This document shows, piece after piece, positions 1 to 64,000 of a DNA stretch of 64,000 nucleotides (its first letter is position 1; the number at the start of each line of letters is the position of its first letter). The notes beneath the pieces are model-generated. The model made no database searches. It saw only the letters and a list, made by a program, of their open reading frames with translations, and had not been told where the DNA came from. A program made the translations under genes and the position numbers. Location of the stretch: NCBI GenBank assembly GCA_964589765.1, contig CAZPUM010000001.1:29118-93117 (forward strand). The letters are read 5' to 3'. This DNA comes from an uncultured Methanosarcinales archaeon. GTDB taxonomy: Archaea; Nanobdellota; Nanobdellia; Woesearchaeales; UBA525.

Positions 1-110
1 AGACCTTGTTGTTAGCCAGGATGACTTCGTCAATGTCCCCGAAATAGTCACCACTGTCTGTGAAAACCTTCATCTCGTACGTCTCGGAAACGCGCTTCAT
101 GTTCAACATA
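1..110 (-). CDS. N-terminal fragment of a gene that continues past the window edge; start is an ATG whose reverse complement lies at about 108-110. The fragment reads MLNMKRVSETYEMKVFTDSGDYFGDIDEVIL and may be PRC-barrel-like.
   Basis: Reverse-complement translation of 1-110 gives an open frame from ATG to the window edge. The product call rests on weak motif similarity only. Confidence 0.3.
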
Positions 111-217
111 TTTTACCACCTGTAAGTATTCCAGAGTAAAAAACATGCTCTCCCCCAACTATTTAAGCATTTCGCACCGACGAATAGACCTTCTTAAACC
201 TCTACTGCACTGCCTTG

Positions 218-227
218 TATAAAAACC
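218..227 (+). promoter_or_regulatory. Archaeal TATA box (tgtataaaaa) preceding the GC-rich island; coordinates approximate.
   Basis: A TATA-like octamer with upstream purine-rich BRE-like bases sits about 25 nt before the onset of a GC-rich, hairpin-rich segment. Confidence 0.35.
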
Positions 228-235
228 AAGGCGTG

Positions 236-425
236 AGTGTGGGGCAAGGGACCCCACATTACGAACGCCGGAACAAATACCTGTGGGTCAGGCAGGAATA
301 CGCAGTGCCACCTAACTCTCATGCTTTGTCGTATTTTGCCTCGCTCCGCTACGGCCAGGGTCTCGGCTCTCGCCCGATTTCCTTCAGAAATACTCGAGCC
401 TCGGGTTTGACTCAGGACAAAGCAC
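236..425 (+). ncRNA. Candidate structured ncRNA, class unresolved (SRP RNA or RNase P RNA are the main possibilities).
   Basis: A local GC spike in AT-rich DNA. A strong 7-bp hairpin (tgtgggg/ccccaca) and an alternative pairing partner (tgtgggt) lie about 30 nt downstream. A GUCAGG...GGAA...GCAG motif is reminiscent of SRP RNA helix 8. The overlapping ORF 215..637 has no recognisable protein features. Confidence 0.25.
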
Positions 426-679
426 TTAAAAACAGGAAGAGAATCCTTAAAGAGATGAAAAAAGACCCTGGATACTACCCGATTGGTCATTACTGGACGA
501 ACAATGACTTGCCCGAAAAATTTGGCGAGGGACCTAAAACTCTGATTCCAGAAGGATGGATGCCACTACCGAAGAAACCACTCAGAGAGCTTGAAGGGGC
601 CTACTTCCAATGTGGAAATCATTATCACTTCTATTGAACCACCCCAGCATTTATATATCAAATACTCGGTTCGGTTTTT

Positions 680-1849
680 ATGAGCATTAAGGACGCGGAT
701 ATGGGGGACGATAAAGCCCGAGAGATAGAGTTCCGACTAACTGAGGAAATCTCGGCCTTAGAAGAAGAGAATCAACTTCTTAGGCAGTCCGTTACACAAC
801 TCCGTACAGAAATCGACAGGTACAGAAGCCCAGCACTTCTTGTAGCGGAGCTCATTGACCTTATTCAGAAGGACGGCAGGAGAATGGCAATTATCCGCGT
901 CCCAAACGGCAACAAGTTCCTAGTAGAAGTATCCTCAGACGCTGAAAATCTGAGACCAGGAATAAGCATTGTTGTCGAGCAAAAAAATCTCACAGTCATT
1001 GAAGAGATCAACGAAGGAGCCAACTTCAACGTTGAACAGTATGTGATTATCAACAAACCAGAAGTTAAGTGGACAGATATCGGCGGACTTGCTGACCAAG
1101 TCAGAGAAATACAAGAGGTTATCGAGCTTCCACTAGAAAAACCCGAACTTTTCAAGAAAGTAGGAATCACACCACCAAAAGGAATTCTGCTACACGGCCC
1201 TCCAGGAACTGGAAAGACACTTATGGCAAAGGCTGTTGCTAACAGCACAGGCAGTACATTCATCGAAGTAGTCGGTTCTGAACTTGTTCAGAAGTTCATC
1301 GGCGAGGGAGCCAAACTGGTCAAAGAGATATTCGACCTCGCGCGCTCCAAAGCGCCAGCGATTGTATTCATAGACGAGATTGACTCGCTCGCAGCAAAGA
1401 GAATAGAACTCGGAACAAGTGGCGAGCGAGAGGTTCAGAGAACATTCATGCAACTCCTTGCCGAGATTGACGGGTTCAACAACCTTGGCAATGTCAAAAT
1501 CATAGGCGCCACCAACAGAAAGGACATACTCGACCCGGCAATCATCAGACCGGGTAGACTGGACCGACTCATAGAAGTCCCCGCTCCGGATATTGACGGC
1601 CTAAAACAGATTTTCAAAATCCACACCAAAAACATGAAGATTAGCAAGAAGACAAACATAGACAAAGTCCTAAGATTCATGAAAGGGTTCACAGGAGCAG
1701 AAGTAAAAGCTACAGTCACAGAGGCAGGTTACTTTGCTATTCGCGAGGACAGGACAACTGTAAAGGAAGAGGACCTCCTTTCAGGTATTGAAAAGGTCAA
1801 CAGAGAAGAAAAACTCGAAGGCCACGACTATATGAACATGTTCGGCTAG
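680..1849 (+). CDS. pan: Proteasome-activating nucleotidase (PAN), an AAA+ ATPase.
   Basis: N-terminal coiled coil; Walker A GPPGTGKT; Walker B IVFIDEID; AAA lid; length about 390 aa, typical of archaeal PAN. Confidence 0.9.
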   Translation: MSIKDADMGDDKAREIEFRLTEEISALEEENQLLRQSVTQLRTEIDRYRSPALLVAELIDLIQKDGRRMAIIRVPNGNKFLVEVSSDAENLRPGISIVVEQKNLTVIEEINEGANFNVEQYVIINKPEVKWTDIGGLADQVREIQEVIELPLEKPELFKKVGITPPKGILLHGPPGTGKTLMAKAVANSTGSTFIEVVGSELVQKFIGEGAKLVKEIFDLARSKAPAIVFIDEIDSLAAKRIELGTSGEREVQRTFMQLLAEIDGFNNLGNVKIIGATNRKDILDPAIIRPGRLDRLIEVPAPDIDGLKQIFKIHTKNMKISKKTNIDKVLRFMKGFTGAEVKATVTEAGYFAIREDRTTVKEEDLLSGIEKVNREEKLEGHDYMNMFG

Positions 1850-1936
1850 TATTATAAGTCAGAACATATTCTGCTAATTACGCGCAATGACGATGTGAAC
1901 ACCCAGGTAGCCTTAGGGCAATGACCGTCGGATGTA

Positions 1937-2066
1937 ACTGCCGAGCGCGTATTCTACACACTCGCAGAAGTTTGAGGAAACCCCAAACCAACTGCCGAGC
2001 GCGTATTCTACACACTCGCAGAAGTTTGAGGAAACCCCAAACCAACTGCCGAACGCGTACTTCTCA
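1937..2066. repeat. Tandem direct repeat, about 54-bp unit, two full copies plus a partial third.
   Basis: aactgccgagcgcgtattctacacactcgcagaagtttgaggaaaccccaaacc is repeated head-to-tail twice, followed by a degenerate partial copy (aactgccgaacgcgtacttctc). Confidence 0.8.
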
Positions 2067-2111
2067 ATATCTGCTGAAAACAATAAAAGCATAACCTCAA
2101 TCCTATAAAGA

Positions 2112-2519
2112 ATGGGTAGAAGGGGTATGTTGGTAGCAGTTACGATCTGCGGTTTTTTATGTTGTGGAAGTCCTACTAACGCAGGAAAGTACTATGAGTC
2201 CAAAAAACCAATAATACCACACTATATTATCCCATCCACGACCGCATGTAAACCCAACTGGCACAAGAAGTTCGCGGATTGGGCGCTAAACCCTAAATCA
2301 GTTGACAACACTTATTCCATGGCAGCCATAGAACTTAGTGATGGCCGAAAAAGGGTTTTCTATTGGACTAGCACAGGATATTCAGATTCTTTCAGAGCAA
2401 TGGATACCCACGCAAAAATTGTAGGAACCTATGATAATGGAAAAAGATGGCAGACAATCGTAGATTTTAGTAGGGGTGTAAAAAAACAACAGAAACCCCA
2501 AGAAATTCCTAGCCAATAA
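2112..2519 (+). CDS. Small secreted hypothetical protein with an N-terminal signal peptide.
   Basis: Hydrophobic N-terminus MLVAVTICGFLCCGS; no recognisable domain. Confidence 0.35.
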   Translation: MGRRGMLVAVTICGFLCCGSPTNAGKYYESKKPIIPHYIIPSTTACKPNWHKKFADWALNPKSVDNTYSMAAIELSDGRKRVFYWTSTGYSDSFRAMDTHAKIVGTYDNGKRWQTIVDFSRGVKKQQKPQEIPSQ

Positions 2520-3531
2520 CCGCGTCAATACATATTCTCCAGACTCGCGGAGCGTGTTGACCTGCTTTTATGACTTCATAAGACAACAAACGCCTGTTCT
2601 TTTTCTCAACAACACGCCTGAGTGTGCTTATGGCACGGTCAAATTCGCCCTCCTGCTCAAAAGTATAACAGTGGATTGTTCCTCCTTTTTTAGTCACACT
2701 CAAAACAAGCTCTATAAAATCCATCGCAGACTCAGGAAGAGGCATTGTGATTCTGTCAAATTTCTCATCGTGCAATTTAGGAACAATATCTTTTGCGTCT
2801 CCTCTGAGCAAACGGACATTGGTACACCTATTCTTTCCAATGTTCTCAAGAGCAAGCTGGTGTGCTTGGGGATTAATCTCAACCCCCACTATTCTATCCG
2901 CAGATGTATGAACACTAAAAGTTATAGGGTAAGGACCAACACCAGAAAAAAGACATAGAATGTCCTCCCCGGGTTTTATCATCTCGGCAATTCTCTTTCT
3001 TTCTGTTGCCATTCTGACACTATAATACGCATCTTCAACATTAACACGAAGTTTTATCCCGTTCTCTATAACGGTTGCTATTCTAGTGTCCTCCCCTGCC
3101 AGAAACTCCAGAGGTTGTAGTCTGAATGTTCCTGAACGGCCTCCTGCTTTCTTCAACACAGTCTTTATTGACGGGTTCATTTCAAGCAGTTTTTCAGCCA
3201 GAACCTTTTGTTTTGATTCCAGTTCAGGCATTATCTCTATTATCGCTATTGAGCCTACCTGGTCAAAGGCGGTTCTCAAGTGCTCTTTCTCTTCATTTGA
3301 GAGCAAAGGTTCAATCGCCTCCTTCCAGCTACACGGAACCAGTCTTTCCTGTGCCTCTTCTCTCACAAACTCAACATCAAAATCCCAAGGAGGTCCAAAC
3401 TCCCTCACGACGGGAAAAACTATCCCGTCTGCCTGATGAAGAACACTAAATGACTTATCCAGCAGGTTATTGTCTACCAGGTACTGTTTCACTTTTTCCG
3501 CTTCCCTAAAAGGGACTTTAAGGCCAATCAC
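2509..3531 (-). CDS. trm5: tRNA (guanine37-N1)-methyltransferase of the Trm5/Taw2 (Met-10+) family.
   Basis: Class I SAM methyltransferase core (GVGPYPI, VEINP) with the archaeal Trm5 N-terminal D1/D2 architecture; about 340 aa. Confidence 0.75.
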   Translation of the reverse strand: MIGLKVPFREAEKVKQYLVDNNLLDKSFSVLHQADGIVFPVVREFGPPWDFDVEFVREEAQERLVPCSWKEAIEPLLSNEEKEHLRTAFDQVGSIAIIEIMPELESKQKVLAEKLLEMNPSIKTVLKKAGGRSGTFRLQPLEFLAGEDTRIATVIENGIKLRVNVEDAYYSVRMATERKRIAEMIKPGEDILCLFSGVGPYPITFSVHTSADRIVGVEINPQAHQLALENIGKNRCTNVRLLRGDAKDIVPKLHDEKFDRITMPLPESAMDFIELVLSVTKKGGTIHCYTFEQEGEFDRAISTLRRVVEKKNRRLLSYEVIKAGQHAPRVWRICIDAVIG

Positions 3532-3555
3532 ACAGTAAGAATTTCAGTTATCTTA

Positions 3556-4206
3556 TTACTTCTTGCGCTTTTTTTGCTCTCCAAGCTTAATTCTGCCTGA
3601 TTTATCCACGTAAAGCCTTCCCTCCCTTAGGTCGCTTAGAATATTAAGTGATTCGGCAACATCCTTCTCAACCTTGAGGTTCACCTGATAGTCCAGGTCT
3701 GCTCGCATCTCGCTTTTGTCTGCTAGAATGTTCTGTGATATCAAAATGAAAGTTGCAAGGAAAATTGCTTCCAAGCTAACAACAAGGACGAGGAACTGAA
3801 AGGGGTATGGGTCGAACCCACCATATAGCATCAGATTTCTGGAGCCAGTATTCAGGTATATCCAGCTTCCAAACCAAATAATATGGAACCACACAAACCA
3901 TATGTTTCCCGCAAAATCTGCAATGGATTGAGCAAGTTTTACACTCCACCCTTCAACATGAGAAAATTCCGAGTTCAGGTTCTTGCTTACAAAATGAAGA
4001 ACCTCGTTTGTCTTGTACCATCCTTGTTCGTGACTTGGCAAAGAGCAGTCTGGACAAGGAGTAAAATTCTCTCCTTTTTTGAAGGGTGTTATTTGCTCAC
4101 ATTCACTACACTCATACATAGCAGAGGTTGGTACCTCCTCGGTCAATCTAAACTCGTGCTTGAACTTATTGATAATGCTTGTTGAATGGTGCTCACCCTC
4201 ACTCAT
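3556..4206 (-). CDS. DUF1003-family membrane protein with an N-terminal zinc ribbon.
   Basis: CxxC...CxxC at the N-terminus. Two TM helices with the conserved GSWxYL...FDPYPF...SLEAIFL...QN motif of DUF1003. Confidence 0.55.
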   Translation of the reverse strand: MSEGEHHSTSIINKFKHEFRLTEEVPTSAMYECSECEQITPFKKGENFTPCPDCSLPSHEQGWYKTNEVLHFVSKNLNSEFSHVEGWSVKLAQSIADFAGNIWFVWFHIIWFGSWIYLNTGSRNLMLYGGFDPYPFQFLVLVVSLEAIFLATFILISQNILADKSEMRADLDYQVNLKVEKDVAESLNILSDLREGRLYVDKSGRIKLGEQKKRKK

Positions 4207-4281
4207 TACCTGTTTTATAAGAAACTGTCTTTTAAATTATACTGTGGAAAACCTTATGAACAACCACGCGAAGGCCACTCC

Positions 4282-5610
4282 ATGGTGGAGAGACTCCCAG
4301 ACTGGGAGGGCAAGATTGAAGCCTTGACCCAGGAGGGACTTGGCGTTGGTAATTTCGAGGTAGAGGAAAACGGAAAAAAGTTCACTAGACCTATCTTTAT
4401 TCCGTTTACAGTCCCTGGAGATACCATTTCAGCCAAAATTAAAGAGAGTAAAGGAAAGTACAATTTTGGAGAGCTTGAGAGGGTCATTGAACCATCAGAA
4501 AACAGAATCGAACCCCGATGCCCTCATTTCACAATTTGTGGCGGGTGTAATCTTCAGCACGTGAAATACGAGACACAGCTTGGCGAAAAAGCCAGACAAA
4601 TCAAGTATCTTCTTGAAAGAAAGGGCATCACTATTCCTGAAAATATCAAGGTTTGGCCCTCCAGAAAACTGCACAAATACAGATGGCGTGCGAGGGTCGC
4701 AGTCGGATTTGGGCAGGGTATACGGGCGGGTTTCAGGAAGGCACACTCAAGAGAGATTGTTAAAATCAACCAATGCTACATTGTCGCCGGCGAAGTTATG
4801 GAGTTTATCGAACTTCTTAACCAACAAAAGTCAGAGCCCAAAGAGACGGAGGTTGAAATCACTGTTGTCACAGGGCAAAAACAGAAAGTGGGCATTTTAG
4901 TTCATCTCGACAAAACTAAAGAGACTGAGTACCTTAAGGAGTTCTTTTCAAACCTGTACGCGAACAACAGGAAACTGATCGGGAACCTTTTCTTTGAACA
5001 AAATGACCAAGTAAAAACCATAGGACAGGTTCAGGAACATATCACTTATCCTCTTGGAGATATGGAGTTCATGTTTCTTCCTGAAACTTTCATTCAGGCC
5101 AACATCCTGACAAACGACCTTTTAGTTAAGAGGGCAACTGAGCTTCTGTTCAAAGACCAAGACCCTCGTGATGCTGTTGTTTTAGATCTTTATGCAGGCA
5201 TAGGAAATTTCTCTTTGCCAATCGCTAGAATGTGCAAAGAGGTTATAGCTGTGGAGGGCCAAAAGAGTTCAGTTCTGGCTGGTGAGGCAAACGCTCTAAG
5301 GAATAAAGTGGATAATGTCAAGTTTGTACACAGTCCTACGGGAAAATTTCTTGGTAAGTACCGAAAGAAAAGTTCTAAAGCATCACACGCCATTATTGAC
5401 CCCCCAAGAACGGGTGTTTCTGACAAAGCGATGAAAGACTTATTGGGCTCTGAGATACCCAGAATTGTGTATGTGAGCTGTAATCCTATATCACTTTCTA
5501 AGGACCTACTCAAATTAAAAGAAAGGTATGACATCACTGAAATACTCGGTGTTGATATGTTTCCCGACGTGAGCCATGTTGAGGTTGTCGTACTACTTGA
5601 CAAAAAATAA
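4282..5610 (+). CDS. RNA (uracil-5)-methyltransferase of the RumA/TrmA family, with TRAM domain, Fe-S cysteines and a SAM methyltransferase core.
   Basis: TRAM-like N-terminus; CPHFTICGGCNLQH cluster; DLYAGIGNFSLP SAM motif; catalytic SCNP near the C-terminus. The internal start MVERL avoids overlap with the upstream gene. Confidence 0.8.
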   Translation: MVERLPDWEGKIEALTQEGLGVGNFEVEENGKKFTRPIFIPFTVPGDTISAKIKESKGKYNFGELERVIEPSENRIEPRCPHFTICGGCNLQHVKYETQLGEKARQIKYLLERKGITIPENIKVWPSRKLHKYRWRARVAVGFGQGIRAGFRKAHSREIVKINQCYIVAGEVMEFIELLNQQKSEPKETEVEITVVTGQKQKVGILVHLDKTKETEYLKEFFSNLYANNRKLIGNLFFEQNDQVKTIGQVQEHITYPLGDMEFMFLPETFIQANILTNDLLVKRATELLFKDQDPRDAVVLDLYAGIGNFSLPIARMCKEVIAVEGQKSSVLAGEANALRNKVDNVKFVHSPTGKFLGKYRKKSSKASHAIIDPPRTGVSDKAMKDLLGSEIPRIVYVSCNPISLSKDLLKLKERYDITEILGVDMFPDVSHVEVVVLLDKK

Positions 5611-5821
5611 TTAATTTCGTTATAGCAACTATTGATTTCTACCTTATTGAAATAAAATTTTTTAAATCCATATAGAAAGTAAATATCAAAATCAATACTA
5701 AAAACAACCAATTTAGTCTTAGAGAGGCTGAAACCTCCTAAAAACCAAATATTAGGGTTTTTTTCAAGACGGGATAACAATAAAAACAGGTAGTTCCCAA
5801 CCACCCTAGGGGGTTGATGAG

Positions 5822-7213
5822 TTGGCGATTGACCATAAAGACGCCAAAAAACTACTAAGTCAACTGGTCGTCAGACTGGAAAGAGTTGCTGTTTACGCAG
5901 ACGCAATGTACTCAGAGAACTCTACTTCTGTATACGCAAAAGACAAAACAGGCATACAGATGCACAACGACCAAGACGAAGGTGTCAAACTTCGCGCATT
6001 CGATGGTTCTAAGTTTCATGAAGCAGGAGTTCAGGGATTCAACCCAACAGCGCTGAAAAAAGCAACAGAACAACTGGTCGAGAGGGTTAAAAAATCCGAA
6101 AGAGGAATACAACTCACTCTGAAAATAGATAGGAAAACAAAAACAGCCCACTACACAACAATCGGCAAAGAAGACCCAAGGACCGTCGAGCCCAAAAGAA
6201 AAACAGAACTTCTTGAAAAAATTCACAAAGAGGTAATTGAAAAAGGGTTCCTTGAATGCCAAATGAGGTATCAGGAACAGACTGAACAGAGACTTTTCGT
6301 TAACAGATTCAAACAATTATCCAGCGAGTGGACGGGTTGTGTTCTAACAGTTATGCCGATGGTACAGGCCAAAACGGGAGAGATTAGAAGTGATTTCTTT
6401 AGGCGTTTTGGAAACGGGTTTGAAGTGACCGAGTTTAGTGAAGAAGAACTTGACAAAGTTCTGAAAAGAACCAAGAAACTCGAGAAGTCTAAACGAATCA
6501 AACCAGGAAAATACAAAGTGGTCCTGGCACCAAACGTAGCAGGGCTTCTCGCTCACGAAAGTTTTGGACACGGAATGGAAGCAGACACTATCCTTCACGG
6601 CAGAGCAAGAGCCGAACAGTATATCGGAAAAAGAATCGCATCCCCAAAAGTGAATATATGCGAAAACCCAGGATACGAAGGGGCTTACGGATACCTGTCC
6701 TTCGATGATGAAGGAATGATTCCCAATGAGATTTTCATGGTTGAACGCGGCGTAGTAAGAGACCCGTTGACAGACCTGGCAAGCGCCTCCAGAGGAGGTT
6801 TCAGGCGGAGCGCAAACGGCAGGTCAGAGGCTTTCGACCGAAAAGTGTACGCAAGAATGACAAACACCTACTTTAAGTCGGGAAAAGATTCGGTCGAGAA
6901 ACTAATAAAATCTGTGAAAGAAGGATACTATCTTCACTATGGAACCGCAGGAATGGAAGACCCACGAGGTTGGGGAGTACAGCTCTCAGGCATCCTTGCT
7001 GAAAAAATAAAGAATGGAAAACTGACAGGGGAACTTGTTGCCGAAGTTTCCATGGGGGGTTACCTGCCCGAAATTCTAAATAACATTACAGGAGTCGGTT
7101 CCGACTTCGAGATAGTTCACGACGCAGGACACTGCGCAAAAAACACAAAGGAGTGGGTGCGCGTTAGTAGTGGCGGACCCCACCTCTTGATTAAGGAGGT
7201 GCCTTTGTCATGA
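5822..7213 (+). CDS. tldD: TldD-family metallopeptidase; a TTG start is predicted.
   Basis: HESFGH (HExxxH) motif; TldD/PmbA fold signature GGxxxxxG; about 460 aa. Confidence 0.8.
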   Translation: MAIDHKDAKKLLSQLVVRLERVAVYADAMYSENSTSVYAKDKTGIQMHNDQDEGVKLRAFDGSKFHEAGVQGFNPTALKKATEQLVERVKKSERGIQLTLKIDRKTKTAHYTTIGKEDPRTVEPKRKTELLEKIHKEVIEKGFLECQMRYQEQTEQRLFVNRFKQLSSEWTGCVLTVMPMVQAKTGEIRSDFFRRFGNGFEVTEFSEEELDKVLKRTKKLEKSKRIKPGKYKVVLAPNVAGLLAHESFGHGMEADTILHGRARAEQYIGKRIASPKVNICENPGYEGAYGYLSFDDEGMIPNEIFMVERGVVRDPLTDLASASRGGFRRSANGRSEAFDRKVYARMTNTYFKSGKDSVEKLIKSVKEGYYLHYGTAGMEDPRGWGVQLSGILAEKIKNGKLTGELVAEVSMGGYLPEILNNITGVGSDFEIVHDAGHCAKNTKEWVRVSSGGPHLLIKEVPLS

Positions 7214-8898
7214 GTCCTAAGAAACCTGCCAAAAAAGCTGCTAAAAAAGGCAAGAAGGTTGTAAAGAAGGTCGTGAAAAAAAAGGTCGTGAAAAAATCTT
7301 CCAAGAAAAAAATAGTGAAGAGAATTACTAAACCTACAAAAGTTAAGAAAATCACCAAAAAAACAACCAAACCCAAAAAAGTTGCAAAAAAAGGCAAGAA
7401 GGTTGTAAAGAAGGTTGTAAAAAAATCTTCCAAGAAAAAAACAGCTAAAAAACCAACCCCAAAAAAAATTACCAAGAAACCCAAAAAAGAGATTAGAAAA
7501 GAGCTGGAGAAAAAACTTCTGATATCAGTATCAACACCTCAACCCAAGAAAAATATAGATTACCCTGTTCTTGAAGGAGCAAACATAACAAGAATTGAGG
7601 TTGCAAAAGATATTCTCAAAGAGATGAAAAAGAAACATCTCATCACAGACTGGAAAATCAACGCACTAAGCGTGAACAGAGCTAATATCTACACTGGAAA
7701 GGAGTTTGAGATTGAGAATCAGCTTACAGCTTATCGCGAAGATGTCACAGTAACAATCTACAAACGCCACAAAAACAACACAATGGGCGACGCACAGATT
7801 CAAATCACAAGCCATCTGAAACGCGACATAAGACAAGCACTGAACAAAGCTCTGCCTGTTTGTGAAGTGGCAAATAGAAAAGCGTTCCAACTACCTGAAC
7901 CTGTAGCAGACATCGAATTCCCAGAAGGACACGACAAAGAGATGTGGAATCTTTTCCAAACCGACAACAGCCTTGAGGTACCTCAAACAATTCTTGGCAA
8001 AGCAAAAAAGGCAAAATTACAGGAAGCACACATATCACAGTTTGAGGTCTTAACTTCAGCAAGTACACACAGAATCCTGAACAGTGAAGGCATAGACATC
8101 AGTTTCAAAAAAACTGCAGTGTATATCGAGGCAGCAATCCAGTCAGGAGACCAGGAGTTCTACACGAGCAGGTCAGGGGTTAGTCCCGTTCAGTTCGATA
8201 CAACAGAGATACTTGAGGATGCTGCTCTCCGCGCAAAAGATGCGGACTCCTCCAAAAAGGTAGAACCTTTCAAAGGGGATGTTCTCTTGACAAACGAATC
8301 ACTAGTCCAGTTTATGGCCAAGGGCGATGACATCAATCCTATTTTCATTCATGCCCTTGCGAGATGTGAACTTTTGGGAATGTCCAGACTTACAAAGGGA
8401 GAGCCAATAGGAGAATTCACAGGAGAATACCCTACAATCATGATTAATCCTAACCTACCGCTCGGGCTCATGACTGCCCCTGTTGATGATGATGGCACCC
8501 ATCTGAAAAACTACACTCTGTTCAGAAATGGAGTCTTCAGACGGCATATTGCGCCAGCAAGAGAAGCACAAGAACTTGGTGTGGAAGCAACAGGTCAGAT
8601 AAGTAACATCCACATTCAGGATGGTGCAACCCGTGAAGAACATCTACGGGGAGGAAACTACATAGAAATAGTGAGTTTTAGCTGGTTCCACCCCGACCCT
8701 TACTCAGGAGATTTCTCCGCAGAAATCCGCTTGGGTTACAAGTGGTATATGGGTAAAAAAACTCCCTTCAGAGGGGGCTTCTTTGTTGGCAACATTTTCA
8801 ACAGCATACTTTCTGTGAGGTTTTCTAAAGAGATTATGCAAGAAGGATATTATTATGGCCCCCGAGCAATGCTTTTCAAGGATGGTGAGATTCAGTAA
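7210..8898 (+). CDS. tldE: TldE/PmbA-family protein with an N-terminal lysine-rich, histone-H1-like repeat extension of about 100 aa.
   Basis: The C-terminal about 350 aa match PmbA/TldE and lack HExxxH. There is an ATGA overlap with tldD. The N-terminus is KKVVKK/KKxTKK repeats encoded by an internally duplicated DNA segment. Confidence 0.7.
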   Translation: MSPKKPAKKAAKKGKKVVKKVVKKKVVKKSSKKKIVKRITKPTKVKKITKKTTKPKKVAKKGKKVVKKVVKKSSKKKTAKKPTPKKITKKPKKEIRKELEKKLLISVSTPQPKKNIDYPVLEGANITRIEVAKDILKEMKKKHLITDWKINALSVNRANIYTGKEFEIENQLTAYREDVTVTIYKRHKNNTMGDAQIQITSHLKRDIRQALNKALPVCEVANRKAFQLPEPVADIEFPEGHDKEMWNLFQTDNSLEVPQTILGKAKKAKLQEAHISQFEVLTSASTHRILNSEGIDISFKKTAVYIEAAIQSGDQEFYTSRSGVSPVQFDTTEILEDAALRAKDADSSKKVEPFKGDVLLTNESLVQFMAKGDDINPIFIHALARCELLGMSRLTKGEPIGEFTGEYPTIMINPNLPLGLMTAPVDDDGTHLKNYTLFRNGVFRRHIAPAREAQELGVEATGQISNIHIQDGATREEHLRGGNYIEIVSFSWFHPDPYSGDFSAEIRLGYKWYMGKKTPFRGGFFVGNIFNSILSVRFSKEIMQEGYYYGPRAMLFKDGEIQ

Positions 8899-9439
8899 CT
8901 CTGACCCAGTCCTGGGACAAATCATCTAGCTCCTCACACCGCACATTCATCTCTTCCCAACCAGTATAGTTGACATCAGCAGTCATAGTTGTGATAACAG
9001 GGCGCGTAGTTCTGAAAGAAAGCCCGAAGTACTGCCTAAGTAGAGATATCATAACAAGTCCGTTTCCTGCCCACACACTTTGATGCGCTTCGTAACTCTC
9101 AACAAAACTCGTGGTAAGAGAATTAAAGGTCTCATAAAGAGCGGTTTCAACCGTAGGAGGGCGGGGGACTAAAGTCTCGCCCTCGACCAGTTTTTCAACC
9201 AACCCATAATCCAGAACTCTTCCAACGACAAGTTGATTTAAGACATTCACCCGGTCTTTCCCAACAATTGAAATTTTTATGTCACGGTCAATATAATCAT
9301 TTAAATCAATGAAAGACTGGACCATCTCTTTGTATAAAAGGTCATAAGAACAAGGCATGCTGAAACCTGCATTAGAAAGCTCATAAGAAGTGTATACTGA
9401 ATTAGCAAGAATCTCGACATATTTTGAGTGCATAAGCAT
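8876..9439 (-). CDS. Hypothetical protein.
   Basis: A 187-aa ORF with a clean start, lying tail-to-tail with tldE; no recognisable motif. Confidence 0.35.
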   Translation of the reverse strand: MLMHSKYVEILANSVYTSYELSNAGFSMPCSYDLLYKEMVQSFIDLNDYIDRDIKISIVGKDRVNVLNQLVVGRVLDYGLVEKLVEGETLVPRPPTVETALYETFNSLTTSFVESYEAHQSVWAGNGLVMISLLRQYFGLSFRTTRPVITTMTADVNYTGWEEMNVRCEELDDLSQDWVRVTESHHP

Positions 9440-9477
9440 GGTACTGAAATAATGTTATTAAACATAACTGGCAAAAA

Positions 9478-9489
9478 CCCTTATAAAGC
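9478..9489 (+). promoter_or_regulatory. BRE/TATA element CCCTTATAAAGC about 25 nt upstream of the Sec61beta ATG (leaderless); coordinates approximate.
   Basis: A TATA-like octamer at the canonical archaeal distance. The identical 12-mer recurs upstream of the gene at 39779. Confidence 0.4.
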
Positions 9490-9508
9490 GACCCATATTT
9501 GCACAATT

Positions 9509-9676
9509 ATGCCAAGAGACAACAAGGTAAGAATGCCCAGTTCAAGCGCTGGAGTACTCAGTTTTTACGATGAGGAAAGGTCCAAAATTCTACTAAAGCC
9601 GGCCCACGTTGTGGCCCTTTGTATAATAGTGGCACTCTTCGTCATGATGCTGAACTACACAAACATATTCGGGTGA
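9509..9676 (+). CDS. secG: Preprotein translocase subunit Sec61beta (archaeal SecG).
   Basis: MPRDNKVRMPSSSAGVLSFYDEE...single C-terminal TM matches the archaeal Sec61beta signature (SSAGL-RYY-EE). The track ORF starts upstream; the internal ATG sits at the correct TATA distance. Confidence 0.7.
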   Translation: MPRDNKVRMPSSSAGVLSFYDEERSKILLKPAHVVALCIIVALFVMMLNYTNIFG

Positions 9677-9680
9677 TTGA

Positions 9681-10016
9681 ATGCTTCCAGGTATGAACTC
9701 CAGACAGATGAAGCAGATGATGAAGCAGATGGGTATTCAGCAACAGGATATCCCTGCCGACCGAGTTGAAATCTATCAGGGCAACACTAAGCTTGTTATT
9801 GATAACCCTCAGGTTGCCAAGGTCAATATGATGGGTCAGAACACATGGCAGGTTATCGGTGAGGCGCGCCAGGAGACTCTGGATACTAAAGCAGAGATTA
9901 ATCAAGAAGATATCCAGACCGTTATGGAACAAACAGGCGCTTCCGAAGAAGATGCCAAAAAAGCAATTGAAGAGGCCGACGGCGACCTGGCAGAAGCGAT
10001 TATGAAACTTTCTTAA
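9681..10016 (+). CDS. nac: Nascent polypeptide-associated complex alpha subunit (NAC domain plus a C-terminal UBA domain).
   Basis: N-terminus MLPGMNSRQMKQMMKQMGI is the archaeal NAC-alpha hallmark. The C-terminal EEDAKKAIEEADGDLAEAI is UBA-like. Confidence 0.85.
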   Translation: MLPGMNSRQMKQMMKQMGIQQQDIPADRVEIYQGNTKLVIDNPQVAKVNMMGQNTWQVIGEARQETLDTKAEINQEDIQTVMEQTGASEEDAKKAIEEADGDLAEAIMKLS

Positions 10017-10027
10017 TAATTTTTAAT

Positions 10028-10333
10028 TCAATCAAATAGTGGAGTAACTCTATCAAGTAAGTCTTGTTTTAAGCGGGGGTTGCCATAAGAGTAAACGTCA
10101 GGGATTCCTGCTGTAAAAATCTTTTTTGTCAGAAAAGCTTCTGGAAACACCTGTTTCAATTCTTCCCTTTGAAACTCTTCCATCAGCACAACGGTATCGG
10201 CCCATTCAATCTTTTCTTTTGTTACAAAATTGTTGAAAACCCCTGCATACTGAGTTGAAAAACTATCCGAAAATATCTCTGCAGCAGCTCTACTCCTATG
10301 TTTACCCTGATTACATACAAAAAGCACGTTCAT
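10028..10333 (-). CDS. Low-molecular-weight phosphatase-like protein with a CX5R motif.
   Basis: VCNQGKHRS P-loop (C-X5-R) near the N-terminus; about 100 aa. Confidence 0.45.
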   Translation of the reverse strand: MNVLFVCNQGKHRSRAAAEIFSDSFSTQYAGVFNNFVTKEKIEWADTVVLMEEFQREELKQVFPEAFLTKKIFTAGIPDVYSYGNPRLKQDLLDRVTPLFD

Positions 10334-10361
10334 TTCATACCTTAACTTTTAACACATATTT

Positions 10362-10787
10362 CTATCTTCCCGAACTACCGAACCCGCCATCTCCTCGAAC
10401 GGTATCATCGAGTTCATCCACATCCAGAATCTCGGCAGTATGGACTGGCTGGACCAGAAGCTGAGCAATTCTGTCACCTTTTCTTACTTCGTAAGGTTCA
10501 TCATGAGTGTTTAGAAGAACAATCTTCAGCTCACCACGGTAAGTGTTGTCAAGGACGCCCGCCATGGTCTTGATACCGTGTTTTGCCGCCATCCCCGACC
10601 TGTCCCAAACCAAACCAACAGTTCCTTCGGGAATGGCAAGTGCGATGGCGGTCGAGACTATGCGTCGCTCTCCCGGCTGTAGAATAACCGTCTCGTACGC
10701 ATGGATATCCATTCCCGCATCGCCAGACCTGCCGTACTTCGGCAACTGTGCATCTGAGTGTAACCTTTTAATTTTCACCTTAGTCAT
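10362..10787 (-). CDS. dut: dUTP diphosphatase.
   Basis: dUTPase motifs GDAGMD, RSG and the C-terminal GGFGSSG. Confidence 0.85.
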   Translation of the reverse strand: MTKVKIKRLHSDAQLPKYGRSGDAGMDIHAYETVILQPGERRIVSTAIALAIPEGTVGLVWDRSGMAAKHGIKTMAGVLDNTYRGELKIVLLNTHDEPYEVRKGDRIAQLLVQPVHTAEILDVDELDDTVRGDGGFGSSGR

Positions 10788-11236
10788 TTTCTTTTCCTCA
10801 TAACATCTACAATCGCTGCTTTGAAATCTTCTGGATCTTTGAAATCCATGTATACAGACGCAAACCTGATGTATGCTATCTTATCAAGGCGTTTTAGCCT
10901 CTTCATCATCAGTTCACCTATAACCTTACTGGAAACCTCTCCTGAGCGCCTCTTTTTAATCTGGTCTTCAACATAATCCAGAGCTGATTCTATCTTGGTA
11001 ACACTTATTGGACGTTTTTCACATGCTCTCAAAATACCATTTCTGAGTTTTTCACGATTAAACTGCTCTCGTCTGCCATCTCTTTTTGCAACAAGAACTG
11101 ATGTGGCTTCAACCCTTTCATAAGTAGTGAACCTCTTTTTACACTTCTTACACTCACGCCTTCTTCTTAGAGCATCTTCAGAATTTCTACTTTCTAGAAC
11201 TTTGCAATCGTCGTTTTTACAGAAAGGACATCTCAT
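10784..11236 (-). CDS. nrdR: Transcriptional repressor NrdR (zinc ribbon plus ATP-cone).
   Basis: MRCPFCKN...CKKCKKRF zinc ribbon followed by an ATP-cone; 4-bp overlap with dut. Confidence 0.8.
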   Translation of the reverse strand: MRCPFCKNDDCKVLESRNSEDALRRRRECKKCKKRFTTYERVEATSVLVAKRDGRREQFNREKLRNGILRACEKRPISVTKIESALDYVEDQIKKRRSGEVSSKVIGELMMKRLKRLDKIAYIRFASVYMDFKDPEDFKAAIVDVMRKRK

Positions 11237-11790
11237 TCAGAATCATCGGGGAAATCCCCGAAGAAGATACACTCAACCAGAGCTGACTCTTCTCCTTCTG
11301 AAGTGTGAAACGCTCTTATATTGGCAGTCGGCATCTGTGTGTGAATGTGGTCAATAATACGAAGTTTCTCATTTTCAGGAAGCTCTCCCCCAACATGAAC
11401 GATTCCATGTTTTACAAGATTGCCTGGAACCGTACTTGATAGGTTTAGCATGCCTTTGTTTAGTTCTCTTGAGTCAACACCTATGTTCTTGGTTTTTTGT
11501 TCTAAATCAATTGTTGCGGTTATTGGCAACACCATCTTGTGAAACTTGTACTCTTCCTCCATCTTCAGGAGTTTCTTAACCAGTTTCATCAGCTTTTCAT
11601 TTGATACAAAAGTGTCTGAGAATATTGCCCCAATCTCTTGGGTCATGAATTCCTCGTAGATAACCTGGTCATCAAGATGGATGGATTCCAAAACTTTTCG
11701 GAGTTCAGGCAGAGTGGACAGAGGGTCATTACTTGTCAATTCAAGTTGAAACGAAGGTAAATCAATCTTAATTTTCATACCATCCTTCAA
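11233..11790 (-). CDS. Hypothetical protein, first gene of the hyp-nrdR-dut operon.
   Basis: A 185-aa ORF with a 4-bp overlap onto nrdR; no recognised domain. Confidence 0.4.
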   Translation of the reverse strand: MKDGMKIKIDLPSFQLELTSNDPLSTLPELRKVLESIHLDDQVIYEEFMTQEIGAIFSDTFVSNEKLMKLVKKLLKMEEEYKFHKMVLPITATIDLEQKTKNIGVDSRELNKGMLNLSSTVPGNLVKHGIVHVGGELPENEKLRIIDHIHTQMPTANIRAFHTSEGEESALVECIFFGDFPDDSE

Positions 11791-11926
11791 ATAACACCAC
11801 CTATGTTACAAATAACCATGTTAATTATAAGCCTTCCTCTAAAAATCATACGATTTTCGTTAAATTCTGACAATTATTCTCATTTTCCATGAGCACGTTT
11901 AATAACCCAAAAAACCTACTGAATAC

Positions 11927-12133
11927 ATGAGTAAACTAGAACTTTGGGCGAAGAGCCACAAAAAAACTGTGGCTGCCACCAGTACCGCCTTTGTGGTAGC
12001 TACTTTGGCGGCTATTTACACAGCAAAAACTCATTCAGAGAAACAGGGAGAGGTTCAGGAGTTTGGCCCCGTGGACCTCTACCAGGATTTTGAGAACGAG
12101 TTTGACCGCGGGTATGCGTTCAAACAGATTTAG
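11927..12133 (+). CDS. Small hypothetical membrane protein.
   Basis: A 68-aa ORF with one predicted TM helix. Confidence 0.2.
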   Translation: MSKLELWAKSHKKTVAATSTAFVVATLAAIYTAKTHSEKQGEVQEFGPVDLYQDFENEFDRGYAFKQI

Positions 12134-12584
12134 CCCATAACCCGCCGGAAAGTATGGCGAGCATTATGACTGCCAGTTGACTGCCCAGGCATACAATACA
12201 TAGAGCACCAATCACAAACACTTCTATGCACGTCAAGTATATTTGGAAAGCAAGCATTACAAAGACAATTATCGATATGTACTGCCAGAAATCTTTGCTG
12301 GTGAAACCTGAGATTCTTTCTATGACCTTTCTTAGGGTAACTAAAAGTGCTACGAAAAGATAGGCCAATAGTCCAAGTGCTGCTACAGGAATTCCTAGAA
12401 TGGTTGCCCATGGACTTTTGTTTACTTTGTCGCAATTGAAACTGGCCGAAATATTACAAAAACTACTGTCATCCGGCGCAAAGTGAAGACCTACGCCGTA
12501 TGTAGCTATTACAACTCCCATCAATGCCACCAGTATGAAAGCCCATTCTTGCCAGGATTTTACCATAAACTGTCTATAAACCAC
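12120..12584 (-). CDS. Vitamin K epoxide reductase (VKOR) family protein.
   Basis: Four or five TM helices; a loop Cys pair (CNISASFNC) and a TM-embedded CIVC (CXXC) active-site motif. Confidence 0.6.
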   Translation of the reverse strand: MVYRQFMVKSWQEWAFILVALMGVVIATYGVGLHFAPDDSSFCNISASFNCDKVNKSPWATILGIPVAALGLLAYLFVALLVTLRKVIERISGFTSKDFWQYISIIVFVMLAFQIYLTCIEVFVIGALCIVCLGSQLAVIMLAILSGGLWAKSV

Positions 12585-12709
12585 CCATTTATACTGTTTG
12601 TGGAGACATATATCTGTAAAACATATCTGTTAAATCCCCAGAAAGTATTTAAATGAGCAATATACTAATGTGGCTACTAGCATACAGCGACAACACTTGG
12701 TGAGATACA

Positions 12710-13132
12710 GTGTACAGTGACTACTTAACGCTCGAAGAGGCCGAAACCCGACTAAAAAACGTCCGACCACTACTCGAATCTGCGCGCAGACTAAAGAGAG
12801 AGATTGAGATGATAGCCGCGGGTTACGACTATGACACAACACTTCTTGAACACGAAATGCCACGACTTAACACCCTTGCGCATAAGCTAGGACTGAAACT
12901 TGAGAGAATGGAAGAACTCGGTTGTTACGTAAAAGACCTCGACATAGGAATAGTAGACTTTCTAACACAATTCGAAGGACGCGATGTTTTCTTAAGCTGG
13001 AAACTTGGCGAACATAAAATTCAGTTCTGGCATGAGATGGACGAAGGGTTCAGCCAGAGACAACCAATTCTCGACTTAAGTCAGCTCGACCTGGATTTCG
13101 AATTCGAAACTCCCCTCATGAATGAGGACTAG
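12710..13132 (+). CDS. Hypothetical protein.
   Basis: A 140-aa acidic ORF; no recognised domain. Confidence 0.4.
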   Translation: MYSDYLTLEEAETRLKNVRPLLESARRLKREIEMIAAGYDYDTTLLEHEMPRLNTLAHKLGLKLERMEELGCYVKDLDIGIVDFLTQFEGRDVFLSWKLGEHKIQFWHEMDEGFSQRQPILDLSQLDLDFEFETPLMNED

Positions 13133-13437
13133 TCAGGAAATTTACTCTTAATCTGAGATTCTACAGCCTCTAATGCAACCTTTACAGCAACAGGAAGCTC
13201 CCACGAATCTTTAGATGAGTGAATTGAACCCCCAGGATAGTTTACTCTTGCGTTAACCGCAAACTTCTGCCTGTCACCATCCTTTTGATATGCTTTTGTG
13301 TGAATTACAACCTCAAGTTCATTGTTAAGCAGTTGCTTATACCTGTCAGCAAACTTTGCTGCATGGTCATAAGCTAACTGAAAATGCTCTTCTTCCGTAT
13401 TAATTCCGTCAATTCCAACAAACTTCACATTAGCCAT
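13129..13437 (-). CDS. hpf: Ribosome hibernation promoting factor / RaiA (YfiA) family protein.
   Basis: Alignable to bacterial short HPF: ...VNARVNYPGGSIHSSKDSWELPVAVKVALEAVESQIKSKF versus [35 protein letters not shown]. Confidence 0.6.
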   Translation of the reverse strand: MANVKFVGIDGINTEEEHFQLAYDHAAKFADRYKQLLNNELEVVIHTKAYQKDGDRQKFAVNARVNYPGGSIHSSKDSWELPVAVKVALEAVESQIKSKFPD

Positions 13438-13683
13438 TTTATCACCCTAGGTTAAGAAAACAGAGCAACTATTTAGTTATTATGAAGGGGGTGGCCAAAG
13501 AATCATGATACAGGCGCGTATGGGGACGACAGAAGCTATGACCACCACCTACTAAAGTTAACGATAGTTTATTCTTAAATCTTTTCCACAATTAAAAACG
13601 CCTTTGCCCCGCAAAGTCAATTATTGGAAAAACAGCATTTATTGTTCATAAATACTTTAATACATAGCCACAATAGTCAAATT

Positions 13684-14496
13684 ATGGTAATAGACCTTTC
13701 CCCATATGATGATGAGTTCAAGAACCTCAAAAAGGACCTCAACATCAAACGCCAGAGAGAGACAACCCTTGCCAGCGTTAAAAGACGAGTGGCAATCCAC
13801 AGTGGCAAGGGAGGGGTAGGAAAGACATTCATGACTGTGAATGTAGCTTATGCCCTTGCCGAGCGAGGCTACCAAGTAGGCATTCTGGACGCGGACGTTG
13901 ACTGTCCAAACATCCCAAAGTTTTTGGGAATCACCGCGTCCATGAGAGTTGATCAGGACAAAAAATTCATTCCAATTAATCATCAGGGAGTTAAGATTGT
14001 TAGCATGGGCCTGACAAGAGACGACGAAGGAGAACCCTTCCTTATTCGAGGCCCAGCAAAACACAGGATAGCAATAGACCTCCTGACCAACACAAACTGG
14101 GGGGCATTAGACTTTCTGATTATAGACTTACCCCCCGGAACAGCAGATGTTCCTATGAGTTTACTTGAGTTTGGAAAAGTGGAGGAGATTCTTTATGTTA
14201 CAAGTCCTCAGAAAGACTCCTTAATGGATACAAGAAAATCCATAGAGATGGGCAGACAGTTCGGGATTCACGCAACGGGAATCGTGGAGAACATGTCAGG
14301 AGGATTCTTTGGCACAGGAAAAGCTCTGAGTCTCGCTGAAGAGACAGGGATTCCTCTTGTCGGCACAGTACCTCTTGACAAAAACATTCTTTCTATGAAT
14401 GAAAGAGGGGACATAGCTTTCACAGACGTAGATTTTGAAGAAGTCTCTAAACCGATTGTTGACGCCATTATTGCCAATCTCGAATCTAGGACATGA
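13684..14496 (+). CDS. apbC: Mrp/NBP35/ApbC-family Fe-S cluster carrier ATPase.
   Basis: Deviant Walker A GKGGVGKT; Mrp family signature. Internal ATG chosen about 28 nt downstream of a TATA-like ctttaata. Confidence 0.8.
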   Translation: MVIDLSPYDDEFKNLKKDLNIKRQRETTLASVKRRVAIHSGKGGVGKTFMTVNVAYALAERGYQVGILDADVDCPNIPKFLGITASMRVDQDKKFIPINHQGVKIVSMGLTRDDEGEPFLIRGPAKHRIAIDLLTNTNWGALDFLIIDLPPGTADVPMSLLEFGKVEEILYVTSPQKDSLMDTRKSIEMGRQFGIHATGIVENMSGGFFGTGKALSLAEETGIPLVGTVPLDKNILSMNERGDIAFTDVDFEEVSKPIVDAIIANLESRT

Positions 14497-15226
14497 GAGA
14501 TTCATAACCGACAGTTTCTATCTCATTAGCAAGCTCTTTTCCACCTGATTTTATTATTTTTCCGTCAGAAAAAATATGGACTTTATCAGGCACAACATAG
14601 TGAAGTATTCTGTTGTAATGAGTTATCAAAAGAGCGCCATGCTCAGGACCTCTAAGTTTGTTTATTCCTTCTGCAACAATTTTCAGAGCATCAACATCCA
14701 AACCTGAATCAGTCTCATCGAGAATAGCAAACTTAGGCATAAGCATAAGCATCTGGAGAATCTCCATTCGCTTTTTTTCTCCACCTGAGAACCCCTCATT
14801 AAGATAGCGCTTTGCGAAAGTAGGGTCAACCTTGAAATTGTGTAGTTTCTCATCGAATTTTCTGTGAAACTCAAGAACATCCTGTTCCTCGCCAGTAACT
14901 TCCTTCACTGCTTGCCTCATAAAGTTCTCAACAGTCACCCCTGGAATCTCTACAGGGTACTGGAAACTAAGGAACAACCCTTTTTTAGCACGTTCGTCTG
15001 GAGACCAGTCATTGAAAACCTCCCCATCAAGAAGCATAACCCCTTCAGTAATCTCATACTTGGGATGACCCATTATTACAAACGCGAGAGTGCTCTTACC
15101 ACTTCCATTTGGACCCATTAAAGCGTGGACCTCATTTGTATCTATCTCTAAGGATACCCCTTTCAGTATCTCTTTTCCATTGACACTTGCGTGAATATTT
15201 TTTAGTTCAAGAGTTGCCATTTTCAA
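14486..15226 (-). CDS. sufC: Fe-S cluster assembly ATPase SufC.
   Basis: GPNGSGKST Walker A; ABC signature SGGEKKR; SufC length. Confidence 0.9.
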   Translation of the reverse strand: MKMATLELKNIHASVNGKEILKGVSLEIDTNEVHALMGPNGSGKSTLAFVIMGHPKYEITEGVMLLDGEVFNDWSPDERAKKGLFLSFQYPVEIPGVTVENFMRQAVKEVTGEEQDVLEFHRKFDEKLHNFKVDPTFAKRYLNEGFSGGEKKRMEILQMLMLMPKFAILDETDSGLDVDALKIVAEGINKLRGPEHGALLITHYNRILHYVVPDKVHIFSDGKIIKSGGKELANEIETVGYESLMS

Positions 15227-16832
15227 CCTCCCTTATTGCGCACTGAGTAGCCCTAAGACCAAGCATTGCGCATCTTGCCCTGACAGGCTTTGTTGAGAAA
15301 TCTATCCCTGTTATTTTGTTTACAAAACTTAAATCCAGTTCCTGGACATCAATAACAGACATGCCTTTCAGCTTTGTTGTCAAAATGCTCATTGTTGCTT
15401 GCGATATCGCGCAACCATCGCCCATAAAAGCCACTTCCTTAATTTTGTCTTCAGAAACAACAACTGTTGCCTTGATTGTGTCTCCGCAATTAGGGTTTTT
15501 ACCAAGGCAACTATGACCTTCAATATCTTTTTTGTTTCTAGGGTTGAGCACATGGTCTCTGATATGCTCTTTAATCACTTCATCATCGACATCAATTGAG
15601 GCAGGGTCGTATGACTCGTTCATTGTATTTATGGCTTTGATTAGCCTGTCAACATCATCTTTTGTATTGTAAACCCCCAGGCTTATTCTGATAGTAAATA
15701 CTTCCTTGCCTGTTCCAATATCATTCTCATGCTCAAGACCTAACGCACAATGAAGAGGGTGTGTACAGTGGCTTCCCGCCCTCACAGCTATACCTTGCAT
15801 GTCAAGAGTTGAGGCAAAATCGTGGGGGTGCCAACCTTTCATAAGAACACTTACATCACCTATTCTGTTCTCAATTGTGTCAGGACCTATTATTGTTATC
15901 TCCGCGATATTTTTTAGCGAGTCCAAAAGATACTGAAGAACGTCTTGTTCGATTTTCTGAATCTTTACCCAACCCGTTTTTTGTATGAAATCTATCGCTG
16001 CCGAAAGCCCAACCGCCTGTGCTAGCGTGGGCGTTCCTGCCTCAAACTTTGCAACACCCTCTTTGAAAAGGGTGTCTTCAACCGTGACCTTTTCTACCAT
16101 TTCCCCCCCATAAATTACTGGAGGCCATGCTTTCAGAAGTTCTCTTTTTGCGTACAGGACTCCTATTCCAGAAGGCCCGTACATTTTGTGGGCGCCAAAA
16201 CAGTAGACATCAACATCAAGCGCCTTCACATCAACAGGCATGTGCGCAACTGCCTGCGCACCATCAACAACGAATGTTGCTTGTGGAGAATTTTCTCTTA
16301 CAATTTTACCAATCTCAACTATCTGATTTATAGTTCCAAGAACATTGCTCACATGTGTACAAGCGAAAACCTTCGTATTTTCGTTTAGTTTCTCTTTCAA
16401 CACCTCAAGGTCCAATCTGAAATCAGGAGTTATTGGAACAACATCAAACTTCAAGCCAAATTTTTTTGCCAGTTGTTGCCATACAACAAAGTTGCTGTGG
16501 TGCTCCATAATAGTTACAAGAACTTGATCTCCAGGTTTGAGTCCCTCAAATATTGCCCGCGCAGAAATATTCAATGCGAGTGTTGTTCCCGAACAGAAGA
16601 CTATCTCATCCGGTTCGGCATTGATGAACTGCGCGGTCTTATTTCTTGAATCCTCAAACGCTTTTGTTGCCCTTTCGGCAAGAACATGTGCACTCCTGTG
16701 CACATTTGCGTTGGAGGTCTCGTAGAACTTCCGTTCTGCATCCAACACCGCTTCAGGTTTCTGCGAGGTTGCCGCGGTGTCAAAGTAAACAATTCCAGGA
16801 TTGTTTTTTAGTAGGGGAAAAAACTCTTTCAT
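15207..16832 (-). CDS. sufS: Fusion protein: cysteine desulfurase SufS (N-terminal) plus a SufU/IscU-type scaffold domain (C-terminal).
   Basis: PLP-lysine motif GAHKMYGPSGIGVLY and RAGSHCTHP active-site Cys in the first about 400 aa. The C-terminal about 130 aa carry the three SufU cysteines (NCGD..., GDGCAISQA, RARCAML). Confidence 0.8.
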   Translation of the reverse strand: MKEFFPLLKNNPGIVYFDTAATSQKPEAVLDAERKFYETSNANVHRSAHVLAERATKAFEDSRNKTAQFINAEPDEIVFCSGTTLALNISARAIFEGLKPGDQVLVTIMEHHSNFVVWQQLAKKFGLKFDVVPITPDFRLDLEVLKEKLNENTKVFACTHVSNVLGTINQIVEIGKIVRENSPQATFVVDGAQAVAHMPVDVKALDVDVYCFGAHKMYGPSGIGVLYAKRELLKAWPPVIYGGEMVEKVTVEDTLFKEGVAKFEAGTPTLAQAVGLSAAIDFIQKTGWVKIQKIEQDVLQYLLDSLKNIAEITIIGPDTIENRIGDVSVLMKGWHPHDFASTLDMQGIAVRAGSHCTHPLHCALGLEHENDIGTGKEVFTIRISLGVYNTKDDVDRLIKAINTMNESYDPASIDVDDEVIKEHIRDHVLNPRNKKDIEGHSCLGKNPNCGDTIKATVVVSEDKIKEVAFMGDGCAISQATMSILTTKLKGMSVIDVQELDLSFVNKITGIDFSTKPVRARCAMLGLRATQCAIREVENGNS

Positions 16833-17701
16833 ACGGACACCTTCATGAACATTTTTTGTTTAATATGTTCTCCGTGACTTCCCATCCTGCTCAAAATACC
16901 ATCAAAAAACCCGTGAAGTATTAACTGCACTGCTGTTTTTGTAGGTATCCCTCTGGTTCTAAAATAGAATATCAGCTCATCATCCAATTGGCCCAGAGAA
17001 ACACCATGACTACATTTTACGTTTTCATTATTTATCTCGAGGTTGGGCTCAGCATCCATTTTCGCGTTCTCTGAAAGTAGTATTGTCTCCTCTTTCTGGT
17101 AAGCGTCACAATCTTTGGCATCTTTTTCAATACGAATCATTCCTTTATAGACACCTTCGCTTTCATCAAACATCACCGCTCTGGTTAACATGTTACTTGT
17201 GCTGTTCGGTCCTGCATGAATCATCATACTTTTTACGTCGCACTTGTTTTTGTCTTTACCCAGAACAACACTCTCAAATCTGGCATTGGACCCTTTGCCC
17301 GCCAGAAAACTTGTCACAGCAATCCTGCTGGTTCCTGATGTTGCGTCAACCCACATAATACTGGCGTCTGACATCAAGTGAGCATGTCTTGAAATCTGTT
17401 TATCAGTTGTTTCGCTGAAATATTTTATGAAAGCATTTGGGTGAACAAGAATGTCAATATTCGCACAACCTTCTGTTTTTTCAAGAATTGTTGCGTTTGC
17501 ACCCGGAGAAACAATTATTGTAACAGTCTCGTCTTCTGCCATACAAATCTCAACAGGCATGTCATTTACCCAAGTTTCAGGAATTACATAAACAACCTCT
17601 TTTCCTTTTCCAGGACGCCAACCAGGACAGTTCTGAAAGTGTGTCATCGCCCCATCCAATTTTTTGCAAGAGTCCAACCCCTGTAATGGTCTGAGTTTCA
17701 A
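16829..17701 (-). CDS. sufD: Fe-S cluster assembly protein SufD (short form).
   Basis: SufB/SufD C-terminal beta-helix signature (SHGVSLGQLDDELIFYFRTRGI); 4-bp overlaps with both neighbours. Confidence 0.75.
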   Translation of the reverse strand: MKLRPLQGLDSCKKLDGAMTHFQNCPGWRPGKGKEVVYVIPETWVNDMPVEICMAEDETVTIIVSPGANATILEKTEGCANIDILVHPNAFIKYFSETTDKQISRHAHLMSDASIMWVDATSGTSRIAVTSFLAGKGSNARFESVVLGKDKNKCDVKSMMIHAGPNSTSNMLTRAVMFDESEGVYKGMIRIEKDAKDCDAYQKEETILLSENAKMDAEPNLEINNENVKCSHGVSLGQLDDELIFYFRTRGIPTKTAVQLILHGFFDGILSRMGSHGEHIKQKMFMKVSV

Positions 17702-19119
17702 CCTACACTCCCCTCCATTTCAAGTTCTATCAGTTTGTTAAGTTCAACCGAGTATTCCAAAGGCAGAGCTTTCACAATCGGTTCAATAAACCCGCTGACA
17801 ACAAGCTGTTTTGCTCGTTCCTCAGATAGACCACGGCTCATTAAGTAGAATATTTCATCAGTTCCTATTTTTCCTACAGTAGCCTCATGCGCAATTGTAA
17901 CTTTATCGTTCGCAATTTTCATAGTCGGATAAGTGTTACTTGTGCTTTCCTCTCCAACTAACAACGCGTCACAATCGACACTAACCTTGCTGTTTATTGC
18001 TCTCTGAGTAACCTTTACCAAACCTCGATAAGAACTGATGCCCCCGTCCTTGCTGATGGATTTCGCAACTATGTTGCTGGATGTGTCAGGGGCCGCATGT
18101 ATCACCTTGCTACCAGTATCCTGGTTCTGACCCTCTGAGGCGAACGCGATTCCTAAACTGTCTGAACGCGCACCCCTCCCTGCCAGGATACTACAGGGGT
18201 ACAGCATTGTTACACCACTCCCAAGATTGCCGTTGATCCATTCTATCACCCCTCCTTCTTGAACAACGGCACGTTTAGTGTTCAGATTGTAAGTGTTTTT
18301 GCTCCAGTTTTCTACACTGCTGTATCGTACGCGGGCCCCTTTCATAACATGTATCTCTACGCATCCCGCGTGTAGTGCACTTGTGTTGAACTGAGGGGCA
18401 GAACACCCCTCGATGTAATGAACCTCACTTCCCTCATCGGCAATAATCAAAGTGTGTTCAAACTGACCGCCGTACTCGGCGTTCATTCTGAAATAGGCTT
18501 GAAGTGGAATCTTGACCTTGACACCTTTCGGTATATATATGAAGGTTCCTCCTGACCAGACAGCTGTGTGAAGCATCACAAATTTGTGGTCGTTAATTGG
18601 AACACAGGATGTCATAAAGAACCTTTTAACTAAATCTTCGTGTTCTCTAAGAGCTGTGTCCATGTTTGTAAAAATAACTCCTTGTGATTCCCATTCTTTC
18701 TTTAGATTGTGGTAAACAACTTCGCTGTCGTACTGTGCACCGACACCTGATAGAGATTTCTTTTCAGCTTCTGGAATTCCAATACGTTCGTATGTTTTAC
18801 GGATATCTTCCGGCAGGTCTTCCCATTTTGTAGACTCTGTAGCTTTTGGTTTGATAAAAAATTTGATTTTAGGAATATCTCTGATAAGTTTTGAAAGGTC
18901 AGGTCCCCATTTGGGAAAGTCGGTTTTGTTGTAAAGTTCCAAACCTCTCAACCTCTTTTGAAGCATCCAGAGTGGTTCTTTTTTTAGAGCACTGATGATT
19001 TTCACAAGCTCCCTATTTACTCCAGGGGGCGCTTCAAACTCCGGGTCATGTAAATTCGCAGAGTCATAACGCGAACGGTCTATGTTGAAAGTGCTCACAT
19101 CGAGCATCGGAAGTGCCAT
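17698..19119 (-). CDS. sufB: Fe-S cluster assembly protein SufB.
   Basis: About 470 aa; conserved SufB core (…AHEATVGKIGTDEIFYLMSRGL…). Confidence 0.9.
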   Translation of the reverse strand: MALPMLDVSTFNIDRSRYDSANLHDPEFEAPPGVNRELVKIISALKKEPLWMLQKRLRGLELYNKTDFPKWGPDLSKLIRDIPKIKFFIKPKATESTKWEDLPEDIRKTYERIGIPEAEKKSLSGVGAQYDSEVVYHNLKKEWESQGVIFTNMDTALREHEDLVKRFFMTSCVPINDHKFVMLHTAVWSGGTFIYIPKGVKVKIPLQAYFRMNAEYGGQFEHTLIIADEGSEVHYIEGCSAPQFNTSALHAGCVEIHVMKGARVRYSSVENWSKNTYNLNTKRAVVQEGGVIEWINGNLGSGVTMLYPCSILAGRGARSDSLGIAFASEGQNQDTGSKVIHAAPDTSSNIVAKSISKDGGISSYRGLVKVTQRAINSKVSVDCDALLVGEESTSNTYPTMKIANDKVTIAHEATVGKIGTDEIFYLMSRGLSEERAKQLVVSGFIEPIVKALPLEYSVELNKLIELEMEGSVG

Positions 19120-19361
19120 TATTCCCCTCTTTTTGGCGTGCCTTCAGAATATTCATCGAGTTGTTTCAGTGCTTTCTCAACACCATCACTCTTATCTTCT
19201 AGTTGAATCTCAGGAGTCAGTTTTGATATCTCTGGAAGATTCTTTTTTGGCAAAACATCTTCAGGGAAGTCCTCTGCCAGAGCATCTATTTCATTCGCCT
19301 CTTGTTCTGATACATCTCGTCCGTCCGCAGTCATGTTGTTGTATTTTTTCATTTGAAACAA
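19119..19361 (-). CDS. Small acidic hypothetical protein.
   Basis: An 80-aa ORF lying between the regulator and sufB. Confidence 0.25.
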   Translation of the reverse strand: MFQMKKYNNMTADGRDVSEQEANEIDALAEDFPEDVLPKKNLPEISKLTPEIQLEDKSDGVEKALKQLDEYSEGTPKRGE

Positions 19362-19708
19362 ACATCACACCCTTTGGGTATGCCTCCTTCCAATTTTTCG
19401 TGAAGTTTACAGATAAAGCGCTGTTTTTTTGCCAGAGCAATTATTTTTTGCGTCTCCTTAATCATCATGTTAGTGTCAGTGATTTTTGGCGCCGCATTTT
19501 CTATAGCTTTTATCAGCTCTTTTGGAAATTTAACAGTTTTCCCCCTTTTTTCTTTGAGGTACTGGCTTACAGCAGACTCTGTAACCCCCAGAAGCTCTGA
19601 AATCTTCTTCTGCGACTTGCCTGAAGACTTCATGGCTATCGCCAGTTCCCTTCTTATCGTCGGGAGGATATAATGGACTTCCACTTCCTGTGGTTGCAAC
19701 AGCTTCAT
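19349..19708 (-). CDS. HTH-type transcriptional regulator with a C-terminal Cys cluster.
   Basis: HTH (ISELLGVTESAVSQYL); C-terminal CKLH...CDVC; first gene of the suf operon. Confidence 0.55.
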   Translation of the reverse strand: MKLLQPQEVEVHYILPTIRRELAIAMKSSGKSQKKISELLGVTESAVSQYLKEKRGKTVKFPKELIKAIENAAPKITDTNMMIKETQKIIALAKKQRFICKLHEKLEGGIPKGCDVCFK

Positions 19709-19748
19709 CTTAACTATGGTTAACTCAGGCTGTTTTTATGTGTTTTGA

Positions 19749-20723
19749 CTAATAAGGCCTTCTTGTTCCATCTTCGTCCACATGGAAGTCCTCTAGAAAG
19801 TCTTCTACCGTTATAGGGTACGGTTTTTCGTAGAAGTTATGGTCGTACCTGCCCAGAATCTTGAAATCGAAATGTGAAATACCCTGTGCCCAATCCCTGA
19901 GTCGTTCTCTCACATTATCGTTATGGTCTGAATCTAGTATCTCAACACCGTTTTTGTTGACCTTGACAAAATAGGCCCATCCTCTAGCGCCCCCATCGTA
20001 GTCTTGAAACAGTTTGTAACAGTTTCCATCCGCTGAGACTCTGTCATTTCTGGACAACATCCTGATAATATCAGGTTCAGGATTCTCATAGTTAATATCT
20101 TGGGGCCTATGATGGTTACAAAGAACAACTGTTTTCCTGTTGATATAGATTCCCGCGCCTTCCAGTAACCAAGAATAAACGTTGGCCTCCTGTTTTAGGA
20201 AGAAAATGTTTGGCCCAGAACCCCCAACTAACATATCAAAGATTGAGCCCATATTTAGTTGGAATCTGAAACTATCTGCGACATGAATTTTACCACCCAA
20301 ACATTTTGCCCAGCACTCTGCGTCCTCACCGACAAAGCATCTGTAAATATCCCCTCTTCTGATAAGAGCCTCTGATACTTCGTCCACTTTTTGTGGTCGC
20401 TTTGATTTGGCCTTTTTGTATTCCTCGACACGCTCAGCGGGACTCTTACTTTGAAGCCTTTCTGTTTTTGAAGTAGTCAGTAACTCTTTATGGACAACCA
20501 TTGTTTCAACAGTCCCTTCCAGGTCCTTGTCGAAGTTTGGCCTGTATGTCCTGGCATCAATAACTCTATTATCTTTCAAAGAAAATTCAGAAAGCTCTAT
20601 TTCTACAGGAAAACCCGATTCTGGCTCTTCTGCGAACACAACATCTCCATCCGCCGTGGCGTCGAGAACTGCTCTTTCGAGCCTCCTGGCTGAATCCATC
20701 TTCACGTATATTTTCCTGCCCAT
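19749..20723 (-). CDS. Hypothetical protein.
   Basis: About 325 aa with an internal start 25-30 nt downstream of a TATA-like catataaata; no recognised family. Confidence 0.4.
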   Translation of the reverse strand: MGRKIYVKMDSARRLERAVLDATADGDVVFAEEPESGFPVEIELSEFSLKDNRVIDARTYRPNFDKDLEGTVETMVVHKELLTTSKTERLQSKSPAERVEEYKKAKSKRPQKVDEVSEALIRRGDIYRCFVGEDAECWAKCLGGKIHVADSFRFQLNMGSIFDMLVGGSGPNIFFLKQEANVYSWLLEGAGIYINRKTVVLCNHHRPQDINYENPEPDIIRMLSRNDRVSADGNCYKLFQDYDGGARGWAYFVKVNKNGVEILDSDHNDNVRERLRDWAQGISHFDFKILGRYDHNFYEKPYPITVEDFLEDFHVDEDGTRRPY

Positions 20724-20810
20724 GCCATAATAGTAAAAAAGCACTCATATAAATATTCTGTAACAAGAAAATTACATAATAGTTAATAAGGGCAATCCCC
20801 GCACAATATT

Positions 20811-21224
20811 ATGGAACTACTAAAACCCCCTGGTAATTATTGGTACTCGCGGGTCAGATATATAACTGAACCACCAAATGGACTTAAGTTATTGATTGCT
20901 AGTAGAAAAATTTTAGGACATAAGAGAAATAACTTTGAAAGCACCGATGTTTTCTTGTCCGTCATGGGCAATCCTGTCAGAGATTATCGACCAAACAATG
21001 GGCGCTTTGAAGAGATATACGGCATTTATGTTTACAAAGGCGACACAATAGTTACAGCAGGAGATCTTCGATTCAGAGAACTTTTGTATGAAGGACACGA
21101 ATTTTTCTCACACAAAAAAGTTCCCTTAGAAGAAAGAATTGATGCGTTTGTTGCAGAGTTAGTTGCAATGGAAGCAATAAAAGAAAAAGATGTCCGTGTT
21201 GGAAAGATAAAGTGGGGGTTATGA
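20811..21224 (+). CDS. Hypothetical protein.
   Basis: A 137-aa ORF with a TATA-like gttaataa about 25 nt upstream. Confidence 0.35.
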   Translation: MELLKPPGNYWYSRVRYITEPPNGLKLLIASRKILGHKRNNFESTDVFLSVMGNPVRDYRPNNGRFEEIYGIYVYKGDTIVTAGDLRFRELLYEGHEFFSHKKVPLEERIDAFVAELVAMEAIKEKDVRVGKIKWGL

Positions 21225-21311
21225 CCTCATCCCTTCTGTGTCTTAATACGGCACTCACCCAGTATCTGCGCATTCGCTTGATACATGAGCGCCTCGGATT
21301 TTATTAGGAAT

Positions 21312-21335
21312 TAGAATAAAAAAAAAGAAAAGTGG
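21312..21335 (-). terminator. Oligo-T archaeal terminator after the five-gene cluster.
   Basis: A(9)GAAAAG on the plus strand equals a T-rich run on the minus strand immediately after the stop of the 21340..22317 gene. Confidence 0.4.
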
Positions 21336-21339
21336 AGAA

Positions 21340-22317
21340 TTAATTCTCCTGAGGAACAGCCTGAATAATGATTGGCTGTTCGATGAACTCTCCGTACCTG
21401 TACTCAAGCTTGATGTCCATTGCGTCCGTATAGACCCTTGTTGCCGGACTACCACCAATTACTGTACATGTTACGGTCTGCGGGCTTCCTGCAAACAGAG
21501 TCACAATACCTGAGCCACCGCCACCAAGTCGTCCACATGATACTGTAGCACTCGGGTCCTGCATACTGACGTCCACATCGACCTTGAACTTATTACTGTT
21601 AGTAAAGCTGGGGTCACAGTTTTCATCAGGTTGCCTGCCGTAGAACTCTCCTGGACCGATGTGGTCTAGAACGAAGTTCACCATGATTCTGTTATCGGCC
21701 ATTGGACTCTGAGATACACCTGTGACATGAACAGGACCGCCTGAATTGTGGAAAGGCCTGTCTCCAACAAGAGTACATATGCTGTTGTCCTGAACGTTCT
21801 CAACAATCTCGTCTTTGAAGCATAGTTGTGTTGTGACATCAGTATGATAGTCGTAACATGCTGTTGCTCTGATTGTTATCAGGTCGTTACCCTGTCTTCT
21901 TCCCTGATAGTTCAGGTTGTCGAAAACAAAGTTTGTCACAAGCCCTCCAATTATTGTGCCATCGAAATTTTTCTGAGCACCACGGACCGGTTCCTGTAAT
22001 GTTTGTTGCATGTCCGCCTCTGTGATTCCGAAGTTTGACGGGTTGATACCCTCCAAACGCATCGTCATGTACGGGTTTTCAGTTCCCGGACCGATGTCGG
22101 CTTCACCGACGTTCTCAACAACTATATTGACGCTGAACGGGTAGTTTCCTCCGTCGTAGACTGCCGGAGGAGGAGCGCCATCCTGTAAGTAAAGCATAAC
22201 TCCAAGGTTTCCTCCAATGAAAGGGTCTACAACAGGGCCTCCCTGACCGCCTCCACCACAACCCGTTAGGATTAGTAGCGAAAGGACTACTGGTATCAAG
22301 AGATTCCTTGTTTTCAT
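21340..22317 (-). CDS. Secreted lipoprotein (lipobox LTGC), paralog family member A.
   Basis: Signal peptide plus Cys lipobox and a G-rich linker. Carries the shared module ...TACYDYHTDVTTQLCFKD...GGPVHVTGV.... Confidence 0.6.
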   Translation of the reverse strand: MKTRNLLIPVVLSLLILTGCGGGGQGGPVVDPFIGGNLGVMLYLQDGAPPPAVYDGGNYPFSVNIVVENVGEADIGPGTENPYMTMRLEGINPSNFGITEADMQQTLQEPVRGAQKNFDGTIIGGLVTNFVFDNLNYQGRRQGNDLITIRATACYDYHTDVTTQLCFKDEIVENVQDNSICTLVGDRPFHNSGGPVHVTGVSQSPMADNRIMVNFVLDHIGPGEFYGRQPDENCDPSFTNSNKFKVDVDVSMQDPSATVSCGRLGGGGSGIVTLFAGSPQTVTCTVIGGSPATRVYTDAMDIKLEYRYGEFIEQPIIIQAVPQEN

Positions 22318-22326
22318 TTTTCCACC

Positions 22327-23646
22327 TTATACTATTCTTTTAATTTGTACTTGTCTCTGTTGTGTCTGACTGTAACCATACCACAACTCTACAACAAGTG
22401 GTGCTTGGTATGCCGACTTAAGGTTGGCAAACTGAAGCGGATATGAACATGTTGTGGTTCCCCTTTCTGTCTTGGGATCCAATCTTATGACTTCAGGACT
22501 ACACTCGATTCCACCACGACCGCCACGGCCTGAAAGACCCAGTGTTCCAACTCTGACGTCACCAAGATAAACAATATTCTTGTGTTCAGGAGTAACTCTT
22601 CCAGGATAGTAGGGACTACACCTTTCAAGGTGACCTGCATCCCAGACCGTTCCGGAACCTACATTCTGAACATTAATTCTGAAAATAATCTTTTGCGGTG
22701 TGTTTTCCTGCTCAATGCTTGTGATTGCTACAGGAGCGCCGTTTCCTCCGTTCCATGTTTTACTCTGAGGATAGCAAACCTTTCTTATGTCAGAGTAAGG
22801 GTCAGGGTCTATACAGACAATCGGGTCTGCGTATGTTGTGTACTGGTAGCACGTTGTCAGCAAGAAACTCTGAACTGTCTGGTCAAGACCAGGAGGCCAG
22901 TTCACAATCTTTCCATTGTAAAGCAGATAATCTGTTTCGCCTCCTGGAAAATTATAGTCGTCCGCCGCCAGGAGGAATTCACGGCCGTTATGAATTCTGT
23001 AGTCAATCCCCGCGAGAAGCGCGATGAAAAGACGGCCGTTCTGATAATATTCAACGTTTCCAAGAATATTGTCTATGTTGAATGAGAACACTGAGCCAGA
23101 GGGGCTATCTGTATAGTCTATACCAATATCGAACTTTGTGGGGTCCCACCAGGATGAACCATGCCTACCAGAGATTGCGTTGATTAAATCAGCCAAACTG
23201 TCTAACCTGACTCTGGCTGTGTCCCCCCCGTAGTTTACCTCTAGGCCGTCACACCTGAATATACCTCCGTAATCTCCAAATCCTATGTTTCCGAATGTGA
23301 ACCCGCATGCACCTATGCCTCCTTCAGTTATACTGATTTCGTCAAAGACAAGTAGACTTGGGTCGAACCCGCTAACAAAAATTCCTCCTCTAGTATACGA
23401 TGCTCCTTTGTTTTGTAGGGCAACTCCGAAAGAGAACTCATTGTTTGAGTTATCCTGGGGACCATAATAGTACAGTCTCTGAGGAAGTCCTTCAAAATAT
23501 GATTCAACTCCTTCCTTACCTTTATAGTAATTTGCGTACTCGTTAATTCTATTATTATCGTTACCGCCTGAACCACACGCCGTCACTAAGAACATAGTTG
23601 AGACTAGCATCAGAAACAACACCAACCTGTTCTTCGTCATCACCAC
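22327..23646 (-). CDS. Secreted lipoprotein (lipobox VTAC), paralog family member B.
   Basis: Signal peptide plus lipobox. Shared module ...TTCYQYTTYADPIVCIDPDPYSD...NGAPVAITSIEQEN. Confidence 0.6.
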   Translation of the reverse strand: MVMTKNRLVLFLMLVSTMFLVTACGSGGNDNNRINEYANYYKGKEGVESYFEGLPQRLYYYGPQDNSNNEFSFGVALQNKGASYTRGGIFVSGFDPSLLVFDEISITEGGIGACGFTFGNIGFGDYGGIFRCDGLEVNYGGDTARVRLDSLADLINAISGRHGSSWWDPTKFDIGIDYTDSPSGSVFSFNIDNILGNVEYYQNGRLFIALLAGIDYRIHNGREFLLAADDYNFPGGETDYLLYNGKIVNWPPGLDQTVQSFLLTTCYQYTTYADPIVCIDPDPYSDIRKVCYPQSKTWNGGNGAPVAITSIEQENTPQKIIFRINVQNVGSGTVWDAGHLERCSPYYPGRVTPEHKNIVYLGDVRVGTLGLSGRGGRGGIECSPEVIRLDPKTERGTTTCSYPLQFANLKSAYQAPLVVELWYGYSQTQQRQVQIKRIV

Positions 23647-23688
23647 GTCGATACACTCCCGTTCTGAATTTTTAAATGTTCCGTCGAT

Positions 23689-25476
23689 TTAGCAAGAGAT
23701 AAAACCAAAGTAATCACCAACAACCAAATCTTGTCTTGAAACAGTTCGTTTTGCGACTGTATTTCCAACATTGCCTCCTACTATCTCCACTTTGTCTCCC
23801 TCTATACTAGTAATAATGTCGCAATGACTTGTAACGCCCGGCGCATAAGGATCAGTGTAACTTATAGGACAGCTGGAGCCTCTACAATTGCATACAATGT
23901 CACCAACTTTAATCTTTGATACCTCTTCAACTCTAAGAGTTCTACAACTACCTTCACCGCCCCTTACTTTTGTAAAGTACTCCCAGTGGTTACAACTTCT
24001 AGGGAAATTAACACCTGATTTACCCATTACATATGATATGTATGCTGCAGACCAAGGAGTTCCTCCACAAGTCCCAGAGCAACCTCCCGCTCTAAAGTAA
24101 TCTGCGACCCTGCCACTCACAGCAGAATCACACTCAGACCTTCCTCCAAAGTAATTATACTCATCAAGAGCTATTTGGCCTATTCGATTTGTTGAAACTG
24201 TTGTTTCCCTTGTTTTATCGCAACAGTAGGTTCCAGGCCTGCAAAGACCGACAATACACTTGCCTGAGCTGGCAAGCGCCAGACACGCATCCCTGCTACA
24301 AGAGCAACTGAACTCTGGATTTATTCTGTCCTGTATCTCTGAAGGCGCTTTATCAGGGTTCTCAGCGTAGTACCTACACTCTGTGTAAACAGTTCCATAA
24401 TCGTCAACAACAGGCTCCTCTCCTTGGTACATGACGCCTGTTTCTTTACCATAAGGTTCTAGGTCATTGGGAGTTATGTCAGGTCTTTCAGTTCCAGGTA
24501 TTCTGTTAACTTCCAGCGTTTTTGTCGTTGCGGTCTTGTACATGTAAGTTAGGTTAACAATCAGAACAGACTGAAAGTTCTGCTTACTGGCATAGATAGG
24601 GTCATTAAGATTATTGCTTGGAACAGTGCACCTAGCTACACCCTCGCCATCAAACATTTTGATTAGTTCACCCGGCTGACACTCAAGTTTGGTGCCCAAT
24701 AACCAAGCGTCCAGCTTAACTGTGTTTATCTGTTCAGAGGGGATTCCCTTAAGGAAACATGCTGTGTCCATAGGAAGTGATGCAGGACCAATAAGTCTGC
24801 CATCCCCAACATCTCTAAAATGAATTGTAAAATGTGGCCTTATTGATTCAGTGCCTAGCAGATTATCAACAACAGGGAAACTCTGAACCTCAATATCGGT
24901 TACTGTTATTGGAGCGCCTTGACCATTCGAGAAAGACACGTCTTGCTGTACACAAGGTTGTTCTCTTTCGTTTGCGTAGTACACATTTGTATCAATACAA
25001 ACATCAGATGTTGCAAGAGTGTTATACTTGTAACAAATACTTGCAGCAAGGTCTGTTTCAGGTTTTTGACGAGTTCCATAAACGGGTTTTACGAAAAATG
25101 AATAGAATGCAGGGACTGAGAATATCTTTTTCTCACCATCAGGCCATCCTAAAGAACGCCCCCTTATCAGTTCGCTCTCAGGATCATGTATGGTGGGCTC
25201 GTACTGCTGGACCTCTACAGGAATGTTAATGTACAACGGGTCTCCTGAGAATGTTATTAGCAAGTCATCATAATGAACGTTTGCCGCACCCATATTGTGA
25301 ACGCCTAATTTTACAGGGAAAGGTGTGTTTTCGTACACGGCATCAGGTGGTGCGTTTGATGCAAACTCAGGCACTAAACCGTTTTGTCCTTCGTAAGGGT
25401 TGTAGTTCTCCATACTTCCCCCCCTACACGAAGTGAGCATAAGAACCATTACTAACATGAGAATCCAGAATCTCAT
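23689..25476 (-). CDS. Secreted lipoprotein (lipobox LTSC), paralog member C, with a Cys-rich linker and a C-terminal NlpC/P60-CHAP-like cysteine peptidase domain.
   Basis: Shared module ...SICYKYNTLATSDVCIDTN...QGAPITVTDIEVQ. C-terminal GGCSG...AAYISYVMGKSGVNFPRS (Cys motif), GDIV, SHCDIITSIEGDKVEIVGGNVGNTV (His motif). Confidence 0.6.
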   Translation of the reverse strand: MRFWILMLVMVLMLTSCRGGSMENYNPYEGQNGLVPEFASNAPPDAVYENTPFPVKLGVHNMGAANVHYDDLLITFSGDPLYINIPVEVQQYEPTIHDPESELIRGRSLGWPDGEKKIFSVPAFYSFFVKPVYGTRQKPETDLAASICYKYNTLATSDVCIDTNVYYANEREQPCVQQDVSFSNGQGAPITVTDIEVQSFPVVDNLLGTESIRPHFTIHFRDVGDGRLIGPASLPMDTACFLKGIPSEQINTVKLDAWLLGTKLECQPGELIKMFDGEGVARCTVPSNNLNDPIYASKQNFQSVLIVNLTYMYKTATTKTLEVNRIPGTERPDITPNDLEPYGKETGVMYQGEEPVVDDYGTVYTECRYYAENPDKAPSEIQDRINPEFSCSCSRDACLALASSGKCIVGLCRPGTYCCDKTRETTVSTNRIGQIALDEYNYFGGRSECDSAVSGRVADYFRAGGCSGTCGGTPWSAAYISYVMGKSGVNFPRSCNHWEYFTKVRGGEGSCRTLRVEEVSKIKVGDIVCNCRGSSCPISYTDPYAPGVTSHCDIITSIEGDKVEIVGGNVGNTVAKRTVSRQDLVVGDYFGFISC

Positions 25477-27272
25477 CTGACCATCACCTGTGTTGCAGCC
25501 TCAATTGTGTAACTGTAATAAGCCACAGCTATAATGCTTCTCTCTGTTTTGTCTGCCTCGCTGATTAATGGGTACAAATCAGCACCTTCACGCACACCAA
25601 GTTTACAAGTTATGCTTGTATAAGTGGTAATTGGACCTGCATTCTTGTTTTCAAAGACATAGTTAGTATAATCTGGTTCGAATGGGTCAGGCTCCTGTCT
25701 ACACTCGTTAGGATTGTTCTCGCACCTATCACATTCGTAAAGTTCGAACGGTTCAGGCACCTTGAGTTCTATTTTGTTAACTTGATTTAGTTGACCGCTC
25801 CCCCACCCAGGGTCTAGAGTTAAACCGATTCTTGTTCCTGCGGGGATTGGGTTTTCCTCGGCCGGATTAATCCTGATTGGCTGAGGAGTGCCTCCCATTC
25901 CTATCTTTAATGGTCCCGCCGTGAAAATGGCGGTTGGATTAGGATCGATATCCAGAACATCTCTTACATCCAGGCCTTGCCTGGCAAGGTTTCTTGCCCT
26001 TTCATCATCTACAAAAGAGAATGTTATGTATGCCCAGGTCTGGAAAGGGAATGTTGCGAAAGATTTGATTCTGTAAGTTCCCGTTTCATCTATAGCACCA
26101 AATTTACACTCATATACCCCTGCAGTACCAAGAACAATATCGAGTATTTCGGGATCGACACTTGCCTCTTCAGTAATGGCTCGCCTATCAATCACACAAG
26201 ACGGAACAACCTTCAAAGAGTCTTCGTCATCTATGAATGTTTTTGCGTAGATTGTTCCGTAAACTGATAAGGGCATGTCTGTCGTGATAGTTCTATCAAT
26301 AGGCCTTAAATCTTCAAACTTAACACCTATGTCTGCCTCAGCATTATCTTCTACCCGCCCAGTATAATAAGCACCAGGGTTCAGGGTTTCATTTATTGTT
26401 CGGCCTATGCCTGAACCTATGTTTGTGAAAGCCTCGACAAAAGTATCAAACATATTTATTGCCGAGCCAGAAACATCCAACCCTCCAACCCCTACGATGG
26501 GCATGGTTGACAATGTCGGGAAGAAAATCAGACCAAAGAATAACACGATGAAGGATATCATCAATAATATTTTGTATATTCTGAATATCTTTGCTGCAGT
26601 TTCACTTGCCTGAGACAGTCTTTGTAACATGTAGATTGGCCAAACAGGAACAATGACTGCCAAGAAAAACAAAGCTCCGTGAATATTCTCGCTCCATGTG
26701 AACGCCTCTGCAACAGCAGGCATACAGTACATTACCGCACCTGCCAAAGAAACAACAAAAATTGACTTCTTACTCGTGTCACCAATTGCAACAATATAGG
26801 TTAGTCCTAAAGCGGACATCACAGCAAAGTATGTTATGAATGAGGCTGTTGAAGCACCAAATCTGAAAACAAAAATTACAAACAAGTGTATAAGTATTGA
26901 AATTATGAAAAAAAGAGTCGGGCCTCCTGTAAGAGCGTCAGCTGTCACGTTACCCCCTACGTTCAGTAGTTTTTTACCACCTGCCTTTCCCACTGCCCCC
27001 GCACCTTTTGCCAGACCTGAAATAGCATCTTTCAGAGTTGAACGCGCCTCGCTTATCCCTTTTTCAGCCTTTAAGTCATCTGAATGAGAATCACCTGATG
27101 GAACAGAAGGAGTGGCAATTGACGAAGAACCTTCTCCAGTTCCTCCGTCCGTTTTTACATCAATATCTAGCTCCACTTTGTTTCCATCTTTACTTACTTC
27201 AGAACCAACAGGACCTTTTAGCTTAGCCTCAACTTCCTCTCTTAGCTTCTCTTCTTCGTCAGCCATGCTCAC
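25473..27272 (-). CDS. Polytopic membrane protein (about 5-6 TM helices) with an acidic/K-rich cytoplasmic N-terminus and an extracytoplasmic C-terminal domain of about 330 aa.
   Basis: Hydrophobic helices span aa about 125-330. The C-terminal domain carries a related Cys-containing motif (YECDRCENNPNECRQEPDPFEPDY...GPITTYTSITC). Overlaps flanking genes by 4 bp. Confidence 0.55.
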   Translation of the reverse strand: MSMADEEEKLREEVEAKLKGPVGSEVSKDGNKVELDIDVKTDGGTGEGSSSIATPSVPSGDSHSDDLKAEKGISEARSTLKDAISGLAKGAGAVGKAGGKKLLNVGGNVTADALTGGPTLFFIISILIHLFVIFVFRFGASTASFITYFAVMSALGLTYIVAIGDTSKKSIFVVSLAGAVMYCMPAVAEAFTWSENIHGALFFLAVIVPVWPIYMLQRLSQASETAAKIFRIYKILLMISFIVLFFGLIFFPTLSTMPIVGVGGLDVSGSAINMFDTFVEAFTNIGSGIGRTINETLNPGAYYTGRVEDNAEADIGVKFEDLRPIDRTITTDMPLSVYGTIYAKTFIDDEDSLKVVPSCVIDRRAITEEASVDPEILDIVLGTAGVYECKFGAIDETGTYRIKSFATFPFQTWAYITFSFVDDERARNLARQGLDVRDVLDIDPNPTAIFTAGPLKIGMGGTPQPIRINPAEENPIPAGTRIGLTLDPGWGSGQLNQVNKIELKVPEPFELYECDRCENNPNECRQEPDPFEPDYTNYVFENKNAGPITTYTSITCKLGVREGADLYPLISEADKTERSIIAVAYYSYTIEAATQVMVR

Positions 27273-27281
27273 CTCAAACCA

Positions 27282-28553
27282 CTATACTATCTCGAGCTTG
27301 AGCTCGGCCACATCCAGGCGGTCAACGTGCGGCGCAATCTGAATAGTGTTCGGGCCAGGATTTATTATTCCTGGGTCAATGACCGCCTGCCATACATAAT
27401 CCTGCGTGCTGAAACTCTGAACAAATCCGTTCACCACAACCTCGCCTGATTTTACATTTCGATAATCTGTGAACGTCATGGTAAGAACCAATTGACCATA
27501 GCCAAGGTCGATTCCCTCATACATTTCCATTGGCAGATTGAAGTAATACACAGGGTAATCAGACTGTCGCATCTCTAAGGTCAACTTGATGTTGTCAACG
27601 ACATACTGTCCTCCCTGGACAGCAGCCATGAAAAGTCTGTTTTCTCCAACCCTCAGATACTCTTTTGGAACATCTGTCTTGAACCGGACTCCACAGTCCA
27701 CAAGACCTGTGTAGAGTATGTTTGGTACTGTGAATGTGTTATTGTCAGAATCCCTGACAAGCCTGTCGTTTAAATGAACGACCAACCTGCCTGCGTTGCT
27801 CGGGTCACAGTCAGGAATAAATTCAAGCTGAGCTGCTCTGAAAGCACCTATCTCTTCCTCAGAAACACTGAAAGTTTGTTCACTCACACTTCCTGACTGG
27901 TCAATAACGTCCGCACTTATCTGAATGTTTCTTAGCTTATACGCATTTGGTTGCCAGAATGCAAGACCTGTATCGTCTGTCTGGAGAGTTATAACATTCT
28001 CTCCTTCAACAAAGTAGTCTGTTGGCAACTGAATTGGTGGCGGGCTTGGTTCTCTAATGGGCCTTTCGTAAATCTGGTTTCCATTGATAAGAATCCTTAA
28101 AGGTCCTGAACCCGCCTCTTCTAAACTGAAGCTCAAAAGATAGTTTCCACTCCCCTCTTTTCCCGGAGTGAATGGTATCGACATGTCTTTCTTTGCAAAA
28201 ATACCATTCTTTACAATTCCTGAGTCTATAGATTTCACAACCTGTGTGTTGATTCTTGTGAATATTGTTGAAGTAGGAATATTATGTTCTTGTATCGGAC
28301 TCCTCAGAAATCTCAGAGTCCCCGGGGTCTCTGTAAGTACCAAAACTGGGCCATACTGCGTGAAGCTTCCGCCTCCTGAACCACCTCCCGACCAGGACTG
28401 GCCACCAAACCCCCCATCACCACCAAAAAGCAACTGGTCACGTTCGGCAGGAGGAAGGAATAAGATATAGAGCAGAAGGAAACCTGCTATGATTGCAATC
28501 AAGACAGCTGAGCCCGAAGCAGTCTGTCCCCGTCGAGAGCCTCCACCTAACAT
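27282..28553 (-). CDS. Signal-anchored (single N-terminal TM) surface protein with a Gly-rich linker and repeated beta-rich segments.
   Basis: N-terminal TM AVLIAIIAGFLLLYILFL; GGDGGFGGQSWSGGGSGGGS linker; three xVxxNGxx-type repeats. Confidence 0.5.
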   Translation of the reverse strand: MLGGGSRRGQTASGSAVLIAIIAGFLLLYILFLPPAERDQLLFGGDGGFGGQSWSGGGSGGGSFTQYGPVLVLTETPGTLRFLRSPIQEHNIPTSTIFTRINTQVVKSIDSGIVKNGIFAKKDMSIPFTPGKEGSGNYLLSFSLEEAGSGPLRILINGNQIYERPIREPSPPPIQLPTDYFVEGENVITLQTDDTGLAFWQPNAYKLRNIQISADVIDQSGSVSEQTFSVSEEEIGAFRAAQLEFIPDCDPSNAGRLVVHLNDRLVRDSDNNTFTVPNILYTGLVDCGVRFKTDVPKEYLRVGENRLFMAAVQGGQYVVDNIKLTLEMRQSDYPVYYFNLPMEMYEGIDLGYGQLVLTMTFTDYRNVKSGEVVVNGFVQSFSTQDYVWQAVIDPGIINPGPNTIQIAPHVDRLDVAELKLEIV

Positions 28554-28609
28554 ATTTAAAACCCCGACGAAACAGCATATATAAAAGTTTCCGTTGTTTT
28601 CCTCGAGAG

Positions 28610-29632
28610 ATGCGAATCACCCATAAGGACCTAAAACAGGGAACCATTGCGGTTCAAACACAAACTCCCGACGATTTATGGTATTTGACTACCATAGTTA
28701 ACGAGGGAGATATAGTGCTGGGTAGCTCTGAGTACAAATTCAAACTAGGCGGTTCAGATGCCAAGCAGAAGATTGTGAAAAAAAAGGTCACAGTTGAGCT
28801 GGAAGTGGAGAAAGTCGAACTTTCAGGAAATATAACTCGGATTTCAGGAGTTGTGACAGGAGGTTCAGAGGATGTTCCCAGGGGAAGCCACCACGGAATT
28901 GACATTGAGGAAGGTTCCAGAATAACAATCAAAAAGGAAAGATGGCTGGATTTCCAGCTCGAAAAACTAAAAGAGGCCTGTAACTCTGGCGGTTCTGGTA
29001 CAGTACTCTGTCTTTTTGACAGAGAGTTTGCCAGAATTCTCAGACTAAAGCCTAACGGGGTGGATGTTTTATCGGAGATAAAGGGCGATGTTCCCAAGAA
29101 AGGTGTTGATGAAGAGAAACAACACAGGTTTTACAAGGAGATAGCAGAAAGACTTGAAACAGTTGAGGCCCAGCAAATTCTTGCTGCCAGTCCGGCTTTC
29201 TGGAAACAGTACTTAGAGAAAGAACTTTCCGCTGAGACGAAGAATAAGACCATATTCACTTCAGTCAGCGGAACAGATGATACTGCTGTAAAAGAATTGT
29301 TGAAATCAAAAGAGTTACAGCAGGTTCTACAAAACGAACGTTCTGCCCGTGAAGAGAACATGCTCGAAGATGTTATGTCCGCCTTGGGAAAAGACATGCT
29401 CGTTTACGGCAAGGACGATGTCAAGGCGGTTCTATCAGAGGGTAACTGTCTCGCGCTTTATGTTTCTGAGAATGAGATTGTGAAAGCGCGAGCCGAGAAC
29501 AGGTATCCCTCTCTTGAGGCTATCATGAAAACCGCAGGCGACCTCGATGCAAAGGTCCGTCTGTTCTCAACACGGGAACCTATGGTTAAGATTGACGGGC
29601 TTGGCGGAGTTGTGGTGGTCAAGAGATGGTGA
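28610..29632 (+). CDS. pelA: Pelota (Dom34) ribosome-rescue factor.
   Basis: N-terminus MRITHKDLKQGTIAVQTQTPDDLWYL matches the Pelota signature; eRF1-like three-domain length about 340 aa. Internal ATG chosen 28 nt after a TATA (atatataaaag). Confidence 0.8.
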   Translation: MRITHKDLKQGTIAVQTQTPDDLWYLTTIVNEGDIVLGSSEYKFKLGGSDAKQKIVKKKVTVELEVEKVELSGNITRISGVVTGGSEDVPRGSHHGIDIEEGSRITIKKERWLDFQLEKLKEACNSGGSGTVLCLFDREFARILRLKPNGVDVLSEIKGDVPKKGVDEEKQHRFYKEIAERLETVEAQQILAASPAFWKQYLEKELSAETKNKTIFTSVSGTDDTAVKELLKSKELQQVLQNERSAREENMLEDVMSALGKDMLVYGKDDVKAVLSEGNCLALYVSENEIVKARAENRYPSLEAIMKTAGDLDAKVRLFSTREPMVKIDGLGGVVVVKRW

Positions 29633-30225
29633 TTCCGGTATTCACTGTATCAGTTCCTGAATACCAAGTTAGAAAATATGATTCAGATGGCCGAGTATTT
29701 GAAGTTCCTAATTACGGTATTGAAATACCTGAGATTTATGAGGATAACAAGCCCAACTTTGAGAAATATGGTAGAATTATTGATGGTTGTCTGAAAGAAC
29801 ATTTTCTAGGAAAAAAAGTAGCCATACGGGTTCTTGGCTCTTGTGAACACCCTAATAGAACCCAAGATGAATTGATTGAAATCATCAAAGAGATAGGACA
29901 CGATAGATATGATGCTGACCGTACAGGAGATCGATATGAAAACATTGAGAACAAAGAAATTGAAATTTTCGCCATGCCACCATATGTGGTAAAAGAAAAT
30001 GAAGAATATTTCAAAAATTTCCTAATCCCTTTTTACTATTGGCCCATCAAACAAAGAGGATATCCTGTAAGGGTTGATATTGCCATAATCTACAACCCCG
30101 CCCTGCTTATCGAAGTCCCTCACATATACAAAGGAAGGGAAAACGAACTAAAGAAAGATGGATTTGTGTTTAAAGACCCAAAAAACAAATCAAACGCCAT
30201 TATAGGCATAATAAAAATTGAATAA
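29626..30225 (+). CDS. Hypothetical protein co-operonic with pelota.
   Basis: A 199-aa ORF with a 7-bp overlap onto pelota and an 8-bp overlap onto the downstream methyltransferase. Confidence 0.4.
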   Translation: MVIPVFTVSVPEYQVRKYDSDGRVFEVPNYGIEIPEIYEDNKPNFEKYGRIIDGCLKEHFLGKKVAIRVLGSCEHPNRTQDELIEIIKEIGHDRYDADRTGDRYENIENKEIEIFAMPPYVVKENEEYFKNFLIPFYYWPIKQRGYPVRVDIAIIYNPALLIEVPHIYKGRENELKKDGFVFKDPKNKSNAIIGIIKIE

Positions 30226-31063
30226 AATGGTAACTATCAACGAAGTCGTTTCCGCAATCAAGTCGAAAAAGGAACTATCAACTCTCGACGATAATTTCGT
30301 CCGGAAAAAGGTGGAGAAAATCCTTGATGGTAACGCAAAAATCGTTCGCAAAATGGAATCCTCGAAAGATTTCGAACAGTTTTCACGTTCGCAAGAGTTC
30401 AAAGGTATGATGAAGCATGTTCGTAAAGAGTTGCGAACTGTTTATGGTGTGTTCCAGGAGGGAGACAGGAATGAGCTTCTGAAAAAACTGACCGTTGATA
30501 ATATTGAGGTCGTTTCAGAAATTCTGGAAACCCACACAAGCACACGGGAAAGAATTCCTTATTATGACCAAATCTACAAGGAACTTTCAGATAGAATTCC
30601 TAAGCCAAAGAAAATTATCGATTTGGGTTGTGGTTTAAACCCTTTGAGCCACGTTTTCATGCGCAAACATGGCTGGAATCCTGAATGGTTCGCTTCCGAC
30701 ATAAGCCAGACAGACATGGAGTTCCTTTCTGAGTGTTTCTCAGTTCTTAACATAACTGGAACCGTGATGGCTTTAGACTTAACCAAGGATTATGATAAAC
30801 TTGCTAACCTGGAAGGGAATATCACTTTTGTTCTCAAACTTTTGGACTCGTTGGAAGAGACTGAAAGACACATATCTTACAAAATATTTGAGAATATCAA
30901 AACCAAGTGGATTGTTGTCAGTTTTCCAACTAAATCTCTTGGCGGAAATAAAAACATCTCAACCCGTGGCAGATTATGGTTTGAACGCTTGCTGAACAGG
31001 TTTGAACTCAAGCACGATACATTCCAAGTTGAGAATGAGCTGTTTTATGTTATTGAGAGGTAA
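30218..31063 (+). CDS. Class I SAM methyltransferase resembling the FmrO/ArmA/Rmt 16S rRNA (G1405-N7) methyltransferases.
   Basis: H-x-ST-x-ER motif (ETHTSTRER) ahead of the Rossmann SAM motif IIDLGCGLNPLS; about 280 aa, as in ArmA/RmtB. Confidence 0.5.
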   Translation: MNKMVTINEVVSAIKSKKELSTLDDNFVRKKVEKILDGNAKIVRKMESSKDFEQFSRSQEFKGMMKHVRKELRTVYGVFQEGDRNELLKKLTVDNIEVVSEILETHTSTRERIPYYDQIYKELSDRIPKPKKIIDLGCGLNPLSHVFMRKHGWNPEWFASDISQTDMEFLSECFSVLNITGTVMALDLTKDYDKLANLEGNITFVLKLLDSLEETERHISYKIFENIKTKWIVVSFPTKSLGGNKNISTRGRLWFERLLNRFELKHDTFQVENELFYVIER

Positions 31064-31176
31064 CGGACCTCATCCTTCAGTCATTGTTTCGGACTCATAC
31101 CGTCATTTTCGCTTCGCTCAATGTCACGAGTCCTCAGAAGCGATTAAGAATGAGAAAAAAATAAAGAAATTAGGCC

Positions 31177-32013
31177 TTATTTGACCTTTACCTTTTTCAT
31201 GTCCTTCCAAGCCAGGTCAAACAACTGGTCCAAAGCACTTGCGAAGAAAGGCGTGTTAATCCAAATGCCAACGTCGTAAGTCGGGTGTACTTCTGCGTCA
31301 TCCATAACCATGAAGACAACTTCCTTACCATCAACAACACAGAAGCGCGCGTTTACTTTTGCATCGCGTACTTCCACAATTCCTTCTAACTCCTTAGCGG
31401 CGGTCTGAAGGTCTTTGCTCATCGGAGCGGCAAGACGAATCTTTACTCCGCGCGCTGCAATCTCCTCAAACACAGGCCTCAATCCCTCAATCTTCCTTAG
31501 AAGACCGCTTGTTGTTGATACAAGTGTCACAGAAGACTCGGCACCTCGAATTGTTAGTTCGATGTGGTTGTACAGATTGTGTCTGCCACGAAGACTTCCT
31601 GAAAGGTCCGTTGGCTCAACAAGCTCAATCCCCTGCTTGTGCAGGTTCTTAAGCTCGCCAATCACATCCGTTTCCTTGAGTTTCTCAAGCCTTACAACAG
31701 ATTCATCTGCCTCTTTCTTGACATTTTTCTTTACACGTTCAACTACTTCATGTGGATCCACAGCGATATACTTGATTGGCTTACCAATCTTCATCACTAT
31801 GAATCCTTTCTTCTCGAGTGACTCGAGAACGTCGTAGCTACGGCTTCTTGGAACATTTGCGATATCAGAAAGCTCACCTGCTGTGGAAACTCCACGGCTC
31901 AGCAGAGCTGTCCATATCTTGACTTCGTACAAATTCAGTCCAAAGTACCTTCTTAGCCTCGACAGAAAGTCATCACGCACTATCATTCTTCTACCCCCTA
32001 TTCGGGTTCTCAC
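31177..32013 (-). CDS. trmB: TrmB-family transcriptional regulator.
   Basis: N-terminal TrmB wHTH (LNLYEVKIWTALLSRGVSTAGELSD...SRSYDVLESLEKKGF) plus a C-terminal effector domain. Confidence 0.75.
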   Translation of the reverse strand: MRTRIGGRRMIVRDDFLSRLRRYFGLNLYEVKIWTALLSRGVSTAGELSDIANVPRSRSYDVLESLEKKGFIVMKIGKPIKYIAVDPHEVVERVKKNVKKEADESVVRLEKLKETDVIGELKNLHKQGIELVEPTDLSGSLRGRHNLYNHIELTIRGAESSVTLVSTTSGLLRKIEGLRPVFEEIAARGVKIRLAAPMSKDLQTAAKELEGIVEVRDAKVNARFCVVDGKEVVFMVMDDAEVHPTYDVGIWINTPFFASALDQLFDLAWKDMKKVKVK

Positions 32014-32167
32014 CCCTTTTTAGAAATAACATTCGGATAACTACTTTAAATAAGTTACTCAGAGTTATCTAAAAACACAGTTAAGTACCGACATAACTCC
32101 TCAGTGTTCAACACTGACTGTCAGTGTCTCGCAAGTATTAAAAACCCCGTCTGAACTCAAAATAAGC

Positions 32168-33709
32168 ATGGGGGATGAGGGTATTGCGGGCCTTTTGTCA
32201 AGATTACATCCATTAGAGGTAAAACTTCTTCCGCATCTAAAAGAAACAACGCTTAGCGAAATAGCAACATCTGCCAAAATGCAGGAAGTAGAAGCTATGC
32301 GGGCATGTCAGTGGCTAGAAAACAAAAAAGCAATCAATATGGATGTTCTTTCGGTTCATGAACTAACCCTTGGTAACAATGGAGAGAAAGCTCTCAAACA
32401 AGGAATGCCTGAGGAGATATTCCTAAAATCACTATCCAAGCCTCTAACATCTACAGAGATAGCCAAGAAAACAGGTCTTGACAGGCACGAGGTTGGTGCT
32501 TCTATTGGCGTCCTGAAGAATAATGGATTTATCGATATGAATAATAAAAAAATTTCAATTACGCCAAAAGGAAAAAAATTCAGTGCAAAGCCAACTCTGG
32601 ATTTGCTAAAAAAAGTAAAGAAAGGTGTTATTCTTGAAACTCTTTCCGATAAAGAACAAGAGATTGCTAAAGAGTTAAGGAAACGAAAAGACTACCTTGT
32701 TCAGAAAGAAAGACGGGACCGCAAAATAACTCTAACTGAAACAGGTAAAAAACTTGTTAAGATTGATACTAAAACAATAAAATTTCAAGAAAAACTCTCA
32801 AAAGAGGACCTCGAAACAGGTGCTTGGAAGAAAAAACAGTACCGCGCTTACGATGTATCTGCAAGAGTTCCGGGAATACCCGCGGGGAAAGTTCATTTTG
32901 TTCAGGAAGCTATTGATTACATTAGAAAAATCTGGGTGGAAATGGGATTCACAGAGATGACTGGTAACATGGTCCAGACAGCGTTCTGGGACCTTGACGC
33001 GTTGTTCATGCCACAAGACCACCCTGCGAGAGAAACCCAAGACACATTCTACCTTGAACATCCTGAAAAGTCATCTGTTGATAAAGAGGTTTACGAAAGA
33101 GTCAGGGATGTTCACGAATTCGGTGGAAACACCGGAAGTAAGGGTTGGGAGTACAAGTTTGACAGGAAGGAGTCAGAACAACTCATGCTACGCACACACA
33201 CCACCGTTCTTTCTGCACAGACTCTCTGGGCCATCAGAAACGGTGAAGCTAAACTGCCTGGCAAATATTTCACAGTAGGAAAGGTTTTCCGCAATGAAAA
33301 ACTTGACTGGAAGCACCTGTTTGAGTTCCACCAAGTGGAAGGCATTGTTGTTGACAAAAATGTAACATTCGCACAGCTAATCGGGTATCTGAAAATATTT
33401 TTCCGTAAAATGGGCTACCCCGATGTGAGAGTCAGGCCTCATTACTTTCCTTACACAGAACCTAGTGTGGAAGTTGATGTCTGGCACCCCAAGAAAAAAC
33501 AGTGGATTGAGCTCGGTGGCGCGGGGGTATTCCGTCCAGAGGTTTCGAAAACACTGATAGGTGAAGAGGTGCCCGTTCTTGCTTGGGGGATCGGTATGGA
33601 AAGAATAATCGTTGATTATTTCCAGCTCCAGGACTTAAGAGACCTTTACCGCAATGACATCAAACAGCTTCAGGGAATGAAGAGATTCATCAAGGTGACA
33701 AATGGTTAG
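32168..33709 (+). CDS. pheS: Phenylalanine--tRNA ligase alpha subunit (archaeal type).
   Basis: Class II aaRS motifs 2 and 3 (FEFHQVEG; GAGVFRPEV); archaeal N-terminal extension. Confidence 0.9.
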   Translation: MGDEGIAGLLSRLHPLEVKLLPHLKETTLSEIATSAKMQEVEAMRACQWLENKKAINMDVLSVHELTLGNNGEKALKQGMPEEIFLKSLSKPLTSTEIAKKTGLDRHEVGASIGVLKNNGFIDMNNKKISITPKGKKFSAKPTLDLLKKVKKGVILETLSDKEQEIAKELRKRKDYLVQKERRDRKITLTETGKKLVKIDTKTIKFQEKLSKEDLETGAWKKKQYRAYDVSARVPGIPAGKVHFVQEAIDYIRKIWVEMGFTEMTGNMVQTAFWDLDALFMPQDHPARETQDTFYLEHPEKSSVDKEVYERVRDVHEFGGNTGSKGWEYKFDRKESEQLMLRTHTTVLSAQTLWAIRNGEAKLPGKYFTVGKVFRNEKLDWKHLFEFHQVEGIVVDKNVTFAQLIGYLKIFFRKMGYPDVRVRPHYFPYTEPSVEVDVWHPKKKQWIELGGAGVFRPEVSKTLIGEEVPVLAWGIGMERIIVDYFQLQDLRDLYRNDIKQLQGMKRFIKVTNG

Positions 33710-35354
33710 CCTCACAATCAACAAGGAGAAACTGTTCAAGGAGCTGGGCCAGAAAGAGTCTGAAAAAATCATCAACAAGATTGTGATGATGGGTGTGGAG
33801 ATTGATGAAGTAACAGAAGATGCTTTGCTTTTAGATATCACACCCAACAGACCTGACTTGTTAAGTCAGCAGGGATTCACAAGAGCGCTGAAAGCTTTCC
33901 TTGGAATTTCTCATAGTCTCCAAGAGTACCACACAACAAGAAGCAGACTCAAAGTTAAAGTCGACAGTTCGTGCCAGAGAATCCGACCTTACACTGCAGC
34001 AGCAGTTGTGAAAGGACTCAAACTTGACGATGCGACCCTGAAAGAAATTATCGAGATTCAGGAAAAACTACACGGAACTTTTTGTAGGAACAGAAAAAAG
34101 GCTGCTATTGGTGTTTACCCTATGGAATCGATTAATGGAAATATCACGTTCAAGGCGTTGCCTCCTGAAAAAATCAATTTCCGCGCTCTCGAATCAGAAA
34201 AAGAGATGCACGCAAAAGATATTCTTGAAAAGCACCCTAAGGGTAAAGAGTTTGCGCACCTTCTAAAGGGCCTGCCCATGTACCCTGTCTTTGTTGATAG
34301 TAAGAATAATGTTTTGAGCATGCCTCCTGTTATCAACAGCCACAGAACCGGAAAAGTAGATATCAAGACAAAAGAGGTTTTTATAGAGGCATCAGGGCAC
34401 GATTTCAAAACCTGCCATGAGATTATAAAAATCATATGTAGCGCCATGGCAGACATGGGAGGGAAGATTCAGACTGTCGATGTTATCTACGGCAAGAAAA
34501 TAATTTCAACTCCCAACATGACCCCCTCAAGACAACAGTTTTACAGGTACTATGTCAACAGGAGGCTTGGCACTAATCTGAAAAAAGAACAGCTCCCCGA
34601 CCTTTTGGGGAAGATGGGTCTGGGCTTTGAAGATGGAAGAATAAAAGAGACGCATTACGCAATCATTCCTCCTTACAGAGTGGATTTCTTACATCAAATA
34701 GATGTTGTTGAGGATTTGGCAATAGCGTATGGTTATGAAAACATCGAGGCAAAACTGCCAGAGCTTGACACAACTGCAAACGAATCACCACAAACAGTAT
34801 TTGCCGACAAGGTTCGTCAATCATTAGCTAGCACCTGTCTTCTTGAGGCAAAGAACTACCAACTTATCTCAAAAAAGCTTCAGAAAAATCTGAATGAGAA
34901 TGAAGAGATGGTTACTCTGAAGAGTTCTGTAAGCGAAGAGTTTGATTCAATGCGAACCAGCCTACTTATCTCTTTACTGCAAACATTGCAGCGTAACCGC
35001 CTCCATGAATATCCACAACAAATGTTTGAAATCGGCAAAGTCTTCATACCAAATCAAGACCTGGTCGCCGAGCCATTAAGGCTCGGAGTTGTCCTGGCGG
35101 GAGATGTTGACTACACAAAAATCCGCCAGGTTGTTGATTCACTCCTATTACAGCTTGGCCTTGAGGGCAAGTATGATTCCTTTGAAGACAACAAGTATTT
35201 CTCAGGGAGAACTGCCAAGCTGAGCGTTGATGGCCACGATGTTGGTGTTGTTGGCGAAGTCTCGCCAAGAAGTCTCGAACTCTTCGAGCTTAATGTTCCC
35301 GTGGCCGCTTGTGAGCTCCGCCTCGACGTTTTGATGATGCTTGTGATTGGTTAG
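33702..35354 (+). CDS. pheT: Phenylalanine--tRNA ligase beta subunit (archaeal type).
   Basis: B3/B4 and B5 domains; 550 aa; 8-bp overlap with pheS. Confidence 0.9.
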   Translation: MVSLTINKEKLFKELGQKESEKIINKIVMMGVEIDEVTEDALLLDITPNRPDLLSQQGFTRALKAFLGISHSLQEYHTTRSRLKVKVDSSCQRIRPYTAAAVVKGLKLDDATLKEIIEIQEKLHGTFCRNRKKAAIGVYPMESINGNITFKALPPEKINFRALESEKEMHAKDILEKHPKGKEFAHLLKGLPMYPVFVDSKNNVLSMPPVINSHRTGKVDIKTKEVFIEASGHDFKTCHEIIKIICSAMADMGGKIQTVDVIYGKKIISTPNMTPSRQQFYRYYVNRRLGTNLKKEQLPDLLGKMGLGFEDGRIKETHYAIIPPYRVDFLHQIDVVEDLAIAYGYENIEAKLPELDTTANESPQTVFADKVRQSLASTCLLEAKNYQLISKKLQKNLNENEEMVTLKSSVSEEFDSMRTSLLISLLQTLQRNRLHEYPQQMFEIGKVFIPNQDLVAEPLRLGVVLAGDVDYTKIRQVVDSLLLQLGLEGKYDSFEDNKYFSGRTAKLSVDGHDVGVVGEVSPRSLELFELNVPVAACELRLDVLMMLVIG

Positions 35355-36177
35355 ATTTCTCAAGTATGTATGTGTATGAATGGAATATAAACAGGGATAT
35401 GAATACCAGGAACAGTATCTGAACCAGCTGAATCAGTATCTGTACCGCAACACCAAAAGTGGCGAGACTTGTTGGTATTATTGCTTCTGCGTATGGCCTG
35501 AATAGTTCAGCCATTCCAATACCAACCATAAACTCGATTAAGGTATAAACAACTAAAATAACTGTTGAAATCAAAAGCAGACCAATCATTTTTTTCACAT
35601 TTCTGTTTGCCAACCGGGCCGATTGAATTATTGCGCCCCTGACCGTTTCGTCTTCAAACACTATAACTTCAACAACCCAGAACAACCAATAGAAATTCAC
35701 TAGAAGAAATAAAAGAACAGCAATGACCACAAGAGATAGAAGTACCCAAGGATGAACTTTTGAAACGGTGTCCACTATTGTAAGCTGTGCGAAAACGTAT
35801 ACGGGCCCAAACAACAATAGAGGGATTACAAAATACTTCAGCATGTAGACCAAAACGCAACGGCCCCAGTATCTTCTGACACCTGGGAAAAACTCACGGA
35901 TGGTTGTTGAGCCATCCTTTATCACGTTCTTTACCATGAAATAGAAACCTGCTGCAAAAACCCCTACAACAAGAGGAATTGCAACACTGAAAGTAAACAG
36001 AAGTAGTAACACTATTCCTGTATTGATGACTCCCATCTTAGCTATCTCAAAAGACAAAAGTTCTATCATCAACCCTATAAGAAATAGCAAAATTAGCTGA
36101 GCAACTCCTACCGCAATGAGCGAGGGGTTCTGAAAAGTCTCTTTGAAAGATAATGATAACCGTTTAATGTGTGTCAT
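35290..36177 (-). CDS. Multi-pass membrane protein of unknown function.
   Basis: Six to seven predicted TM helices and a basic C-terminal tail. Confidence 0.45.
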   Translation of the reverse strand: MTHIKRLSLSFKETFQNPSLIAVGVAQLILLFLIGLMIELLSFEIAKMGVINTGIVLLLLFTFSVAIPLVVGVFAAGFYFMVKNVIKDGSTTIREFFPGVRRYWGRCVLVYMLKYFVIPLLLFGPVYVFAQLTIVDTVSKVHPWVLLSLVVIAVLLFLLVNFYWLFWVVEVIVFEDETVRGAIIQSARLANRNVKKMIGLLLISTVILVVYTLIEFMVGIGMAELFRPYAEAIIPTSLATFGVAVQILIQLVQILFLVFISLFIFHSYTYILEKSNQSQASSKRRGGAHKRPREH

Positions 36178-36258
36178 AATAGGGCGGATAAGTTAGAAGT
36201 TAAAAATATTGGTAATACCACAAAATATAAATAAATATAACAATTATATAAAATTATA

Positions 36259-36483
36259 ATGAATACCACTATAGCCATATCAAAGGAAACGAGAAATATT
36301 CTAAAGGAATTCGGAAAAAAATCGGAAAACTACGACGAAATCATTAGAAGAATGCACAACACAATAATGATGCAGATGGAACTCGGAAAATTTGTAGACG
36401 AAAACGAATACTCAAGCATTGAGGAAGCTAAAAACTGGACCAAACTCAGGATTGCAAATGATAAAAATCGTAGTTCTCAATGA
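36259..36483 (+). CDS. Possible antitoxin-like small protein.
   Basis: A 74-aa ORF immediately upstream of, and overlapping, a RelE/ParE-like ORF. Confidence 0.25.
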   Translation: MNTTIAISKETRNILKEFGKKSENYDEIIRRMHNTIMMQMELGKFVDENEYSSIEEAKNWTKLRIANDKNRSSQ

Positions 36484-36781
36484 ACTCAGAAATGAAATCT
36501 ATAAGACCTTCAAAAAGGACTCTCTGAAAGTATATACCCTAATAGAATCTCTGAAAGACAACCCTCAAAAGGTTGTTGGTTTAGTTGGTTCGATACTGAT
36601 TAAAGAATTGAAGTATGGGAGTTTCAGATTCTACTTCATAATAGATGGCCACAGACTGTATCTATTTACTAAAGGACAGATCAGGGACATTCTACTAAGA
36701 TTCATAAAAATGTCTAAAAAGAACAATCAGAAAAAAACGATAGAAGAGATAAAAAATATACTAAAGAGAATCACTCACTAG
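36458..36781 (+). CDS. RelE/ParE-fold toxin-like protein.
   Basis: About 107 aa with a beta-rich core (GSFRFYFIIDGHRLYLFTKGQ) resembling RelE/ParE. Overlaps the upstream small ORF. Confidence 0.35.
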   Translation: MIKIVVLNELRNEIYKTFKKDSLKVYTLIESLKDNPQKVVGLVGSILIKELKYGSFRFYFIIDGHRLYLFTKGQIRDILLRFIKMSKKNNQKKTIEEIKNILKRITH

Positions 36782-37145
36782 TCTTCGGAGACTCATTTTT
36801 CTCCTCTGGTTTTTCTGGAATTACCTTCTTGGTAGATTTTTTAGCAGGCGCCTTCTTCACGGGCTCGGGCTTCATAGCAACCCTTTTTCTAGGACGCTCA
36901 GCAGACTTCTTTGGCTTGCTCTTTCTGGGTTCAATACCAAGGGCCTTCATAACAGAATCGTGGCTGTCCCCCTTCTTTACTTTGACAACCTCACCAGTCG
37001 GCTCTATGTGCTTCATGTTCACCTTTCGCCTTCTCGTTTCTCCTTCAACCAGAACCATGTGTTCTTCCAGTTCTTCAACAATAACGCACTTTTTTCCTGC
37101 GTCTCGTCCTGCTATTTTCAGACATACTGCTCCAATCTTGAACAT
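36771..37145 (-). CDS. rpl14e: Ribosomal protein eL14 (L14e) with a K-rich C-terminal tail.
   Basis: KOW-like N-terminus (CLKIAGRDAGKKCVIVE). Confidence 0.8.
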   Translation of the reverse strand: MFKIGAVCLKIAGRDAGKKCVIVEELEEHMVLVEGETRRRKVNMKHIEPTGEVVKVKKGDSHDSVMKALGIEPRKSKPKKSAERPRKRVAMKPEPVKKAPAKKSTKKVIPEKPEEKNESPKTSE

Positions 37146-37201
37146 TTGTTTTCCTCCAAGACCCTATAAACCCTCACGCGTCGCCGCAATGGGTGGGTCT
37201 C

Positions 37202-37471
37202 CTACTTGTTTCGTGCCTTTCTTTTGAAAAGGTTACGCATTGCGGTACTCGACAACATTCCTGCGAATGGCCTGGAAGGAACCTTCTGACTCCTTGTCAG
37301 TTTCTTCAATTTCCCAGGCCTCTCACGGGCAACACCATGAAGCTCTTCGCCGGTCTCTGCACAGTGCGCCTTTTTCGGCTTTCGCAGAGTGTGCCTGAGG
37401 ACATTCTTGCCTCCAGGAGTGCGTACGCGCTTCCTAGCGTATGTTCTTGAACGGAATTTGCCGCTTACCAT
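37202..37471 (-). CDS. rpl34e: Ribosomal protein eL34 (L34e).
   Basis: RSRTYARKRVRTPGGKNV...C..TG..L.G signature. Confidence 0.85.
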   Translation of the reverse strand: MVSGKFRSRTYARKRVRTPGGKNVLRHTLRKPKKAHCAETGEELHGVARERPGKLKKLTRSQKVPSRPFAGMLSSTAMRNLFKRKARNK

Positions 37472-37486
37472 ATAATCGCAGAAACT

Positions 37487-37514
37487 CCAAACGGTTTATA
37501 AAGGTATTGTTTGG
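37487..37514 (-). promoter_or_regulatory. Ribosomal-protein promoter: TATA (TTTATAAA) inside a 28-bp inverted repeat, about 25 nt upstream of the eL34 ATG (leaderless); coordinates approximate.
   Basis: CCAAACGGTTTATAAAGGTATTGTTTGG. A near-identical element precedes the uL3 operon at about 56591. Confidence 0.45.
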
Positions 37515-37576
37515 CTCTCGACGAGAACAAATCTTACTCAACGGCCACCTTTCAATGAGCACCTGGTTTGGCGTAG

Positions 37577-38350
37577 CTAAGCCACATTCAACAGCTTCCT
37601 AAACCCTAAGCTGATAGGAATGCTGGATAATATGTAGTAGAATATCCACCCTGGCTTCCAGCCAAACAGTTGAAACCCTTCTCCACCCGGCAGAATTTTC
37701 TTGTTCCATACATTGAACTCTTTAACCACGCCCGACATTTTCTGCTCAGGAGGAAGGTAAGACCTCTCGGTAGTTATTAGCACCTGCCGTTCAAAAATCA
37801 CTCCCGCAACAGAAAGGTACAAGGTATGAGTTCCCTCTTCCCCAACAGCCCTCCACCCGGCAGTGCTCTGTTCAATCTGCTGTTCAGGATTTAGAATGTT
37901 AATTCCTGAACTTCCGTTCAGATAGACATTACCTGAGACACCATCCTCAAAGTTGGCTGTAACAGCAAACTCCTGCCCTGGCTCAATAGGATAGAACGCA
38001 AAGTGGTTACTCAGCCAGAAGAAAATAACCAAGAAAGGTATCATGGTAAACAGCAAGGGCTTGAAGCTCTGCTTCATCATGTCCAGTTGCATCGGCATCA
38101 TCTGGTTCTGGATCTTCATCACTCTGCCTGTATCACCTTTCTTCTGAGCCTCACGAATCTGTTTCTGATACTTTTTAGTATCCGCCTTCAACCTCTTTAG
38201 CTTGGCCTGGTCAGTAGCATACTTCTGAATAAGAATGCTGACCAGCCCCAGAAATGCGGATAGTATCAGGATGGCCAAAAGAGAAGGTATGTCCAACAGC
38301 CAACCAAATACAGGATTTAGCATCATATCGATTATCTGTTGAAACGCCAT
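37577..38350 (-). CDS. DUF106 (archaeal YidC/Oxa1-like, EMC3/TMCO1 family) membrane protein with an extended extracytoplasmic insertion.
   Basis: TM1, coiled-coil (KLKRLKADTKKYQKQIREAQKK), TM2 and TM3 topology typical of DUF106, adjacent to secY. An insert of about 100 aa lies between TM2 and TM3. Confidence 0.65.
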   Translation of the reverse strand: MAFQQIIDMMLNPVFGWLLDIPSLLAILILSAFLGLVSILIQKYATDQAKLKRLKADTKKYQKQIREAQKKGDTGRVMKIQNQMMPMQLDMMKQSFKPLLFTMIPFLVIFFWLSNHFAFYPIEPGQEFAVTANFEDGVSGNVYLNGSSGINILNPEQQIEQSTAGWRAVGEEGTHTLYLSVAGVIFERQVLITTERSYLPPEQKMSGVVKEFNVWNKKILPGGEGFQLFGWKPGWIFYYILSSIPISLGFRKLLNVA

Positions 38351-38351
38351 T

Positions 38352-39683
38352 TTAACCTGCCATGAACTTTCTCATAGCTGGATTGAAATCCATCATGTGC
38401 TGTTGAGCGATATCCATGTACATCCTGTACACAATCATGACCGTCAGTAGGATACCTGTTCCGCTTCCAAGCGCACCTGTAAGGTCAGCAACGCTTGCCA
38501 GCAAACCTACAGCAAGACCTCCAAGTATTGTCAGAGGCCAGATGTACCTGTCTAGCATTCTCTGAAGAACACGAGGGTCCTTTCTGAAACCCGGAATCTG
38601 TAACCCTGAGTTCATTATCTGTTTAGCTTGAGATCTTGAGTCAAGACCTGCTGTCTGAACCCAGAAAGACGCAAATATAACGCTTCCAATCATGAACAGC
38701 AGAATGTATGTTAAAGCCTGCCCTATGGCCAAGAATGATAAACTTCCTTCTATTGTGAGTTGGATAATATTCTGTGGAGACACCCAATTAACCAGCGATT
38801 CTGCCCACCCTGTACCAACAAGTCTTGCCAAGAGTTGGACGTTCGCCAACAGTGCTGCCGTCAAAATAACAGGGATGTTGCTTGTGTAAAAGAAGCTCAA
38901 AGGCCACCTAATTCCGTGCCCGCGAATTCTCCCAAAGCTTAGAGGGATTTCCACTTTCATTGCCTGCGTATAAACAACAAACATGAAAACCACTATCGTT
39001 GCCAATATCGTGAAGAAAGCGATTGAAGCAACTATGGTGTCTCCTGCCTGCAGAGCTTGAACAAGTTCAAACACTTTACCAACAGAGTAGTTGGCACCTG
39101 CAGGGGTCACCCAGTTAAACAACTGGACAAATATAGACTGACTTACACCTGCAGCGATGAACAGAGATATTCCTGAACCAAAGCCCCACTTACTGGTGAC
39201 TTCGTCCATGAACATAATCATAACTCCTCCCAGGATAAGTTGGAATATCAAAATCCATGTACTGACTCCTGGCAAGGGCGACAGACCCCCAAGTTTAACA
39301 TAAACAATGGCTTCCAATATAACGAAACCATACGCAAGTAGCTTCTGAATACCCTGGTATCTCCTCTTTCCATCAGGGCTGGATAAATCGAAATTTACGA
39401 GTCCTGAACCATTAAGCAACTGCAAAACGATGCTTGCGGTTACGATAGGACCAATACCAAGACTCAATACTGAACCAAAACTTGCTCCCAACACTGTACT
39501 TAGGAACTCAAAGTTTGCGAGTGCGTTCTGTCCTAGACCAAACAAAGGAATCAAACTAAGCGTGAAAAACAGAACCAGAATGATTCCCGTCCATTTCAGC
39601 TTCTCTTTGAAAGATAGCTTTTTCTGGGTCGGTCCCTGCACTTCAGGGAGGTGTGAGATAATCGTGTCGAGTAAGTCTGCCAA
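38352..39683 (-). CDS. secY: Preprotein translocase subunit SecY.
   Basis: 10-TM SecY/Sec61alpha with typical N-terminal and plug regions. Confidence 0.9.
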   Translation of the reverse strand: MADLLDTIISHLPEVQGPTQKKLSFKEKLKWTGIILVLFFTLSLIPLFGLGQNALANFEFLSTVLGASFGSVLSLGIGPIVTASIVLQLLNGSGLVNFDLSSPDGKRRYQGIQKLLAYGFVILEAIVYVKLGGLSPLPGVSTWILIFQLILGGVMIMFMDEVTSKWGFGSGISLFIAAGVSQSIFVQLFNWVTPAGANYSVGKVFELVQALQAGDTIVASIAFFTILATIVVFMFVVYTQAMKVEIPLSFGRIRGHGIRWPLSFFYTSNIPVILTAALLANVQLLARLVGTGWAESLVNWVSPQNIIQLTIEGSLSFLAIGQALTYILLFMIGSVIFASFWVQTAGLDSRSQAKQIMNSGLQIPGFRKDPRVLQRMLDRYIWPLTILGGLAVGLLASVADLTGALGSGTGILLTVMIVYRMYMDIAQQHMMDFNPAMRKFMAG

Positions 39684-39744
39684 TGTGCACCCCCTCTATT
39701 TCATGTTCGAGACAGTCCACGCTTTAAAAACATTATCCCTCAAA

Positions 39745-39756
39745 GCCCTTATAAAG
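39745..39756 (+). promoter_or_regulatory. BRE/TATA element CCCTTATAAAGC about 25 nt upstream of the Cys-rich surface-protein gene; coordinates approximate.
   Basis: The same 12-mer as upstream of Sec61beta. Confidence 0.35.
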
Positions 39757-39778
39757 CACGACGGCAAATAAACTCTTT

Positions 39779-41443
39779 ATGAAGAAGGGAAGCCCTCCTA
39801 TGCCTGTCTTATTGGTTTTGGCCACGTCTCTCTTAGTTGCGGGCATTCTGACCACTTACACTGCAGGAATCTATGCCTCTACAACGGTGTTTGGAGTGGG
39901 AATTCTACTGTTCTTCGGCATAGCACTTTACAATACAAAGATAGATGCGGGAAAACCCACAGCAATAGTCAGCATAACCGTTGCTGTGGTGTTGGCCATA
40001 ATTATGGCATCAACATTGTTCACAATTGTCCAGACTACCATTCCTGTCTGCGGTGATGGCATTTGCGCACCGTACGAGTGCGACGAGAATTGTGAAGACT
40101 GCACTCCTGACGATTGTCTAAACGGCATATGTCAAAGACCACTTGAGACTTGCGAGAACAGCCCTGACTGTTCTTGTCCGGGCGGAACTATCTGTGTTCC
40201 GGAAAGACCGGGAGTGGACCCTACAGGTTGCTTCTGGATTAAGTGTGGCGACAATTATTGCGACAAAGGAGAGTCCTCAAAAAACTGTTGTTCCGATTGT
40301 AAATGCGAAGCAGGGTATGAATGTAGACAAAATCAATGTTTCTTTTTACCGCCTAAGATGGCTTTCAACACTTTCCTTTTCAGCGATGAAATCGGTGCCA
40401 GCACTTTAGCTGCCAACCCCAACCTGAGAAATGAATCAGGAACCCCCCACCCCTTGGTGGCATTGGATTTGACAAACCAAGGAAGCTTCGCATCAGATGT
40501 TAGAGTCAGATTCAAGCTAGATGAGGTTTTTGAAGAGAGTTTTTCAGTGGGTTCTATGGATAAAGGAGACAACAAAGATGTTTTGTGGTTCCTTGACGAA
40601 ACCCCTCTTTATCTCTCGATTGTAGAAGATATTGATACAAACATAACTGTGACTGTAGAGTACACGACAACTGAAAATATTAGGAACTCTTTCAGCGTTA
40701 ACTATCCAATCAAAATTTTAAACAGAGGCAAACTTGATGATATTGGGGAGCTCGCATACTACGTAACCAAGGATATCAAACCAAATGGTAAAACCATAGA
40801 TATGATTTGGGAAGAATACAGAAAACAACTAGAACTCAGACCTAATGATGGAATTATTCAGTATCCTTTAGAGACTCTTATTTATGGCGGAGGCGACGAT
40901 AAAGACTTAGCCGTTTTCTTTGCCAGCGCTTTTTATGGTGCGGGAAAAATTACCCAGTTTGCCAACACAACTGATGGGATGATGCTTTGGGTAAGGTACA
41001 GAGGTAATTACGAAGTACTTGATACAAGACACGTTGACTTAAATTTTGCTAAGGCGCTTGACTCGCGACCGGAACGTACCACATTGAGCAGTTTCGATGA
41101 GGTTTGGGAAATGCACAGCATAGAACCGACAACATTTGACGCGAGAATGCTTCCTGGAATGAAAATAATCTCCTCATCAGAGGTTAGCCAGGAATGTGAC
41201 TGTGTAAGCTATTGCGGTCAAAAGGTTGAAGCAATCCACAAGATTATCAACCGAGGCTTGGTTAAATCAAAACTCTGCGCCAAATCTACAATAGAACTTA
41301 ACGATGAAATTCTCAACCAAAAAGAATGGTGTTTTTCTGTAAGCCCCGAACATTTAATCTCACTAGAACACCTATGGAAAAGCAACTCAACATGTCAAGA
41401 TGTTGATGTAGAAATCAAAGTGTGGAACGCTACCTTTTCATGA
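39779..41443 (+). CDS. Membrane-anchored (3 N-terminal TM) Cys-rich surface protein with CGDGIC-type repeats and a C-terminal globular domain.
   Basis: Three TM helices. Repeats CGDGICAPYECDENCEDCTPDDC.../...CKCEAGYEC. The C-terminal region has transglutaminase-like spacing (AVFFASAFYGAGKI...MMLWVRY) without an obvious catalytic Cys. Confidence 0.55.
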   Translation: MKKGSPPMPVLLVLATSLLVAGILTTYTAGIYASTTVFGVGILLFFGIALYNTKIDAGKPTAIVSITVAVVLAIIMASTLFTIVQTTIPVCGDGICAPYECDENCEDCTPDDCLNGICQRPLETCENSPDCSCPGGTICVPERPGVDPTGCFWIKCGDNYCDKGESSKNCCSDCKCEAGYECRQNQCFFLPPKMAFNTFLFSDEIGASTLAANPNLRNESGTPHPLVALDLTNQGSFASDVRVRFKLDEVFEESFSVGSMDKGDNKDVLWFLDETPLYLSIVEDIDTNITVTVEYTTTENIRNSFSVNYPIKILNRGKLDDIGELAYYVTKDIKPNGKTIDMIWEEYRKQLELRPNDGIIQYPLETLIYGGGDDKDLAVFFASAFYGAGKITQFANTTDGMMLWVRYRGNYEVLDTRHVDLNFAKALDSRPERTTLSSFDEVWEMHSIEPTTFDARMLPGMKIISSSEVSQECDCVSYCGQKVEAIHKIINRGLVKSKLCAKSTIELNDEILNQKEWCFSVSPEHLISLEHLWKSNSTCQDVDVEIKVWNATFS

Positions 41444-41966
41444 GATAATCTCTAAGTTTGTCAAGTGCAATGCGCCTATGACTAATATTGTTTTTCATCT
41501 CCTTGGACATCTGTGCATACGAAAGACAAAATCCATCAGGTTGAAAGACAGGGTCCCAACCAAAATCAGTTTCGCCTTTAGGAGAGACAATCCTTCCGTT
41601 TACAACGCCCTCGAAAAAATAGATTTCCCCAGAATCATATAACCCCATAGTACATCTTGCCTGTGCACCATACTCACCAAATTTTTCAGCAATCTTGAAT
41701 AGGTGTGGAGCTCCACCATGGTTCATAAACCACTTTATCAACGGTCCGGGCAGTCCATTCAAACAATCCATATGAAGACTCGTGTCCTCAACTATCAAGG
41801 GCCCCTTATGATGTATGATTGCAGATTCTAGTTTTGCTCGTATAACCTCTTCAGGGTCGGAACTTTGAATCTCAGCAAGGTTTAAATCCAGATGAATCAC
41901 GTCACCCAAAATTGCTCTTACCTCTTTTAGTTTGTTAGGATTTCCAGTAATGAAGTACAAAGTCAT
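41430..41966 (-). CDS. Non-canonical purine NTP pyrophosphatase (HAM1/RdgB, ITPase).
   Basis: ITGNPNKLKE motif and HAM1 fold length. Internal ATG (MTLYFITGN) chosen to avoid overlap with the ABC gene. Confidence 0.8.
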   Translation of the reverse strand: MTLYFITGNPNKLKEVRAILGDVIHLDLNLAEIQSSDPEEVIRAKLESAIIHHKGPLIVEDTSLHMDCLNGLPGPLIKWFMNHGGAPHLFKIAEKFGEYGAQARCTMGLYDSGEIYFFEGVVNGRIVSPKGETDFGWDPVFQPDGFCLSYAQMSKEMKNNISHRRIALDKLRDYLMKR

Positions 41967-42001
41967 AATCAAATAGAAAAAAAGAGGAGTGATAAAGTTT
42001 A

Positions 42002-43807
42002 CTACTTCACGTAACCGCCCTTCTGTAGGTTCCACAGTTTTTTGTACTGGCCTTCTTGTTTAATCAGATGGCTATGCTTGCCAACCTGTACAATATTTCC
42101 CTTGTCAAGCACGACTATCTTGTCTGCGTGCATGATTGTGGAAAGTCTGTGCGCGATGATTAGTGAAGTCCTTCCTTCCATCAGTCTTTCAAGGTCCTTC
42201 TGAATCTCATGTTCAGTCTCACTGTCCAATGCTGATGTCGCCTCGTCCAGAACAAGTATCTTCTTGTTGGCAAGGAGTGCTCGTGCAATTCCTACACGTT
42301 GCTTCTCTCCGCCCGACAGTCTGACACCTCGCTCTCCAACAATTGTGTACTCCTTTTTGGGCATGTCAACAATCACTTTGTCCAGTTGGGCAAACTTAAT
42401 CGCTTTCCACACCTGTTCACGGCTCGCCGTGGGGTTGCTGAACCTGATGTTGTTCCAAATAGTGTCATCGAACAACACAGATTCCTGTGGCACAATTGAC
42501 AGTTCAGCACGTAGTGAGTCCTGCTTCAGGTTCCTGATGTCCTTGTTGTCAATCAGGATGCTTCCTTCATCAACGTCGTACAGTCTGTACAGCAACTTCA
42601 CCAAGGTAGACTTTCCGCTTCCTGAGTGTCCTACAAAAGCCACTTTCTGGTTTGGCTCAATTTTCAGGTTGAAGTTCCTGAAAACAAACCTTTTGTAGTA
42701 TTTGAACCCCATATCACGGAACTCAATCTTTCCTTTTCTGACTTTCAGCACTTTCGAATCGTGCTTGTCTTTGATTTCGTTCTCGTACTTTTCATACTCG
42801 AATATACTCTCAAAGTCAGCCATACTGCGGGTGAAGTTTCTGATTCCGTGCATGAAACCGAACAGAGGTCCCAGCAGAGATGTGTACACCGTGTAGATGA
42901 ACGCAACATCTCCTACTGTGGCTTTACCGTTCAGGAGGTCCATTATTGGAAGCGCAACTACGAAGAAGGCTCCTAACCCCAGGATAAATGCGTGTCCCGC
43001 ATCCAGCCACCTAAAGTAACCCCATAACCTGTAAAACGCATCTCTTGTCTGGTGCGTTAGGCCAAGGAAGTTTCTTTTGACGGTTTTCTCCTTTCCGTAG
43101 TACTTTATGCTCTCTATGTTTGTGAAGTAGTCTGCCATAACAGCTTTCTCCACATCCTCCTTGTGGTTCGCAAGCACGTGTAAGTCCATCTGTTTGTTCT
43201 GAATTATGAGGCCCCATCCAAGGAACACCACAATCATTACTGTTATCACTATTGCAGATGTGACATTGACAGTCAGAAGAGCCGCAGCAGCCACTATGAA
43301 GAGGAATGTCATAGGCGCAAAGTTAAACACTATAACGTCTACTAATGCCTCCACAGAACGGCCTCCTCTGCTCATTCTGCTAATCATGCTTCCTGTCTTG
43401 TTTGTTGTGTGAAACCGATGGCTCAGGTGAATCAGGTGGTTGAAAAACCTCTTTTTCAGGTCAACAATAAGCCCGCTATCCAACTTGTTAATGAAATGGA
43501 TGTGAACAAATTTCAACACTGTCCTGACAACCAGCATTACGGCGAACACTGTAGCAACAATTCCTAGAATCACTAGGAAAGGGTCTGCTGACAGGGTTCC
43601 GGTCGCGTACTCTGTGCCATTATCGATAATAAGCTTGAACAGATATTTTTCCAACACATAGCTCGCTTCAATCACCAAGATGACTGCAAGCAGTGCGATG
43701 AATCGCCATCTGTAAGGCTTGACCATCGAATAGAGATTCCTCAGGTTCCGCCTGACATCAACCTTGAACTTCAGGTCTTCTTGCCGGTCTTCAGGTTCCA
43801 TTCCCAT
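42002..43807 (-). CDS. ABC transporter, fused permease-ATPase (type I exporter, MsbA-like).
   Basis: Six-TM domain plus a nucleotide-binding domain with Walker A GHSGSGKST, signature LSGGEKQR and Walker B ILVLDEATSALD. Confidence 0.85.
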   Translation of the reverse strand: MGMEPEDRQEDLKFKVDVRRNLRNLYSMVKPYRWRFIALLAVILVIEASYVLEKYLFKLIIDNGTEYATGTLSADPFLVILGIVATVFAVMLVVRTVLKFVHIHFINKLDSGLIVDLKKRFFNHLIHLSHRFHTTNKTGSMISRMSRGGRSVEALVDVIVFNFAPMTFLFIVAAAALLTVNVTSAIVITVMIVVFLGWGLIIQNKQMDLHVLANHKEDVEKAVMADYFTNIESIKYYGKEKTVKRNFLGLTHQTRDAFYRLWGYFRWLDAGHAFILGLGAFFVVALPIMDLLNGKATVGDVAFIYTVYTSLLGPLFGFMHGIRNFTRSMADFESIFEYEKYENEIKDKHDSKVLKVRKGKIEFRDMGFKYYKRFVFRNFNLKIEPNQKVAFVGHSGSGKSTLVKLLYRLYDVDEGSILIDNKDIRNLKQDSLRAELSIVPQESVLFDDTIWNNIRFSNPTASREQVWKAIKFAQLDKVIVDMPKKEYTIVGERGVRLSGGEKQRVGIARALLANKKILVLDEATSALDSETEHEIQKDLERLMEGRTSLIIAHRLSTIMHADKIVVLDKGNIVQVGKHSHLIKQEGQYKKLWNLQKGGYVK

Positions 43808-44084
43808 TGTTATTCACCTTAACATACCTTCATAGGTTTTATATTCTATCGTTGCCTTCCGAAGTACGAATGCCTGAACCTAACGCCATGTTTGGACGAT
43901 ATTACCGTATGCTCAAGTCGTACTCCGATATGGAAGATGAAGAACTAGAGATTACGGAGCCTGAACGTGACGATGGTACAGACCACGAACTACCAGTAGA
44001 TGCCCATGAGGAACGTTGGTAGTTTCATATTTCGTCACTCTCCGTAACCTGGAAGTGGCAACAGATCTTATTTAAGATTTTCTA

Positions 44085-44112
44085 TAAAAATTTCTCGACG
44101 AAAAAATAGACG
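44085..44112 (-). terminator. T-rich terminator region downstream of uL15.
   Basis: Minus-strand runs ctattttttcg and aaatttttatag lie 50-80 nt after the uL15 stop. Confidence 0.35.
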
Positions 44113-44162
44113 GAGAATAATCACAAGAATTTAGTGTAACAGGTTAACGAGAATTGAGTTAA

Positions 44163-44672
44163 TCACTCCTCAACAACTTCTTCGGTCTCTGGTGCATCTT
44201 CAAAACTGTCTTCCTGACCAGTTACATACTCTGCCTCTAGAACTCCGCCTGCTTTCTTGAGCTTCTCTTCCGCTTTAGGAGATGCAAACTTGACGCTGAC
44301 AGAAAGCTTCTGTGTGACTTTCCCAGCACCCAGTAGTTTTGTGTATCCGAGCTGTCTCAAGTTAACAATGACTTTGCCATCTTTCTCAAGAGCCTTACCT
44401 GAACGAACAAGCGCAGGCACAATCGAGTTGAGATGTCCTACGTTAATTGTGACCTCAACAGTCTCATAGGATGTAAATCCGCGCTTGGATGGGTCCTTCC
44501 CTGACTTGTACTCCTTCCATACAGAGGGCTTCTTTGCGTCTCCTTTTGCTCCGGTTCCGGCCATTCCGCGACCTCCGCGGTTTCCTGCACCACGGTGCTT
44601 CTTCATAGAACCCCAACCGTGTGTGGTTGAGCGACGCTGTCTAACATTTTTCTTGCGGTGGCGAACAACCAT
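44163..44672 (-). CDS. rpl15: Ribosomal protein uL15.
   Basis: G/R-rich N-terminus (HGWGSMKKHRGAGNRGGRG), typical of L15. Confidence 0.85.
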   Translation of the reverse strand: MVVRHRKKNVRQRRSTTHGWGSMKKHRGAGNRGGRGMAGTGAKGDAKKPSVWKEYKSGKDPSKRGFTSYETVEVTINVGHLNSIVPALVRSGKALEKDGKVIVNLRQLGYTKLLGAGKVTQKLSVSVKFASPKAEEKLKKAGGVLEAEYVTGQEDSFEDAPETEEVVEE

Positions 44673-45092
44673 TTACATCATCCTCCTTATCAGGTCGTCC
44701 ATGCTTGGCCTTTTGCCAAGGACGCCACCGTTTTGATAACTGACCTTAATACCCTTCCGGGAGAAACCACCGCGTGGCGGTGCTAGTCTGAAAACATTTT
44801 CACTGACGGGCTTTCTCTTTGCGGAAAGCTCTTTGATAACTTCAGGGCTGACCTCTCCGTAAGCCGTGAAATCTTTCACCTTTCTCAGAATCCCCTGATT
44901 CACCTTGTTGTCAGGAATGATTGCACAAACATGCTTTCTAAGTAGTTTTAGCGAGTCAAGCGCTTTTAGGATGTCGTGCCTTACGCCTATCTGGCGACCT
45001 CTGATTAGAATAACCGCAAACTGCTTTGCCTTTGGCGCAGGTTTCTCCACTGGCGCCGGCTTCTCTGTTTTTTTCTCTTCGGTCATAATCAC
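44673..45092 (-). CDS. rpl30: Ribosomal protein uL30.
   Basis: Archaeal L30 core (FAVILIRGRQIGVRHDILKAL). Confidence 0.85.
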   Translation of the reverse strand: MIMTEEKKTEKPAPVEKPAPKAKQFAVILIRGRQIGVRHDILKALDSLKLLRKHVCAIIPDNKVNQGILRKVKDFTAYGEVSPEVIKELSAKRKPVSENVFRLAPPRGGFSRKGIKVSYQNGGVLGKRPSMDDLIRRMM

Positions 45093-45871
45093 TCACTCGC
45101 TTCTGCCTGAATCTCTTCAGGAGTCTCAATCTTCTTGGTATTTTTCTTCTCACTACCATCTATAACAAGATGCTGTGCTTTGTAAGCCTCTGACATCTTC
45201 ATCTTGTTCAATTGACGAAGTGCTTTCTCACAAGCTTTAATCAGGTTGGTCTTAGTTTTTGTTTGGCCTAAGGTCTTACTCCAGACATTCTTAACGCCTG
45301 CGAGTGCTAAAATCTTTGCCACTTCTTTCTCAGTTGCAAGACCTTTACCTTTAGGTGCGGGCAACAATCTAAGAATGACGCTTCCGCACTTGCCTTCAAC
45401 AGCAAATGGCAGACTGTGTCCTGTCTCTGCCTTATCTTCCCAGCTTCCAACTCCACGTCGGATTTTAAAGAGGTTAAGCTTTGCCTGTCGAATCGCTTTG
45501 TCTCTTGCAGGGACTGTTTCCTTGCTACTTCCAAATCCAATTCCGACGTGTCCATTCCTGTCACCTACAACTGCGGTAACGCTGAACTTTGGCTTGTTTC
45601 CTTCTTTGGTCTTTTTCTGGGTGTTTTTGAAAATCCTTCTCTGACCTCCTCCGAACTTACCCTTGGCCTGGCCAATTAGCAGGAAGTCCATTTCGAGGTT
45701 TGGTATTAACGCATCGATTATCTCAGGTTCCAGAATTCTCTCACCGGAGTCAAGAATCTTATCGATATCTTTAATCTCCTTGTTCTTTACCGCGCGACCC
45801 AGAGCGGTTTTTGGTTTCCACTCTGCCACGTCGAATTCGGGCATTGTTTCCTTTCTTTTTTGATACGCCAT
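45089..45871 (-). CDS. rps5: Ribosomal protein uS5 with a K/E-rich C-terminal tail.
   Basis: dsRBD plus S5 C-terminal domain (VTAVVGDRNGHVGIGFGSSKE). Confidence 0.9.
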   Translation of the reverse strand: MAYQKRKETMPEFDVAEWKPKTALGRAVKNKEIKDIDKILDSGERILEPEIIDALIPNLEMDFLLIGQAKGKFGGGQRRIFKNTQKKTKEGNKPKFSVTAVVGDRNGHVGIGFGSSKETVPARDKAIRQAKLNLFKIRRGVGSWEDKAETGHSLPFAVEGKCGSVILRLLPAPKGKGLATEKEVAKILALAGVKNVWSKTLGQTKTKTNLIKACEKALRQLNKMKMSEAYKAQHLVIDGSEKKNTKKIETPEEIQAEASE

Positions 45872-45875
45872 ATTT

Positions 45876-46367
45876 TCACTTCGTAATCTTGCCTTTCACA
45901 TCGGTCACCATCTTTGTGACCTTTTCATCGATGTGCTTTCCGTTAATGCGGTCGTCTGATGGAAGCGCTTCTTCACTGATGCGAACTTTCAGTCCGCCTT
46001 CGATTGCTCCTTTTGCTACCGCATAAATTCTGCCACCCTTGTGGTGCTTCTGCAGACCTATGTCAACAATGATTTCATCTTTGATGTTGCTCTTCTTTGC
46101 AAGAAGAATTCCTGTCAGGTATGCCGCAGGAGTGTTTCCTGTGTTTCCCTTCCAGCCAAGCTTCGATAAATCCGTCGCTCTTGCAGTCGCAAGTACTATG
46201 TCACCATCTTCATGATACTGAACCAACTGTGCTTGGACGCTTTTATTGCTACCTCTGACAACCAGTCGGGGTAAGTGGCTTTTCAGCAATGACAATCGCT
46301 TCTTATAATCCGTACGACCTTCACGCTTCCTCCTGTATGCTAGTACTCTTGCGCCCATTTTAATCAC
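45876..46367 (-). CDS. rpl18: Ribosomal protein uL18.
   Basis: L18/L5e signature (RLVVRGSNKSVQAQLV). Confidence 0.9.
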   Translation of the reverse strand: MIKMGARVLAYRRKREGRTDYKKRLSLLKSHLPRLVVRGSNKSVQAQLVQYHEDGDIVLATARATDLSKLGWKGNTGNTPAAYLTGILLAKKSNIKDEIIVDIGLQKHHKGGRIYAVAKGAIEGGLKVRISEEALPSDDRINGKHIDEKVTKMVTDVKGKITK

Positions 46368-46818
46368 TCTTCACCATATTATTTTCATTCATGTACAACT
46401 TAATGTGACGGACACTTCTAAAGTATCCTCCTTTCACTTTTCTGTAAAGTAATCTGTAGCCCTCTGATGTCAGAATGCTTTTGTCTTTAAGCTCCTTGAT
46501 GAAATTTCTCTGTGCTCTGACCTTTCTCATCCAAGCTTCTTTTGAGGGGTTTCTTGCTGTGGATTTTCCTTCGCGACTTCCCGCACCTTTTCTAAGCCCC
46601 TTACTTCTCTGTACGGCATTCTTTCTTGCTCTGACTCTGCTCACTCCCTTTATGGGTTCAGCAGATATTAGTCCTTCACGAACCAGCTCGCGAATATCCT
46701 CCTTTGTGATTGCTGCTTTGATATCATTAAGCCTGGAAGGGTCAAACTTGACTCTCTTCTGGGTTGCTTTTAGGACATCAGCGGACAATCTTTTCTGGAG
46801 TGTTAGGTCATATGCCAT
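46360..46818 (-). CDS. rpl19e: Ribosomal protein eL19 (L19e).
   Basis: L19e N-terminus (LQKRLSADVLK). Confidence 0.9.
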   Translation of the reverse strand: MAYDLTLQKRLSADVLKATQKRVKFDPSRLNDIKAAITKEDIRELVREGLISAEPIKGVSRVRARKNAVQRSKGLRKGAGSREGKSTARNPSKEAWMRKVRAQRNFIKELKDKSILTSEGYRLLYRKVKGGYFRSVRHIKLYMNENNMVKSD

Positions 46819-46824
46819 GTATCA

Positions 46825-47526
46825 TCACTTTTTTTCGGAAGGTTTTGGTTCTAGAGAGTCCTTGGAATTCACATTAGCTTTAGTTCCCTGTTGGGTTTTG
46901 GGCTTCTTTGGAGACTCCTTTGTTGACTCTTCTTTCTTGACGGTTGGTTTTTCATCCGCCTTTACTTCCTTCTCTATTTTTTTCTCAAGAGCTTCTGTGG
47001 GTTTCGAAGTTTCTTCGGAATCTTTTTTCTTCTCAGACTCTTCCGCTTCTTTTTCCAGCTCTTTTTGTTTCTTTTCTCGCTCCTGATCGCGCTCCTTCTT
47101 GGACTTACTCTGTGCTTCAAAGTCAGCTTTAATCTTGTCTGCGCGCTCTTTGGATGCGTTTAGGAATGTGAATCCTGCTTTTAGGCCAGCCTCAATGACA
47201 ACTGCCTTTTTCTTGCCCCCTAGTTTTCCACTAACAACAAGTGTGTGCACTTTTGGGTCGAAGTCTTCAAAGTTAACAGATGTTACGATAACAGGAAATA
47301 GACCGTCTTTAGTCTGACCGCGCACAACAACAGGGGTCTGATACCCTCCTTTGAGGTGCTTACGATATCCTTTCCTGTTGTCACCAATTTTGTTGTGAAG
47401 GCCTGTTGGCTTTCTCCACTTTGATGCGAGTTTACTCTTTTTGTGAGCATCCTGTCTGATGAACTTTGGCTGTTTTTTCTTCAAGTTAGCCTTCACATCC
47501 AACAGTCTCTTTTTGTCATCTGCCAT
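46825..47526 (-). CDS. rpl32e: Ribosomal protein eL32 (L32e) with a long K/E-rich C-terminal extension.
   Basis: L32e core (KFIRQDAHKKSKLASKWRKPTGLHNK); tail EKKQKELEKEAEESEKKK.... Confidence 0.85.
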   Translation of the reverse strand: MADDKKRLLDVKANLKKKQPKFIRQDAHKKSKLASKWRKPTGLHNKIGDNRKGYRKHLKGGYQTPVVVRGQTKDGLFPVIVTSVNFEDFDPKVHTLVVSGKLGGKKKAVVIEAGLKAGFTFLNASKERADKIKADFEAQSKSKKERDQEREKKQKELEKEAEESEKKKDSEETSKPTEALEKKIEKEVKADEKPTVKKEESTKESPKKPKTQQGTKANVNSKDSLEPKPSEKK

Positions 47527-47528
47527 GA

Positions 47529-48074
47529 TTATACCTTTTTACCGTCTTTTTCCACGATGTAGATTCCATCCTGGAATACTCTTGAATCAAAACCAGGCCT
47601 CCTAGTGAGCAATTCTATTGCACTGGCCTGGTTTCCTGCGCGAACCTTGTCTAATGACTCTACAACTATATCTGTGCCTTCCATTTTGACATCGACATCA
47701 TCCATTAGCTTGAGCCTTCTTGGAACAGCCTCACCAATGAAGTTCTTTACCTCAAGGACACCGTCCTTGATACTTACATTCATTGGAAAGTGTCCGCTAC
47801 AGATTTTCAGTTTGTAAGTGTGACCCTCAGTTACGCCTCTTGCCGTATTTCGCACAATTGTTGCGGCGGTGTTCATAAGACGCTTGTCTTTCCTGGTGGC
47901 GTTTTTTCTTGTGAAAGTTACTTTGTCACCCTCAATTTTTATGTCATAGTTCTTACTACCAACATCCTTTGACAGCTCTCCTTTTGCTCCCTTTATAGTC
48001 ATAGTGCGACCGCTCATTGAAACGGTCACTCCTTCGGGGAGCTCCACAGTTGCTGTTAGTTCTTCGAGGTGCAT
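47529..48074 (-). CDS. rpl6: Ribosomal protein uL6.
   Basis: Duplicated L6 alpha/beta domains. Confidence 0.9.
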   Translation of the reverse strand: MHLEELTATVELPEGVTVSMSGRTMTIKGAKGELSKDVGSKNYDIKIEGDKVTFTRKNATRKDKRLMNTAATIVRNTARGVTEGHTYKLKICSGHFPMNVSIKDGVLEVKNFIGEAVPRRLKLMDDVDVKMEGTDIVVESLDKVRAGNQASAIELLTRRPGFDSRVFQDGIYIVEKDGKKV

Positions 48075-48086
48075 TGTTTCACTTCC

Positions 48087-48488
48087 TTAGTATGCGAAAG
48101 CAATCAAATTTCCGCCAACATTGGCTTCTTTTGCCTGCTTATGTGTAATTATTCCCTTGTTTGTTGTTAGGATTATAACTCCAAAGTCTTTTGCCGGAAG
48201 GTATCTCTTCTCAAACCTTACGAACTCATCAACACCCACATTGAAGTTAGGCGTAATGACTCCTGTCTTGTTCAGGTTTCCTGAAAGTTTGACTGTGAGC
48301 AGATTACCCTTCGCGTCTTTGGTTTCTTCAAAGCCTTCGATGTAACCTTCCTCTTTTAGGATTGTTAGGACCTGGCGAATCAGGTTACTGTTGCACTTGG
48401 TTGTAAATCCCTTCTTACCAATGCGCTCAGCATTCTGAATTCTACTCAGGACGGCTGCGAGTGGGTTGTTCATGCTCATTTTATTCAC
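48087..48488 (-). CDS. rps8: Ribosomal protein uS8.
   Basis: S8 signature. Confidence 0.9.
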   Translation of the reverse strand: MNKMSMNNPLAAVLSRIQNAERIGKKGFTTKCNSNLIRQVLTILKEEGYIEGFEETKDAKGNLLTVKLSGNLNKTGVITPNFNVGVDEFVRFEKRYLPAKDFGVIILTTNKGIITHKQAKEANVGGNLIAFAY

Positions 48489-48719
48489 CTAGTTATACTG
48501 CTTAAAGCCGAGGTCGACTGCGTTCTCTCTGAAACACTGACGGCAGATGTTCAATCCATATGAACTGATGTGCCCGCCTGCGCGTCCGCATCGCTTACAT
48601 CTCTTAGAGCTCTTACCAAATTTTCTGTCATCTGGTTTGTTGTGCTTCTTGTACTTTGCAACCTTTCCTGGCTTCTTACTTATCTGCTTCAGTACTTTGC
48701 TGTGATGCGATACGGTCAT
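48489..48719 (-). CDS. rps14: Ribosomal protein uS14 (zinc-binding type).
   Basis: [11 protein letters not shown]...CRQC zinc ribbon. Confidence 0.85.
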
Positions 48720-48721
48720 GT

Positions 48722-49267
48722 TTATTCCTCTAGCTTTGTGTTGAAAGTCGCGTTCATGAAAGCGACCGCCTCATCCTTTTTGATAAGGTGCTTTTTGTTG
48801 ACTTTACCAGGCCTGAAATTTCGTCTCTTGACTCTGTACCCAGGTCTCTCAAGACTGATACACGCCTGAAGACCGATGATTCCAATCTCAGGGTCGTACT
48901 TGCTTCCGTCAATATCAATGTACTCCGGAATTCCGAAACTGATGTTGCCTGCATCATCATAGTTATTTTTCTTCAAATGATTTTCTTTGGCGGAGAGCAG
49001 TCTTGGGATTACCTCTTCTGCCTGCTTTCCTCTTAGTGTAATTTTACAGCCAATAGGCAAGCCAGGTCGAAGTCCCCAACCGGGAATCCTCTTTTTGGTC
49101 ACGGTTTTTACCGGAGGAATTCCTGTCAACTGCTCAAGCAGTTTCATTCCCTTTTCTAGGAGCTGTGCATCCTTTCCTGCTCCGATGTTTAAGGTGACTT
49201 TCTCTACCCTTATCTGTTTCATCGGTTGCTCCGTGACTGTTTTTGCTTGCTGTGTCATATGTATCAA
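48722..49267 (-). CDS. rpl5: Ribosomal protein uL5.
   Basis: L5 signature. Confidence 0.9.
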
Positions 49268-49947
49268 CCTAGTGTTATGATTGGCTTGTCCTTGCCGATT
49301 ACAAATGCGTAATCGATAGATGTCTGGAATGTTTCTTTTCCAGATTTGATTGTCAGTGAACCTTCCTCTTTGTCAATCTCTTCGATAGACCCGACTTTTC
49401 CGATGTGGTTTCCACCGACAACAAGAATTGCTGCGCCTTTCTCGAAGGTGAGCTTCTCCTTGATTTTACCGTCAAGGTCAACCACTACTGAATCTCTGTT
49501 CTTGTACTGACCAACATCTACTAGAAGGTTGAAACCTCCTCTGCAGTTAAGCTGAATCTTTCCGCCTCCTACAGTTGTTTTACCTCTTACTTGGTAGATG
49601 ACAAACTCCTCGCCTTTCTTTACGGGGGTTACAGTCAGCACGTTATTCTTGTTAATCAGAACTCTGTAATTGTCTTTGTCGATTGTTAGTAAGTCCATGA
49701 ACCCTACAGGATCATCTGTGTGATGCAATTTTCTGCCATTAATCTTTACCTCAGAGTTCTTCAGCACGAGCTGTGCTTGCCTTGCAGTCTGTACTAGACC
49801 AAGTACTTCTCGAAGTACTATTGCCACAGGCATACTCAGCGCCAAAGTGTGTCCACTAGGTCTTGGCCTCATGATGAAGGTTGTTTCCTTCCTAGGTATT
49901 GGCCAGGTCCTCGGTGCCGCTTTCCTCTTTAGATGGTATTTTGTCAT
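49264..49947 (-). CDS. rps4e: Ribosomal protein eS4 (S4e).
   Basis: S4e N-terminus (HLKRKAAPRTWPI); KOW. Internal ATG chosen to limit overlap with uL24. Confidence 0.85.
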   Translation of the reverse strand: MTKYHLKRKAAPRTWPIPRKETTFIMRPRPSGHTLALSMPVAIVLREVLGLVQTARQAQLVLKNSEVKINGRKLHHTDDPVGFMDLLTIDKDNYRVLINKNNVLTVTPVKKGEEFVIYQVRGKTTVGGGKIQLNCRGGFNLLVDVGQYKNRDSVVVDLDGKIKEKLTFEKGAAILVVGGNHIGKVGSIEEIDKEEGSLTIKSGKETFQTSIDYAFVIGKDKPIITLG

Positions 49948-49951
49948 TTGA

Positions 49952-50335
49952 TCACTTCTTCTTTGCAAGCCTTCGCTTGTCTGTTGTATCCAACTCAACA
50001 ATCATCAAGTTGCTCGCATTCATTCCATAAGGAACCTTTGTTGCGCCGTCTTTCTTGACAATCTCAACCTTTGTTACATAGACTTTACTTCGAGTTGTGT
50101 CGACCTTGTCAACCTTGCCCTCGCGTCCTTTGAAAGTGCCTCTTAGTACGCGGACCTTGTCACCTTTTCTCACTCGGAGTGAGCGGGTGCCGTGCTTTTC
50201 ACGGAGGTCCTTGGCAAGGGTTGCATGAAGGAAGCTACCTCGAATATGATGTGGCGCATTGTACCTGTACTTGCGCTGCTTTCTTGGTTGCTTGCTTGCA
50301 TTCCATGTCGAACTGAATCTTGTCATTGTTATCAC
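49952..50335 (-). CDS. rpl24: Ribosomal protein uL24.
   Basis: KOW (RVRKGDKVRVLRGTFKGREGKV). Confidence 0.85.
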   Translation of the reverse strand: MITMTRFSSTWNASKQPRKQRKYRYNAPHHIRGSFLHATLAKDLREKHGTRSLRVRKGDKVRVLRGTFKGREGKVDKVDTTRSKVYVTKVEIVKKDGATKVPYGMNASNLMIVELDTTDKRRLAKKK

Positions 50336-50733
50336 ACGATTATGTTAGCAACTTTGGCCACTGCTGGCCATCTCGCTGCCACTTCTTTTGCTATTGGTCC
50401 CTTGAAGATTGTACCCTTCGGGTTACCCTTTTCATCCTTGAGTACAACCGCACAGTTATCCTCGAAACTAACTCTAGTCCCGTCGGCTCTGCGGTACTCT
50501 TTTTTCTGTCGGACTATGATTGCGTGAACAACCTGTTTTCTCATGTCAGGCCTTCCTTTTTTTACTGCCGCGAGTACCATGTCACCGACACCTGCCGCGG
50601 GGGACTGACCCTTGCGGGTCTTGTGTCGCTTAACTGAGAATATTTTCAGGACCTTGGCACCCGAGTTATCACAGGTTTCAAGCTCTGCCCCGACTGGGAT
50701 TCCTCTTGTTACTCTTGCATTGACAGATTTCAT
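50332..50733 (-). CDS. rpl14: Ribosomal protein uL14.
   Basis: L14 signature (CDNSGAK...). Confidence 0.9.
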   Translation of the reverse strand: MKSVNARVTRGIPVGAELETCDNSGAKVLKIFSVKRHKTRKGQSPAAGVGDMVLAAVKKGRPDMRKQVVHAIIVRQKKEYRRADGTRVSFEDNCAVVLKDEKGNPKGTIFKGPIAKEVAARWPAVAKVANIIV

Positions 50734-50735
50734 GA

Positions 50736-51056
50736 TTATGCCTCTAGTATCTTTGTTACGATGAAGTTCTTTGTCTTGCTGATGGGTCTTGTTTCGCGAA
50801 TCTCAACAAGGTCGCCGGTTTTAGCACCGATGTCATTGTGTGCTTTGACCCTTGTTCTTGCCTTTGTGTAACGCTGGTACTTTGGAATGTACTTTCTTCG
50901 TTCCCAAACAACAGTTACTGTTTTGGCCATTTTATCAGAAACAACTGTGCCTGTGAAAGTTCTTCCTCTAACTGGGAAAGCGGTCTTCTCCTTCTCAGGA
51001 GTTTTTTTTGCAGACGTTTTTGTCGCCTTCTTTGCAGTGGTTTTTTCTTCGGTCAT
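50736..51056 (-). CDS. rps17: Ribosomal protein uS17.
   Basis: OB-fold S17 core (GTVVSDKMAKTVTVVWERRKY). The internal ATG at 51056 is used because the longer track ORF overlaps SUI1 and the mini-Rpp29 ORF. Confidence 0.85.
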   Translation of the reverse strand: MTEEKTTAKKATKTSAKKTPEKEKTAFPVRGRTFTGTVVSDKMAKTVTVVWERRKYIPKYQRYTKARTRVKAHNDIGAKTGDLVEIRETRPISKTKNFIVTKILEA

Positions 51057-51211
51057 TTTGTTTCCTCGATTTGGTCTTTTATTATTTTTTTTCTTTCGTT
51101 TTTGGTGTCGATGATGAGTGTGTTTTTGGTTTCGTTGACGATGGTTCCTGTTGTTCCTTGAAACGTTTTGTTGGTTGCTTTGGTAATCGTAATTGTTTCT
51201 CCGATCTTCAC
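51053..51211 (-). CDS. rnp1: Unannotated 52-codon ORF with RNase P protein Rpp29 (component 1) core similarity; GTG start.
   Basis: Translation VKIGETITITKATNKTFQGTTGTIVNETKNTLIIDTKNERKKIIKDQIEETK aligns with the archaeal Rpp29 core (...[32 protein letters not shown]...RIWKVPKD...). The GTG overlaps the SUI1 stop (GTGA) and the stop overlaps the uS17 ATG (ATGA). The position is syntenic with Rpp29 in other archaea. Confidence 0.55.
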   Translation of the reverse strand: MKIGETITITKATNKTFQGTTGTIVNETKNTLIIDTKNERKKIIKDQIEETK

Positions 51212-51519
51212 TGCTTGACCTCAATGGTTTCCGGTGCGAATCCAAGCCTGATGAGCTCGTCTTTCACGTTTCTTCGGTGGTCACCTTGGAGTTCGATTTG
51301 ACCTCCTTTGGCTGTTCCCCCGCACGCGAATTTGTTCTTGAGCTTCTTCGCCAGGTCTTTTGTGTCAACCTCGTTTTCGTTGATTCCCGTAATGACTGTA
51401 TACGCCTTACCGAACTTTTTACGGTCCAGCTTCACCATTATTTTCTGCGATTCGCGAGCGATTGCCTCACATACGCAGAGGTCTTGTGGCAGGCCACATG
51501 TGTTACAGATATCAGTCAT
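51208..51519 (-). CDS. sui1: Translation initiation factor SUI1 (aIF1).
   Basis: SUI1 domain (KAYTVITGI...KKLKNKFACGGTAK). Confidence 0.85.
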   Translation of the reverse strand: MTDICNTCGLPQDLCVCEAIARESQKIMVKLDRKKFGKAYTVITGINENEVDTKDLAKKLKNKFACGGTAKGGQIELQGDHRRNVKDELIRLGFAPETIEVKQ

Positions 51520-51716
51520 TGCTTACTCATCACCTCCTTGTTTTTTATTGTCATGATTCTAGCAATTGTTCTCTTGATTTCGCGGATTCTTCCAGACTCT
51601 TTACCAGCACCGCCAGTTGCGGCTTGGGACTTGTACTTCATGAGCTCAAAATTTGCTTTCTGAAGCTCTTTGTCCAAATCCTCCGGACTCTTTTTCTGTA
51701 AATCCTTGAATTTCAT
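51516..51716 (-). CDS. rpl29: Ribosomal protein uL29.
   Basis: L29 helical signature (LQKKSPEDLDKELQKANFELMKYKSQ). Confidence 0.8.
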   Translation of the reverse strand: MKFKDLQKKSPEDLDKELQKANFELMKYKSQAATGGAGKESGRIREIKRTIARIMTIKNKEVMSKQ

Positions 51717-52501
51717 TATTCCTTAGCCTCCTTTTCTTCGGGCTTTTTCTCTTCGACCTTCTTGGCCTGTTTCTTAGGAGATTTCTTTTTGGTCTCCTCG
51801 GATTTTTTCTCTTCCTTGGGCTCAACCTTGGCAACCTTTACAGCCTCTTCAATCTCCTTTGCTTCTTTCTTTCCCGTCACTTCTTCAACAACGGGCGCGG
51901 TTGGCATATTGATATCAATCTGGTCAGGGAGTACTGTTGTCGAGGGCATTACACTTACCTTGATTCCAACGACCCCTGTCTTGAGTTCTGCGATTCTGTA
52001 TGCTACATTGACACCTTCAACTGCGATGTCGCCTGATTTCTTCAGATACCCTTGGTAAAATCTCCAGGTCTTTCCTCTCTGGCTAGGTACTTTTCCGCTG
52101 ATTAGGATTTCAACACCTAGTGCGCCTGCGCGCATCGCTTCGAAAATCGCTTTGTGACCTATTCCTTTGAATCGTCCAGCTCCGAATCGCTCCAGACTGT
52201 TGCTGATCATCTCTGCCAGAATGTCCGGCTCAATCATTGGGTTGACAAGCTCTTCAATCTCAATCTGGGGGTTCTCCAGCTTGAAATCTTCTTTCAGTTC
52301 CTTTGTAAGCTGGTGGATGTTCTGTCCTCCACGTCCTACAACAAGTCCTGGCCTGCTACAACTGACCAAGATTTTCTCACCAAGTGGTGTTCTCTGGAGC
52401 TTAACTCTTGCAACACCAACCTTCCCTAGGCTGTTGAAGATATGCTCCTTTATCTGGAACTCGCGCATTTTCTGCTGGATGAATTTTCGTTCGATTGCCA
52501 T
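51716..52501 (-). CDS. rps3: Ribosomal protein uS3 with a K/E-rich C-terminal tail.
   Basis: KH domain plus S3 C-terminal domain. Confidence 0.9.
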   Translation of the reverse strand: MAIERKFIQQKMREFQIKEHIFNSLGKVGVARVKLQRTPLGEKILVSCSRPGLVVGRGGQNIHQLTKELKEDFKLENPQIEIEELVNPMIEPDILAEMISNSLERFGAGRFKGIGHKAIFEAMRAGALGVEILISGKVPSQRGKTWRFYQGYLKKSGDIAVEGVNVAYRIAELKTGVVGIKVSVMPSTTVLPDQIDINMPTAPVVEEVTGKKEAKEIEEAVKVAKVEPKEEKKSEETKKKSPKKQAKKVEEKKPEEKEAKE

Positions 52502-52505
52502 ATGA

Positions 52506-53171
52506 TTATTCCTTCTTTGCCTCTTCAGGCTTTTCTTCTACCTTTTCAACAGGCTTTTCCTCAACCTTCTCTTTTGAAACTTCCTTGTTATCTACAGGCT
52601 TTGGTTTTTCCTTTGATTCCTGTTTCTTAGGCTCAGGCTTCTGTTCCTCTTTTGGTGTTTCATCGGCCTCAGGCTTAGGTGTCTCTTTTTTCTCTGCAGG
52701 TTTTTCAGCTTTCTTTGGTTCAGATTTCTTCTTCGCCTTTTTCTCAGTCTCAACCACTATTACCTCAAGATGAGTCCTCTTGAACTCCCCACGGTACTTT
52801 GAGCGGTTTCTCATTGGCCTGCTTGCTCTGTTTGCCGCAAGGTGCTTGATTACAAGTGTTCCTGTGAAACCTTGCGCAGTTGCGTTGGCCTTTACAGCCG
52901 TGAACAAAACCAGGAACTCTGTGGCTGCCTTGACAGGGTATCGCCCTGCGCCCATTTTTCCTGGTCTATGTCCTACACCATCTGTGAATCTTTTGAATGG
53001 AATGGCTTGTGTCTTGCTTTTAACGCCTTCAAGAATTGTTATAGCATGTTCTATCTCTTTCCCTCTTAGGAAATTGCAAACCTCGATTGCGACCTTCGTA
53101 CTAATCGAAACGTCCTTTGCCATAGCTCTGGCGGACTTGGTCTCAACCGTTGTCATGTATGTGTGTGCCAT
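52506..53171 (-). CDS. rpl22: Ribosomal protein uL22 with a K/E/P-rich C-terminal tail.
   Basis: L22 core followed by AKKKSEPKKAEKPAEKKETPKPE.... Confidence 0.85.
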   Translation of the reverse strand: MAHTYMTTVETKSARAMAKDVSISTKVAIEVCNFLRGKEIEHAITILEGVKSKTQAIPFKRFTDGVGHRPGKMGAGRYPVKAATEFLVLFTAVKANATAQGFTGTLVIKHLAANRASRPMRNRSKYRGEFKRTHLEVIVVETEKKAKKKSEPKKAEKPAEKKETPKPEADETPKEEQKPEPKKQESKEKPKPVDNKEVSKEKVEEKPVEKVEEKPEEAKKE

Positions 53172-53172
53172 T

Positions 53173-53517
53173 TTACTTCTTTCCTACGTTGTGTTTTGCT
53201 ATCTTTCTCGTCATTACGAACTGTCCTAGTCGCTGACCGAGCATCTCTTCGGTGATTGTGACTGCAACATACTCGTTGCCTCTGTGAACCATCACGGTCT
53301 TGCCTACCATTTGAGGAATAATAACCATCTCACGTGCTTGAGTCTTGACTTTGTCTTTCTTTTCGAGCTTTTTCAAGAGGTTCCTCTCCTCCGTTGAGAA
53401 TCCTCTTAGGATACTTCTTCTTTCCCTGCTTGGGATTAGCTGTGCAAACTCTTTTGCACTCATCTGATTGAGCTGTTCAAGCTTCAAACCCTTGTACGTG
53501 AACTCTTTCTTTGCCAT
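53173..53517 (-). CDS. rps19: Ribosomal protein uS19.
   Basis: S19 signature (GKTVMVHRGNEYV...GQRLGQFVMTRK). Confidence 0.85.
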   Translation of the reverse strand: MAKKEFTYKGLKLEQLNQMSAKEFAQLIPSRERRSILRGFSTEERNLLKKLEKKDKVKTQAREMVIIPQMVGKTVMVHRGNEYVAVTITEEMLGQRLGQFVMTRKIAKHNVGKK

Positions 53518-53524
53518 TTTATCC

Positions 53525-54247
53525 TCAGTTGTTTCTTACTCTAGTACCGCGTGCACGGCCAGTCTTTCTTGGTCGAATCATTCCGACCTTGCGACCACGT
53601 GGTGCGTTCTTCGGTGAGATAGTTGGTCTTCCCTTTCGTCCGGAGCGCTTTCCTCCGAAGGGGTGCGCAACTGCGTTCATTGCAGCTCCGCTGACCTTTG
53701 GCCAGAACTTGTTCTTGGCCTTCATCTTATGGAACTTAATTCCTGCTTTCATCACAGGCTTCTCTAATCTGCCGCCCCCGGCAGCTGTTCCGAGCATTGC
53801 TCGGCATTCAGGATGGAAAGCTCTCTTTTTCTTGCTCGGCATCAGTACTAGGATTTTGTCCTTCTGCTTGCCGAGCACTCTTCCGACTGCACCACTTCCA
53901 CGAATGAACTTTCCACCGTCTCCTGGTGCAGCCTCAATATTGTAAACGAGGCATCCCTCTGGAAGCTCTTTCAAAGTGGTAGCATTACCGTAGTTCAGTT
54001 CTGCTGAACCAAGCGTGATTGTGTCTCCGACCTTGATGCCTTCAGGCGCAATCAGGTATGCTGTTTCGCCATCCTCAAACTTAACTTTCATCAAAGGTGC
54101 GGTATGATGTGAACAAGTCTCCAGGTCCAGAACTTTTGCATCACCATTCTTTCTTGGAAGCTTAACGTCTCCCTTTGAACGGAAACTCATAGCTCGGAAA
54201 GTGCTTGTTCCGCGTCCTCTCCTCTGCTGAATTAAGTTCTTACCCAT
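53525..54247 (-). CDS. rpl2: Ribosomal protein uL2.
   Basis: L2 signature. Confidence 0.9.
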   Translation of the reverse strand: MGKNLIQQRRGRGTSTFRAMSFRSKGDVKLPRKNGDAKVLDLETCSHHTAPLMKVKFEDGETAYLIAPEGIKVGDTITLGSAELNYGNATTLKELPEGCLVYNIEAAPGDGGKFIRGSGAVGRVLGKQKDKILVLMPSKKKRAFHPECRAMLGTAAGGGRLEKPVMKAGIKFHKMKAKNKFWPKVSGAAMNAVAHPFGGKRSGRKGRPTISPKNAPRGRKVGMIRPRKTGRARGTRVRNN

Positions 54248-54248
54248 A

Positions 54249-54512
54249 TTACATCAACCCTAGTTTTGTTGCGATATCTATCGCGGGCGTTTCCGGACTG
54301 AACTGTATGTAAGCGCGCTTCTCGCCCTTCGATGTGTTCATTGTGTTAACCTTCAACACCTTTGCATTGAGTTCTTCCTCGACTGCCTTCTTGATTTCCT
54401 CTTTTTTTGCGTCGCGTGCGACTACGAAAATCAGTTTGTTCTCAGCATCGATGTATCTGACCGCCTTTTCAGTTGCCAGTGGATACTTTAGGATTGAACT
54501 CATGATTATCAC
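54249..54512 (-). CDS. rpl23: Ribosomal protein uL23.
   Basis: L23 signature. Confidence 0.85.
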   Translation of the reverse strand: MIIMSSILKYPLATEKAVRYIDAENKLIFVVARDAKKEEIKKAVEEELNAKVLKVNTMNTSKGEKRAYIQFSPETPAIDIATKLGLM

Positions 54513-55453
54513 TTCTTAGCAGGCTTTACAGCCTTCTTTGGCACCTTCTTTGATACCTTCTTTGGTGTCTTTGCAACTTTTTTTGCAACTTTCTTTACTG
54601 GTTTCACAGGAGCAGGCTTCTCGGCCTTAACCCCTTTGTAGTCCTTAGTGAACAGCCCCTCTTTTTCGAGGCGCTCAATCGCGGACTTTGTGTAAAGTGT
54701 GAGTCTTCCCGGCCTTGTTCCTGGTGCTAACAACTCTGCATTGACTGCGTTAACTGTTGCGACCTCTGTGCCTGGGAGATTTCCTGCAGCCTTCTCGATT
54801 GGCTGGTCATCCTTTCCTGTTACAAAAAGGAAGCTAACCGGACTCTTGTATTTCCTGCCTCGGAGTTTTCCGATACCTGCACGGATTCTTTTTTGACTTG
54901 CCCTGGCAAGTTCATCTGCGAATCCTAGCTGGACAAGAACCTTCTCAAGCTCTGCGGTTTTCTGGATTGACTCAAAGGAGTCATCGATAATGAATGGAAA
55001 TCCTTCTGGTATTTTGTGCCCTCTTGCAGTAATAATGTCTGCGTTTACAGTTGCAGACAAGGCTGCCCTGATGGCTTTGCGGTTCTCAGTCTTGTTGATT
55101 TTCTGAGCCCACTTTTTCTCGGCTTTTGGACCGTGTGCTCTTCGTCCGCCGATTGTTCCTGGTGCCTCTGCACCTACCATGTGCATCTGACTTCCTCTTC
55201 TGCTGAGAATTTTTCTTGGGACTCTGCTGATTCCCTTACCGTAAGAACCACGGTACTTTCTTCTCCTTCTAGATAGGTCTGCAGCGTGCTGTAGTCCCGC
55301 GCGAGCAAATACTCCGTACGCCTGCCTTCTGGCTGACTGAAGTGCTAGAACCGCGCGGGTTATGATATCCTCACGTACTGACTCAGAGAACTGAATAGGA
55401 AGGGTGACATCCCCTGTGGCCTTGTTTTCTGTAGTCATTACTTTGAGTTTCAT
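54509..55453 (-). CDS. rpl4: Ribosomal protein uL4 with a K-rich C-terminal tail.
   Basis: L4/L1e core; tail KPAPVKPVKKVAKKVAKTPKKVSKK. Confidence 0.85.
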   Translation of the reverse strand: MKLKVMTTENKATGDVTLPIQFSESVREDIITRAVLALQSARRQAYGVFARAGLQHAADLSRRRRKYRGSYGKGISRVPRKILSRRGSQMHMVGAEAPGTIGGRRAHGPKAEKKWAQKINKTENRKAIRAALSATVNADIITARGHKIPEGFPFIIDDSFESIQKTAELEKVLVQLGFADELARASQKRIRAGIGKLRGRKYKSPVSFLFVTGKDDQPIEKAAGNLPGTEVATVNAVNAELLAPGTRPGRLTLYTKSAIERLEKEGLFTKDYKGVKAEKPAPVKPVKKVAKKVAKTPKKVSKKVPKKAVKPAKK

Positions 55454-55454
55454 A

Positions 55455-56450
55455 CTATTTCCTCTGTTTTGAGTTTAGGTCAATTTCTTCAACTGTTGGT
55501 CCCGAAACGGGCCTTTTGAGTCTGACCGGCTTGACTAATGTTATCATTCTTTTTTTTGGACCTGGAACACTACCACGAATTACTAGGAACTCGTTTCCTT
55601 GTTTTCCAACTCCATAATTGATGAACCCGCCTTTGACGTTTACTTCTTCAGGCTTGTCTGATATCTTGAGAATCTGGTTATTGTACTGTACGCGCTGATG
55701 GTATCCCATCTGGCCCGCCATTGCCGTTCTGTACATGGTGTGCTGTTGTGCAACCCATCCGCCAAGAGAACCAGGCCTCCTGACTCCTTTCTCTGACTTG
55801 TGACTTTTCAGGCTGATTCCGAATCTCTTGACCGGGCCCTGATATCCGTACCCTTTACTGATTGCGTGCAGATCAAGGTAGTCGCCTTCTTTGAACACCT
55901 CGCTTGCCTTGATTTCCTTTCCGACAAACTCCTTGATTACAGCTAGTTTGTCAGCATTTGTTTTTCCACCTACCGCCACTTCAAAGAGTTGTGGTTTCTT
56001 TTGACCAATGCCTGTTTTGCTTGGCTGGGTCATGAGAATAACGCGAATTTCAACAATTTCTGGAGAATCAAAGGAGGAGTCAAGGGCGCTTGCGTCACCG
56101 GTTTTCTTTGAAGGGGTGACCTTGCGCCCGAGGTGCTTGTCCTTGCCAACAATCACCTCCTTGGCAACTTTTAGACCATAAGAGTCTGATGTGTATCCTC
56201 TAACGCTAAAAATGCGCATTGGTGGACACTCAATAATTGTACATGGAATGCTGATGGGCTCATTTTTTGATTTGGCAGTCTTGTGTGTTGCGACTGCTTT
56301 AACATGGGTCATGCCCATTTTGAAACCTGCAAAAGCCTGTATTCCCTCGCCATTAAGGTCGTAGCTCCTAACCCTTACGTACGACTTTTTAGCCCTCTTT
56401 CTAGGCCAGAACTGCATACTTCCTGCGCGTGGTTGTTTGGGCTTTGGCAT
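55455..56450 (-). CDS. rpl3: Ribosomal protein uL3.
   Basis: MPKPKQPRAGSMQFWPRKRAKK N-terminus; about 330 aa archaeal L3. Confidence 0.9.
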   Translation of the reverse strand: MPKPKQPRAGSMQFWPRKRAKKSYVRVRSYDLNGEGIQAFAGFKMGMTHVKAVATHKTAKSKNEPISIPCTIIECPPMRIFSVRGYTSDSYGLKVAKEVIVGKDKHLGRKVTPSKKTGDASALDSSFDSPEIVEIRVILMTQPSKTGIGQKKPQLFEVAVGGKTNADKLAVIKEFVGKEIKASEVFKEGDYLDLHAISKGYGYQGPVKRFGISLKSHKSEKGVRRPGSLGGWVAQQHTMYRTAMAGQMGYHQRVQYNNQILKISDKPEEVNVKGGFINYGVGKQGNEFLVIRGSVPGPKKRMITLVKPVRLKRPVSGPTVEEIDLNSKQRK

Positions 56451-56590
56451 ATTGGATATCTCCAGCGCAGAACTATCTCAGAATCAACGGTTGTCCGTCG
56501 TACTGAAACGCATCCCGCGCCAGGCGTGGACAACAGGGTCCCGGCCCGTTTCCAGACGGGTCACTCTCCTGTGTTCATATCGCGGAAACG

Positions 56591-56618
56591 CCAAACCGTT
56601 TATAAAGGTGTTGGTTGG
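56591..56618 (-). promoter_or_regulatory. Ribosomal superoperon promoter: TATA (TTTATAAA) embedded in a palindromic 28-mer about 150 nt upstream of uL3; coordinates approximate.
   Basis: CCAAACCGTTTATAAAGGTGTTGGTTGG, nearly identical to the element at about 37487 upstream of eL34. Confidence 0.45.
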
Positions 56619-56920
56619 TGTCAAGCCACCCTTGGAAACTCCCGAATTTGGTCATATTCGACGGGAATGGGTTCGCCTTCATCAGGGTCAGGGCCATCCC
56701 ACATTGGCCTAGAGGCAGGGGCCAAAAAAACATACTGAAGTGGGAAAGGACTGTACAGCTCATAAAAACCTCCTGGAGTGCAGATTCGGGGCTTTGGATA
56801 AAATTGAGAGTTTAATTCTCTCTGTAAATCAACCTCTGACCTAAAGGTTGGAAATAGCGTAGTGAAAACAGAGTTGGCAAACTTTCCAATATCCATAAGA
56901 TAACAGGAGTTACCCGGGGT

Positions 56921-57583
56921 TTATTGGTGTTTCGAAACCCAGTTGACAACCGCTGAGACCATCGCATCTCTTTTTTCCAGATTATTGAAGTTATGGCCTG
57001 CCCCACCTATTATACATAGTTCCTTCTCCCCCTCAATTCCGAGGAAAAGTTCTTTGGCATCATCCAAAGGAACGGCAGTGTCCTCGGAACCGTGAACAAT
57101 CAGAACTGGACATTTGATTTCAGAGGCTCCTGCCAGAACATCCAGTTCTGCTCTCTGCTCGAAAAAATCCTTCTCAATAACAAAGTGGACATCCTTGTCC
57201 TCTCTGTGCCAGTCCACTTTCCCTTGTTTTTCGAGCTGTTCTCTCTGCTCAGCACTGAGTAACCTCAGAGGGTCCCGCAGTTCTGCGGGGCTTGCCAGAG
57301 AGACCACCCCTTTTACTTTCTCGCTTGACTGTGCTACGAGCAACGATAATAGTGCTCCAAGGGAGTGCCCAAGCAGAATCACATAGTCATGATTCCCCAC
57401 CTCTTCGATTAATTCATCGAGCATAGTCATTGGAGGGGTCTGGAGAAACTTGTTTTCATCAAGCGGTTTGGGGTAGTTCATAACCACCACTCTGTGTCCT
57501 TTTTCCCTCAGTGCTTTAACGCAGGAACCTATTGTTCCACTCTTGTCATTACTTAGAAACCCGTGGCTTGCTATGATTACCAT
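56921..57583 (-). CDS. Alpha/beta-fold hydrolase (esterase-like).
   Basis: Nucleophile elbow GHSLG; catalytic His and Asp regions (VHGSEDTAVP). Confidence 0.75.
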   Translation of the reverse strand: MVIIASHGFLSNDKSGTIGSCVKALREKGHRVVVMNYPKPLDENKFLQTPPMTMLDELIEEVGNHDYVILLGHSLGALLSLLVAQSSEKVKGVVSLASPAELRDPLRLLSAEQREQLEKQGKVDWHREDKDVHFVIEKDFFEQRAELDVLAGASEIKCPVLIVHGSEDTAVPLDDAKELFLGIEGEKELCIIGGAGHNFNNLEKRDAMVSAVVNWVSKHQ

Positions 57584-58086
57584 AATTCCTCCTTTAAGAA
57601 CATCTCAACCCTGTCAGCCCTCAAGTCTGGGGCCCAGCAGGGGATTGACCTGACGGGGATGCGTTTCGCACAGTAATGTGCCATTATTCTTGTCGTAAGA
57701 GTTTGTTCTGACAACTCTTTCAACCTTTCTTCTTCGGGAACAAAGTGCAAAGGTCTTCTATGAAGAGAGAACACAAATTCGTACATTGTCCTGTCGATAA
57801 GTTTTCTTTGCTCATCTGGAACGACCAAATCATCGTTATAAGCATATACCAGGTTCTCAATCATGCCTTCATCAACAAAAGCGCCATCGGGGGCTTCAGA
57901 TTCTAGTTCCGCCTGGCGATTTATCACGGCAATTCTGAACTCCAAAGGGTTGGAGTTTTCTGGAAACTCTTTTCTAACCATTTCAGTAGCATTTGGCATG
58001 ACCACATAGCCTCTTTCTCTTAGAATTTCTGCCACTGTTGTTTTTCCAACGTTTCTTCCACCACTAAGTGCATACAATTTTTTCAT
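57577..58086 (-). CDS. P-loop NTPase or small kinase-like protein.
   Basis: Walker A GGRNVGKTT in the first 20 aa; 169 aa. Confidence 0.45.
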   Translation of the reverse strand: MKKLYALSGGRNVGKTTVAEILRERGYVVMPNATEMVRKEFPENSNPLEFRIAVINRQAELESEAPDGAFVDEGMIENLVYAYNDDLVVPDEQRKLIDRTMYEFVFSLHRRPLHFVPEEERLKELSEQTLTTRIMAHYCAKRIPVRSIPCWAPDLRADRVEMFLKEELW

Positions 58087-58169
58087 TCTATTCTACCTCT
58101 AATCATTGCTTCAATCATATCTGTTGTTTTTCCTGAACCCAGGTCCTACTGAAAGAACATAAAGCTTCT

Positions 58170-59696
58170 TCATTTCTTCTTACCTATCTTCACCAATTTC
58201 ACGGAGTATTGGGCAGGGTTTTTTATCGTTTGGCATGTTTCATCCGGACGGCAAACCCCTAATTCCTGGTAGAACGCTTTACAGTTGGGGGGAGGAAATC
58301 TTTCCTTTTGACGTTTTTTGGAACGTAAGTGTGATTTCAATTCGACCTCTTTCAGATGCTCTGCGTTACACTCGTTCCATTTATCCAATCTTTCCTCAAT
58401 CATTTCGTGACTCCACCCACACACTTTAAGGAAATTTGTAAGAACAAACATCGCCCTTTTCCTTCCGTCAGAGAGCCCTTGTAGTATCAACTTAATACAA
58501 GGTGGAAACAACTCTTCAGGAATCGCTTCATCTGGAACTTCAAACTCTCTCTTTTCGTACTTTGCCTCTTTACTCTCCTGTGTTGACCATGCTAAACGGC
58601 AAAGATTTTCAGCTTCATCAGGAACGACTTTTTTCGTATCCAAGAAAGTCTTTTCAAAATTAATTTTTTCAGGTTCCGCGTCTGTTTTCTTGAAAGTTAG
58701 AACATCTTCTATTTCAACAACTATTCCTGACAAACCTGATTTTTCGTGAAGACTGTAAGGCATCCTGTAAAGGTGTCTGCTCGCCAACAGGACTGTGTCG
58801 ACTTCGACAATCTCTGTGATTTTCAATCGCGGTTCTGTTGGCCCTGTTGCTTCAGTTCTGCTGAGCGAGTAAAAATCCATCCAACCGTTGCACTTAGAGC
58901 ATACTCGCTCAGAATCTTCAGCCATCTCTTTTTCGTTTTGGCTGAATCTTTTTTCTGGTCTGTTTCCACACGAAGTACAGTGGAGTTTGTACAGACCTTC
59001 TTCTTTATTCACAAACTTTTTTGTTTTTGGATTGTAGTTTCCGATTAAGTCTTGTTTTGTTTTTCCGCATTTTTTTGCCAGCTCATTTATCGATGTTTTT
59101 ACTAGTCCCCCTAGTAGGAGTTCATCTTTGTTTATTTTGACCAGGTTGTTTTTTGAATCTCCTATGTAGTCTATCAAAAACTTTGCAATAGCTCTTGGCA
59201 TTTCGGGGAAAAGATTTTTCAGCACTATCTCTTCACCATCATCCGTTACAATCTTTTCAGGAAAAGATTCCCATGGAACACCTATGTGCCATCCTTTATT
59301 TCCTGAGAACTTAACTGAGACGCCTTTGATGTTATGCGCTTCCAATGCTTTAATGAAAAGCCATGCCGTTAATCTGGATATCTCCCAGTCTTTCGCATCG
59401 ATATCAAGAACTAGGTCCCATCCTATTCTCAGTTCGTCTGCTTCCTTTCTAGACATTCCTGTTTGAATTAGCATAGGGTTATCCCATCTCTCTTCAGAAC
59501 AGTGGAAGCTTGTTGTTTTTCTCTTCGCAAACTCCAGAACATCTTGGGGAAATGATAGAACGTCAGGCCTTTTCCCGAACCCTGTTCCATACCTTGGACT
59601 AACTTCGCGGTTTTCCGCATGTCTTACAAGTGCCTCTTGTACCTCGGGACGCTTGTAGTATTTCAGCGTCTTTGAGAACTGCTCCACATCCCCCAT
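58170..59696 (-). CDS. priS: Single-polypeptide DNA primase: a PriS catalytic domain fused to a PriL-like C-terminal Fe-S domain.
   Basis: Archaeo-eukaryotic primase motifs DLVLDID (DxD) and FSGNKGWHIG (SGxRGxH); a zinc knuckle (CTSCG...CSKC). The C-terminal approx. 140 aa carry the PriL-CTD-like Cys set (PPCIKLILQG...C...C...C). Confidence 0.65.
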   Translation of the reverse strand: MGDVEQFSKTLKYYKRPEVQEALVRHAENREVSPRYGTGFGKRPDVLSFPQDVLEFAKRKTTSFHCSEERWDNPMLIQTGMSRKEADELRIGWDLVLDIDAKDWEISRLTAWLFIKALEAHNIKGVSVKFSGNKGWHIGVPWESFPEKIVTDDGEEIVLKNLFPEMPRAIAKFLIDYIGDSKNNLVKINKDELLLGGLVKTSINELAKKCGKTKQDLIGNYNPKTKKFVNKEEGLYKLHCTSCGNRPEKRFSQNEKEMAEDSERVCSKCNGWMDFYSLSRTEATGPTEPRLKITEIVEVDTVLLASRHLYRMPYSLHEKSGLSGIVVEIEDVLTFKKTDAEPEKINFEKTFLDTKKVVPDEAENLCRLAWSTQESKEAKYEKREFEVPDEAIPEELFPPCIKLILQGLSDGRKRAMFVLTNFLKVCGWSHEMIEERLDKWNECNAEHLKEVELKSHLRSKKRQKERFPPPNCKAFYQELGVCRPDETCQTIKNPAQYSVKLVKIGKKK

Positions 59697-59810
59697 GATA
59701 TGGTTGACGCGTTTCCACTCATAAGGATTGCGACTGACCAGTGTAATACTTCTATATAGAAATAAATTATATTGGCAAACCATTTTATACAGCCGGGAAG
59801 CTTCTTTACC

Positions 59811-60938
59811 ATGCGAACTGCAAAAGTTCTCATCTTTTCTGGCATGGACAGCAACATGCGCTACGCAACAGGCCTGTGTTTACACGAGTCTTTCATCTGG
59901 GTCAGATACGGAGAAGGTAAATCTGCCAAAGAGTATATTCTTGTCAACAGACTAGAATTCCCGACCGTGAAAAAAGAGGCAAGAAAAGATATCAAAGTTA
60001 TCTGCTGGAATGATTTGGAGCTCGATAACATAAGAATTCCTAAACAAAGAAAGAAAAATCTTGCAGACATCGCGTCTTCTTTTCTTCTAAGTTACAATGT
60101 TGATGCAATTCAAGTTCCTGACAACACATGGGCAATACACATGGAGACTTTCAAAGAGCACAACCTCATCGCTAAACCAACCCAACCCTTTTTTCCTGAG
60201 AGAATAATCAAACGTAGCGATGAGGTGTTGGCCATCAAACAGACTGGCAAAGTTACCAAGATGGCCTTCAAGCACACCGTGAAAATACTCCGCGAAGCGG
60301 AGATTCAGTGGGACGATAGTCTCACATGGAACGGTGTGAAACTCACATCCGAATTTTTACAGAACGAAATAGAGAAGGTTTTCATCGATAACGGTTGTTC
60401 GTCTGGAGAATCAATTGTTTCCTGCGGAGAACAATCATCCGAACCTCATAACAGAGGGTCGGGAACTCTGAAAGCAGGCCACCCTATCGTCGTAGATTTA
60501 TTTCCAAAAGACAACAAGACAGGGTACTATTTTGATATGACCCGTACAATAATCAAAGGAACCCCCACCCCTGAGTTAAAAAATATGCTTCAAACTGTGA
60601 AAAGAGCCCAAAAAGAGGCGCTTGAACTGGTCAGACCTGGACCGGCAGAACATGTTCACCTTGCCGCCAGAAAAATTGTTGAAAGAGCAGGATTCAAGAC
60701 GACCGATGAAGAAGGGTTCCTTCATAGCACAGGGCACGGTGTGGGCGTAGATTTGCACGAACCCCCGAGAATAGGAGATAAGTCAGAGGATATTCTCGAA
60801 CCTGGAATGGTCATTACAGTTGAGCCGGGACTTTATTACAAAGAGCACGGCGGGGTCAGGATTGAAGACACAGTTCTTGTTACAAAAAACGGATACAAAA
60901 ATCTGACAAATCTTCCTAAACTATCCATTTTAAGATAA
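59811..60938 (+). CDS. M24-family metallopeptidase (Xaa-Pro aminopeptidase or dipeptidase).
   Basis: Pita-bread fold motifs (HSTGHGVGVDLHEPP, VEPGLYY, GVRIEDTVLVT). Internal ATG chosen to avoid overlap with the primase gene. Confidence 0.85.
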   Translation: MRTAKVLIFSGMDSNMRYATGLCLHESFIWVRYGEGKSAKEYILVNRLEFPTVKKEARKDIKVICWNDLELDNIRIPKQRKKNLADIASSFLLSYNVDAIQVPDNTWAIHMETFKEHNLIAKPTQPFFPERIIKRSDEVLAIKQTGKVTKMAFKHTVKILREAEIQWDDSLTWNGVKLTSEFLQNEIEKVFIDNGCSSGESIVSCGEQSSEPHNRGSGTLKAGHPIVVDLFPKDNKTGYYFDMTRTIIKGTPTPELKNMLQTVKRAQKEALELVRPGPAEHVHLAARKIVERAGFKTTDEEGFLHSTGHGVGVDLHEPPRIGDKSEDILEPGMVITVEPGLYYKEHGGVRIEDTVLVTKNGYKNLTNLPKLSILR

Positions 60939-61041
60939 CAATATTTTAAAGGAGAAAAACCGCTGTTATGTTATCCCTGGAACGACTAATAATCGGTTAC
61001 GCGGACATTCTTACCAGGGGGATTTATCGCACTTTTCGGAG

Positions 61042-61395
61042 GTGAACATGGAGCTGGAGCAGATCTATACAGAGATAGACAACGTCAGAACCAAAACAGT
61101 TCTCGTCGAAGGACGGAACGATAAACGAGCACTGGAGAAGCTCGGGTTCACGAACATTGTTCCATTGTCTGGGCCGTTGTACCAGATGGTGGAAAAGGTT
61201 GAGGATGAAGATGAGGTACTTATCCTCACAGACCTGGATAGCCACGGCCGAAGGCTTTACAGGTACTTCTACAACGAACTGACAAAGCGAGGAGTTAGAA
61301 TTAACAACCGCTTACGACAGATGTTATTCGGCACTCATATCAGGCAGATTGAGGGTTTAGACAACTACCTCAGACGACTCGAAATGATGGCGTGA
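61042..61395 (+). CDS. Small Toprim-domain protein.
   Basis: Conserved Glu (VLVEGRNDKRALEKLGF) and DxD (ILTDLDSHG) of the Toprim fold. Confidence 0.7.
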   Translation: MNMELEQIYTEIDNVRTKTVLVEGRNDKRALEKLGFTNIVPLSGPLYQMVEKVEDEDEVLILTDLDSHGRRLYRYFYNELTKRGVRINNRLRQMLFGTHIRQIEGLDNYLRRLEMMA

Positions 61396-61574
61396 CCGCT
61401 CTGAGGAGCCGGCCATTTCTATAGGGGGACCCTCGCGCAATTTTTTCAAACCCACATCTTGTATATGCCAATTTTATTGATAGTATCTCTAAAAATCTGT
61501 ACGCGATATTGTAAGATATTACTATTTCTCAAAAATACTGGAAATCTTATAAATCTCGTCTGTAAAAAACCCTT

Positions 61575-62387
61575 GTGGACTGGAAAATAATCTTGTTAAT
61601 CATAGTAGGAATAATTCTGCTCATAGCATTCCTATTCAGAAAACAGATTGGACATTGGTCCTCCGCGCTGGTCCATGACTATGTTTATGACTGGGGTCTT
61701 TCAACACTTGACAACTTAATAGGAGGTTTCGCAGGTCTGGATGTTGGAGACTGGGTTGGAGCTTTTCTTATATTCAGAGGTGAGAAAAAAATTATTGGAA
61801 CCCTGCCTGCATTAATTGTTGCATGGGAGGCCACCAACTTTATTCCACTCAGTTTTATTCCTGTGGTCGGAGAGGGAATTGAAGTTGTAACTAACATTAT
61901 ACCTGCATCGACCATCACAAGGTTTTTAGTCGCAAAATATGGCCCAGCTGAACGAATGGAAGTGCGCTTGATGGAAGAAGGCGCTGTTATGAAACAAGAA
62001 AACATCAATGTCCCTGACTTTGAAGGGGCTCTAAACCATATCAAGGAGTTAATTGACAAGAACAACCCTGTCGAGGCATACGCTATGGAGAAGGCAATTG
62101 ACAAAGCTGTCAGCCAGAAACTCAGAATCAAGATTGACAAACTTGTCAATCAAGTAGACGGTGAAATACAGCAGTTGATTCAACAAGACCCTGAAGGAAC
62201 TGATGACCAGCTCGAGGTTCTGACAAAAGGGATAGAACTGGCCAGAACACACCTTAATGATGCCAAGCTTTTTGAAAAAAAGAAAAATTTCGCCAGCGCA
62301 ATCAAAAAAGCAAAAGAGGCTCAGAGCGTGCTCAGTCAGTCTGTTGACGCTTTCAATGAATCACTGAGCATGGAGAAAGCCGCATGA
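61575..62387 (+). CDS. Hypothetical membrane protein.
   Basis: An N-terminal TM helix plus two or three more hydrophobic segments and a C-terminal coiled coil. A TATA-like tcttataaatc sits about 25 nt upstream. Confidence 0.4.
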   Translation: MDWKIILLIIVGIILLIAFLFRKQIGHWSSALVHDYVYDWGLSTLDNLIGGFAGLDVGDWVGAFLIFRGEKKIIGTLPALIVAWEATNFIPLSFIPVVGEGIEVVTNIIPASTITRFLVAKYGPAERMEVRLMEEGAVMKQENINVPDFEGALNHIKELIDKNNPVEAYAMEKAIDKAVSQKLRIKIDKLVNQVDGEIQQLIQQDPEGTDDQLEVLTKGIELARTHLNDAKLFEKKKNFASAIKKAKEAQSVLSQSVDAFNESLSMEKAA

Positions 62388-63313
62388 AACCTCTGATTTT
62401 ACTAACGATTTTGTTGCTGATAACCTCTTGTACCACAGAGAGTTTGCCCGAGGAGAAAACAATAATTGGACCTAATGATATCAAAATCCAGGAGAGCAGA
62501 AATCTGCAGAAAGGGGTCGCTGGAATCACTCCTAAAAACAATTACAGACCGAGCGACGAAGACTGGAATGATTACTTCTCAATGCTCGGAGAGTATGGCC
62601 CTCTGTGGGGAGTCTATGTTAACATAGAGGACAGCTTACAAGAGGGCATACCTCAACAGGTGCGTCTTGCTTACGAACTGGCAAAAATGCGTCCAGTCAC
62701 ACCTGTTGTTGCTCTGGGTTTCCAGAACGATATAGAAAAAGGATTTTTTGAACTGAACGGTCTTAGGTATCAGGAAACCGTTTTAGCTGTCGCAAAAGAG
62801 TACCACCCCGCCTATCTTGGTCTTGGTATTGATGTTAACAGGATTCCTGACGAAGAGTTTGACAACTACCTTAATTGGTACAAAGATACATACAATGAAG
62901 TGAAAAAAGTCAGTCCCTCCACTAAAATATTTCCAATCATTCAGTACGAACATTTACTTAACAGTCAGGAAGATGACTGGCTAGAGGAACTCGAAATGGA
63001 TGTTTTTGCCATAACCTTGTATCCTTTCCTTGCTTTTGATTCACCCGCTGATATTCCTCGTGACTATCTACCTAATGATGTGCCAATCTTAATCACGGAA
63101 ACTGGCTGGCCATCTAGCGAGGTTGGTCGAGTCCAGCCAGCACAGACTGAATATATTGACTGGCTTTCAACAACACCGACAAATGTTGAAGCTGTTTTGT
63201 GGAGTTTTTCGCACGACCCTATGTTAGGAGATAAAACGTGGGATTCAATCAGCCTAAAGTTCTCTAATGGAACTATGAAACCCGCGTTCAATAAATGGCA
63301 GAGTTTGAATTAA
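62384..63313 (+). CDS. Secreted lipoprotein (lipobox ITSC) with a GH5/GH17-like (beta-glucanase-type) TIM-barrel glycoside hydrolase signature.
   Basis: Signal peptide plus lipobox. Catalytic-nucleophile motif ILITETGWPS typical of GH17/GH5 clan A. Putative acid/base Glu region upstream. Confidence 0.5.
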   Translation: MKPLILLTILLLITSCTTESLPEEKTIIGPNDIKIQESRNLQKGVAGITPKNNYRPSDEDWNDYFSMLGEYGPLWGVYVNIEDSLQEGIPQQVRLAYELAKMRPVTPVVALGFQNDIEKGFFELNGLRYQETVLAVAKEYHPAYLGLGIDVNRIPDEEFDNYLNWYKDTYNEVKKVSPSTKIFPIIQYEHLLNSQEDDWLEELEMDVFAITLYPFLAFDSPADIPRDYLPNDVPILITETGWPSSEVGRVQPAQTEYIDWLSTTPTNVEAVLWSFSHDPMLGDKTWDSISLKFSNGTMKPAFNKWQSLN

Positions 63314-63326
63314 CAGCTCAGGAAAA

Positions 63327-63974
63327 TTACTTTGAATCCGGATTGTTAATGTATTTCTTCTCAGCAATCTCCTTGATTCGTTGTGCTTTCTTAGGACCTA
63401 TCAAATCAACCTCTTTTAGTTCTGTTTCACTTGCCTGAAGAACACCTAATATTGAACCAAATCTTTCCAACAAAGGTTTAGCCAGATGACTTCCCACCCC
63501 TGGAAAAGCAGCAATGATATACTCTTGTAACTCCTTATCAGACAGAGGTTTCGATGTGTGATACTGAAACTCCTGACCGCCTATCTGTTCGCGTTTGGCA
63601 AGAGCGATTAACAGTCCAACTGTTTCTTTTGAGTTTCTAGACCAAAGAATAGGAATGTTGTAAGACACAGCAATAGTTGCCAGCATACCCCTTATAGCAT
63701 TAGGATGCACCCTTCTTACTGAGTATATGTCCTGCGTCCCTTCAACAAGAATTATCGGGCGCGTATATTGTCGCAGAGCCTTAAGTTGTTCAAGCAATCT
63801 GCCATCAAGTATGCTATTAACAAAGTCAGGAACCTGCTTGTATTCAACAACAACTCTGTCGGAAACCTGAAAATCCCCAACTGACAACTGTTGTAATTCA
63901 AGATTGACTCCTGAGTCAAGTATCTCTTTCAGAACAGGACTTCCTTTTTCTCGGTAATCTGCAATAATCTTCAA
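63327..63974 (-). CDS. xpf: XPF/ERCC4-type nuclease (short archaeal form with a C-terminal HhH2 domain).
   Basis: ERCC4 nuclease motifs (IADYRE...GDFQV...ERK-like) and a helix-hairpin-helix C-terminus (AFPGVGSHLAKPLLERFGS). Confidence 0.7.
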   Translation of the reverse strand: MKIIADYREKGSPVLKEILDSGVNLELQQLSVGDFQVSDRVVVEYKQVPDFVNSILDGRLLEQLKALRQYTRPIILVEGTQDIYSVRRVHPNAIRGMLATIAVSYNIPILWSRNSKETVGLLIALAKREQIGGQEFQYHTSKPLSDKELQEYIIAAFPGVGSHLAKPLLERFGSILGVLQASETELKEVDLIGPKKAQRIKEIAEKKYINNPDSK

Positions 63975-64000
63975 ACTTTTTGCTTGTACCTGATTTTTTT

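Follow-up and report, generated by a model that had tools for sequence, protein, structure and literature searches.

Does the suf locus of the window, as we call the whole 64,000-nucleotide stretch of archaeal DNA analysed here, encode a genuine fusion of the cysteine desulfurase SufS with its sulfur acceptor SufU, and what kind of Fe-S cluster biogenesis system would such a protein belong to? We consider it very probable that the locus is a true SUF operon belonging to a DPANN archaeon, in which the fusion arose from adjacent sufS and sufU genes and would act as a tethered, zinc-swapping sulfur relay. The locus comprises the following features:

19349-19708, minus strand: HTH regulator, ORF of 119 aa
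19119-19361, minus strand: small acidic ORF, 80 aa
17698-19119, minus strand: sufB, 473 aa, without an intein
16829-17701, minus strand: sufD, short form, 290 aa
15207-16832, minus strand: sufS-sufU fusion, 541 aa
15618-16832, minus strand: SufS domain (fusion residues 1-405), a PLP-dependent cysteine desulfurase of type II
15579-15617, minus strand: SufS-SufU linker (about residues 406-418)
15207-15578, minus strand: SufU domain (fusion residues 419-541 and the stop codon), a putative short-form, zinc-type sulfurtransferase
14486-15226, minus strand: sufC, the last gene of the operon, 246 aa
13624-14496, plus strand: convergent P-loop ATPase of the Mrp/NBP35 family (PF10609, 217 bits), without CXXC

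The gene order regulator, small ORF, sufB, sufD, sufS-sufU, sufC, described in an earlier sequence-only reading, is borne out, with all six ORFs in place on the minus strand. Taken as the longest ORFs, they overlap by 13, 1, 4, 4 and 20 nt from the regulator to sufC and are probably co-transcribed. The small acidic ORF probably starts at the ATG at 19352. For sufC, the ATG at 15220, which would give a 14-nt overlap, is the more likely start, because it is preceded by a GGGAGG motif. The order is also non-canonical, as had been claimed: sufC follows sufS/sufU in none of 80 loci from species-representative bacteria and archaea, and neither a SufS-SufU fusion nor sufC after sufU was present in any of the 80 species-representative genomes examined.

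The host is a Woesearchaeota-like DPANN archaeon: L3, L4, PheRS and PriL of the window match archaeal models, and the named relatives of its L3 are all Candidatus Woesearchaeota. Within this group, the suf module is conserved as an established trait of one Woesearchaeota clade. Its GC content is ordinary, and the bacterial origin suggested for it is plausible on literature grounds. The term 'minimal', which had likewise been applied to the module, does not fit, as the operon encodes a complete SufB/C/D/S/U set, unlike the two-gene archaeal SMS, the form kept mostly in Archaea (PMC12192291). The locus documents how reduced DPANN genomes would make their Fe-S clusters, namely through complete SUF and not through archaeal SMS.

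SufB scores 670.6 bits on TIGR01980 (cutoff 346) and 270 bits on the SmsB model (cutoff 650), and its alignment to E. coli SufB (5awf_A) pairs C239 with C254, C383 with C405 and H411/E412 with H433/E434. SufC is an ABC-type ATPase (TIGR01978, 331.5 bits against a cutoff of 212.8). SufD, at 290 aa, lacks most of the N-terminal domain; it matches Pfam SUFBD_core with 184 bits and TIGR01981 with 188 bits, under the cutoff of 222, aligns to residues 253-411 of E. coli SufD and keeps the C-S-H motif (C358/H360 in E. coli).

For the 541-aa protein itself, profile searches and alignments agree with the proposed combination of a complete type II cysteine desulfurase and a SufU-type domain with all ligands. 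Aminotran_5 covers residues 15-397 (440 bits), and the score on TIGR01979 sufS (471.9 bits) lies marginally under the cutoff of 475.1. The SufS domain is ~43% identical to B. subtilis SufS, and aligning the two recovers both motifs that had been pointed out, namely GAHKMYGPSGIGV with the PLP lysine (K216, equivalent to B. subtilis K226) and RAGSHC with the catalytic cysteine (C356, equivalent to C361). His337, furthermore, corresponds to H342, the histidine that ligates the SufU zinc in B. subtilis. Across 12 fusions, K216, H335/H337, C356, C449-G-D451, C474 and C521 are invariant. In the AlphaFold model of the fusion (pLDDT 85.5, pTM 0.77), both domains are confident and the linker is disordered, with pLDDT below 50 at residues 411-416; the SufS part reaches TM values of 0.90-0.93 against SufS structures, and an 11-residue insertion specific to the window SufS (about residues 366-376) has low pLDDT.

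The C-terminal domain might alternatively be a scaffold of the IscU/NifU type, which would make the protein a self-contained desulfurase plus scaffold like NifS/NifU or IscS/IscU, with clusters assembled on the protein itself. Its Pfam match is the generic NifU_N (residues 421-535, 57.5 bits), and its best NCBIfam model, SufU TIGR01994, is matched over profile positions 4-94 only and with 68.4 bits, under the curated cutoff of 92.5. Likewise, the spacing of 47 between the second and third cysteines is nearer to that of E. coli IscU (43) than to that of B. subtilis SufU (62), and among the other fusions one is encoded without SufD (L089, B-SU-C) and another stands alone, apart from sufBCD (L090). 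Nevertheless, SufU outscores the competing NCBIfam models (NifU_clost, 51 bits; IscU, 42.6 bits against a cutoff of 192), and the best match among solved structures is B. subtilis SufU (5xt5_D). The domain can be aligned to the latter, as the sequence-only reading had expected, with the three cysteines and the aspartate matching C41/D43/C66/C128. These putative zinc/persulfide ligands, C449, D451, C474 and C521, lie in the motifs C449-G-D451, G-C474-AIS and R518-A-R-C521-A (within ...PVRARCAM). The marks of IscU are missing from the domain: the third cysteine is preceded by Arg (Arg/Lys in this form) where IscU has a His ligand, LPPVK is absent, and GCAISQATMS, which conforms to the GC(A/S)IS of SufU, stands in place of a GCGSAIASSS-type sequence. 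By contrast, the conserved arginine at -3 from the last cysteine, the equivalent of R125 (PMC13066941), is present as R518. The domain is fused to a type II SufS that has the SufU-specific histidine, and its gene sits within sufBDC. As for the spacing, it amounts to 60-67 in Firmicutes, Actinobacteria and Acidobacteria, and the window domain is without the insertion of ~15-21 residues between the second and third cysteines that is typical of Firmicutes SufU; the same short form, with a spacing of 45, also occurs as a free-standing SufU beside SufS in Anaerolineales and archaea. We file the C-terminal domain as a putative SufU of the short form, distinct from the canonical Firmicutes type, and consider an IscU/NifU-type scaffold improbable.

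Another explanation would be that an assembly or sequencing frameshift has joined separate, overlapping sufS and sufU genes. In unfused relatives these genes overlap by merely 4 nt, so that one indel would suffice to join them. The window comes from one MAG contig, the fusion is the sole member of its protein cluster, the exact protein is absent from the contig index, and several of its nearest neighbours in a rough SufS tree are unfused. This concern, which the sequence-only reading had itself raised, mostly fails in view of fused homologues from many independent assemblies, most of them with the same operon layout. SufS-SufU fusions form at least 11 other protein clusters from independent assemblies, some recovered many times (18 members in the P0008 cluster; 13 contigs from JGI, ENA, NCBI and Logan for P0009), and sufC lies directly downstream of the fusion in five of the six fused relatives whose locus was read; an artefact is unlikely for these two reasons. 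The layout is identical to that of the window, HTH-small-B-D-SU-C, in L086 and L087, HTH-B-D-SU-C-DUF59 in L001-L003, and D-SU-C in L084 and L085. The linker points in the same direction: although ~10 residues shorter than the linkers of other fusions, it is homologous to the in-frame linker of the closest fused relatives (P0002 and P0003) and aligns, in frame and without local scramble, with the N-terminal extension of the free-standing SufU from an unfused Woesearchaeota relative (L088). At the junction, one reading frame is open and the other two are full of stops. Finally, in the single error-rich long-read assembly examined (L092), genes were split by errors and not fused. Overall, we regard a frameshift artefact as very unlikely.

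The fusion, in turn, is a simple join of adjacent, overlapping genes: an unfused Woesearchaeota relative (L088) carries HTH-small-B-D-S-U-C, the arrangement of the window, and its sufS and sufU share 4 nt. Fused proteins occupy about five positions in the rough SufS tree, and the nearest fused relatives of the window protein are only ~50% identical to it. In the closely related locus L091, the fusion joins SufD to SufS instead.

From these data, we infer the enzymatic activity, zinc binding and sulfur-transfer route of the fusion protein. The PLP-dependent SufS domain would desulfurate L-cysteine, leaving a persulfide on Cys356, and the tethered SufU domain would dock by a zinc-ligand swap as in Bacillus subtilis, where this swapping has been described along with the functions of H342, C41 and R125 (PMC13066941, PMC12803347). 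In this swap, His337 of SufS would replace Cys449 of SufU on the zinc held by D451, C474 and C521, and Cys449 would receive the persulfide and hand it on to SufB C239 (E. coli C254). The cluster would then be built on a SufB-SufC2-SufD scaffold, at SufB C383/E412 and a SufD histidine. The fusion would fix the donor-to-acceptor ratio at 1:1 and keep the local concentration high, and it may confer a selective benefit. It would also provide a natural single-chain donor-acceptor pair in which persulfide transfer and zinc-ligand swapping could be studied conveniently, without the need to trap a transient complex.

Two further genes at the head of the operon are new. The first encodes a small Cys3-His HTH regulator, so far undescribed, which is XRE/HTH_3-like (Pfam HTH_3, 23.3 bits, slightly over the cutoff) and carries the C-terminal motif C100-x2-H103-x10-C114-x2-C117. 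Among 74 family members, C100 and C114 are each conserved in 99% and C117 in 95%, and position 103 is His in 80% and Cys in 16%. Homologues are found immediately upstream of sufB in L001, L015, L086, L088, L091 and L092, and the organism names that sources give for this family are Woesearchaeota only. The second, between the regulator and sufB, encodes a conserved small acidic protein without a match in Pfam or NCBIfam. Its homologues, with 35-44% identity, are located at this position, flanked by the HTH gene and sufB, in L086, L088, L091 and L092 and share the motifs ED(V/F)P..LPKKNLP and DGxxKA(L/M)xxLxEY.

The convergent neighbour, whose stop codon overlaps that of sufC by 11 nt, had been described as an Mrp/ApbC carrier, of which the family assignment and the deviant Walker A P-loop ATPase fold stand. 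In Mrp/ApbC/NBP35 carriers, a C-terminal CXXC motif bridges a [4Fe-4S] cluster. The segment bearing this motif is deleted in the window protein when it is aligned to 8zkc and 2ph1, and a role as Fe-S carrier is unsupported because the cluster-binding motif is missing. Its scores on the MrpORP and ApbC models are under their cutoffs, and an orthologue near the suf operon of L088, 65% identical, is also without CXXC.

The fused SufS-SufU operon amounts to a modest variation, specific to this lineage, on a well-known system: its components and likely chemistry are textbook SUF, and the novelty lies in the packaging. What is new is the covalent linkage of SufS and SufU in prokaryotes, together with the order B-D-SU-C, seen solely in DPANN-type archaeal contigs. 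The SufS-SufU fusion as such is already known from the SufDSU protein of oxymonad eukaryotes, which let oxymonads (Monocercomonoides) replace the mitochondrial ISC system and for which a prokaryotic source is an open question (PMC6231488). Hence, a fusion termed 'unique' to the amitochondriate oxymonads has prokaryotic counterparts, and these bear on the origin of SUF in oxymonads. In the Woesearchaeota type, sufD, sufS and sufU form a tight, overlapping string, of which the D/S junction is fused in L091 and the S/U junction in the window and L086. That this type is the closest prokaryotic counterpart of SufDSU, and could represent the donor lineage, is nonetheless a long shot.

SufDSU and SufSU fusions have been described in the Preaxostyla Monocercomonoides, Paratrimastix and Trimastix (PMC6231488; bioRxiv 10.1101/2023.03.30.534840), and MeSufDSU mobilises sulfur in E. 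coli and forms complexes with SufB and SufC. Our comparison with these proteins draws on published descriptions and residue numbers. As in Preaxostyla, SufS is N-terminal to SufU, and sufD lies immediately upstream in the window. However, the eukaryotic proteins measure ~1366 aa including SufD, whereas in the window sufD has an ORF of its own, which overlaps sufS-sufU by 4 nt. The window protein is not of the SufDSU type, as its S-U junction alone is fused, and in L091 it is the D-S junction. By the residue numbers of the preprint, C1281 and C1351 of the Preaxostyla SufU are 70 residues apart, nearer to the long bacterial form, a comparison that is weakened by eukaryotic insertions.

Among prokaryotic systems, the actinobacterial sufRBDCSUT operon and the sufBCDS(U/E) operons of Proteobacteria, Bacteroidota and Acidobacteriota have the same components, with a dedicated regulator at the head. 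In these operons, sufC precedes sufS, whereas it follows in the window, and their regulators, SufR, IscR and others, belong to other families than the XRE-like HTH protein of ~120 aa with its Cys3-His/Cys tail. Archaeal SMS (SmsCB) shares a homologous SufB/SufC-type scaffold and its occurrence in archaea, but the SufB of the window fits the SUF-type model, and the operon adds SufD, SufS and SufU, which are missing in SMS (PMC12192291). With the SufS-SufU relay of B. subtilis and other Gram-positives (PDB 5XT5), the window shares a type II SufS with PLP lysine, catalytic cysteine and zinc-swapping histidine; a SufU with Cys/Asp/Cys/Cys ligands and a conserved Arg at -3 from the final Cys, but without the His; and a SufBCD scaffold encoded alongside. 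In contrast to that relay, the window encodes donor and acceptor as one polypeptide with a linker of ~13 residues and a short-form SufU, in an archaeal host, and arranges its genes as B-D-SU-C, compared with C-D-S-U-B in the sufCDSUB operon of B. subtilis.

The sequence-only reading had placed a regulator, a small ORF, sufB, sufD, sufS-sufU and sufC in this order on the minus strand, and ORF and profile assignments agree: the operon is genuine, and its parts had been given the right names. Over 14486-19708 six ORFs follow one another in tandem, and a further gene is convergent with the last of them:

19349-19708, minus: HTH protein (ORF call)
19119-19361, minus: acidic ORF of 80 aa (ORF call)
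17698-19119, minus: SufB (TIGR01980, 670 bits)
16829-17701, minus: SufD (SUFBD_core, 184 bits; TIGR01981, 188 bits against a cutoff of 222)
15207-16832, minus: SufS-SufU, 541 aa (Aminotran_5, residues 15-397; NifU_N, residues 421-535)
14486-15226, minus: SufC (TIGR01978, 331 bits)
13624-14496, plus: Mrp/NBP35-family gene, convergent with sufC (family assignment by profile)

SufD scores under the TIGR01981 cutoff because the protein is short; it keeps the C-S-H motif, and SufC is canonical. In SufB, C239 is the acceptor cysteine, equivalent to C254 of E. coli; C383 and H411/E412 of the cluster site are likewise kept. Successive longest ORFs overlap by 13, 1, 4, 4 and 20 nt, although the likelier start of SufC is the ATG at 15220, which has a GGGAGG motif 5' of it, rather than that of its longest ORF. 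On the strand of the operon, a 331-aa ORF without a Pfam match (19749-20744, minus) stops just 40 nt before the HTH gene begins and may perhaps share a transcript with the operon. No DUF59/SufT gene, as seen 3' of sufC in three related loci (L001, L084 and L089), is present anywhere in the window. tRNA and Rfam scans of the 64 kb gave no matches, and a scan with a bacterial model, the wrong one for an archaeon, returned promoter-like sites at chance level and terminator-like sites at only about twice the chance expectation.

The fusion protein begins with a complete cysteine desulfurase. Over its first 405 residues it shares about 43% identity with Bacillus subtilis SufS, and its PLP-lysine (K216) and catalytic cysteine (Cys356) align with those of that enzyme. 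His337, invariant in all 12 aligned fused proteins, corresponds to His342 of B. subtilis SufS, the residue that moves onto the zinc of SufU by ligand swapping; SufE-type SufS has Tyr at this position (PMC12803347). In an AlphaFold model both domains are predicted with confidence (pLDDT 85.5, pTM 0.77) and the linker is disordered at 411-416. The model superposes on SufS structures with TM-scores of 0.90-0.93; of the 50 top-ranking solved chains listed in a structure search with it, none spans both domains. Just past the catalytic-Cys loop, at about residues 366-376 (~15705-15737, minus), lies an 11-residue insertion, HENDIGTGKEV, which has low pLDDT and occurs in no other aligned relative, fused or unfused. 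Near it, a PLHCALG motif common to the closest relatives (clusters P0002 and P0003 and the unfused locus L088) brings a second cysteine.

The C-terminal domain aligns with SufU, its closest solved relative being that of B. subtilis (5xt5_D), and the proposed joining of a complete desulfurase to a ligand-bearing SufU domain holds in both profiles and alignments. Within the motifs C449-G-D451, G-C474-AIS and R518-A-R-C521-A, residues C449, D451, C474 and C521 are, as judged from the alignment, the four zinc/persulfide ligands, accompanied by the conserved Arg R518 (R125 in B. subtilis; PMC13066941). On inspection, the domain has neither a His ahead of the last Cys nor an LPPVK motif. Its second and third cysteines are 47 residues apart, as opposed to 60-67 in SufU of Firmicutes and Actinobacteria, whose insertion is missing here, which places the domain under the curated SufU cutoff (68 versus 92.5 bits). 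Free-standing proteins of the same short form (spacing 45) adjoin SufS in Anaerolineales and in archaea, and by its sequence we therefore name the domain a short-form SufU.

Could a local assembly error have joined sufS and sufU in this contig? We consider this very improbable, as only one reading frame is open across the junction and as a search for other SufS-SufU fusions recovered at least 11 further protein clusters (P0002, P0003, P0008, P0009, P0010, P0017, P0018, P0020, P0027, P0138 and P0195), of which P0008 has 18 members and P0009 comes from 13 contigs of four sources. The fusion is thus not unique to this contig, and its genomic setting in related assemblies is as follows.

Layout of related suf loci (B, C, D, SufB, SufC, SufD; SU, SufS-SufU)
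L086/L087: HTH, small ORF, B, D, SU, C; identical to the window
L001-L003: HTH, B, D, SU, C, DUF59
L084: B (with intein), D, SU, C, DUF59
L085: B, D, SU, C
L089: B, SU, C, DUF59; without SufD
L090: lone fusion beside an IscS/NifU-like pair
L088 (unfused, Woesearchaeota): HTH, small ORF, SufB, SufD (273 aa), SufS (391 aa), SufU (144 aa), SufC

The unfused L088 locus shares the window's gene order, with sufS and sufU overlapping by 4 nt, and the linker of the window's fusion protein aligns with the N-terminal tail of the free-standing L088 SufU. It follows that the fusion arose when a single stop/start junction between two adjacent genes was lost, in a layout that the clade already had. The D-S junction can fuse in this clade too, since in a close relative (L091, 2800-4941) SufD and SufS are fused instead, into a 713-aa protein; the uncharacterised 108-aa ORF that follows and reaches the contig end is probably sufU. 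The same order recurs in L092, a long-read contig in which errors split the genes. In a neighbour-joining tree of SufS domains, of low resolution, the fused proteins occupy about five positions among unfused ones, and a clade of 20 members with a bootstrap of 71, L088 among them, holds the window protein, P0002 and P0003 at scattered positions. A single origin of the fusion thus appears disfavoured, while the weak support leaves recurrent fusion and fission undistinguished.

Recent horizontal acquisition of the operon was rejected: its GC content (0.42-0.435) equals the window average, and the layout is common to relatives with proteins 33-80% identical to those of the window. The window also encodes archaeal L3, L4, PheRS and PriL, and all named relatives of its L3 are Candidatus Woesearchaeota (49-64% identity). 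An ultimately bacterial origin of the suf module is plausible. Two further variations were seen among the relatives. In L089 (5573-9595), from the P0008-cluster lineage, sufB directly precedes sufS-sufU, sufC and DUF59, and sufD is missing, which points to the pairing of a SufB2C2-type scaffold with a cysteine desulfurase. SufB inteins (LAGLIDADG/Intein_splicing) are found in L084 (103-2244), L088 (3608-6181; LAGLIDADG), L092 (1621-3219) and L005 (~3274-5829); the 473-aa SufB of the window has none.

In at least six related loci the HTH gene is the first of the suf operon; its product belongs to a family of 77 protein clusters (about 117-138 aa), whose source organism names are Woesearchaeota only. 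The C-terminal tail of this family, C-x2-(H/C)-x10-C-x2-C with three cysteines conserved at 95-99%, suggests a metal- or cluster-sensing regulator, and archaeal suf operons may here have a regulator, responsive to metal or Fe-S, that had not been described before. The small acidic ORF matched no known family; its position and its motifs LPKKNLP and DGxxKAxxxLxEY are conserved in five loci (the window, L086, L088, L091 and L092). Elsewhere in the window, two adjacent large ORFs of 325 and 439 aa (21340-23646, minus) start with a signal-peptide-like segment followed by a Cys and a Gly-rich stretch (..LTGCGGGGQGG.. and ..VTACGSGGNDN..) and look like lipoprotein-type surface proteins. A DUF2203 protein (12710-13132, plus) is convergent with a 102-aa ORF (13129-13437, minus) that bears a weak, below-cutoff likeness (20 bits) to the ribosome-hibernation factor S30AE.

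Two attributes given to this region from sequence alone did not stand. The Mrp-like neighbour had been called an Mrp/ApbC carrier, but, compared with 8zkc and 2ph1, it lacks the segment that holds the CXXC motif binding the bridging cluster, and the carrier role is therefore unsupported; the CXXC is missing as well from the L088 orthologue, which is encoded near the suf genes of that contig and is 65% identical to it. Both proteins have a Cys within a DADVDCPN motif, at whose position canonical Mrp proteins have DADIYGPS. Likewise, the module had been described as minimal; by profile models, it is a full SUF system and not the minimal archaeal SMS system (PMC12192291).

We propose that the SufS domain would form a persulfide on Cys356, upon which the tethered SufU would dock and His337 would displace Cys449 from the zinc; Cys449 could then take the sulfur and pass it to SufB. 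The fusion would guarantee the stoichiometry and proximity of donor and acceptor. By analogy to the oxymonad complex, of composition (DSU)2B2C4 (bioRxiv 10.1101/2023.03.30.534840), docking on the scaffold would have to involve the entire desulfurase dimer.

How rare is this arrangement? An exhaustive search with the SufU domain found it fused in only three of the 150 top-scoring cluster representatives. A profile built from 12 fusions, run against genome contigs, yielded no true fusion among the 80 species-representative loci listed, a sample rather than a census and one without the window's own genome; apparent 'full-length' matches turned out to be neighbouring sufS and sufU genes whose frames differ. 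In none of these 80 does sufC follow sufS/sufU, the orders being C-D-S-U-B, B-D-C-S-U, B-C-D-S(-U) or C-B-D-S-U. Literature searches on SufS/SufU fusion and on SUF in DPANN retrieved no description of a prokaryotic SufS-SufU fusion, and a systematic survey of archaeal fusions mentions only CysH-SufS. In Preaxostyla, SufSU is known from Trimastix and SufDSU from Monocercomonoides, Paratrimastix and other oxymonads, a fusion that was called unique and whose prokaryotic donor was left unresolved (PMC6231488; bioRxiv 10.1101/2023.03.30.534840). A link between the window-type module and the oxymonad SufDSU is unlikely. The principle of the fusion is thus already known from eukaryotes, and the suf operon described here is, in its fusion and its gene order, a lineage-specific variant of a well-known system.

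What the first reader, a model, noticed from the sequence alone, without database searches (positions are those of the whole stretch)
21340..28553. Five-gene cluster of lipobox-anchored and signal-anchored surface proteins: a candidate cell-surface or host-interaction module of unknown type
Five co-directional ORFs are packed with overlaps or junctions of 10 bp or less (22317/22327, 23646/23689, 25473/25476, 27272/27282) and end in an oligo-T terminator. Three products begin with signal peptide plus lipobox (LTGC, VTAC, LTSC). One is signal-anchored with a Gly-rich stalk. One is a 5-6 TM membrane protein exporting a domain of about 330 aa. None matches a named secretion, pilus or S-layer component that I recognise. 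Three proteins share a Cys-containing module, indicating in-locus paralogy. One carries a papain-like NlpC/P60-CHAP peptidase domain. The remainder of the window is a reduced, housekeeping-dominated archaeal genome. In that setting a dedicated multi-protein surface apparatus with a cell-wall-type hydrolase suggests attachment to, or attack on, another cell. This is the best candidate for an undescribed system in the window.
Basis: partly seen in the sequence, partly recalled or inferred. Interest (0 to 1): 0.8.

Follow-up and report, generated by a model that had tools for sequence, protein, structure and literature searches.

The report
Conserved Woesearchaeal five-gene surface module
This is a five-gene operon for membrane- and lipid-anchored surface proteins that is kept in the same order in dozens of Woesearchaeota species, matches no described system, and in this lineage carries a swappable bacterial-cell-wall-cutting enzyme, so it is a concrete lead on how these uncultured archaea deal with bacteria.

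Summary
Five co-directional minus-strand genes (A 27282-28553, B 25473-27272, C 23689-25476, D 22327-23646, E 21340-22317) form one tight unit between a TATA box and a hairpin plus oligo-T. C, D and E are full-length paralogous lipobox proteins (hhalign probability 99.7-100%). B has five hydrophobic segments plus an ectodomain that may be a fourth copy. A has an N-terminal anchor, a Gly-rich stalk and three CBM-like jelly-rolls.

The order A-B-C-D-E is never permuted in 77 non-redundant loci. All named homologs come from Woesearchaeota/Nanoarchaeota MAGs. D and E are as conserved as the neighbouring Pelota gene.

Only C's tail matches a Pfam family: DUF2272, a papain-like NlpC/P60-CHAP relative with a Ser nucleophile. 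Orthologs carry SLT, 3D or M23 domains at the same position, and no other kind of domain was detected there.

Fold searches gave only generic Ig-like or CBM-like matches, with no support for S-layer, BcsB, fusexin or pilus membership.

Best reading: a lineage-wide surface platform that binds glycans and, in this clade, cleaves bacterial murein. Complex formation and the target are inferred. Murein hydrolases in Woesearchaeota were already reported; I found no description of the operon.

The parts
28577..28586 (-). TATA-like box (TTTTATATAT) about 28 nt upstream of the ATG of gene A. It lies in the 56-bp divergent spacer shared with Pelota, and implies a leaderless or very short-leader transcript.
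   Evidence: Sequence read. Pelota most likely starts at the ATG at 28610, because the eRF1_1 domain begins at aa 40 of the longer ORF. Promoter function is inferred.
27282..28553 (-). Gene A (423 aa). N-terminal anchor, Gly-rich disordered stalk (aa 44-64), and three jelly-roll CBM-like domains (about aa 70-218, 223-328 and 335-422).
28437..28535 (-). A aa 7-39: RRGQTASGS followed by a hydrophobic helix and the conserved YILFLPPxxR motif. It is either a signal anchor or a class III (prepilin-like) signal peptide.
   Evidence: N-termini of about 60 orthologs are listed and conservation is shown. The motif [KR]x?[GA]Q occurs in 28 of 56 orthologs. Cleavage was not tested.
25473..27272 (-). Gene B (599 aa). 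Acidic, variable N-terminal region, five hydrophobic segments, and a C-terminal ectodomain.
   Evidence: It is the fastest-evolving member, with 26% median identity. Orthologs range from 496 to 981 aa, and a divergent, more polytopic form occurs in 11 loci.
26481..26936 (-). B aa 113-264: block of five hydrophobic segments, the membrane base.
   Evidence: Hydropathy scan. Sequence conservation is poor and no invariant polar residue is present. PDB profile hits (Piezo, GPCRs) are compositional.
25476..26405 (-). B aa 290-599: Cys-containing ectodomain, possibly a fourth copy of the C/D/E module.
   Evidence: hhalign gives collinear but weak matches to C (E 0.026) and to E (E 0.016 and 0.01). 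Four Cys are invariant. The relationship is not established.
23689..25476 (-). Gene C (595 aa). Lipobox LTSC (aa 14-17), shared two-beta-sandwich module (to about aa 330), Cys-rich linker (aa 367-470), and a DUF2272 hydrolase domain.
23740..24066 (-). C aa 471-579: DUF2272 (PF10030), a papain-like NlpC/P60-CHAP-type domain. Candidate Ser476 lies in PWSAAY and candidate His551 in SHCD.
   Evidence: Pfam E 7.7e-20, 72 bits against cutoff 27. Both motifs are conserved in the L009 ortholog. The family's Ser nucleophile is described in PMC10318531. Activity was not tested.
24067..24378 (-). C aa 367-470: Cys-rich linker between the module and the hydrolase domain. It is present in nearly all C orthologs, including those without a hydrolase.
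   Evidence: Conserved Cys columns in A4 and A7. No Pfam match.
22327..23646 (-). Gene D (439 aa; 437 aa if it starts at the ATG at 23640). Lipobox VTAC, tandem Ig-like module with an insertion of about 110 aa. It is the most conserved member.
   Evidence: AlphaFold pLDDT 87.2, pTM 0.83. 203 homologs. 34 invariant columns, including 9 Cys. Median identity 41.6%, against 37.5% for Pelota.
23251..23307 (-). D aa 114-132: loop bounded by two invariant Cys, rich in Gly and aromatic residues (CGFTFGNIGFGDYGGIFRC). Function is unexplained.
   Evidence: Column frequencies. pLDDT is below 50 for aa 111-113 and 115-140.
21340..22317 (-). Gene E (325 aa). Lipobox LTGC and the minimal version of the shared module. 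It is duplicated in tandem in one subclade.
   Evidence: The E-E arrangement is seen in at least 10 loci.
21318..21349 (-). Terminator: hairpin GGAGAATTAATTCTCC overlapping the stop codon of E, followed by a T-run.

Best explanation
The five genes encode one cell-surface assembly that belongs to the core gene set of Woesearchaeota.

Proposed roles:
- B is the integral-membrane base.
- C, D and E are paralogous lipoproteins. Each is made of two Ig/CARDB-like beta-sandwiches held by conserved disulfides, and they are tethered through a lipobox cysteine.
- A is held by an N-terminal helix. It projects three carbohydrate-binding-module-like jelly-rolls on a flexible Gly-rich stalk.
- In the lineage of this window, C carries a Cys-rich spacer and a DUF2272 papain-like hydrolase at its outer end. 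Sister lineages carry a lytic transglycosylase (SLT or 3D) or an M23 endopeptidase at the same place.

Proposed mechanism: A binds a glycan on a neighbouring cell or on cell-wall debris, and the enzyme on C cuts bacterial peptidoglycan locally. This would allow close contact with a bacterial partner or prey, or release of muropeptides.

Shown:
- gene content and anchoring signals
- paralogy of C, D and E
- predicted folds
- conservation of gene order
- swapping of murein-hydrolase domains on C

Inferred:
- that the five proteins form one physical complex
- that A binds glycan
- that the target is bacterial murein on a living cell
For: Operon anatomy is supported.

The order A-B-C-D-E is unpermuted. 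There are 47 complete clusters among 77 non-redundant loci, and the remaining loci are truncated by contig ends.

Across the same 30 genomes, D (41.6% median identity) and E (37.0%) are as conserved as Pelota (37.5%) and FmrO (40.3%).

C, D and E are paralogs at 99.7-100% hhalign probability. Lipoboxes are conserved in about 90-94% of orthologs. AliA, the archaeal lipoprotein-lipidation enzyme, is reported in DPANN (PMC12462473).

C tails are all murein hydrolases:
- window DUF2272; L004 and L007 SLT; L009 SLT plus DUF2272; L006 and L056 3D; L067 M23
- among 69 long C-type representatives from 1.8 billion proteins (the window protein included), the only Pfam families found were SLT (8), 3D (6) and DUF2272 (5)

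As far as I know, archaea of this group make no murein themselves (general knowledge).
Against: - No direct evidence exists that the five proteins interact.
- The hydrolase is absent from most C orthologs, so murein cleavage cannot be the ancestral core function.
- The slow evolution of D and E is unusual for host-recognition proteins.
- DUF2272 has a Ser in place of the papain Cys, and its activity is unproven (PMC10318531).
- No Woesearchaeon is cultured as far as I know, and no host is known.
- There are no expression data.
Confidence: 0.5

Rival explanations
1. This is a core envelope scaffold. The four paralogous Ig-like ectodomains (B, C, D, E) and A build or anchor the cell's own surface layer, as S-layer or S-layer-anchoring proteins. 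The hydrolase on C would be a secondary decoration, for example defence against bacteria.
Against: S-layer proteins usually diverge beyond recognition above genus level, whereas D keeps 34-61% identity across the group. Candidate DPANN S-layer proteins are single proteins of about 1000 aa with 13-17 N-glycosylation sequons. These five proteins have 4 sequons where about 15 are expected. Anchoring by an N-terminal lipobox differs from the C-terminal helix or C-terminal lipid anchor that I recall as usual for archaeal S-layer proteins. There is no fold match above domain level.
Confidence: 0.25
2. This is a nutrient-scavenging 'utilisome'. It would be a surface complex that binds and degrades free cell-wall or other glycan debris and feeds the products to a transporter. 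It would be analogous in logic to Sus-like lipoprotein complexes and involve no living partner cell.
For: The set combines co-operonic lipoproteins with beta-sandwich domains, a CBM-like protein, a lipoprotein enzyme and a polytopic membrane protein. Another lipobox protein with a glycosidase-like motif lies in the same window at 62384-63313. Woesearchaeota are described as recyclers of cellular compounds (PMC9723730).
Against: No transporter family was detected. The membrane block of B is poorly conserved, has no invariant polar residues and matches no transporter family. No ATPase or solute-binding protein lies in the cluster. Most lineages have no enzyme on C.
Confidence: 0.15
3. This is a type IV filament or bindosome-like structure. 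A would be a class III signal peptide protein processed by a prepilin peptidase and assembled with the others into a surface fibre or pseudopilus.
For: The N-terminus of A, RRG|QTAS followed by a hydrophobic helix, fits the published class III motif as I recall it. K/R-G/A-Q recurs in half of the orthologs. CBM-like cargo on a pilin-like anchor resembles the sugar-binding proteins of bindosomes (bioRxiv 10.64898/2026.04.22.720090).
Against: Among the genes I scanned, no assembly ATPase, platform protein or prepilin peptidase was found in or beside the cluster, either in the window or in the three related loci that came with pre-computed annotation. Half of the orthologs lack the basic residue at position -2. 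A plain signal anchor explains the same sequence.
Confidence: 0.05
4. This is a membrane-engaging or fusogen-like apparatus. The disulfide-bounded Gly/aromatic loop of D would insert into a partner membrane to bridge or fuse cells, for example for lipid or metabolite uptake.
Confidence: 0.05

Closest known systems
Large extracellular murein lytic-transglycosylase proteins of Woesearchaeota and Pacearchaeota (fam00969 in Castelle et al. 2021, PMC8204110; GH23 genes in Vigneron et al. 2022, PMC9723730)
   Same: They are extracellular, bacterial-type peptidoglycan hydrolase domains in the same archaeal group. They are read as evidence for interaction with bacteria.
   Different: Those are single proteins of up to about 3000 aa, reported as a family. 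Here the hydrolase is a swappable C-terminal domain (DUF2272, SLT, 3D or M23) on one member of a conserved five-gene operon whose core has no annotation. I found no description of the operon in the papers I searched.
NlpC/P60-CHAP papain-like cell-wall hydrolases, specifically Pfam DUF2272 (PF10030). The family review groups it with amidase effectors such as Tse1.
   Same: The C tail scores 72 bits against PF10030 (cutoff 27). It keeps the helix-start Ser and the downstream His, at positions that I take (by analogy with CHAP/NlpC-P60) to be those of the family's Ser-His pair.
   Different: It is fused to an archaeal lipoprotein module through a Cys-rich linker. The family is described as mostly proteobacterial. 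Substrate and activity are untested.
Sus-like surface lipoprotein complexes of Bacteroidota (SusC/D/E/F/G)
   Same: The logic is the same: several co-operonic surface lipoproteins built from beta-sandwich or CBM-like domains, plus a lipid-anchored hydrolase.
   Different: There is no SusC-type TonB-dependent transporter and no SusD-type protein. The cell has a single membrane. There is no sequence or fold homology beyond generic beta-sandwiches. The enzyme set points to murein as the putative substrate.
Archaeal S-layer proteins with tandem Ig-like domains (for example SlaA/SlaB, or the Nanobdella candidate MJ1_0160)
   Same: They are extracellular tandem Ig-like beta-sandwiches anchored to the membrane.
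   Different: This set consists of four short heterologous paralogs instead of one large protein. Anchoring is by an N-terminal lipobox. Sequons are depleted. Evolution is slow. There is no evidence of a lattice.
BcsB of bacterial cellulose synthase. NCBI gives this name to one A homolog, P0136.
   Different: There is no Pfam or NCBIfam BcsB match for A or for P0136. A shows only beta-sandwich domains, whereas BcsB, from memory, also has flavodoxin-like domains. The anchor is N-terminal, whereas BcsB's is C-terminal (from memory). No BcsA-like synthase lies nearby.

Membership tests
DUF2272 (PF10030), papain-like NlpC/P60-CHAP group | Pfam model score above the gathering threshold | tested here: met
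   72 bits against cutoff 27, E 7.7e-20, aa 471-579. TIGR02594 gives only 20.7 bits against cutoff 70.55.
DUF2272 (PF10030), papain-like NlpC/P60-CHAP group | Catalytic Ser (in place of Cys) at a helix start, plus His | tested here: inconclusive
   PW-S476-AAY and S-H551-CD are present and conserved in the L009 ortholog. The family's Ser is described in PMC10318531. No structure or HMM-column mapping was done.
Lipobox lipoproteins (archaeal, AliA-dependent) | [LVI][ASTVI][GAS]C after an n-region and h-region at the N-terminus | tested here: met
   LTSC, VTAC and LTGC are present. The Cys is invariant in the D, C and E alignments. A lipobox-like motif occurs in 57/63, 71/76 and 73/78 orthologs.
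Lipobox lipoproteins (archaeal, AliA-dependent) | Lipidation machinery (AliA, arCOG02177) in the genome; lipid modification of the Cys | not testable with these tools
   Only 64 kb of the genome is available. AliA is reported for DPANN in general (PMC12462473).
Class III signal peptide (type IV pilin-like) proteins | [KR][GA] cleavage motif followed by small residues and a hydrophobic helix near the N-terminus | tested here: inconclusive
   A of the window has RRG|QTAS followed by a helix. Only 28 of 56 orthologs keep [KR]x?[GA]Q, and many have L or S at position -2.
Class III signal peptide (type IV pilin-like) proteins | Associated prepilin peptidase, assembly ATPase and platform protein | tested here: not met
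   None is present in the cluster or among the scanned flanking genes, in the window or in the related loci L001-L003. The rest of the genome was not seen.
Archaeal S-layer protein | Forms a regular two-dimensional lattice; highly abundant; usually many N-glycosylation sequons | not testable with these tools
   Lattice formation and abundance cannot be tested here. Sequons: 4 observed against about 15 expected over the five proteins.
BcsB (PF03170) | Match to the BcsB family model; two CBD plus flavodoxin-like domain pairs; C-terminal anchor; BcsA partner | tested here: not met
Fusexin / HAP2 class II fusogens | Three-domain class II fold recognisable by structure comparison | tested here: not met
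CARDB / Ig-like beta-sandwich (PF07705) | Pfam match or a clear structural match of the sandwich domains | tested here: inconclusive
Carbohydrate-binding module-like jelly-roll (A) | Jelly-roll fold matching CBM or galactose-binding-like domains; ligand-binding residues | tested here: inconclusive

The most novel reading that the evidence does not exclude
The five proteins form a previously undescribed kind of archaeal cell-surface machine, specific to Woesearchaeota. It would be a heteromeric platform of four paralogous disulfide-locked Ig-like ectodomains on a polytopic base. It would use a glycan-binding arm (A), a membrane- or ligand-inserting Gly/aromatic loop (D) and interchangeable murein hydrolases (C) to dock onto and breach bacterial cells. 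That would be the molecular basis of an archaeon-on-bacterium episymbiosis or predation.
Probability: 0.2. Interest if true: 0.9.

Novelty: new variant of a known kind. Interest (0 to 1): 0.62.

Why it matters
Woesearchaeota are among the most widespread uncultured archaea. Whether they live on bacteria is an open question that so far rests on scattered murein-hydrolase genes.

This locus gives that question a defined, testable object:
- It is an operon conserved across the lineage.
- All of its products are surface-anchored.
- One member serves as a carrier for four different classes of peptidoglycan-cleaving domains.

It also adds five well-populated protein families, with about 1,500 cluster representatives for the shared module alone. 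High-confidence models exist for two of the families, and the core of all five lacks annotation.

The locus further provides a set of strongly conserved lipobox proteins in DPANN archaea, which are natural substrates for studying the recently found archaeal lipoprotein pathway.

Tried and rejected
- Exact look-ups of window proteins C and D (P0001) in the contig index found nothing. The source contig itself could not be retrieved, so context came from orthologous loci.
- The homolog search for B returned only 8 hits, because low-complexity words saturated the candidate list. B orthologs were taken from the fetched loci instead.
- The afdb50 fold library was unavailable.
- Sequence and profile searches of the PDB gave nothing meaningful for C, the C tail, D, B, E or A. 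The Piezo and GPCR hits for B are transmembrane composition.
- NCBIfam gave nothing for the core proteins. The 'BcsB' name that NCBI attached to one A homolog could not be reproduced.
- A relationship of A to the C/D/E module was tested and not found (hhalign E 0.2-0.3).
- A relationship of the B ectodomain to the module remains only suggestive (E 0.01-0.03).
- A mobile-element or viral origin was considered and rejected. GC content is like the rest of the window, and synteny with Pelota, FmrO, TrmB and PheRS is conserved across species.
- Bacterial-type promoter scanning is uninformative for an archaeon.


Full report
**1. What is there**

Five ORFs lie head to tail on the minus strand:

| Gene | Coordinates | Length |
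|---|---|---|
| A | 27282-28553 | 423 aa |
| B | 25473-27272 | 599 aa |
| C | 23689-25476 | 595 aa |
| D | 22327-23646 | 439 aa |
| E | 21340-22317 | 325 aa |

The junctions are +9, -4, +42 and +9 bp.

A TTTTATATAT box lies about 28 nt upstream of the ATG of A. It sits in a 56-bp spacer shared with the divergently transcribed Pelota gene. The stop codon of E sits in a hairpin that is followed by a T-run. GC content is the same as in the rest of the window.

The window otherwise encodes housekeeping functions:
- proteasome-type AAA ATPase and tRNA methyltransferases
- TldD/PmbA
- the Suf system
- Pelota, FmrO, TrmB and PheRS
- SecY and an EMC3-like insertase
- primase and XPF

**2. The proteins**

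C, D and E start with a signal peptide and a lipobox (LTSC, VTAC, LTGC). They are paralogs over their whole length:
- blastp E 3e-12 and 3e-9
- hhalign probability 99.7-100%

The D model (117-sequence alignment, pLDDT 87, pTM 0.83) consists of beta-sandwich domains plus an insertion of about 110 residues that C and E lack.
- Foldseek finds only arrays of tandem Ig-like domains, such as integrin legs, PrgB, AspA, CupB6 and cohesin dyads, with TM-scores of 0.17 or less.
- So the domain fold is ordinary, but the protein as a whole has no solved relative.
- Nine Cys are invariant in 117 D sequences, the lipobox Cys included.

B has an acidic, variable N-terminal region, five hydrophobic segments (aa 113-264) and a C-terminal domain of about 310 residues with four invariant Cys. 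That domain aligns collinearly but weakly with C and E (hhalign E 0.01-0.03). A fourth copy of the module is possible but not shown.

A is unrelated to the others. Its N-terminus, RRGQTASGS followed by a hydrophobic helix and YILFLPPxxR, is conserved. It is followed by a disordered Gly-rich stalk and three jelly-roll domains (pLDDT 89).
- Pfam CBM-like and CBM_35 models hit 16 and 12 of 60 family members, mostly below threshold.

The only family match above threshold in the whole cluster is DUF2272 (PF10030) at C aa 471-579. A survey of papain-like enzymes places DUF2272 with NlpC/P60, CHAP and amidase effectors. It notes a conserved Ser in place of the catalytic Cys (PMC10318531). C has PW-S476-AAY and S-H551-CD, both conserved in an ortholog.

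**3. Conservation**

D has 203 database homologs. All that carry a name come from Woesearchaeota/Nanoarchaeota MAGs, and none has a Pfam domain.

Context was examined in 77 non-redundant loci: 76 retrieved by scanning one genome per GTDB species, plus loci from the contig look-ups.
- 47 loci carry the complete cluster in the order A-B-C-D-E, some with tandem extra copies of D or E.
- The rest are truncated by contig ends, except one locus with no B-like ORF between A and C. No locus shows a different order.
- In 11 loci B is too divergent for phmmer, but a polytopic ORF of 513-814 aa sits in its place.
- Pelota and FmrO lie divergently upstream in most loci.

Median identity to the window over the same 30 genomes:

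| Protein | Median identity |
|---|---|
| D | 41.6% |
| FmrO | 40.3% |
| Pelota | 37.5% |
| E | 37.0% |
| A | 33.3% |
| C | 29.8% |
| B | 25.9% |

Two of the surface proteins therefore evolve as slowly as translation-related housekeeping genes.

A full scan of 1.84 billion representatives with the C module found 1,475 proteins at E up to 0.001. Ten of the more divergent or longest listed hits were looked up. The four that carry an organism name are from Woesearchaeota.

**4. The swappable enzyme**

In the lineages closest to the window, the C ortholog carries a different peptidoglycan hydrolase at the same C-terminal position, after a conserved Cys-rich linker:

| Locus | Domain on C |
|---|---|
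| window | DUF2272 |
| L004, L007 | SLT |
| L009 | SLT plus DUF2272 |
| L006, L056 | 3D |
| L067 (distant) | Peptidase_M23 |

Among 69 long C-type representatives from the global library (the window protein included), the only Pfam families detected at E up to 1e-4 were SLT (8), 3D (6) and DUF2272 (5). Every recognisable accessory domain is a murein-cleaving domain. Most C orthologs carry only the Cys-rich tail.

**5. Interpretation**

I read the co-transcribed layout, the never-permuted order, the anchoring of every product and the repeated paralogy as signs of one surface assembly. That the proteins form one physical complex is an inference.

The CBM-like arm on a flexible stalk, together with the interchangeable murein hydrolases, fits a platform that binds a glycan surface and cuts bacterial cell wall.

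This agrees with earlier genomic proposals that some Woesearchaeota attach to or prey on bacteria (PMC8204110; PMC9723730; PMC12352652). It adds a defined, conserved genetic context to those proposals.

Lipid anchoring is plausible because the archaeal lipidation enzyme AliA is reported in DPANN (PMC12462473).

Two facts argue that the ancestral role is more basic than attack. D and E evolve slowly, and most lineages have no hydrolase on C.

- **Envelope-scaffold or S-layer rival.** It cannot be excluded. Against it:
  - S-layer proteins normally diverge quickly.
  - DPANN S-layer candidates are single, large, sequon-rich proteins.
  - These five proteins are sequon-poor, with 4 observed against about 15 expected.
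- **Debris-scavenging 'utilisome' rival.** It lacks a recognisable transporter.
- **Type IV filament rival.** It rests only on the N-terminus of A and lacks any assembly genes nearby.

**6. Novelty and score**

The folds are ordinary, and murein hydrolases in this group were already known. The conserved five-gene architecture, the four or five unannotated families and the domain swapping on C appear in none of the papers I could search.

I rate it a new variant of a known kind, namely surface-anchored adhesin and cell-wall-hydrolase equipment of DPANN archaea. I give about 20% probability that it is a new kind of surface machine. Interest is 0.62.

Noticed in passing
window 62384-63313 (+): A 309-aa ORF with another clear lipobox (LLLITSC). 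It has the motif ILITETGWPSS, which from memory resembles the catalytic-nucleophile signature of GH17-type glycosidases. No Pfam hit even at E 0.1.
   Followed up: partly
window 39779-41443 (+): A 554-aa protein with N-terminal hydrophobic helices and a dense Cys-rich stretch (CGDGICAPYECDENCEDCTPDDC...). It resembles the Cys-rich inserts of long A orthologs and the linker of C. No Pfam match. It lies next to SecY and an EMC3-like gene.
   Followed up: partly
window 23251-23307 (D aa 114-132): A 17-residue Gly/aromatic loop between two invariant cysteines, conserved in most D orthologs and modelled as disordered. It may be a membrane- or ligand-inserting element; its function is unknown.
   Followed up: partly
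L002 12443-13477, L011, L012, L014, L019-L021, L041, L054 (E2); L022, L024 (second D): Tandem duplication of E in one subclade and of D in two loci, so the paralog family is still expanding inside the cluster.
   Followed up: partly
L031 2232-10388 and 10 similar loci (L026, L035, L036, L039, L049, L057, L065, L069, L076, L077): A divergent form of the cluster. A is 560-600 aa with two Cys-rich repeats (CP.NC...DKDCCF..S.NNYWCD) inserted, and B has many more hydrophobic segments. In L031, the one locus read in full, B is 769 aa and the upstream neighbours look like topoisomerase VI subunits rather than Pelota, judged by eye from the translations.
   Followed up: partly
window 21340-28553: N-glycosylation sequons are depleted in all five surface proteins, with 4 observed against about 15 expected. 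Pelota and FmrO are not depleted.
   Followed up: no
window 28493-29632 (+): The mechanical Pelota ORF starts at a TTG that overlaps gene A. The real start is probably the ATG at 28610 (MRITHKDL), because the eRF1_1 domain begins at aa 40.
   Followed up: yes
L005, L010, L015, L022, L024 and other loci: About 20 public records titled 'uncultured Methanosarcinales archaeon' carry this cluster, which is otherwise seen only in Woesearchaeota/Nanoarchaeota records. The organism labels of those MAGs look unreliable.
   Followed up: no
P0136 (A homolog, contig JAAOYH010000033): NCBI names this protein 'cellulose biosynthesis cyclic di-GMP-binding regulatory protein BcsB'. No Pfam or NCBIfam model supports that name.
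   Followed up: yes
window 19749-20744 (-) and 20811-21224 (+): Two ORFs directly downstream of E have no Pfam match and are not found next to the cluster in other species.
   Followed up: no
window 1-64000: No tRNA gene and no Rfam family at gathering score in 64 kb.
   Followed up: no

Follow-up and report, generated by a model that had tools for sequence, protein, structure and literature searches.

Positions 21340-25476 of the window, by which we mean the whole 64,000-nucleotide stretch of DNA analysed, from a tiny, presumably symbiotic archaeon of the Woesearchaeota, hold exactly three ORFs, all on the minus strand and here named A, B and C. They belong to a set of five genes in the order E-D-C-B-A, laid out as follows.

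28578..28585, minus strand: candidate archaeal TATA box TTTATATA, read from the sequence, 32 nt upstream of the E start codon
27282..28553, minus strand: gene E, 423 aa, with a pilin-like N-terminus and an extracellular body
25473..27272, minus strand: gene D, 599 aa, a membrane protein with an ectodomain
24487..25476, minus strand: gene C residues 1-330, lipobox followed by the module common to A, B and C
24202..24486, minus strand: gene C residues ~331-425, linker with a Cys-rich second half
23740..24066, minus strand: gene C residues 471-579, DUF2272 domain (Pfam PF10030)
22327..23646, minus strand: gene B, 439 aa, lipobox and a module with an insertion in domain 1
21340..22317, minus strand: gene A, 325 aa, lipobox followed by a two-beta-sandwich module, as read from the ORF and a 53-sequence family alignment
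21318..21331, minus strand: tract TTTTCTTTTTTTTT, read from the sequence as a candidate archaeal oligo-T terminator, 8 nt past the A stop codon

The five genes are tightly spaced, with one 4-nt overlap (ATGA) between the D stop codon and the C start and with gaps of 9, 42 and 9 nt. The tract TTTTCTTTTTTTTT is a candidate for terminating the operon after A. Scans of the window for Rfam families and tRNAs returned no matches, and a search with A/B/C HMMs found exactly three copies of the module in it. The E-D-C-B-A order is intact in all related loci with enough flanking sequence (L001, L003, L004, L005, L011, L013, L016, L017, L022, L026, L030 and L032), and partial clusters occur in L018 and L029. 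A search for related loci was seeded with 15 closer family sequences, as the 53-sequence alignment lacks a conserved stretch. Each locus has one copy of each of the five genes, and the neighbours are core genes such as pelota and the Suf genes.

The module shared by A, B and C

A first-pass annotation of this DNA had proposed that three neighbouring extracytoplasmic proteins make up a paralogous family, and this family is real. The strings on which it was based are all present (A, TACYDYHTDVTTQLCFKD...GGPVHVTGV; B, TTCYQYTTYADPIVCIDPD...NGAPVAITSIE; C, SICYKYNTLATSDVCIDTN...QGAPITVTDIE), and BLASTP connects A with C (E 9e-10 over 225 aa), B with C (E 5e-13 over 243 aa) and A with B in two pieces (E 3e-4 and 7e-4). 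Comparison of family profiles gives E-values of 1e-21 for A-B (304 columns), 9e-21 for A-C (301 columns) and 1e-38 for B-C (302 columns). By these alignments the similarity is far above chance and extends far beyond the cysteine motif. That motif had been taken to define the module; it is indeed conserved, but it sits in a hairpin and in the linker joining the two domains, and the unit shared by the three proteins is the whole two-domain body of about 300 aa together with its lipoprotein signal.

No known family was matched to the module in Pfam, NCBIfam and PDB sequence searches with the window proteins, and PKD, Big, CARDB and DUF11 gave no Pfam match to them at E ≤ 1. When 53 family members were scanned singly against Pfam, no domain match recurred and no Ig-type family did so. 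A Peptidase_M24 match on A (E 0.011) and other one-off Pfam matches were rejected as below threshold and non-recurrent. Two observations named beforehand as able to overturn the family, a similarity limited to the short motifs and membership of a known domain such as PKD or Big, thus both fail to do so, since the alignments run over about 300 columns and no known sequence family was matched. It is highly improbable that the motif marks a diverged domain of a known Ig type (PKD, Big, CARDB or DUF11), leaving no distinct family to name. We found no description of the module or of the E-D-C-B-A operon in the published literature.

The AF2 model of A (pLDDT 91, pTM 0.83) indicates that the module is made of two tandem Ig-like beta-sandwich domains. 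The family is therefore new solely as a sequence family: nothing known matches it in sequence, but its predicted fold is an ordinary pair of Ig-like beta-sandwiches. The structures nearest to it in fold are generic ones that give no clue to function, TM-scores to viral relatives are 0.23 at most, and sequence searches of the PDB gave no meaningful relatives of A, D, E or the DUF2272 domain. A class II fusogen of the fusexin/HAP2 type was considered and rejected, only a single Ig-like domain being matched and not a trimeric three-domain ectodomain with fusion loops. Comparison of domains 1 and 2 of A by hhalign for an internal duplication was not significant (E 0.096). Short motifs of the two domains can be aligned (GAPP with GGPV, ENVGE with DHIGPG, CYDY with EYRY).

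When 36 members of the A, B and C families are aligned together, the lipobox cysteine, five of six further cysteines, C-Y-x-Y, the P of G-x-P, N-x-G and Y-x-Y are invariant, and the G of G-x-P is kept in 34. The sixth cysteine (A234 = B343 = C240) does not fall in a single column of this alignment; the alignments made family by family show it in 14/14 A, 12/13 B and 9/9 C sequences. The module cysteines are 154, 166, 181, 234, 261 and 284 in A, where they are invariant, 266, 278, 291, 343, 382 and 400 in B, and 148, 160, 175, 240, 266 and 283 in C. The insertion in domain 1 of B is about 110 aa long and brings an extra cysteine pair (114, 132). The whole cysteine pattern is kept by 200 of 213 full-length A-type homologs and another 12 lack only the cysteine of the lipobox column, so that all six module cysteines are present in 212. 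The conserved cysteine spacing noted earlier thus holds, and an invariant set of six, an even number, in secreted lipoproteins suggests that they probably form three disulfides in each module. In the AF2 model of A, C154 and C166 are on opposite arms of a hairpin (residues 145-168). Co-loss of cysteines yields no pairing, because the six are practically invariant among homologs.

All three proteins begin with a hydrophobic signal of lipobox type (L-x-[GAS]-C), ending LTGC in A (Cys20), VTAC in B (Cys24) and LTSC in C (Cys17). They are therefore probably anchored by lipid to the outside of the membrane through the N-terminal cysteine. Family members also give weak matches to lipoprotein-signal Pfam models.

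The proposal that the module was duplicated within this locus does not hold, as A, B and C each form an orthologous group of their own, kept in a fixed order across Woesearchaeota, in a family of about 2,855 cluster representatives. Judged by these sequences, each of the three is an ancient paralog within an unnamed family that is almost confined to Woesearchaeota. A is the best conserved of the subunits. Taken alone, the module would be another unnamed Ig-like surface family, though by the number of its cluster representatives big enough to merit a domain-database profile.

Operon proteins D and E, and wall-cutting domains

Membrane protein D starts in the cytoplasm with a charged, variable stretch. 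A helical membrane region with four hydropathy peaks (residues ~105-270; 4-6 predicted TM helices) comes next, and then an ectodomain of about 330 aa with four invariant cysteines (359, 389, 514 and 556). Its model, built from 9 sequences only and with an overall pLDDT of 74, shows the ectodomain as two beta-sandwich domains. Two homolog searches with D gave 8 and 6 matches, low-complexity or extension words having crowded the candidates. A cysteine segment of D had been read as related to the module. The string CDRCENNPNEC is present, but only its first cysteine is conserved among D orthologs and the relationship found no backing: BLASTP of D against A, B and C gave E > 10, the A/B/C HMMs did not match D, and hhalign in several set-ups, with whole proteins and per domain, remained non-significant (E 0.007-0.23, probability < 6%).

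Protein E starts with a conserved [KR]-[GA]-[QA] and then a hydrophobic helix, resembling a class III (type IV pilin-like) signal; RGQ, RAQ, KAQ or RGA with a hydrophobic stretch is found in 9/9 E orthologs. The remainder of E is all-extracellular, with two invariant cysteines and a weak CBM-like Pfam match (E 3e-4) under the curated cut-off. No pilus assembly genes turned up in the scanned window ORFs, whether for an A24 peptidase, a PilB/PilC-type ATPase or a platform protein.

In the C-terminal part of C, residues 471-579 match DUF2272 (PF10030) with an E-value of 7.7e-20 and 72 bits, against a Pfam cut-off of 27, and Ser occupies the nucleophile position. DUF2272 has a papain-like fold of the NlpC/P60-CHAP-amidase group (PMC10318531), a source that itself labels the activity speculative; the domain in C is thus a putative peptidoglycan peptidase or amidase. 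The linker that precedes it contains eight cysteines (367-419), kept in 8/9 C orthologs, and has no Pfam match. Wall-cutting domains of three unrelated Pfam families are fused to two different subunits in 8 of 14 loci.

C with DUF2272: the window and L018
C with SLT: L001, L017 and L022
C with 3D: L005
D with SLT: L016 and L030

The cluster persists in the other 6 of the 14 loci, where no recognisable hydrolase domain was found, which rules out peptidoglycan cleavage as the core role of the proposed complex.

Possible roles and related systems

We propose that E, D, C, B and A would assemble into a single membrane-anchored surface complex, in which E may be anchored through its pilin-like helix, D would be the polytopic membrane component with a beta-sandwich-pair ectodomain, and the A/B/C module would serve as structural scaffold, A, B and C thus not acting as free-standing adhesins. 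In most lineages C, or D instead, carries a C-terminal peptidoglycan-cleaving domain on a Cys-rich linker. These fusions suggest that the complex most likely serves to keep a murein hydrolase in contact with the wall of a bacterial cell, possibly for attaching to or breaching a bacterial host, or for feeding on wall material. That A, B and C are lipoprotein subunits of such a complex, presenting a murein hydrolase to bacterial walls, is on balance the reading we hold to be probable. The hydrolase could also act on free wall debris or on a non-murein substrate.

The same locus might instead encode housekeeping envelope components, an S-layer-like or wall-scaffold lattice in which the module is a lattice or stalk subunit and the hydrolases are occasional passengers. 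The single gene copies beside core genes, the conservation of A orthologs (up to ~70% identity between MAGs) and the loci devoid of a hydrolase domain would all agree with this, as would the build of archaeal S-layer proteins, which often consist of Ig-like domains strung in a chain and may have a lipid anchor. However, S-layer proteins usually evolve fast and consist of one or two large proteins rather than five modest ones, and three kinds of wall-cutting domain joined to two subunits are hard to call an accident, so that we regard a purely housekeeping envelope as rather unlikely. An envelope lattice could, in any case, also display an enzyme, which makes it compatible with the surface complex. 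A nutrient-harvesting locus is distinctly unlikely. Here the surface lipoproteins, built of tandem beta-sandwiches, would bind wall fragments for an attached enzyme to cut, and the products would enter the cell through D, with a logic comparable to that of the Bacteroidetes Sus systems. But only 4-6 TM helices are predicted in D, searches of Pfam, NCBIfam and the PDB matched it to no transporter family, no carbohydrate-binding family was found above threshold, and the loci that lack an enzyme would be functionless.

Woesearchaeota are abundant, uncultured and presumed to be symbionts. The gene fusions argue that at least some of them handle bacterial cell walls. With the surface complex in mind, one may further speculate, as an unlikely extension, that the operon is an undescribed Woesearchaeota-specific machine by which a wall-less archaeon docks on a bacterium and locally opens its peptidoglycan, A, B and C forming a stalk or ring and the SLT, 3D or DUF2272 domain an interchangeable wall-cutting head on C or D. 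Were this true, archaeon-on-bacterium episymbiosis would for the first time have a defined molecular apparatus. What were five 'hypothetical proteins' can now be treated as one clade-wide operon, with the six-Cys double beta-sandwich lipoprotein as its recognisable building block and a recurring bacterial-type wall-cutting appendage, at which antibodies, cryo-ET and enzyme assays can be aimed.

Bacterial trans-envelope machines employ dedicated peptidoglycan hydrolases, such as VirB1 in type IV secretion and PrgK/TraG, with SLT and CHAP domains, in Gram-positive conjugation. The resemblance lies in an SLT or NlpC/P60-CHAP-type domain tethered to a membrane-anchored surface machine, the kind of enzyme being interchangeable. 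The other components show no homology, the E-D-C-B-A operon has no ATPase or channel protein, and the bacterial enzymes cut the cell's own wall, whereas an archaeon lacks murein altogether. The family also resembles bacterial-type lipoproteins in that the signals of A, B, C and their orthologs end in L-[TAS]-[GAS]-C in 36 of 36 cases; the organism is archaeal, however, with lipid-attachment chemistry and enzymes unlike bacterial Lgt/Lsp. With CARDB, DUF11 and macroglobulin-type surface domains A, B and C share the Ig-like beta-sandwich fold, and they differ from these in having no sequence match to their Pfam families, in being a fixed domain pair with six invariant cysteines and a lipobox, and in forming three orthologous groups at a fixed operon position. 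A parallel comes from the same clade: extracellular murein-like lytic transglycosylase proteins have been noted in Woese- and Pacearchaeota, with bacterial walls as their proposed target (Castelle et al. 2021; PMC8204110). These too are secreted archaeal proteins with a bacterial-type wall-cutting domain, and the SLT-bearing C and D orthologs may belong or relate to them. They were described as a single family whose members are very large, reaching 3,000 aa, whereas the module, the operon and the swapping of SLT, 3D and DUF2272 described here are not part of that account.

Layout and conservation of a five-gene cluster

The interval 21340-25476 consists of exactly three ORFs, all on the minus strand, encoding the proteins A, B and C; the genes for a membrane protein (D) and a protein with a pilin-like N-terminal signal (E) follow upstream.

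Genes of the cluster in the window
21340-22317, minus strand: A, ORF of 325 aa
22327-23646, minus strand: B, ORF of 439 aa
23689-25476, minus strand: C, ORF of 595 aa
25473-27272, minus strand: D, ORF of 599 aa, directly upstream of C
27282-28553, minus strand: E, ORF of 423 aa, upstream of D

The D stop and C start codons overlap by 4 nt (ATGA), and the remaining intergenic gaps are 9, 42 and 9 nt. Since, in addition, a TTTATATA box precedes the E start codon by 32 nt and the A stop codon is followed by a T-rich tract, the five genes look like a single operon. Its neighbours are archaeal housekeeping genes (pelota, SufB/D, a cysteine desulfurase-NifU fusion, PheRS, SecY, an EMC3-like protein, PriL and an ERCC4 nuclease). 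The pelota ORF as listed starts at a TTG and overlaps the E start on the opposite strand (28493-28610, plus strand); since its eRF1_1 domain begins only at residue 40, the true start is probably near 28610, which would give pelota and the operon a short common divergent promoter region. Between A and a conserved HTH gene (19349-19708) lie ORFs of 331 aa (19749-20744, minus strand) and 137 aa (20811-21224, plus strand) that match no Pfam family and have homologs in none of the syntenic loci, and so look like a lineage-specific insertion. Elsewhere, the contig carries an NrdR-type repressor (Zn ribbon plus ATP-cone; 10784-11236, minus strand), normally a bacterial regulator, and plus-strand ORFs of 554, 270 and 309 aa without a Pfam match (39779-41443, 61575-62387 and 62384-63313).

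Wherever another locus has enough flanking DNA, its genes run E-D-C-B-A, usually right beside pelota: in genomes (L001, identical to L002 and L008; L003, L004, L005, L011, L013, L016 and L017), in metagenomes (L022, L026 and L030) and in one further locus (L032), with partial clusters in L018 and L029. Across these loci A, B and C each match their own ortholog at their own position, and the triplication is therefore older than the radiation of these lineages: an ancient, clade-wide event rather than the duplication within the locus proposed in the first-pass annotation. Extra tandem copies occur only in L004 (6277-11125, two B-type and two A-type genes) and L026 (10001-12114, two A-type genes), so that the family is still duplicating in some lineages.

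The module shared by A, B and C

A, B and C are paralogs. The observation of the first-pass annotation is confirmed, with all its quoted sequence strings found in the window proteins, and its interpretation, a new Cys-rich extracellular paralogous family, is right in essence, with four points needing correction. The similarity reaches well beyond the short Cys motif from which it was recognised, the shared unit being a whole two-domain lipoprotein. BLASTP aligned A with C (9e-10 over 225 aa), B with C (5e-13 over 243 aa) and A with B in two pieces (3e-4 and 7e-4), while family profiles built from orthologs at other loci aligned in hhalign from signal peptide to last strand (A-C, 9e-21, 301 columns; B-C, 1e-38, 302 columns; A-B, 1e-21, 304 columns). 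The module HMM detected exactly three copies in the window.

An AlphaFold model of A from a 53-sequence alignment (pLDDT 91, pTM 0.83) is all-beta with two domains, in which the Cys motif corresponds to a long hairpin closing domain 1 and the linker into domain 2. As modelled, the fold is a common Ig-like sandwich, an ordinary fold class, and the family is new only in being unnamed at the sequence level. The module had no match in Pfam, NCBIfam or a PDB profile search, in agreement with the view that it is not a known domain by sequence; its fold reached TM-scores of at most 0.23 in a viral structure library, and scanning the 53 members one by one gave no recurrent family apart from lipoprotein-signal models. 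HMMER, run exhaustively over 1.84 billion cluster representatives, returned 786 members at E <= 1e-30 and 2,855 at the looser cut-off of E <= 1e-3. The family is therefore a large one, although it has no name, and its named relatives come nearly all from Candidatus Woesearchaeota MAGs.

Module cysteines (residue numbers)
A: 154, 166, 181, 234, 261, 284
B: 266, 278, 291, 343, 382, 400
C: 148, 160, 175, 240, 266, 283

In a joint alignment of 36 members of the three families the lipobox Cys, five of the six further Cys, C-Y-x-Y, the P of G-x-P, N-x-G and the C-terminal Y-x-Y are invariant (36/36), and the G of G-x-P is retained in 34/36. The sixth Cys (A234 = B343 = C240) does not occupy one column there; in per-family alignments it is present in 14/14 A, 12/13 B and 9/9 C. 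All six are retained in 212 of 213 full-length A-type homologs. The six module Cys probably form three disulfides. B has an additional conserved Cys pair within a ~110-aa insertion. Downstream of the C module, a linker without a Pfam match (24202-24486, minus strand) leads to an enzyme domain. The second half of the linker holds 8 conserved Cys in ~55 residues, and the linker is retained even in C orthologs with another enzyme domain or with none. The conserved extracytoplasmic Cys count is even in all five proteins.

Partner proteins, fused hydrolases and possible roles

In D, a variable charged N-terminus on the cytoplasmic side precedes 4-6 membrane helices and an ectodomain. In the window the N-terminus (residues 1-105) is charged and of low complexity; orthologs differ in its length (~50 to ~340 residues) but share a conserved membrane part and ectodomain. 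The segment CDRCENNPNEC, previously taken as related to the module, is present in D, but that relation is unsupported by sequence: BLASTP and the module HMM gave no match, and hhalign gave E 0.007-0.23 with probabilities <6% in several set-ups. D orthologs conserve just the first Cys of the segment, the rest being confined to the window and its closest relative.

Enzyme domains fused to C or D
Window, L018: DUF2272 on C
L001, L017, L022: SLT on C
L005: 3D on C
L016, L030: SLT on D, C bare
L003, L004, L011, L013, L026, L032: no recognisable enzyme domain

The main functional clue is the pattern of hydrolase fusions. The C protein of the window has a DUF2272 domain at its end (E 7.7e-20, above the Pfam threshold), from a family that a published classification assigns to the papain-like NlpC/P60-CHAP-amidase group, Ser taking the nucleophile position (PMC10318531). 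Overall, fusions are present at 8 of 14 loci, drawn from three unrelated peptidoglycan-active families and placed on two different subunits. The two most divergent loci have SLT on D, not C (L016:4712-7690, 992 aa; L030:5298-7865, 855 aa), their C consisting of nothing but the module (329 and 337 aa).

With a lipobox in all their orthologs, A, B and C are probably lipid-anchored, and A-E would probably form one complex presenting a murein hydrolase to a bacterial wall so as to attach, penetrate or feed. The core role of such a complex must be structural, because six loci lack an enzyme. For the same reason, the main rival is an envelope or S-layer-like role, which would also allow for enzyme display. 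Harvesting in the manner of Sus systems is a weaker alternative, since D resembles no transporter.

Taken alone, the module adds a new member to a familiar kind of protein; more interest attaches to the surrounding operon, which is testable. No pilus assembly genes lie in the window. In L013 the E ortholog (2923-4608, 561 aa) is interrupted by a ~150-aa insertion that no other E protein has and in which Cys, Asp and Glu are extremely abundant. All nine E orthologs open with a basic residue followed by G/A, Q/A and a hydrophobic helix, a pattern resembling archaeal class III, pilin-like signals. Extracellular lytic-transglycosylase-like proteins have been noted earlier in Woese- and Pacearchaeota, with action on bacterial walls suggested (PMC8204110).
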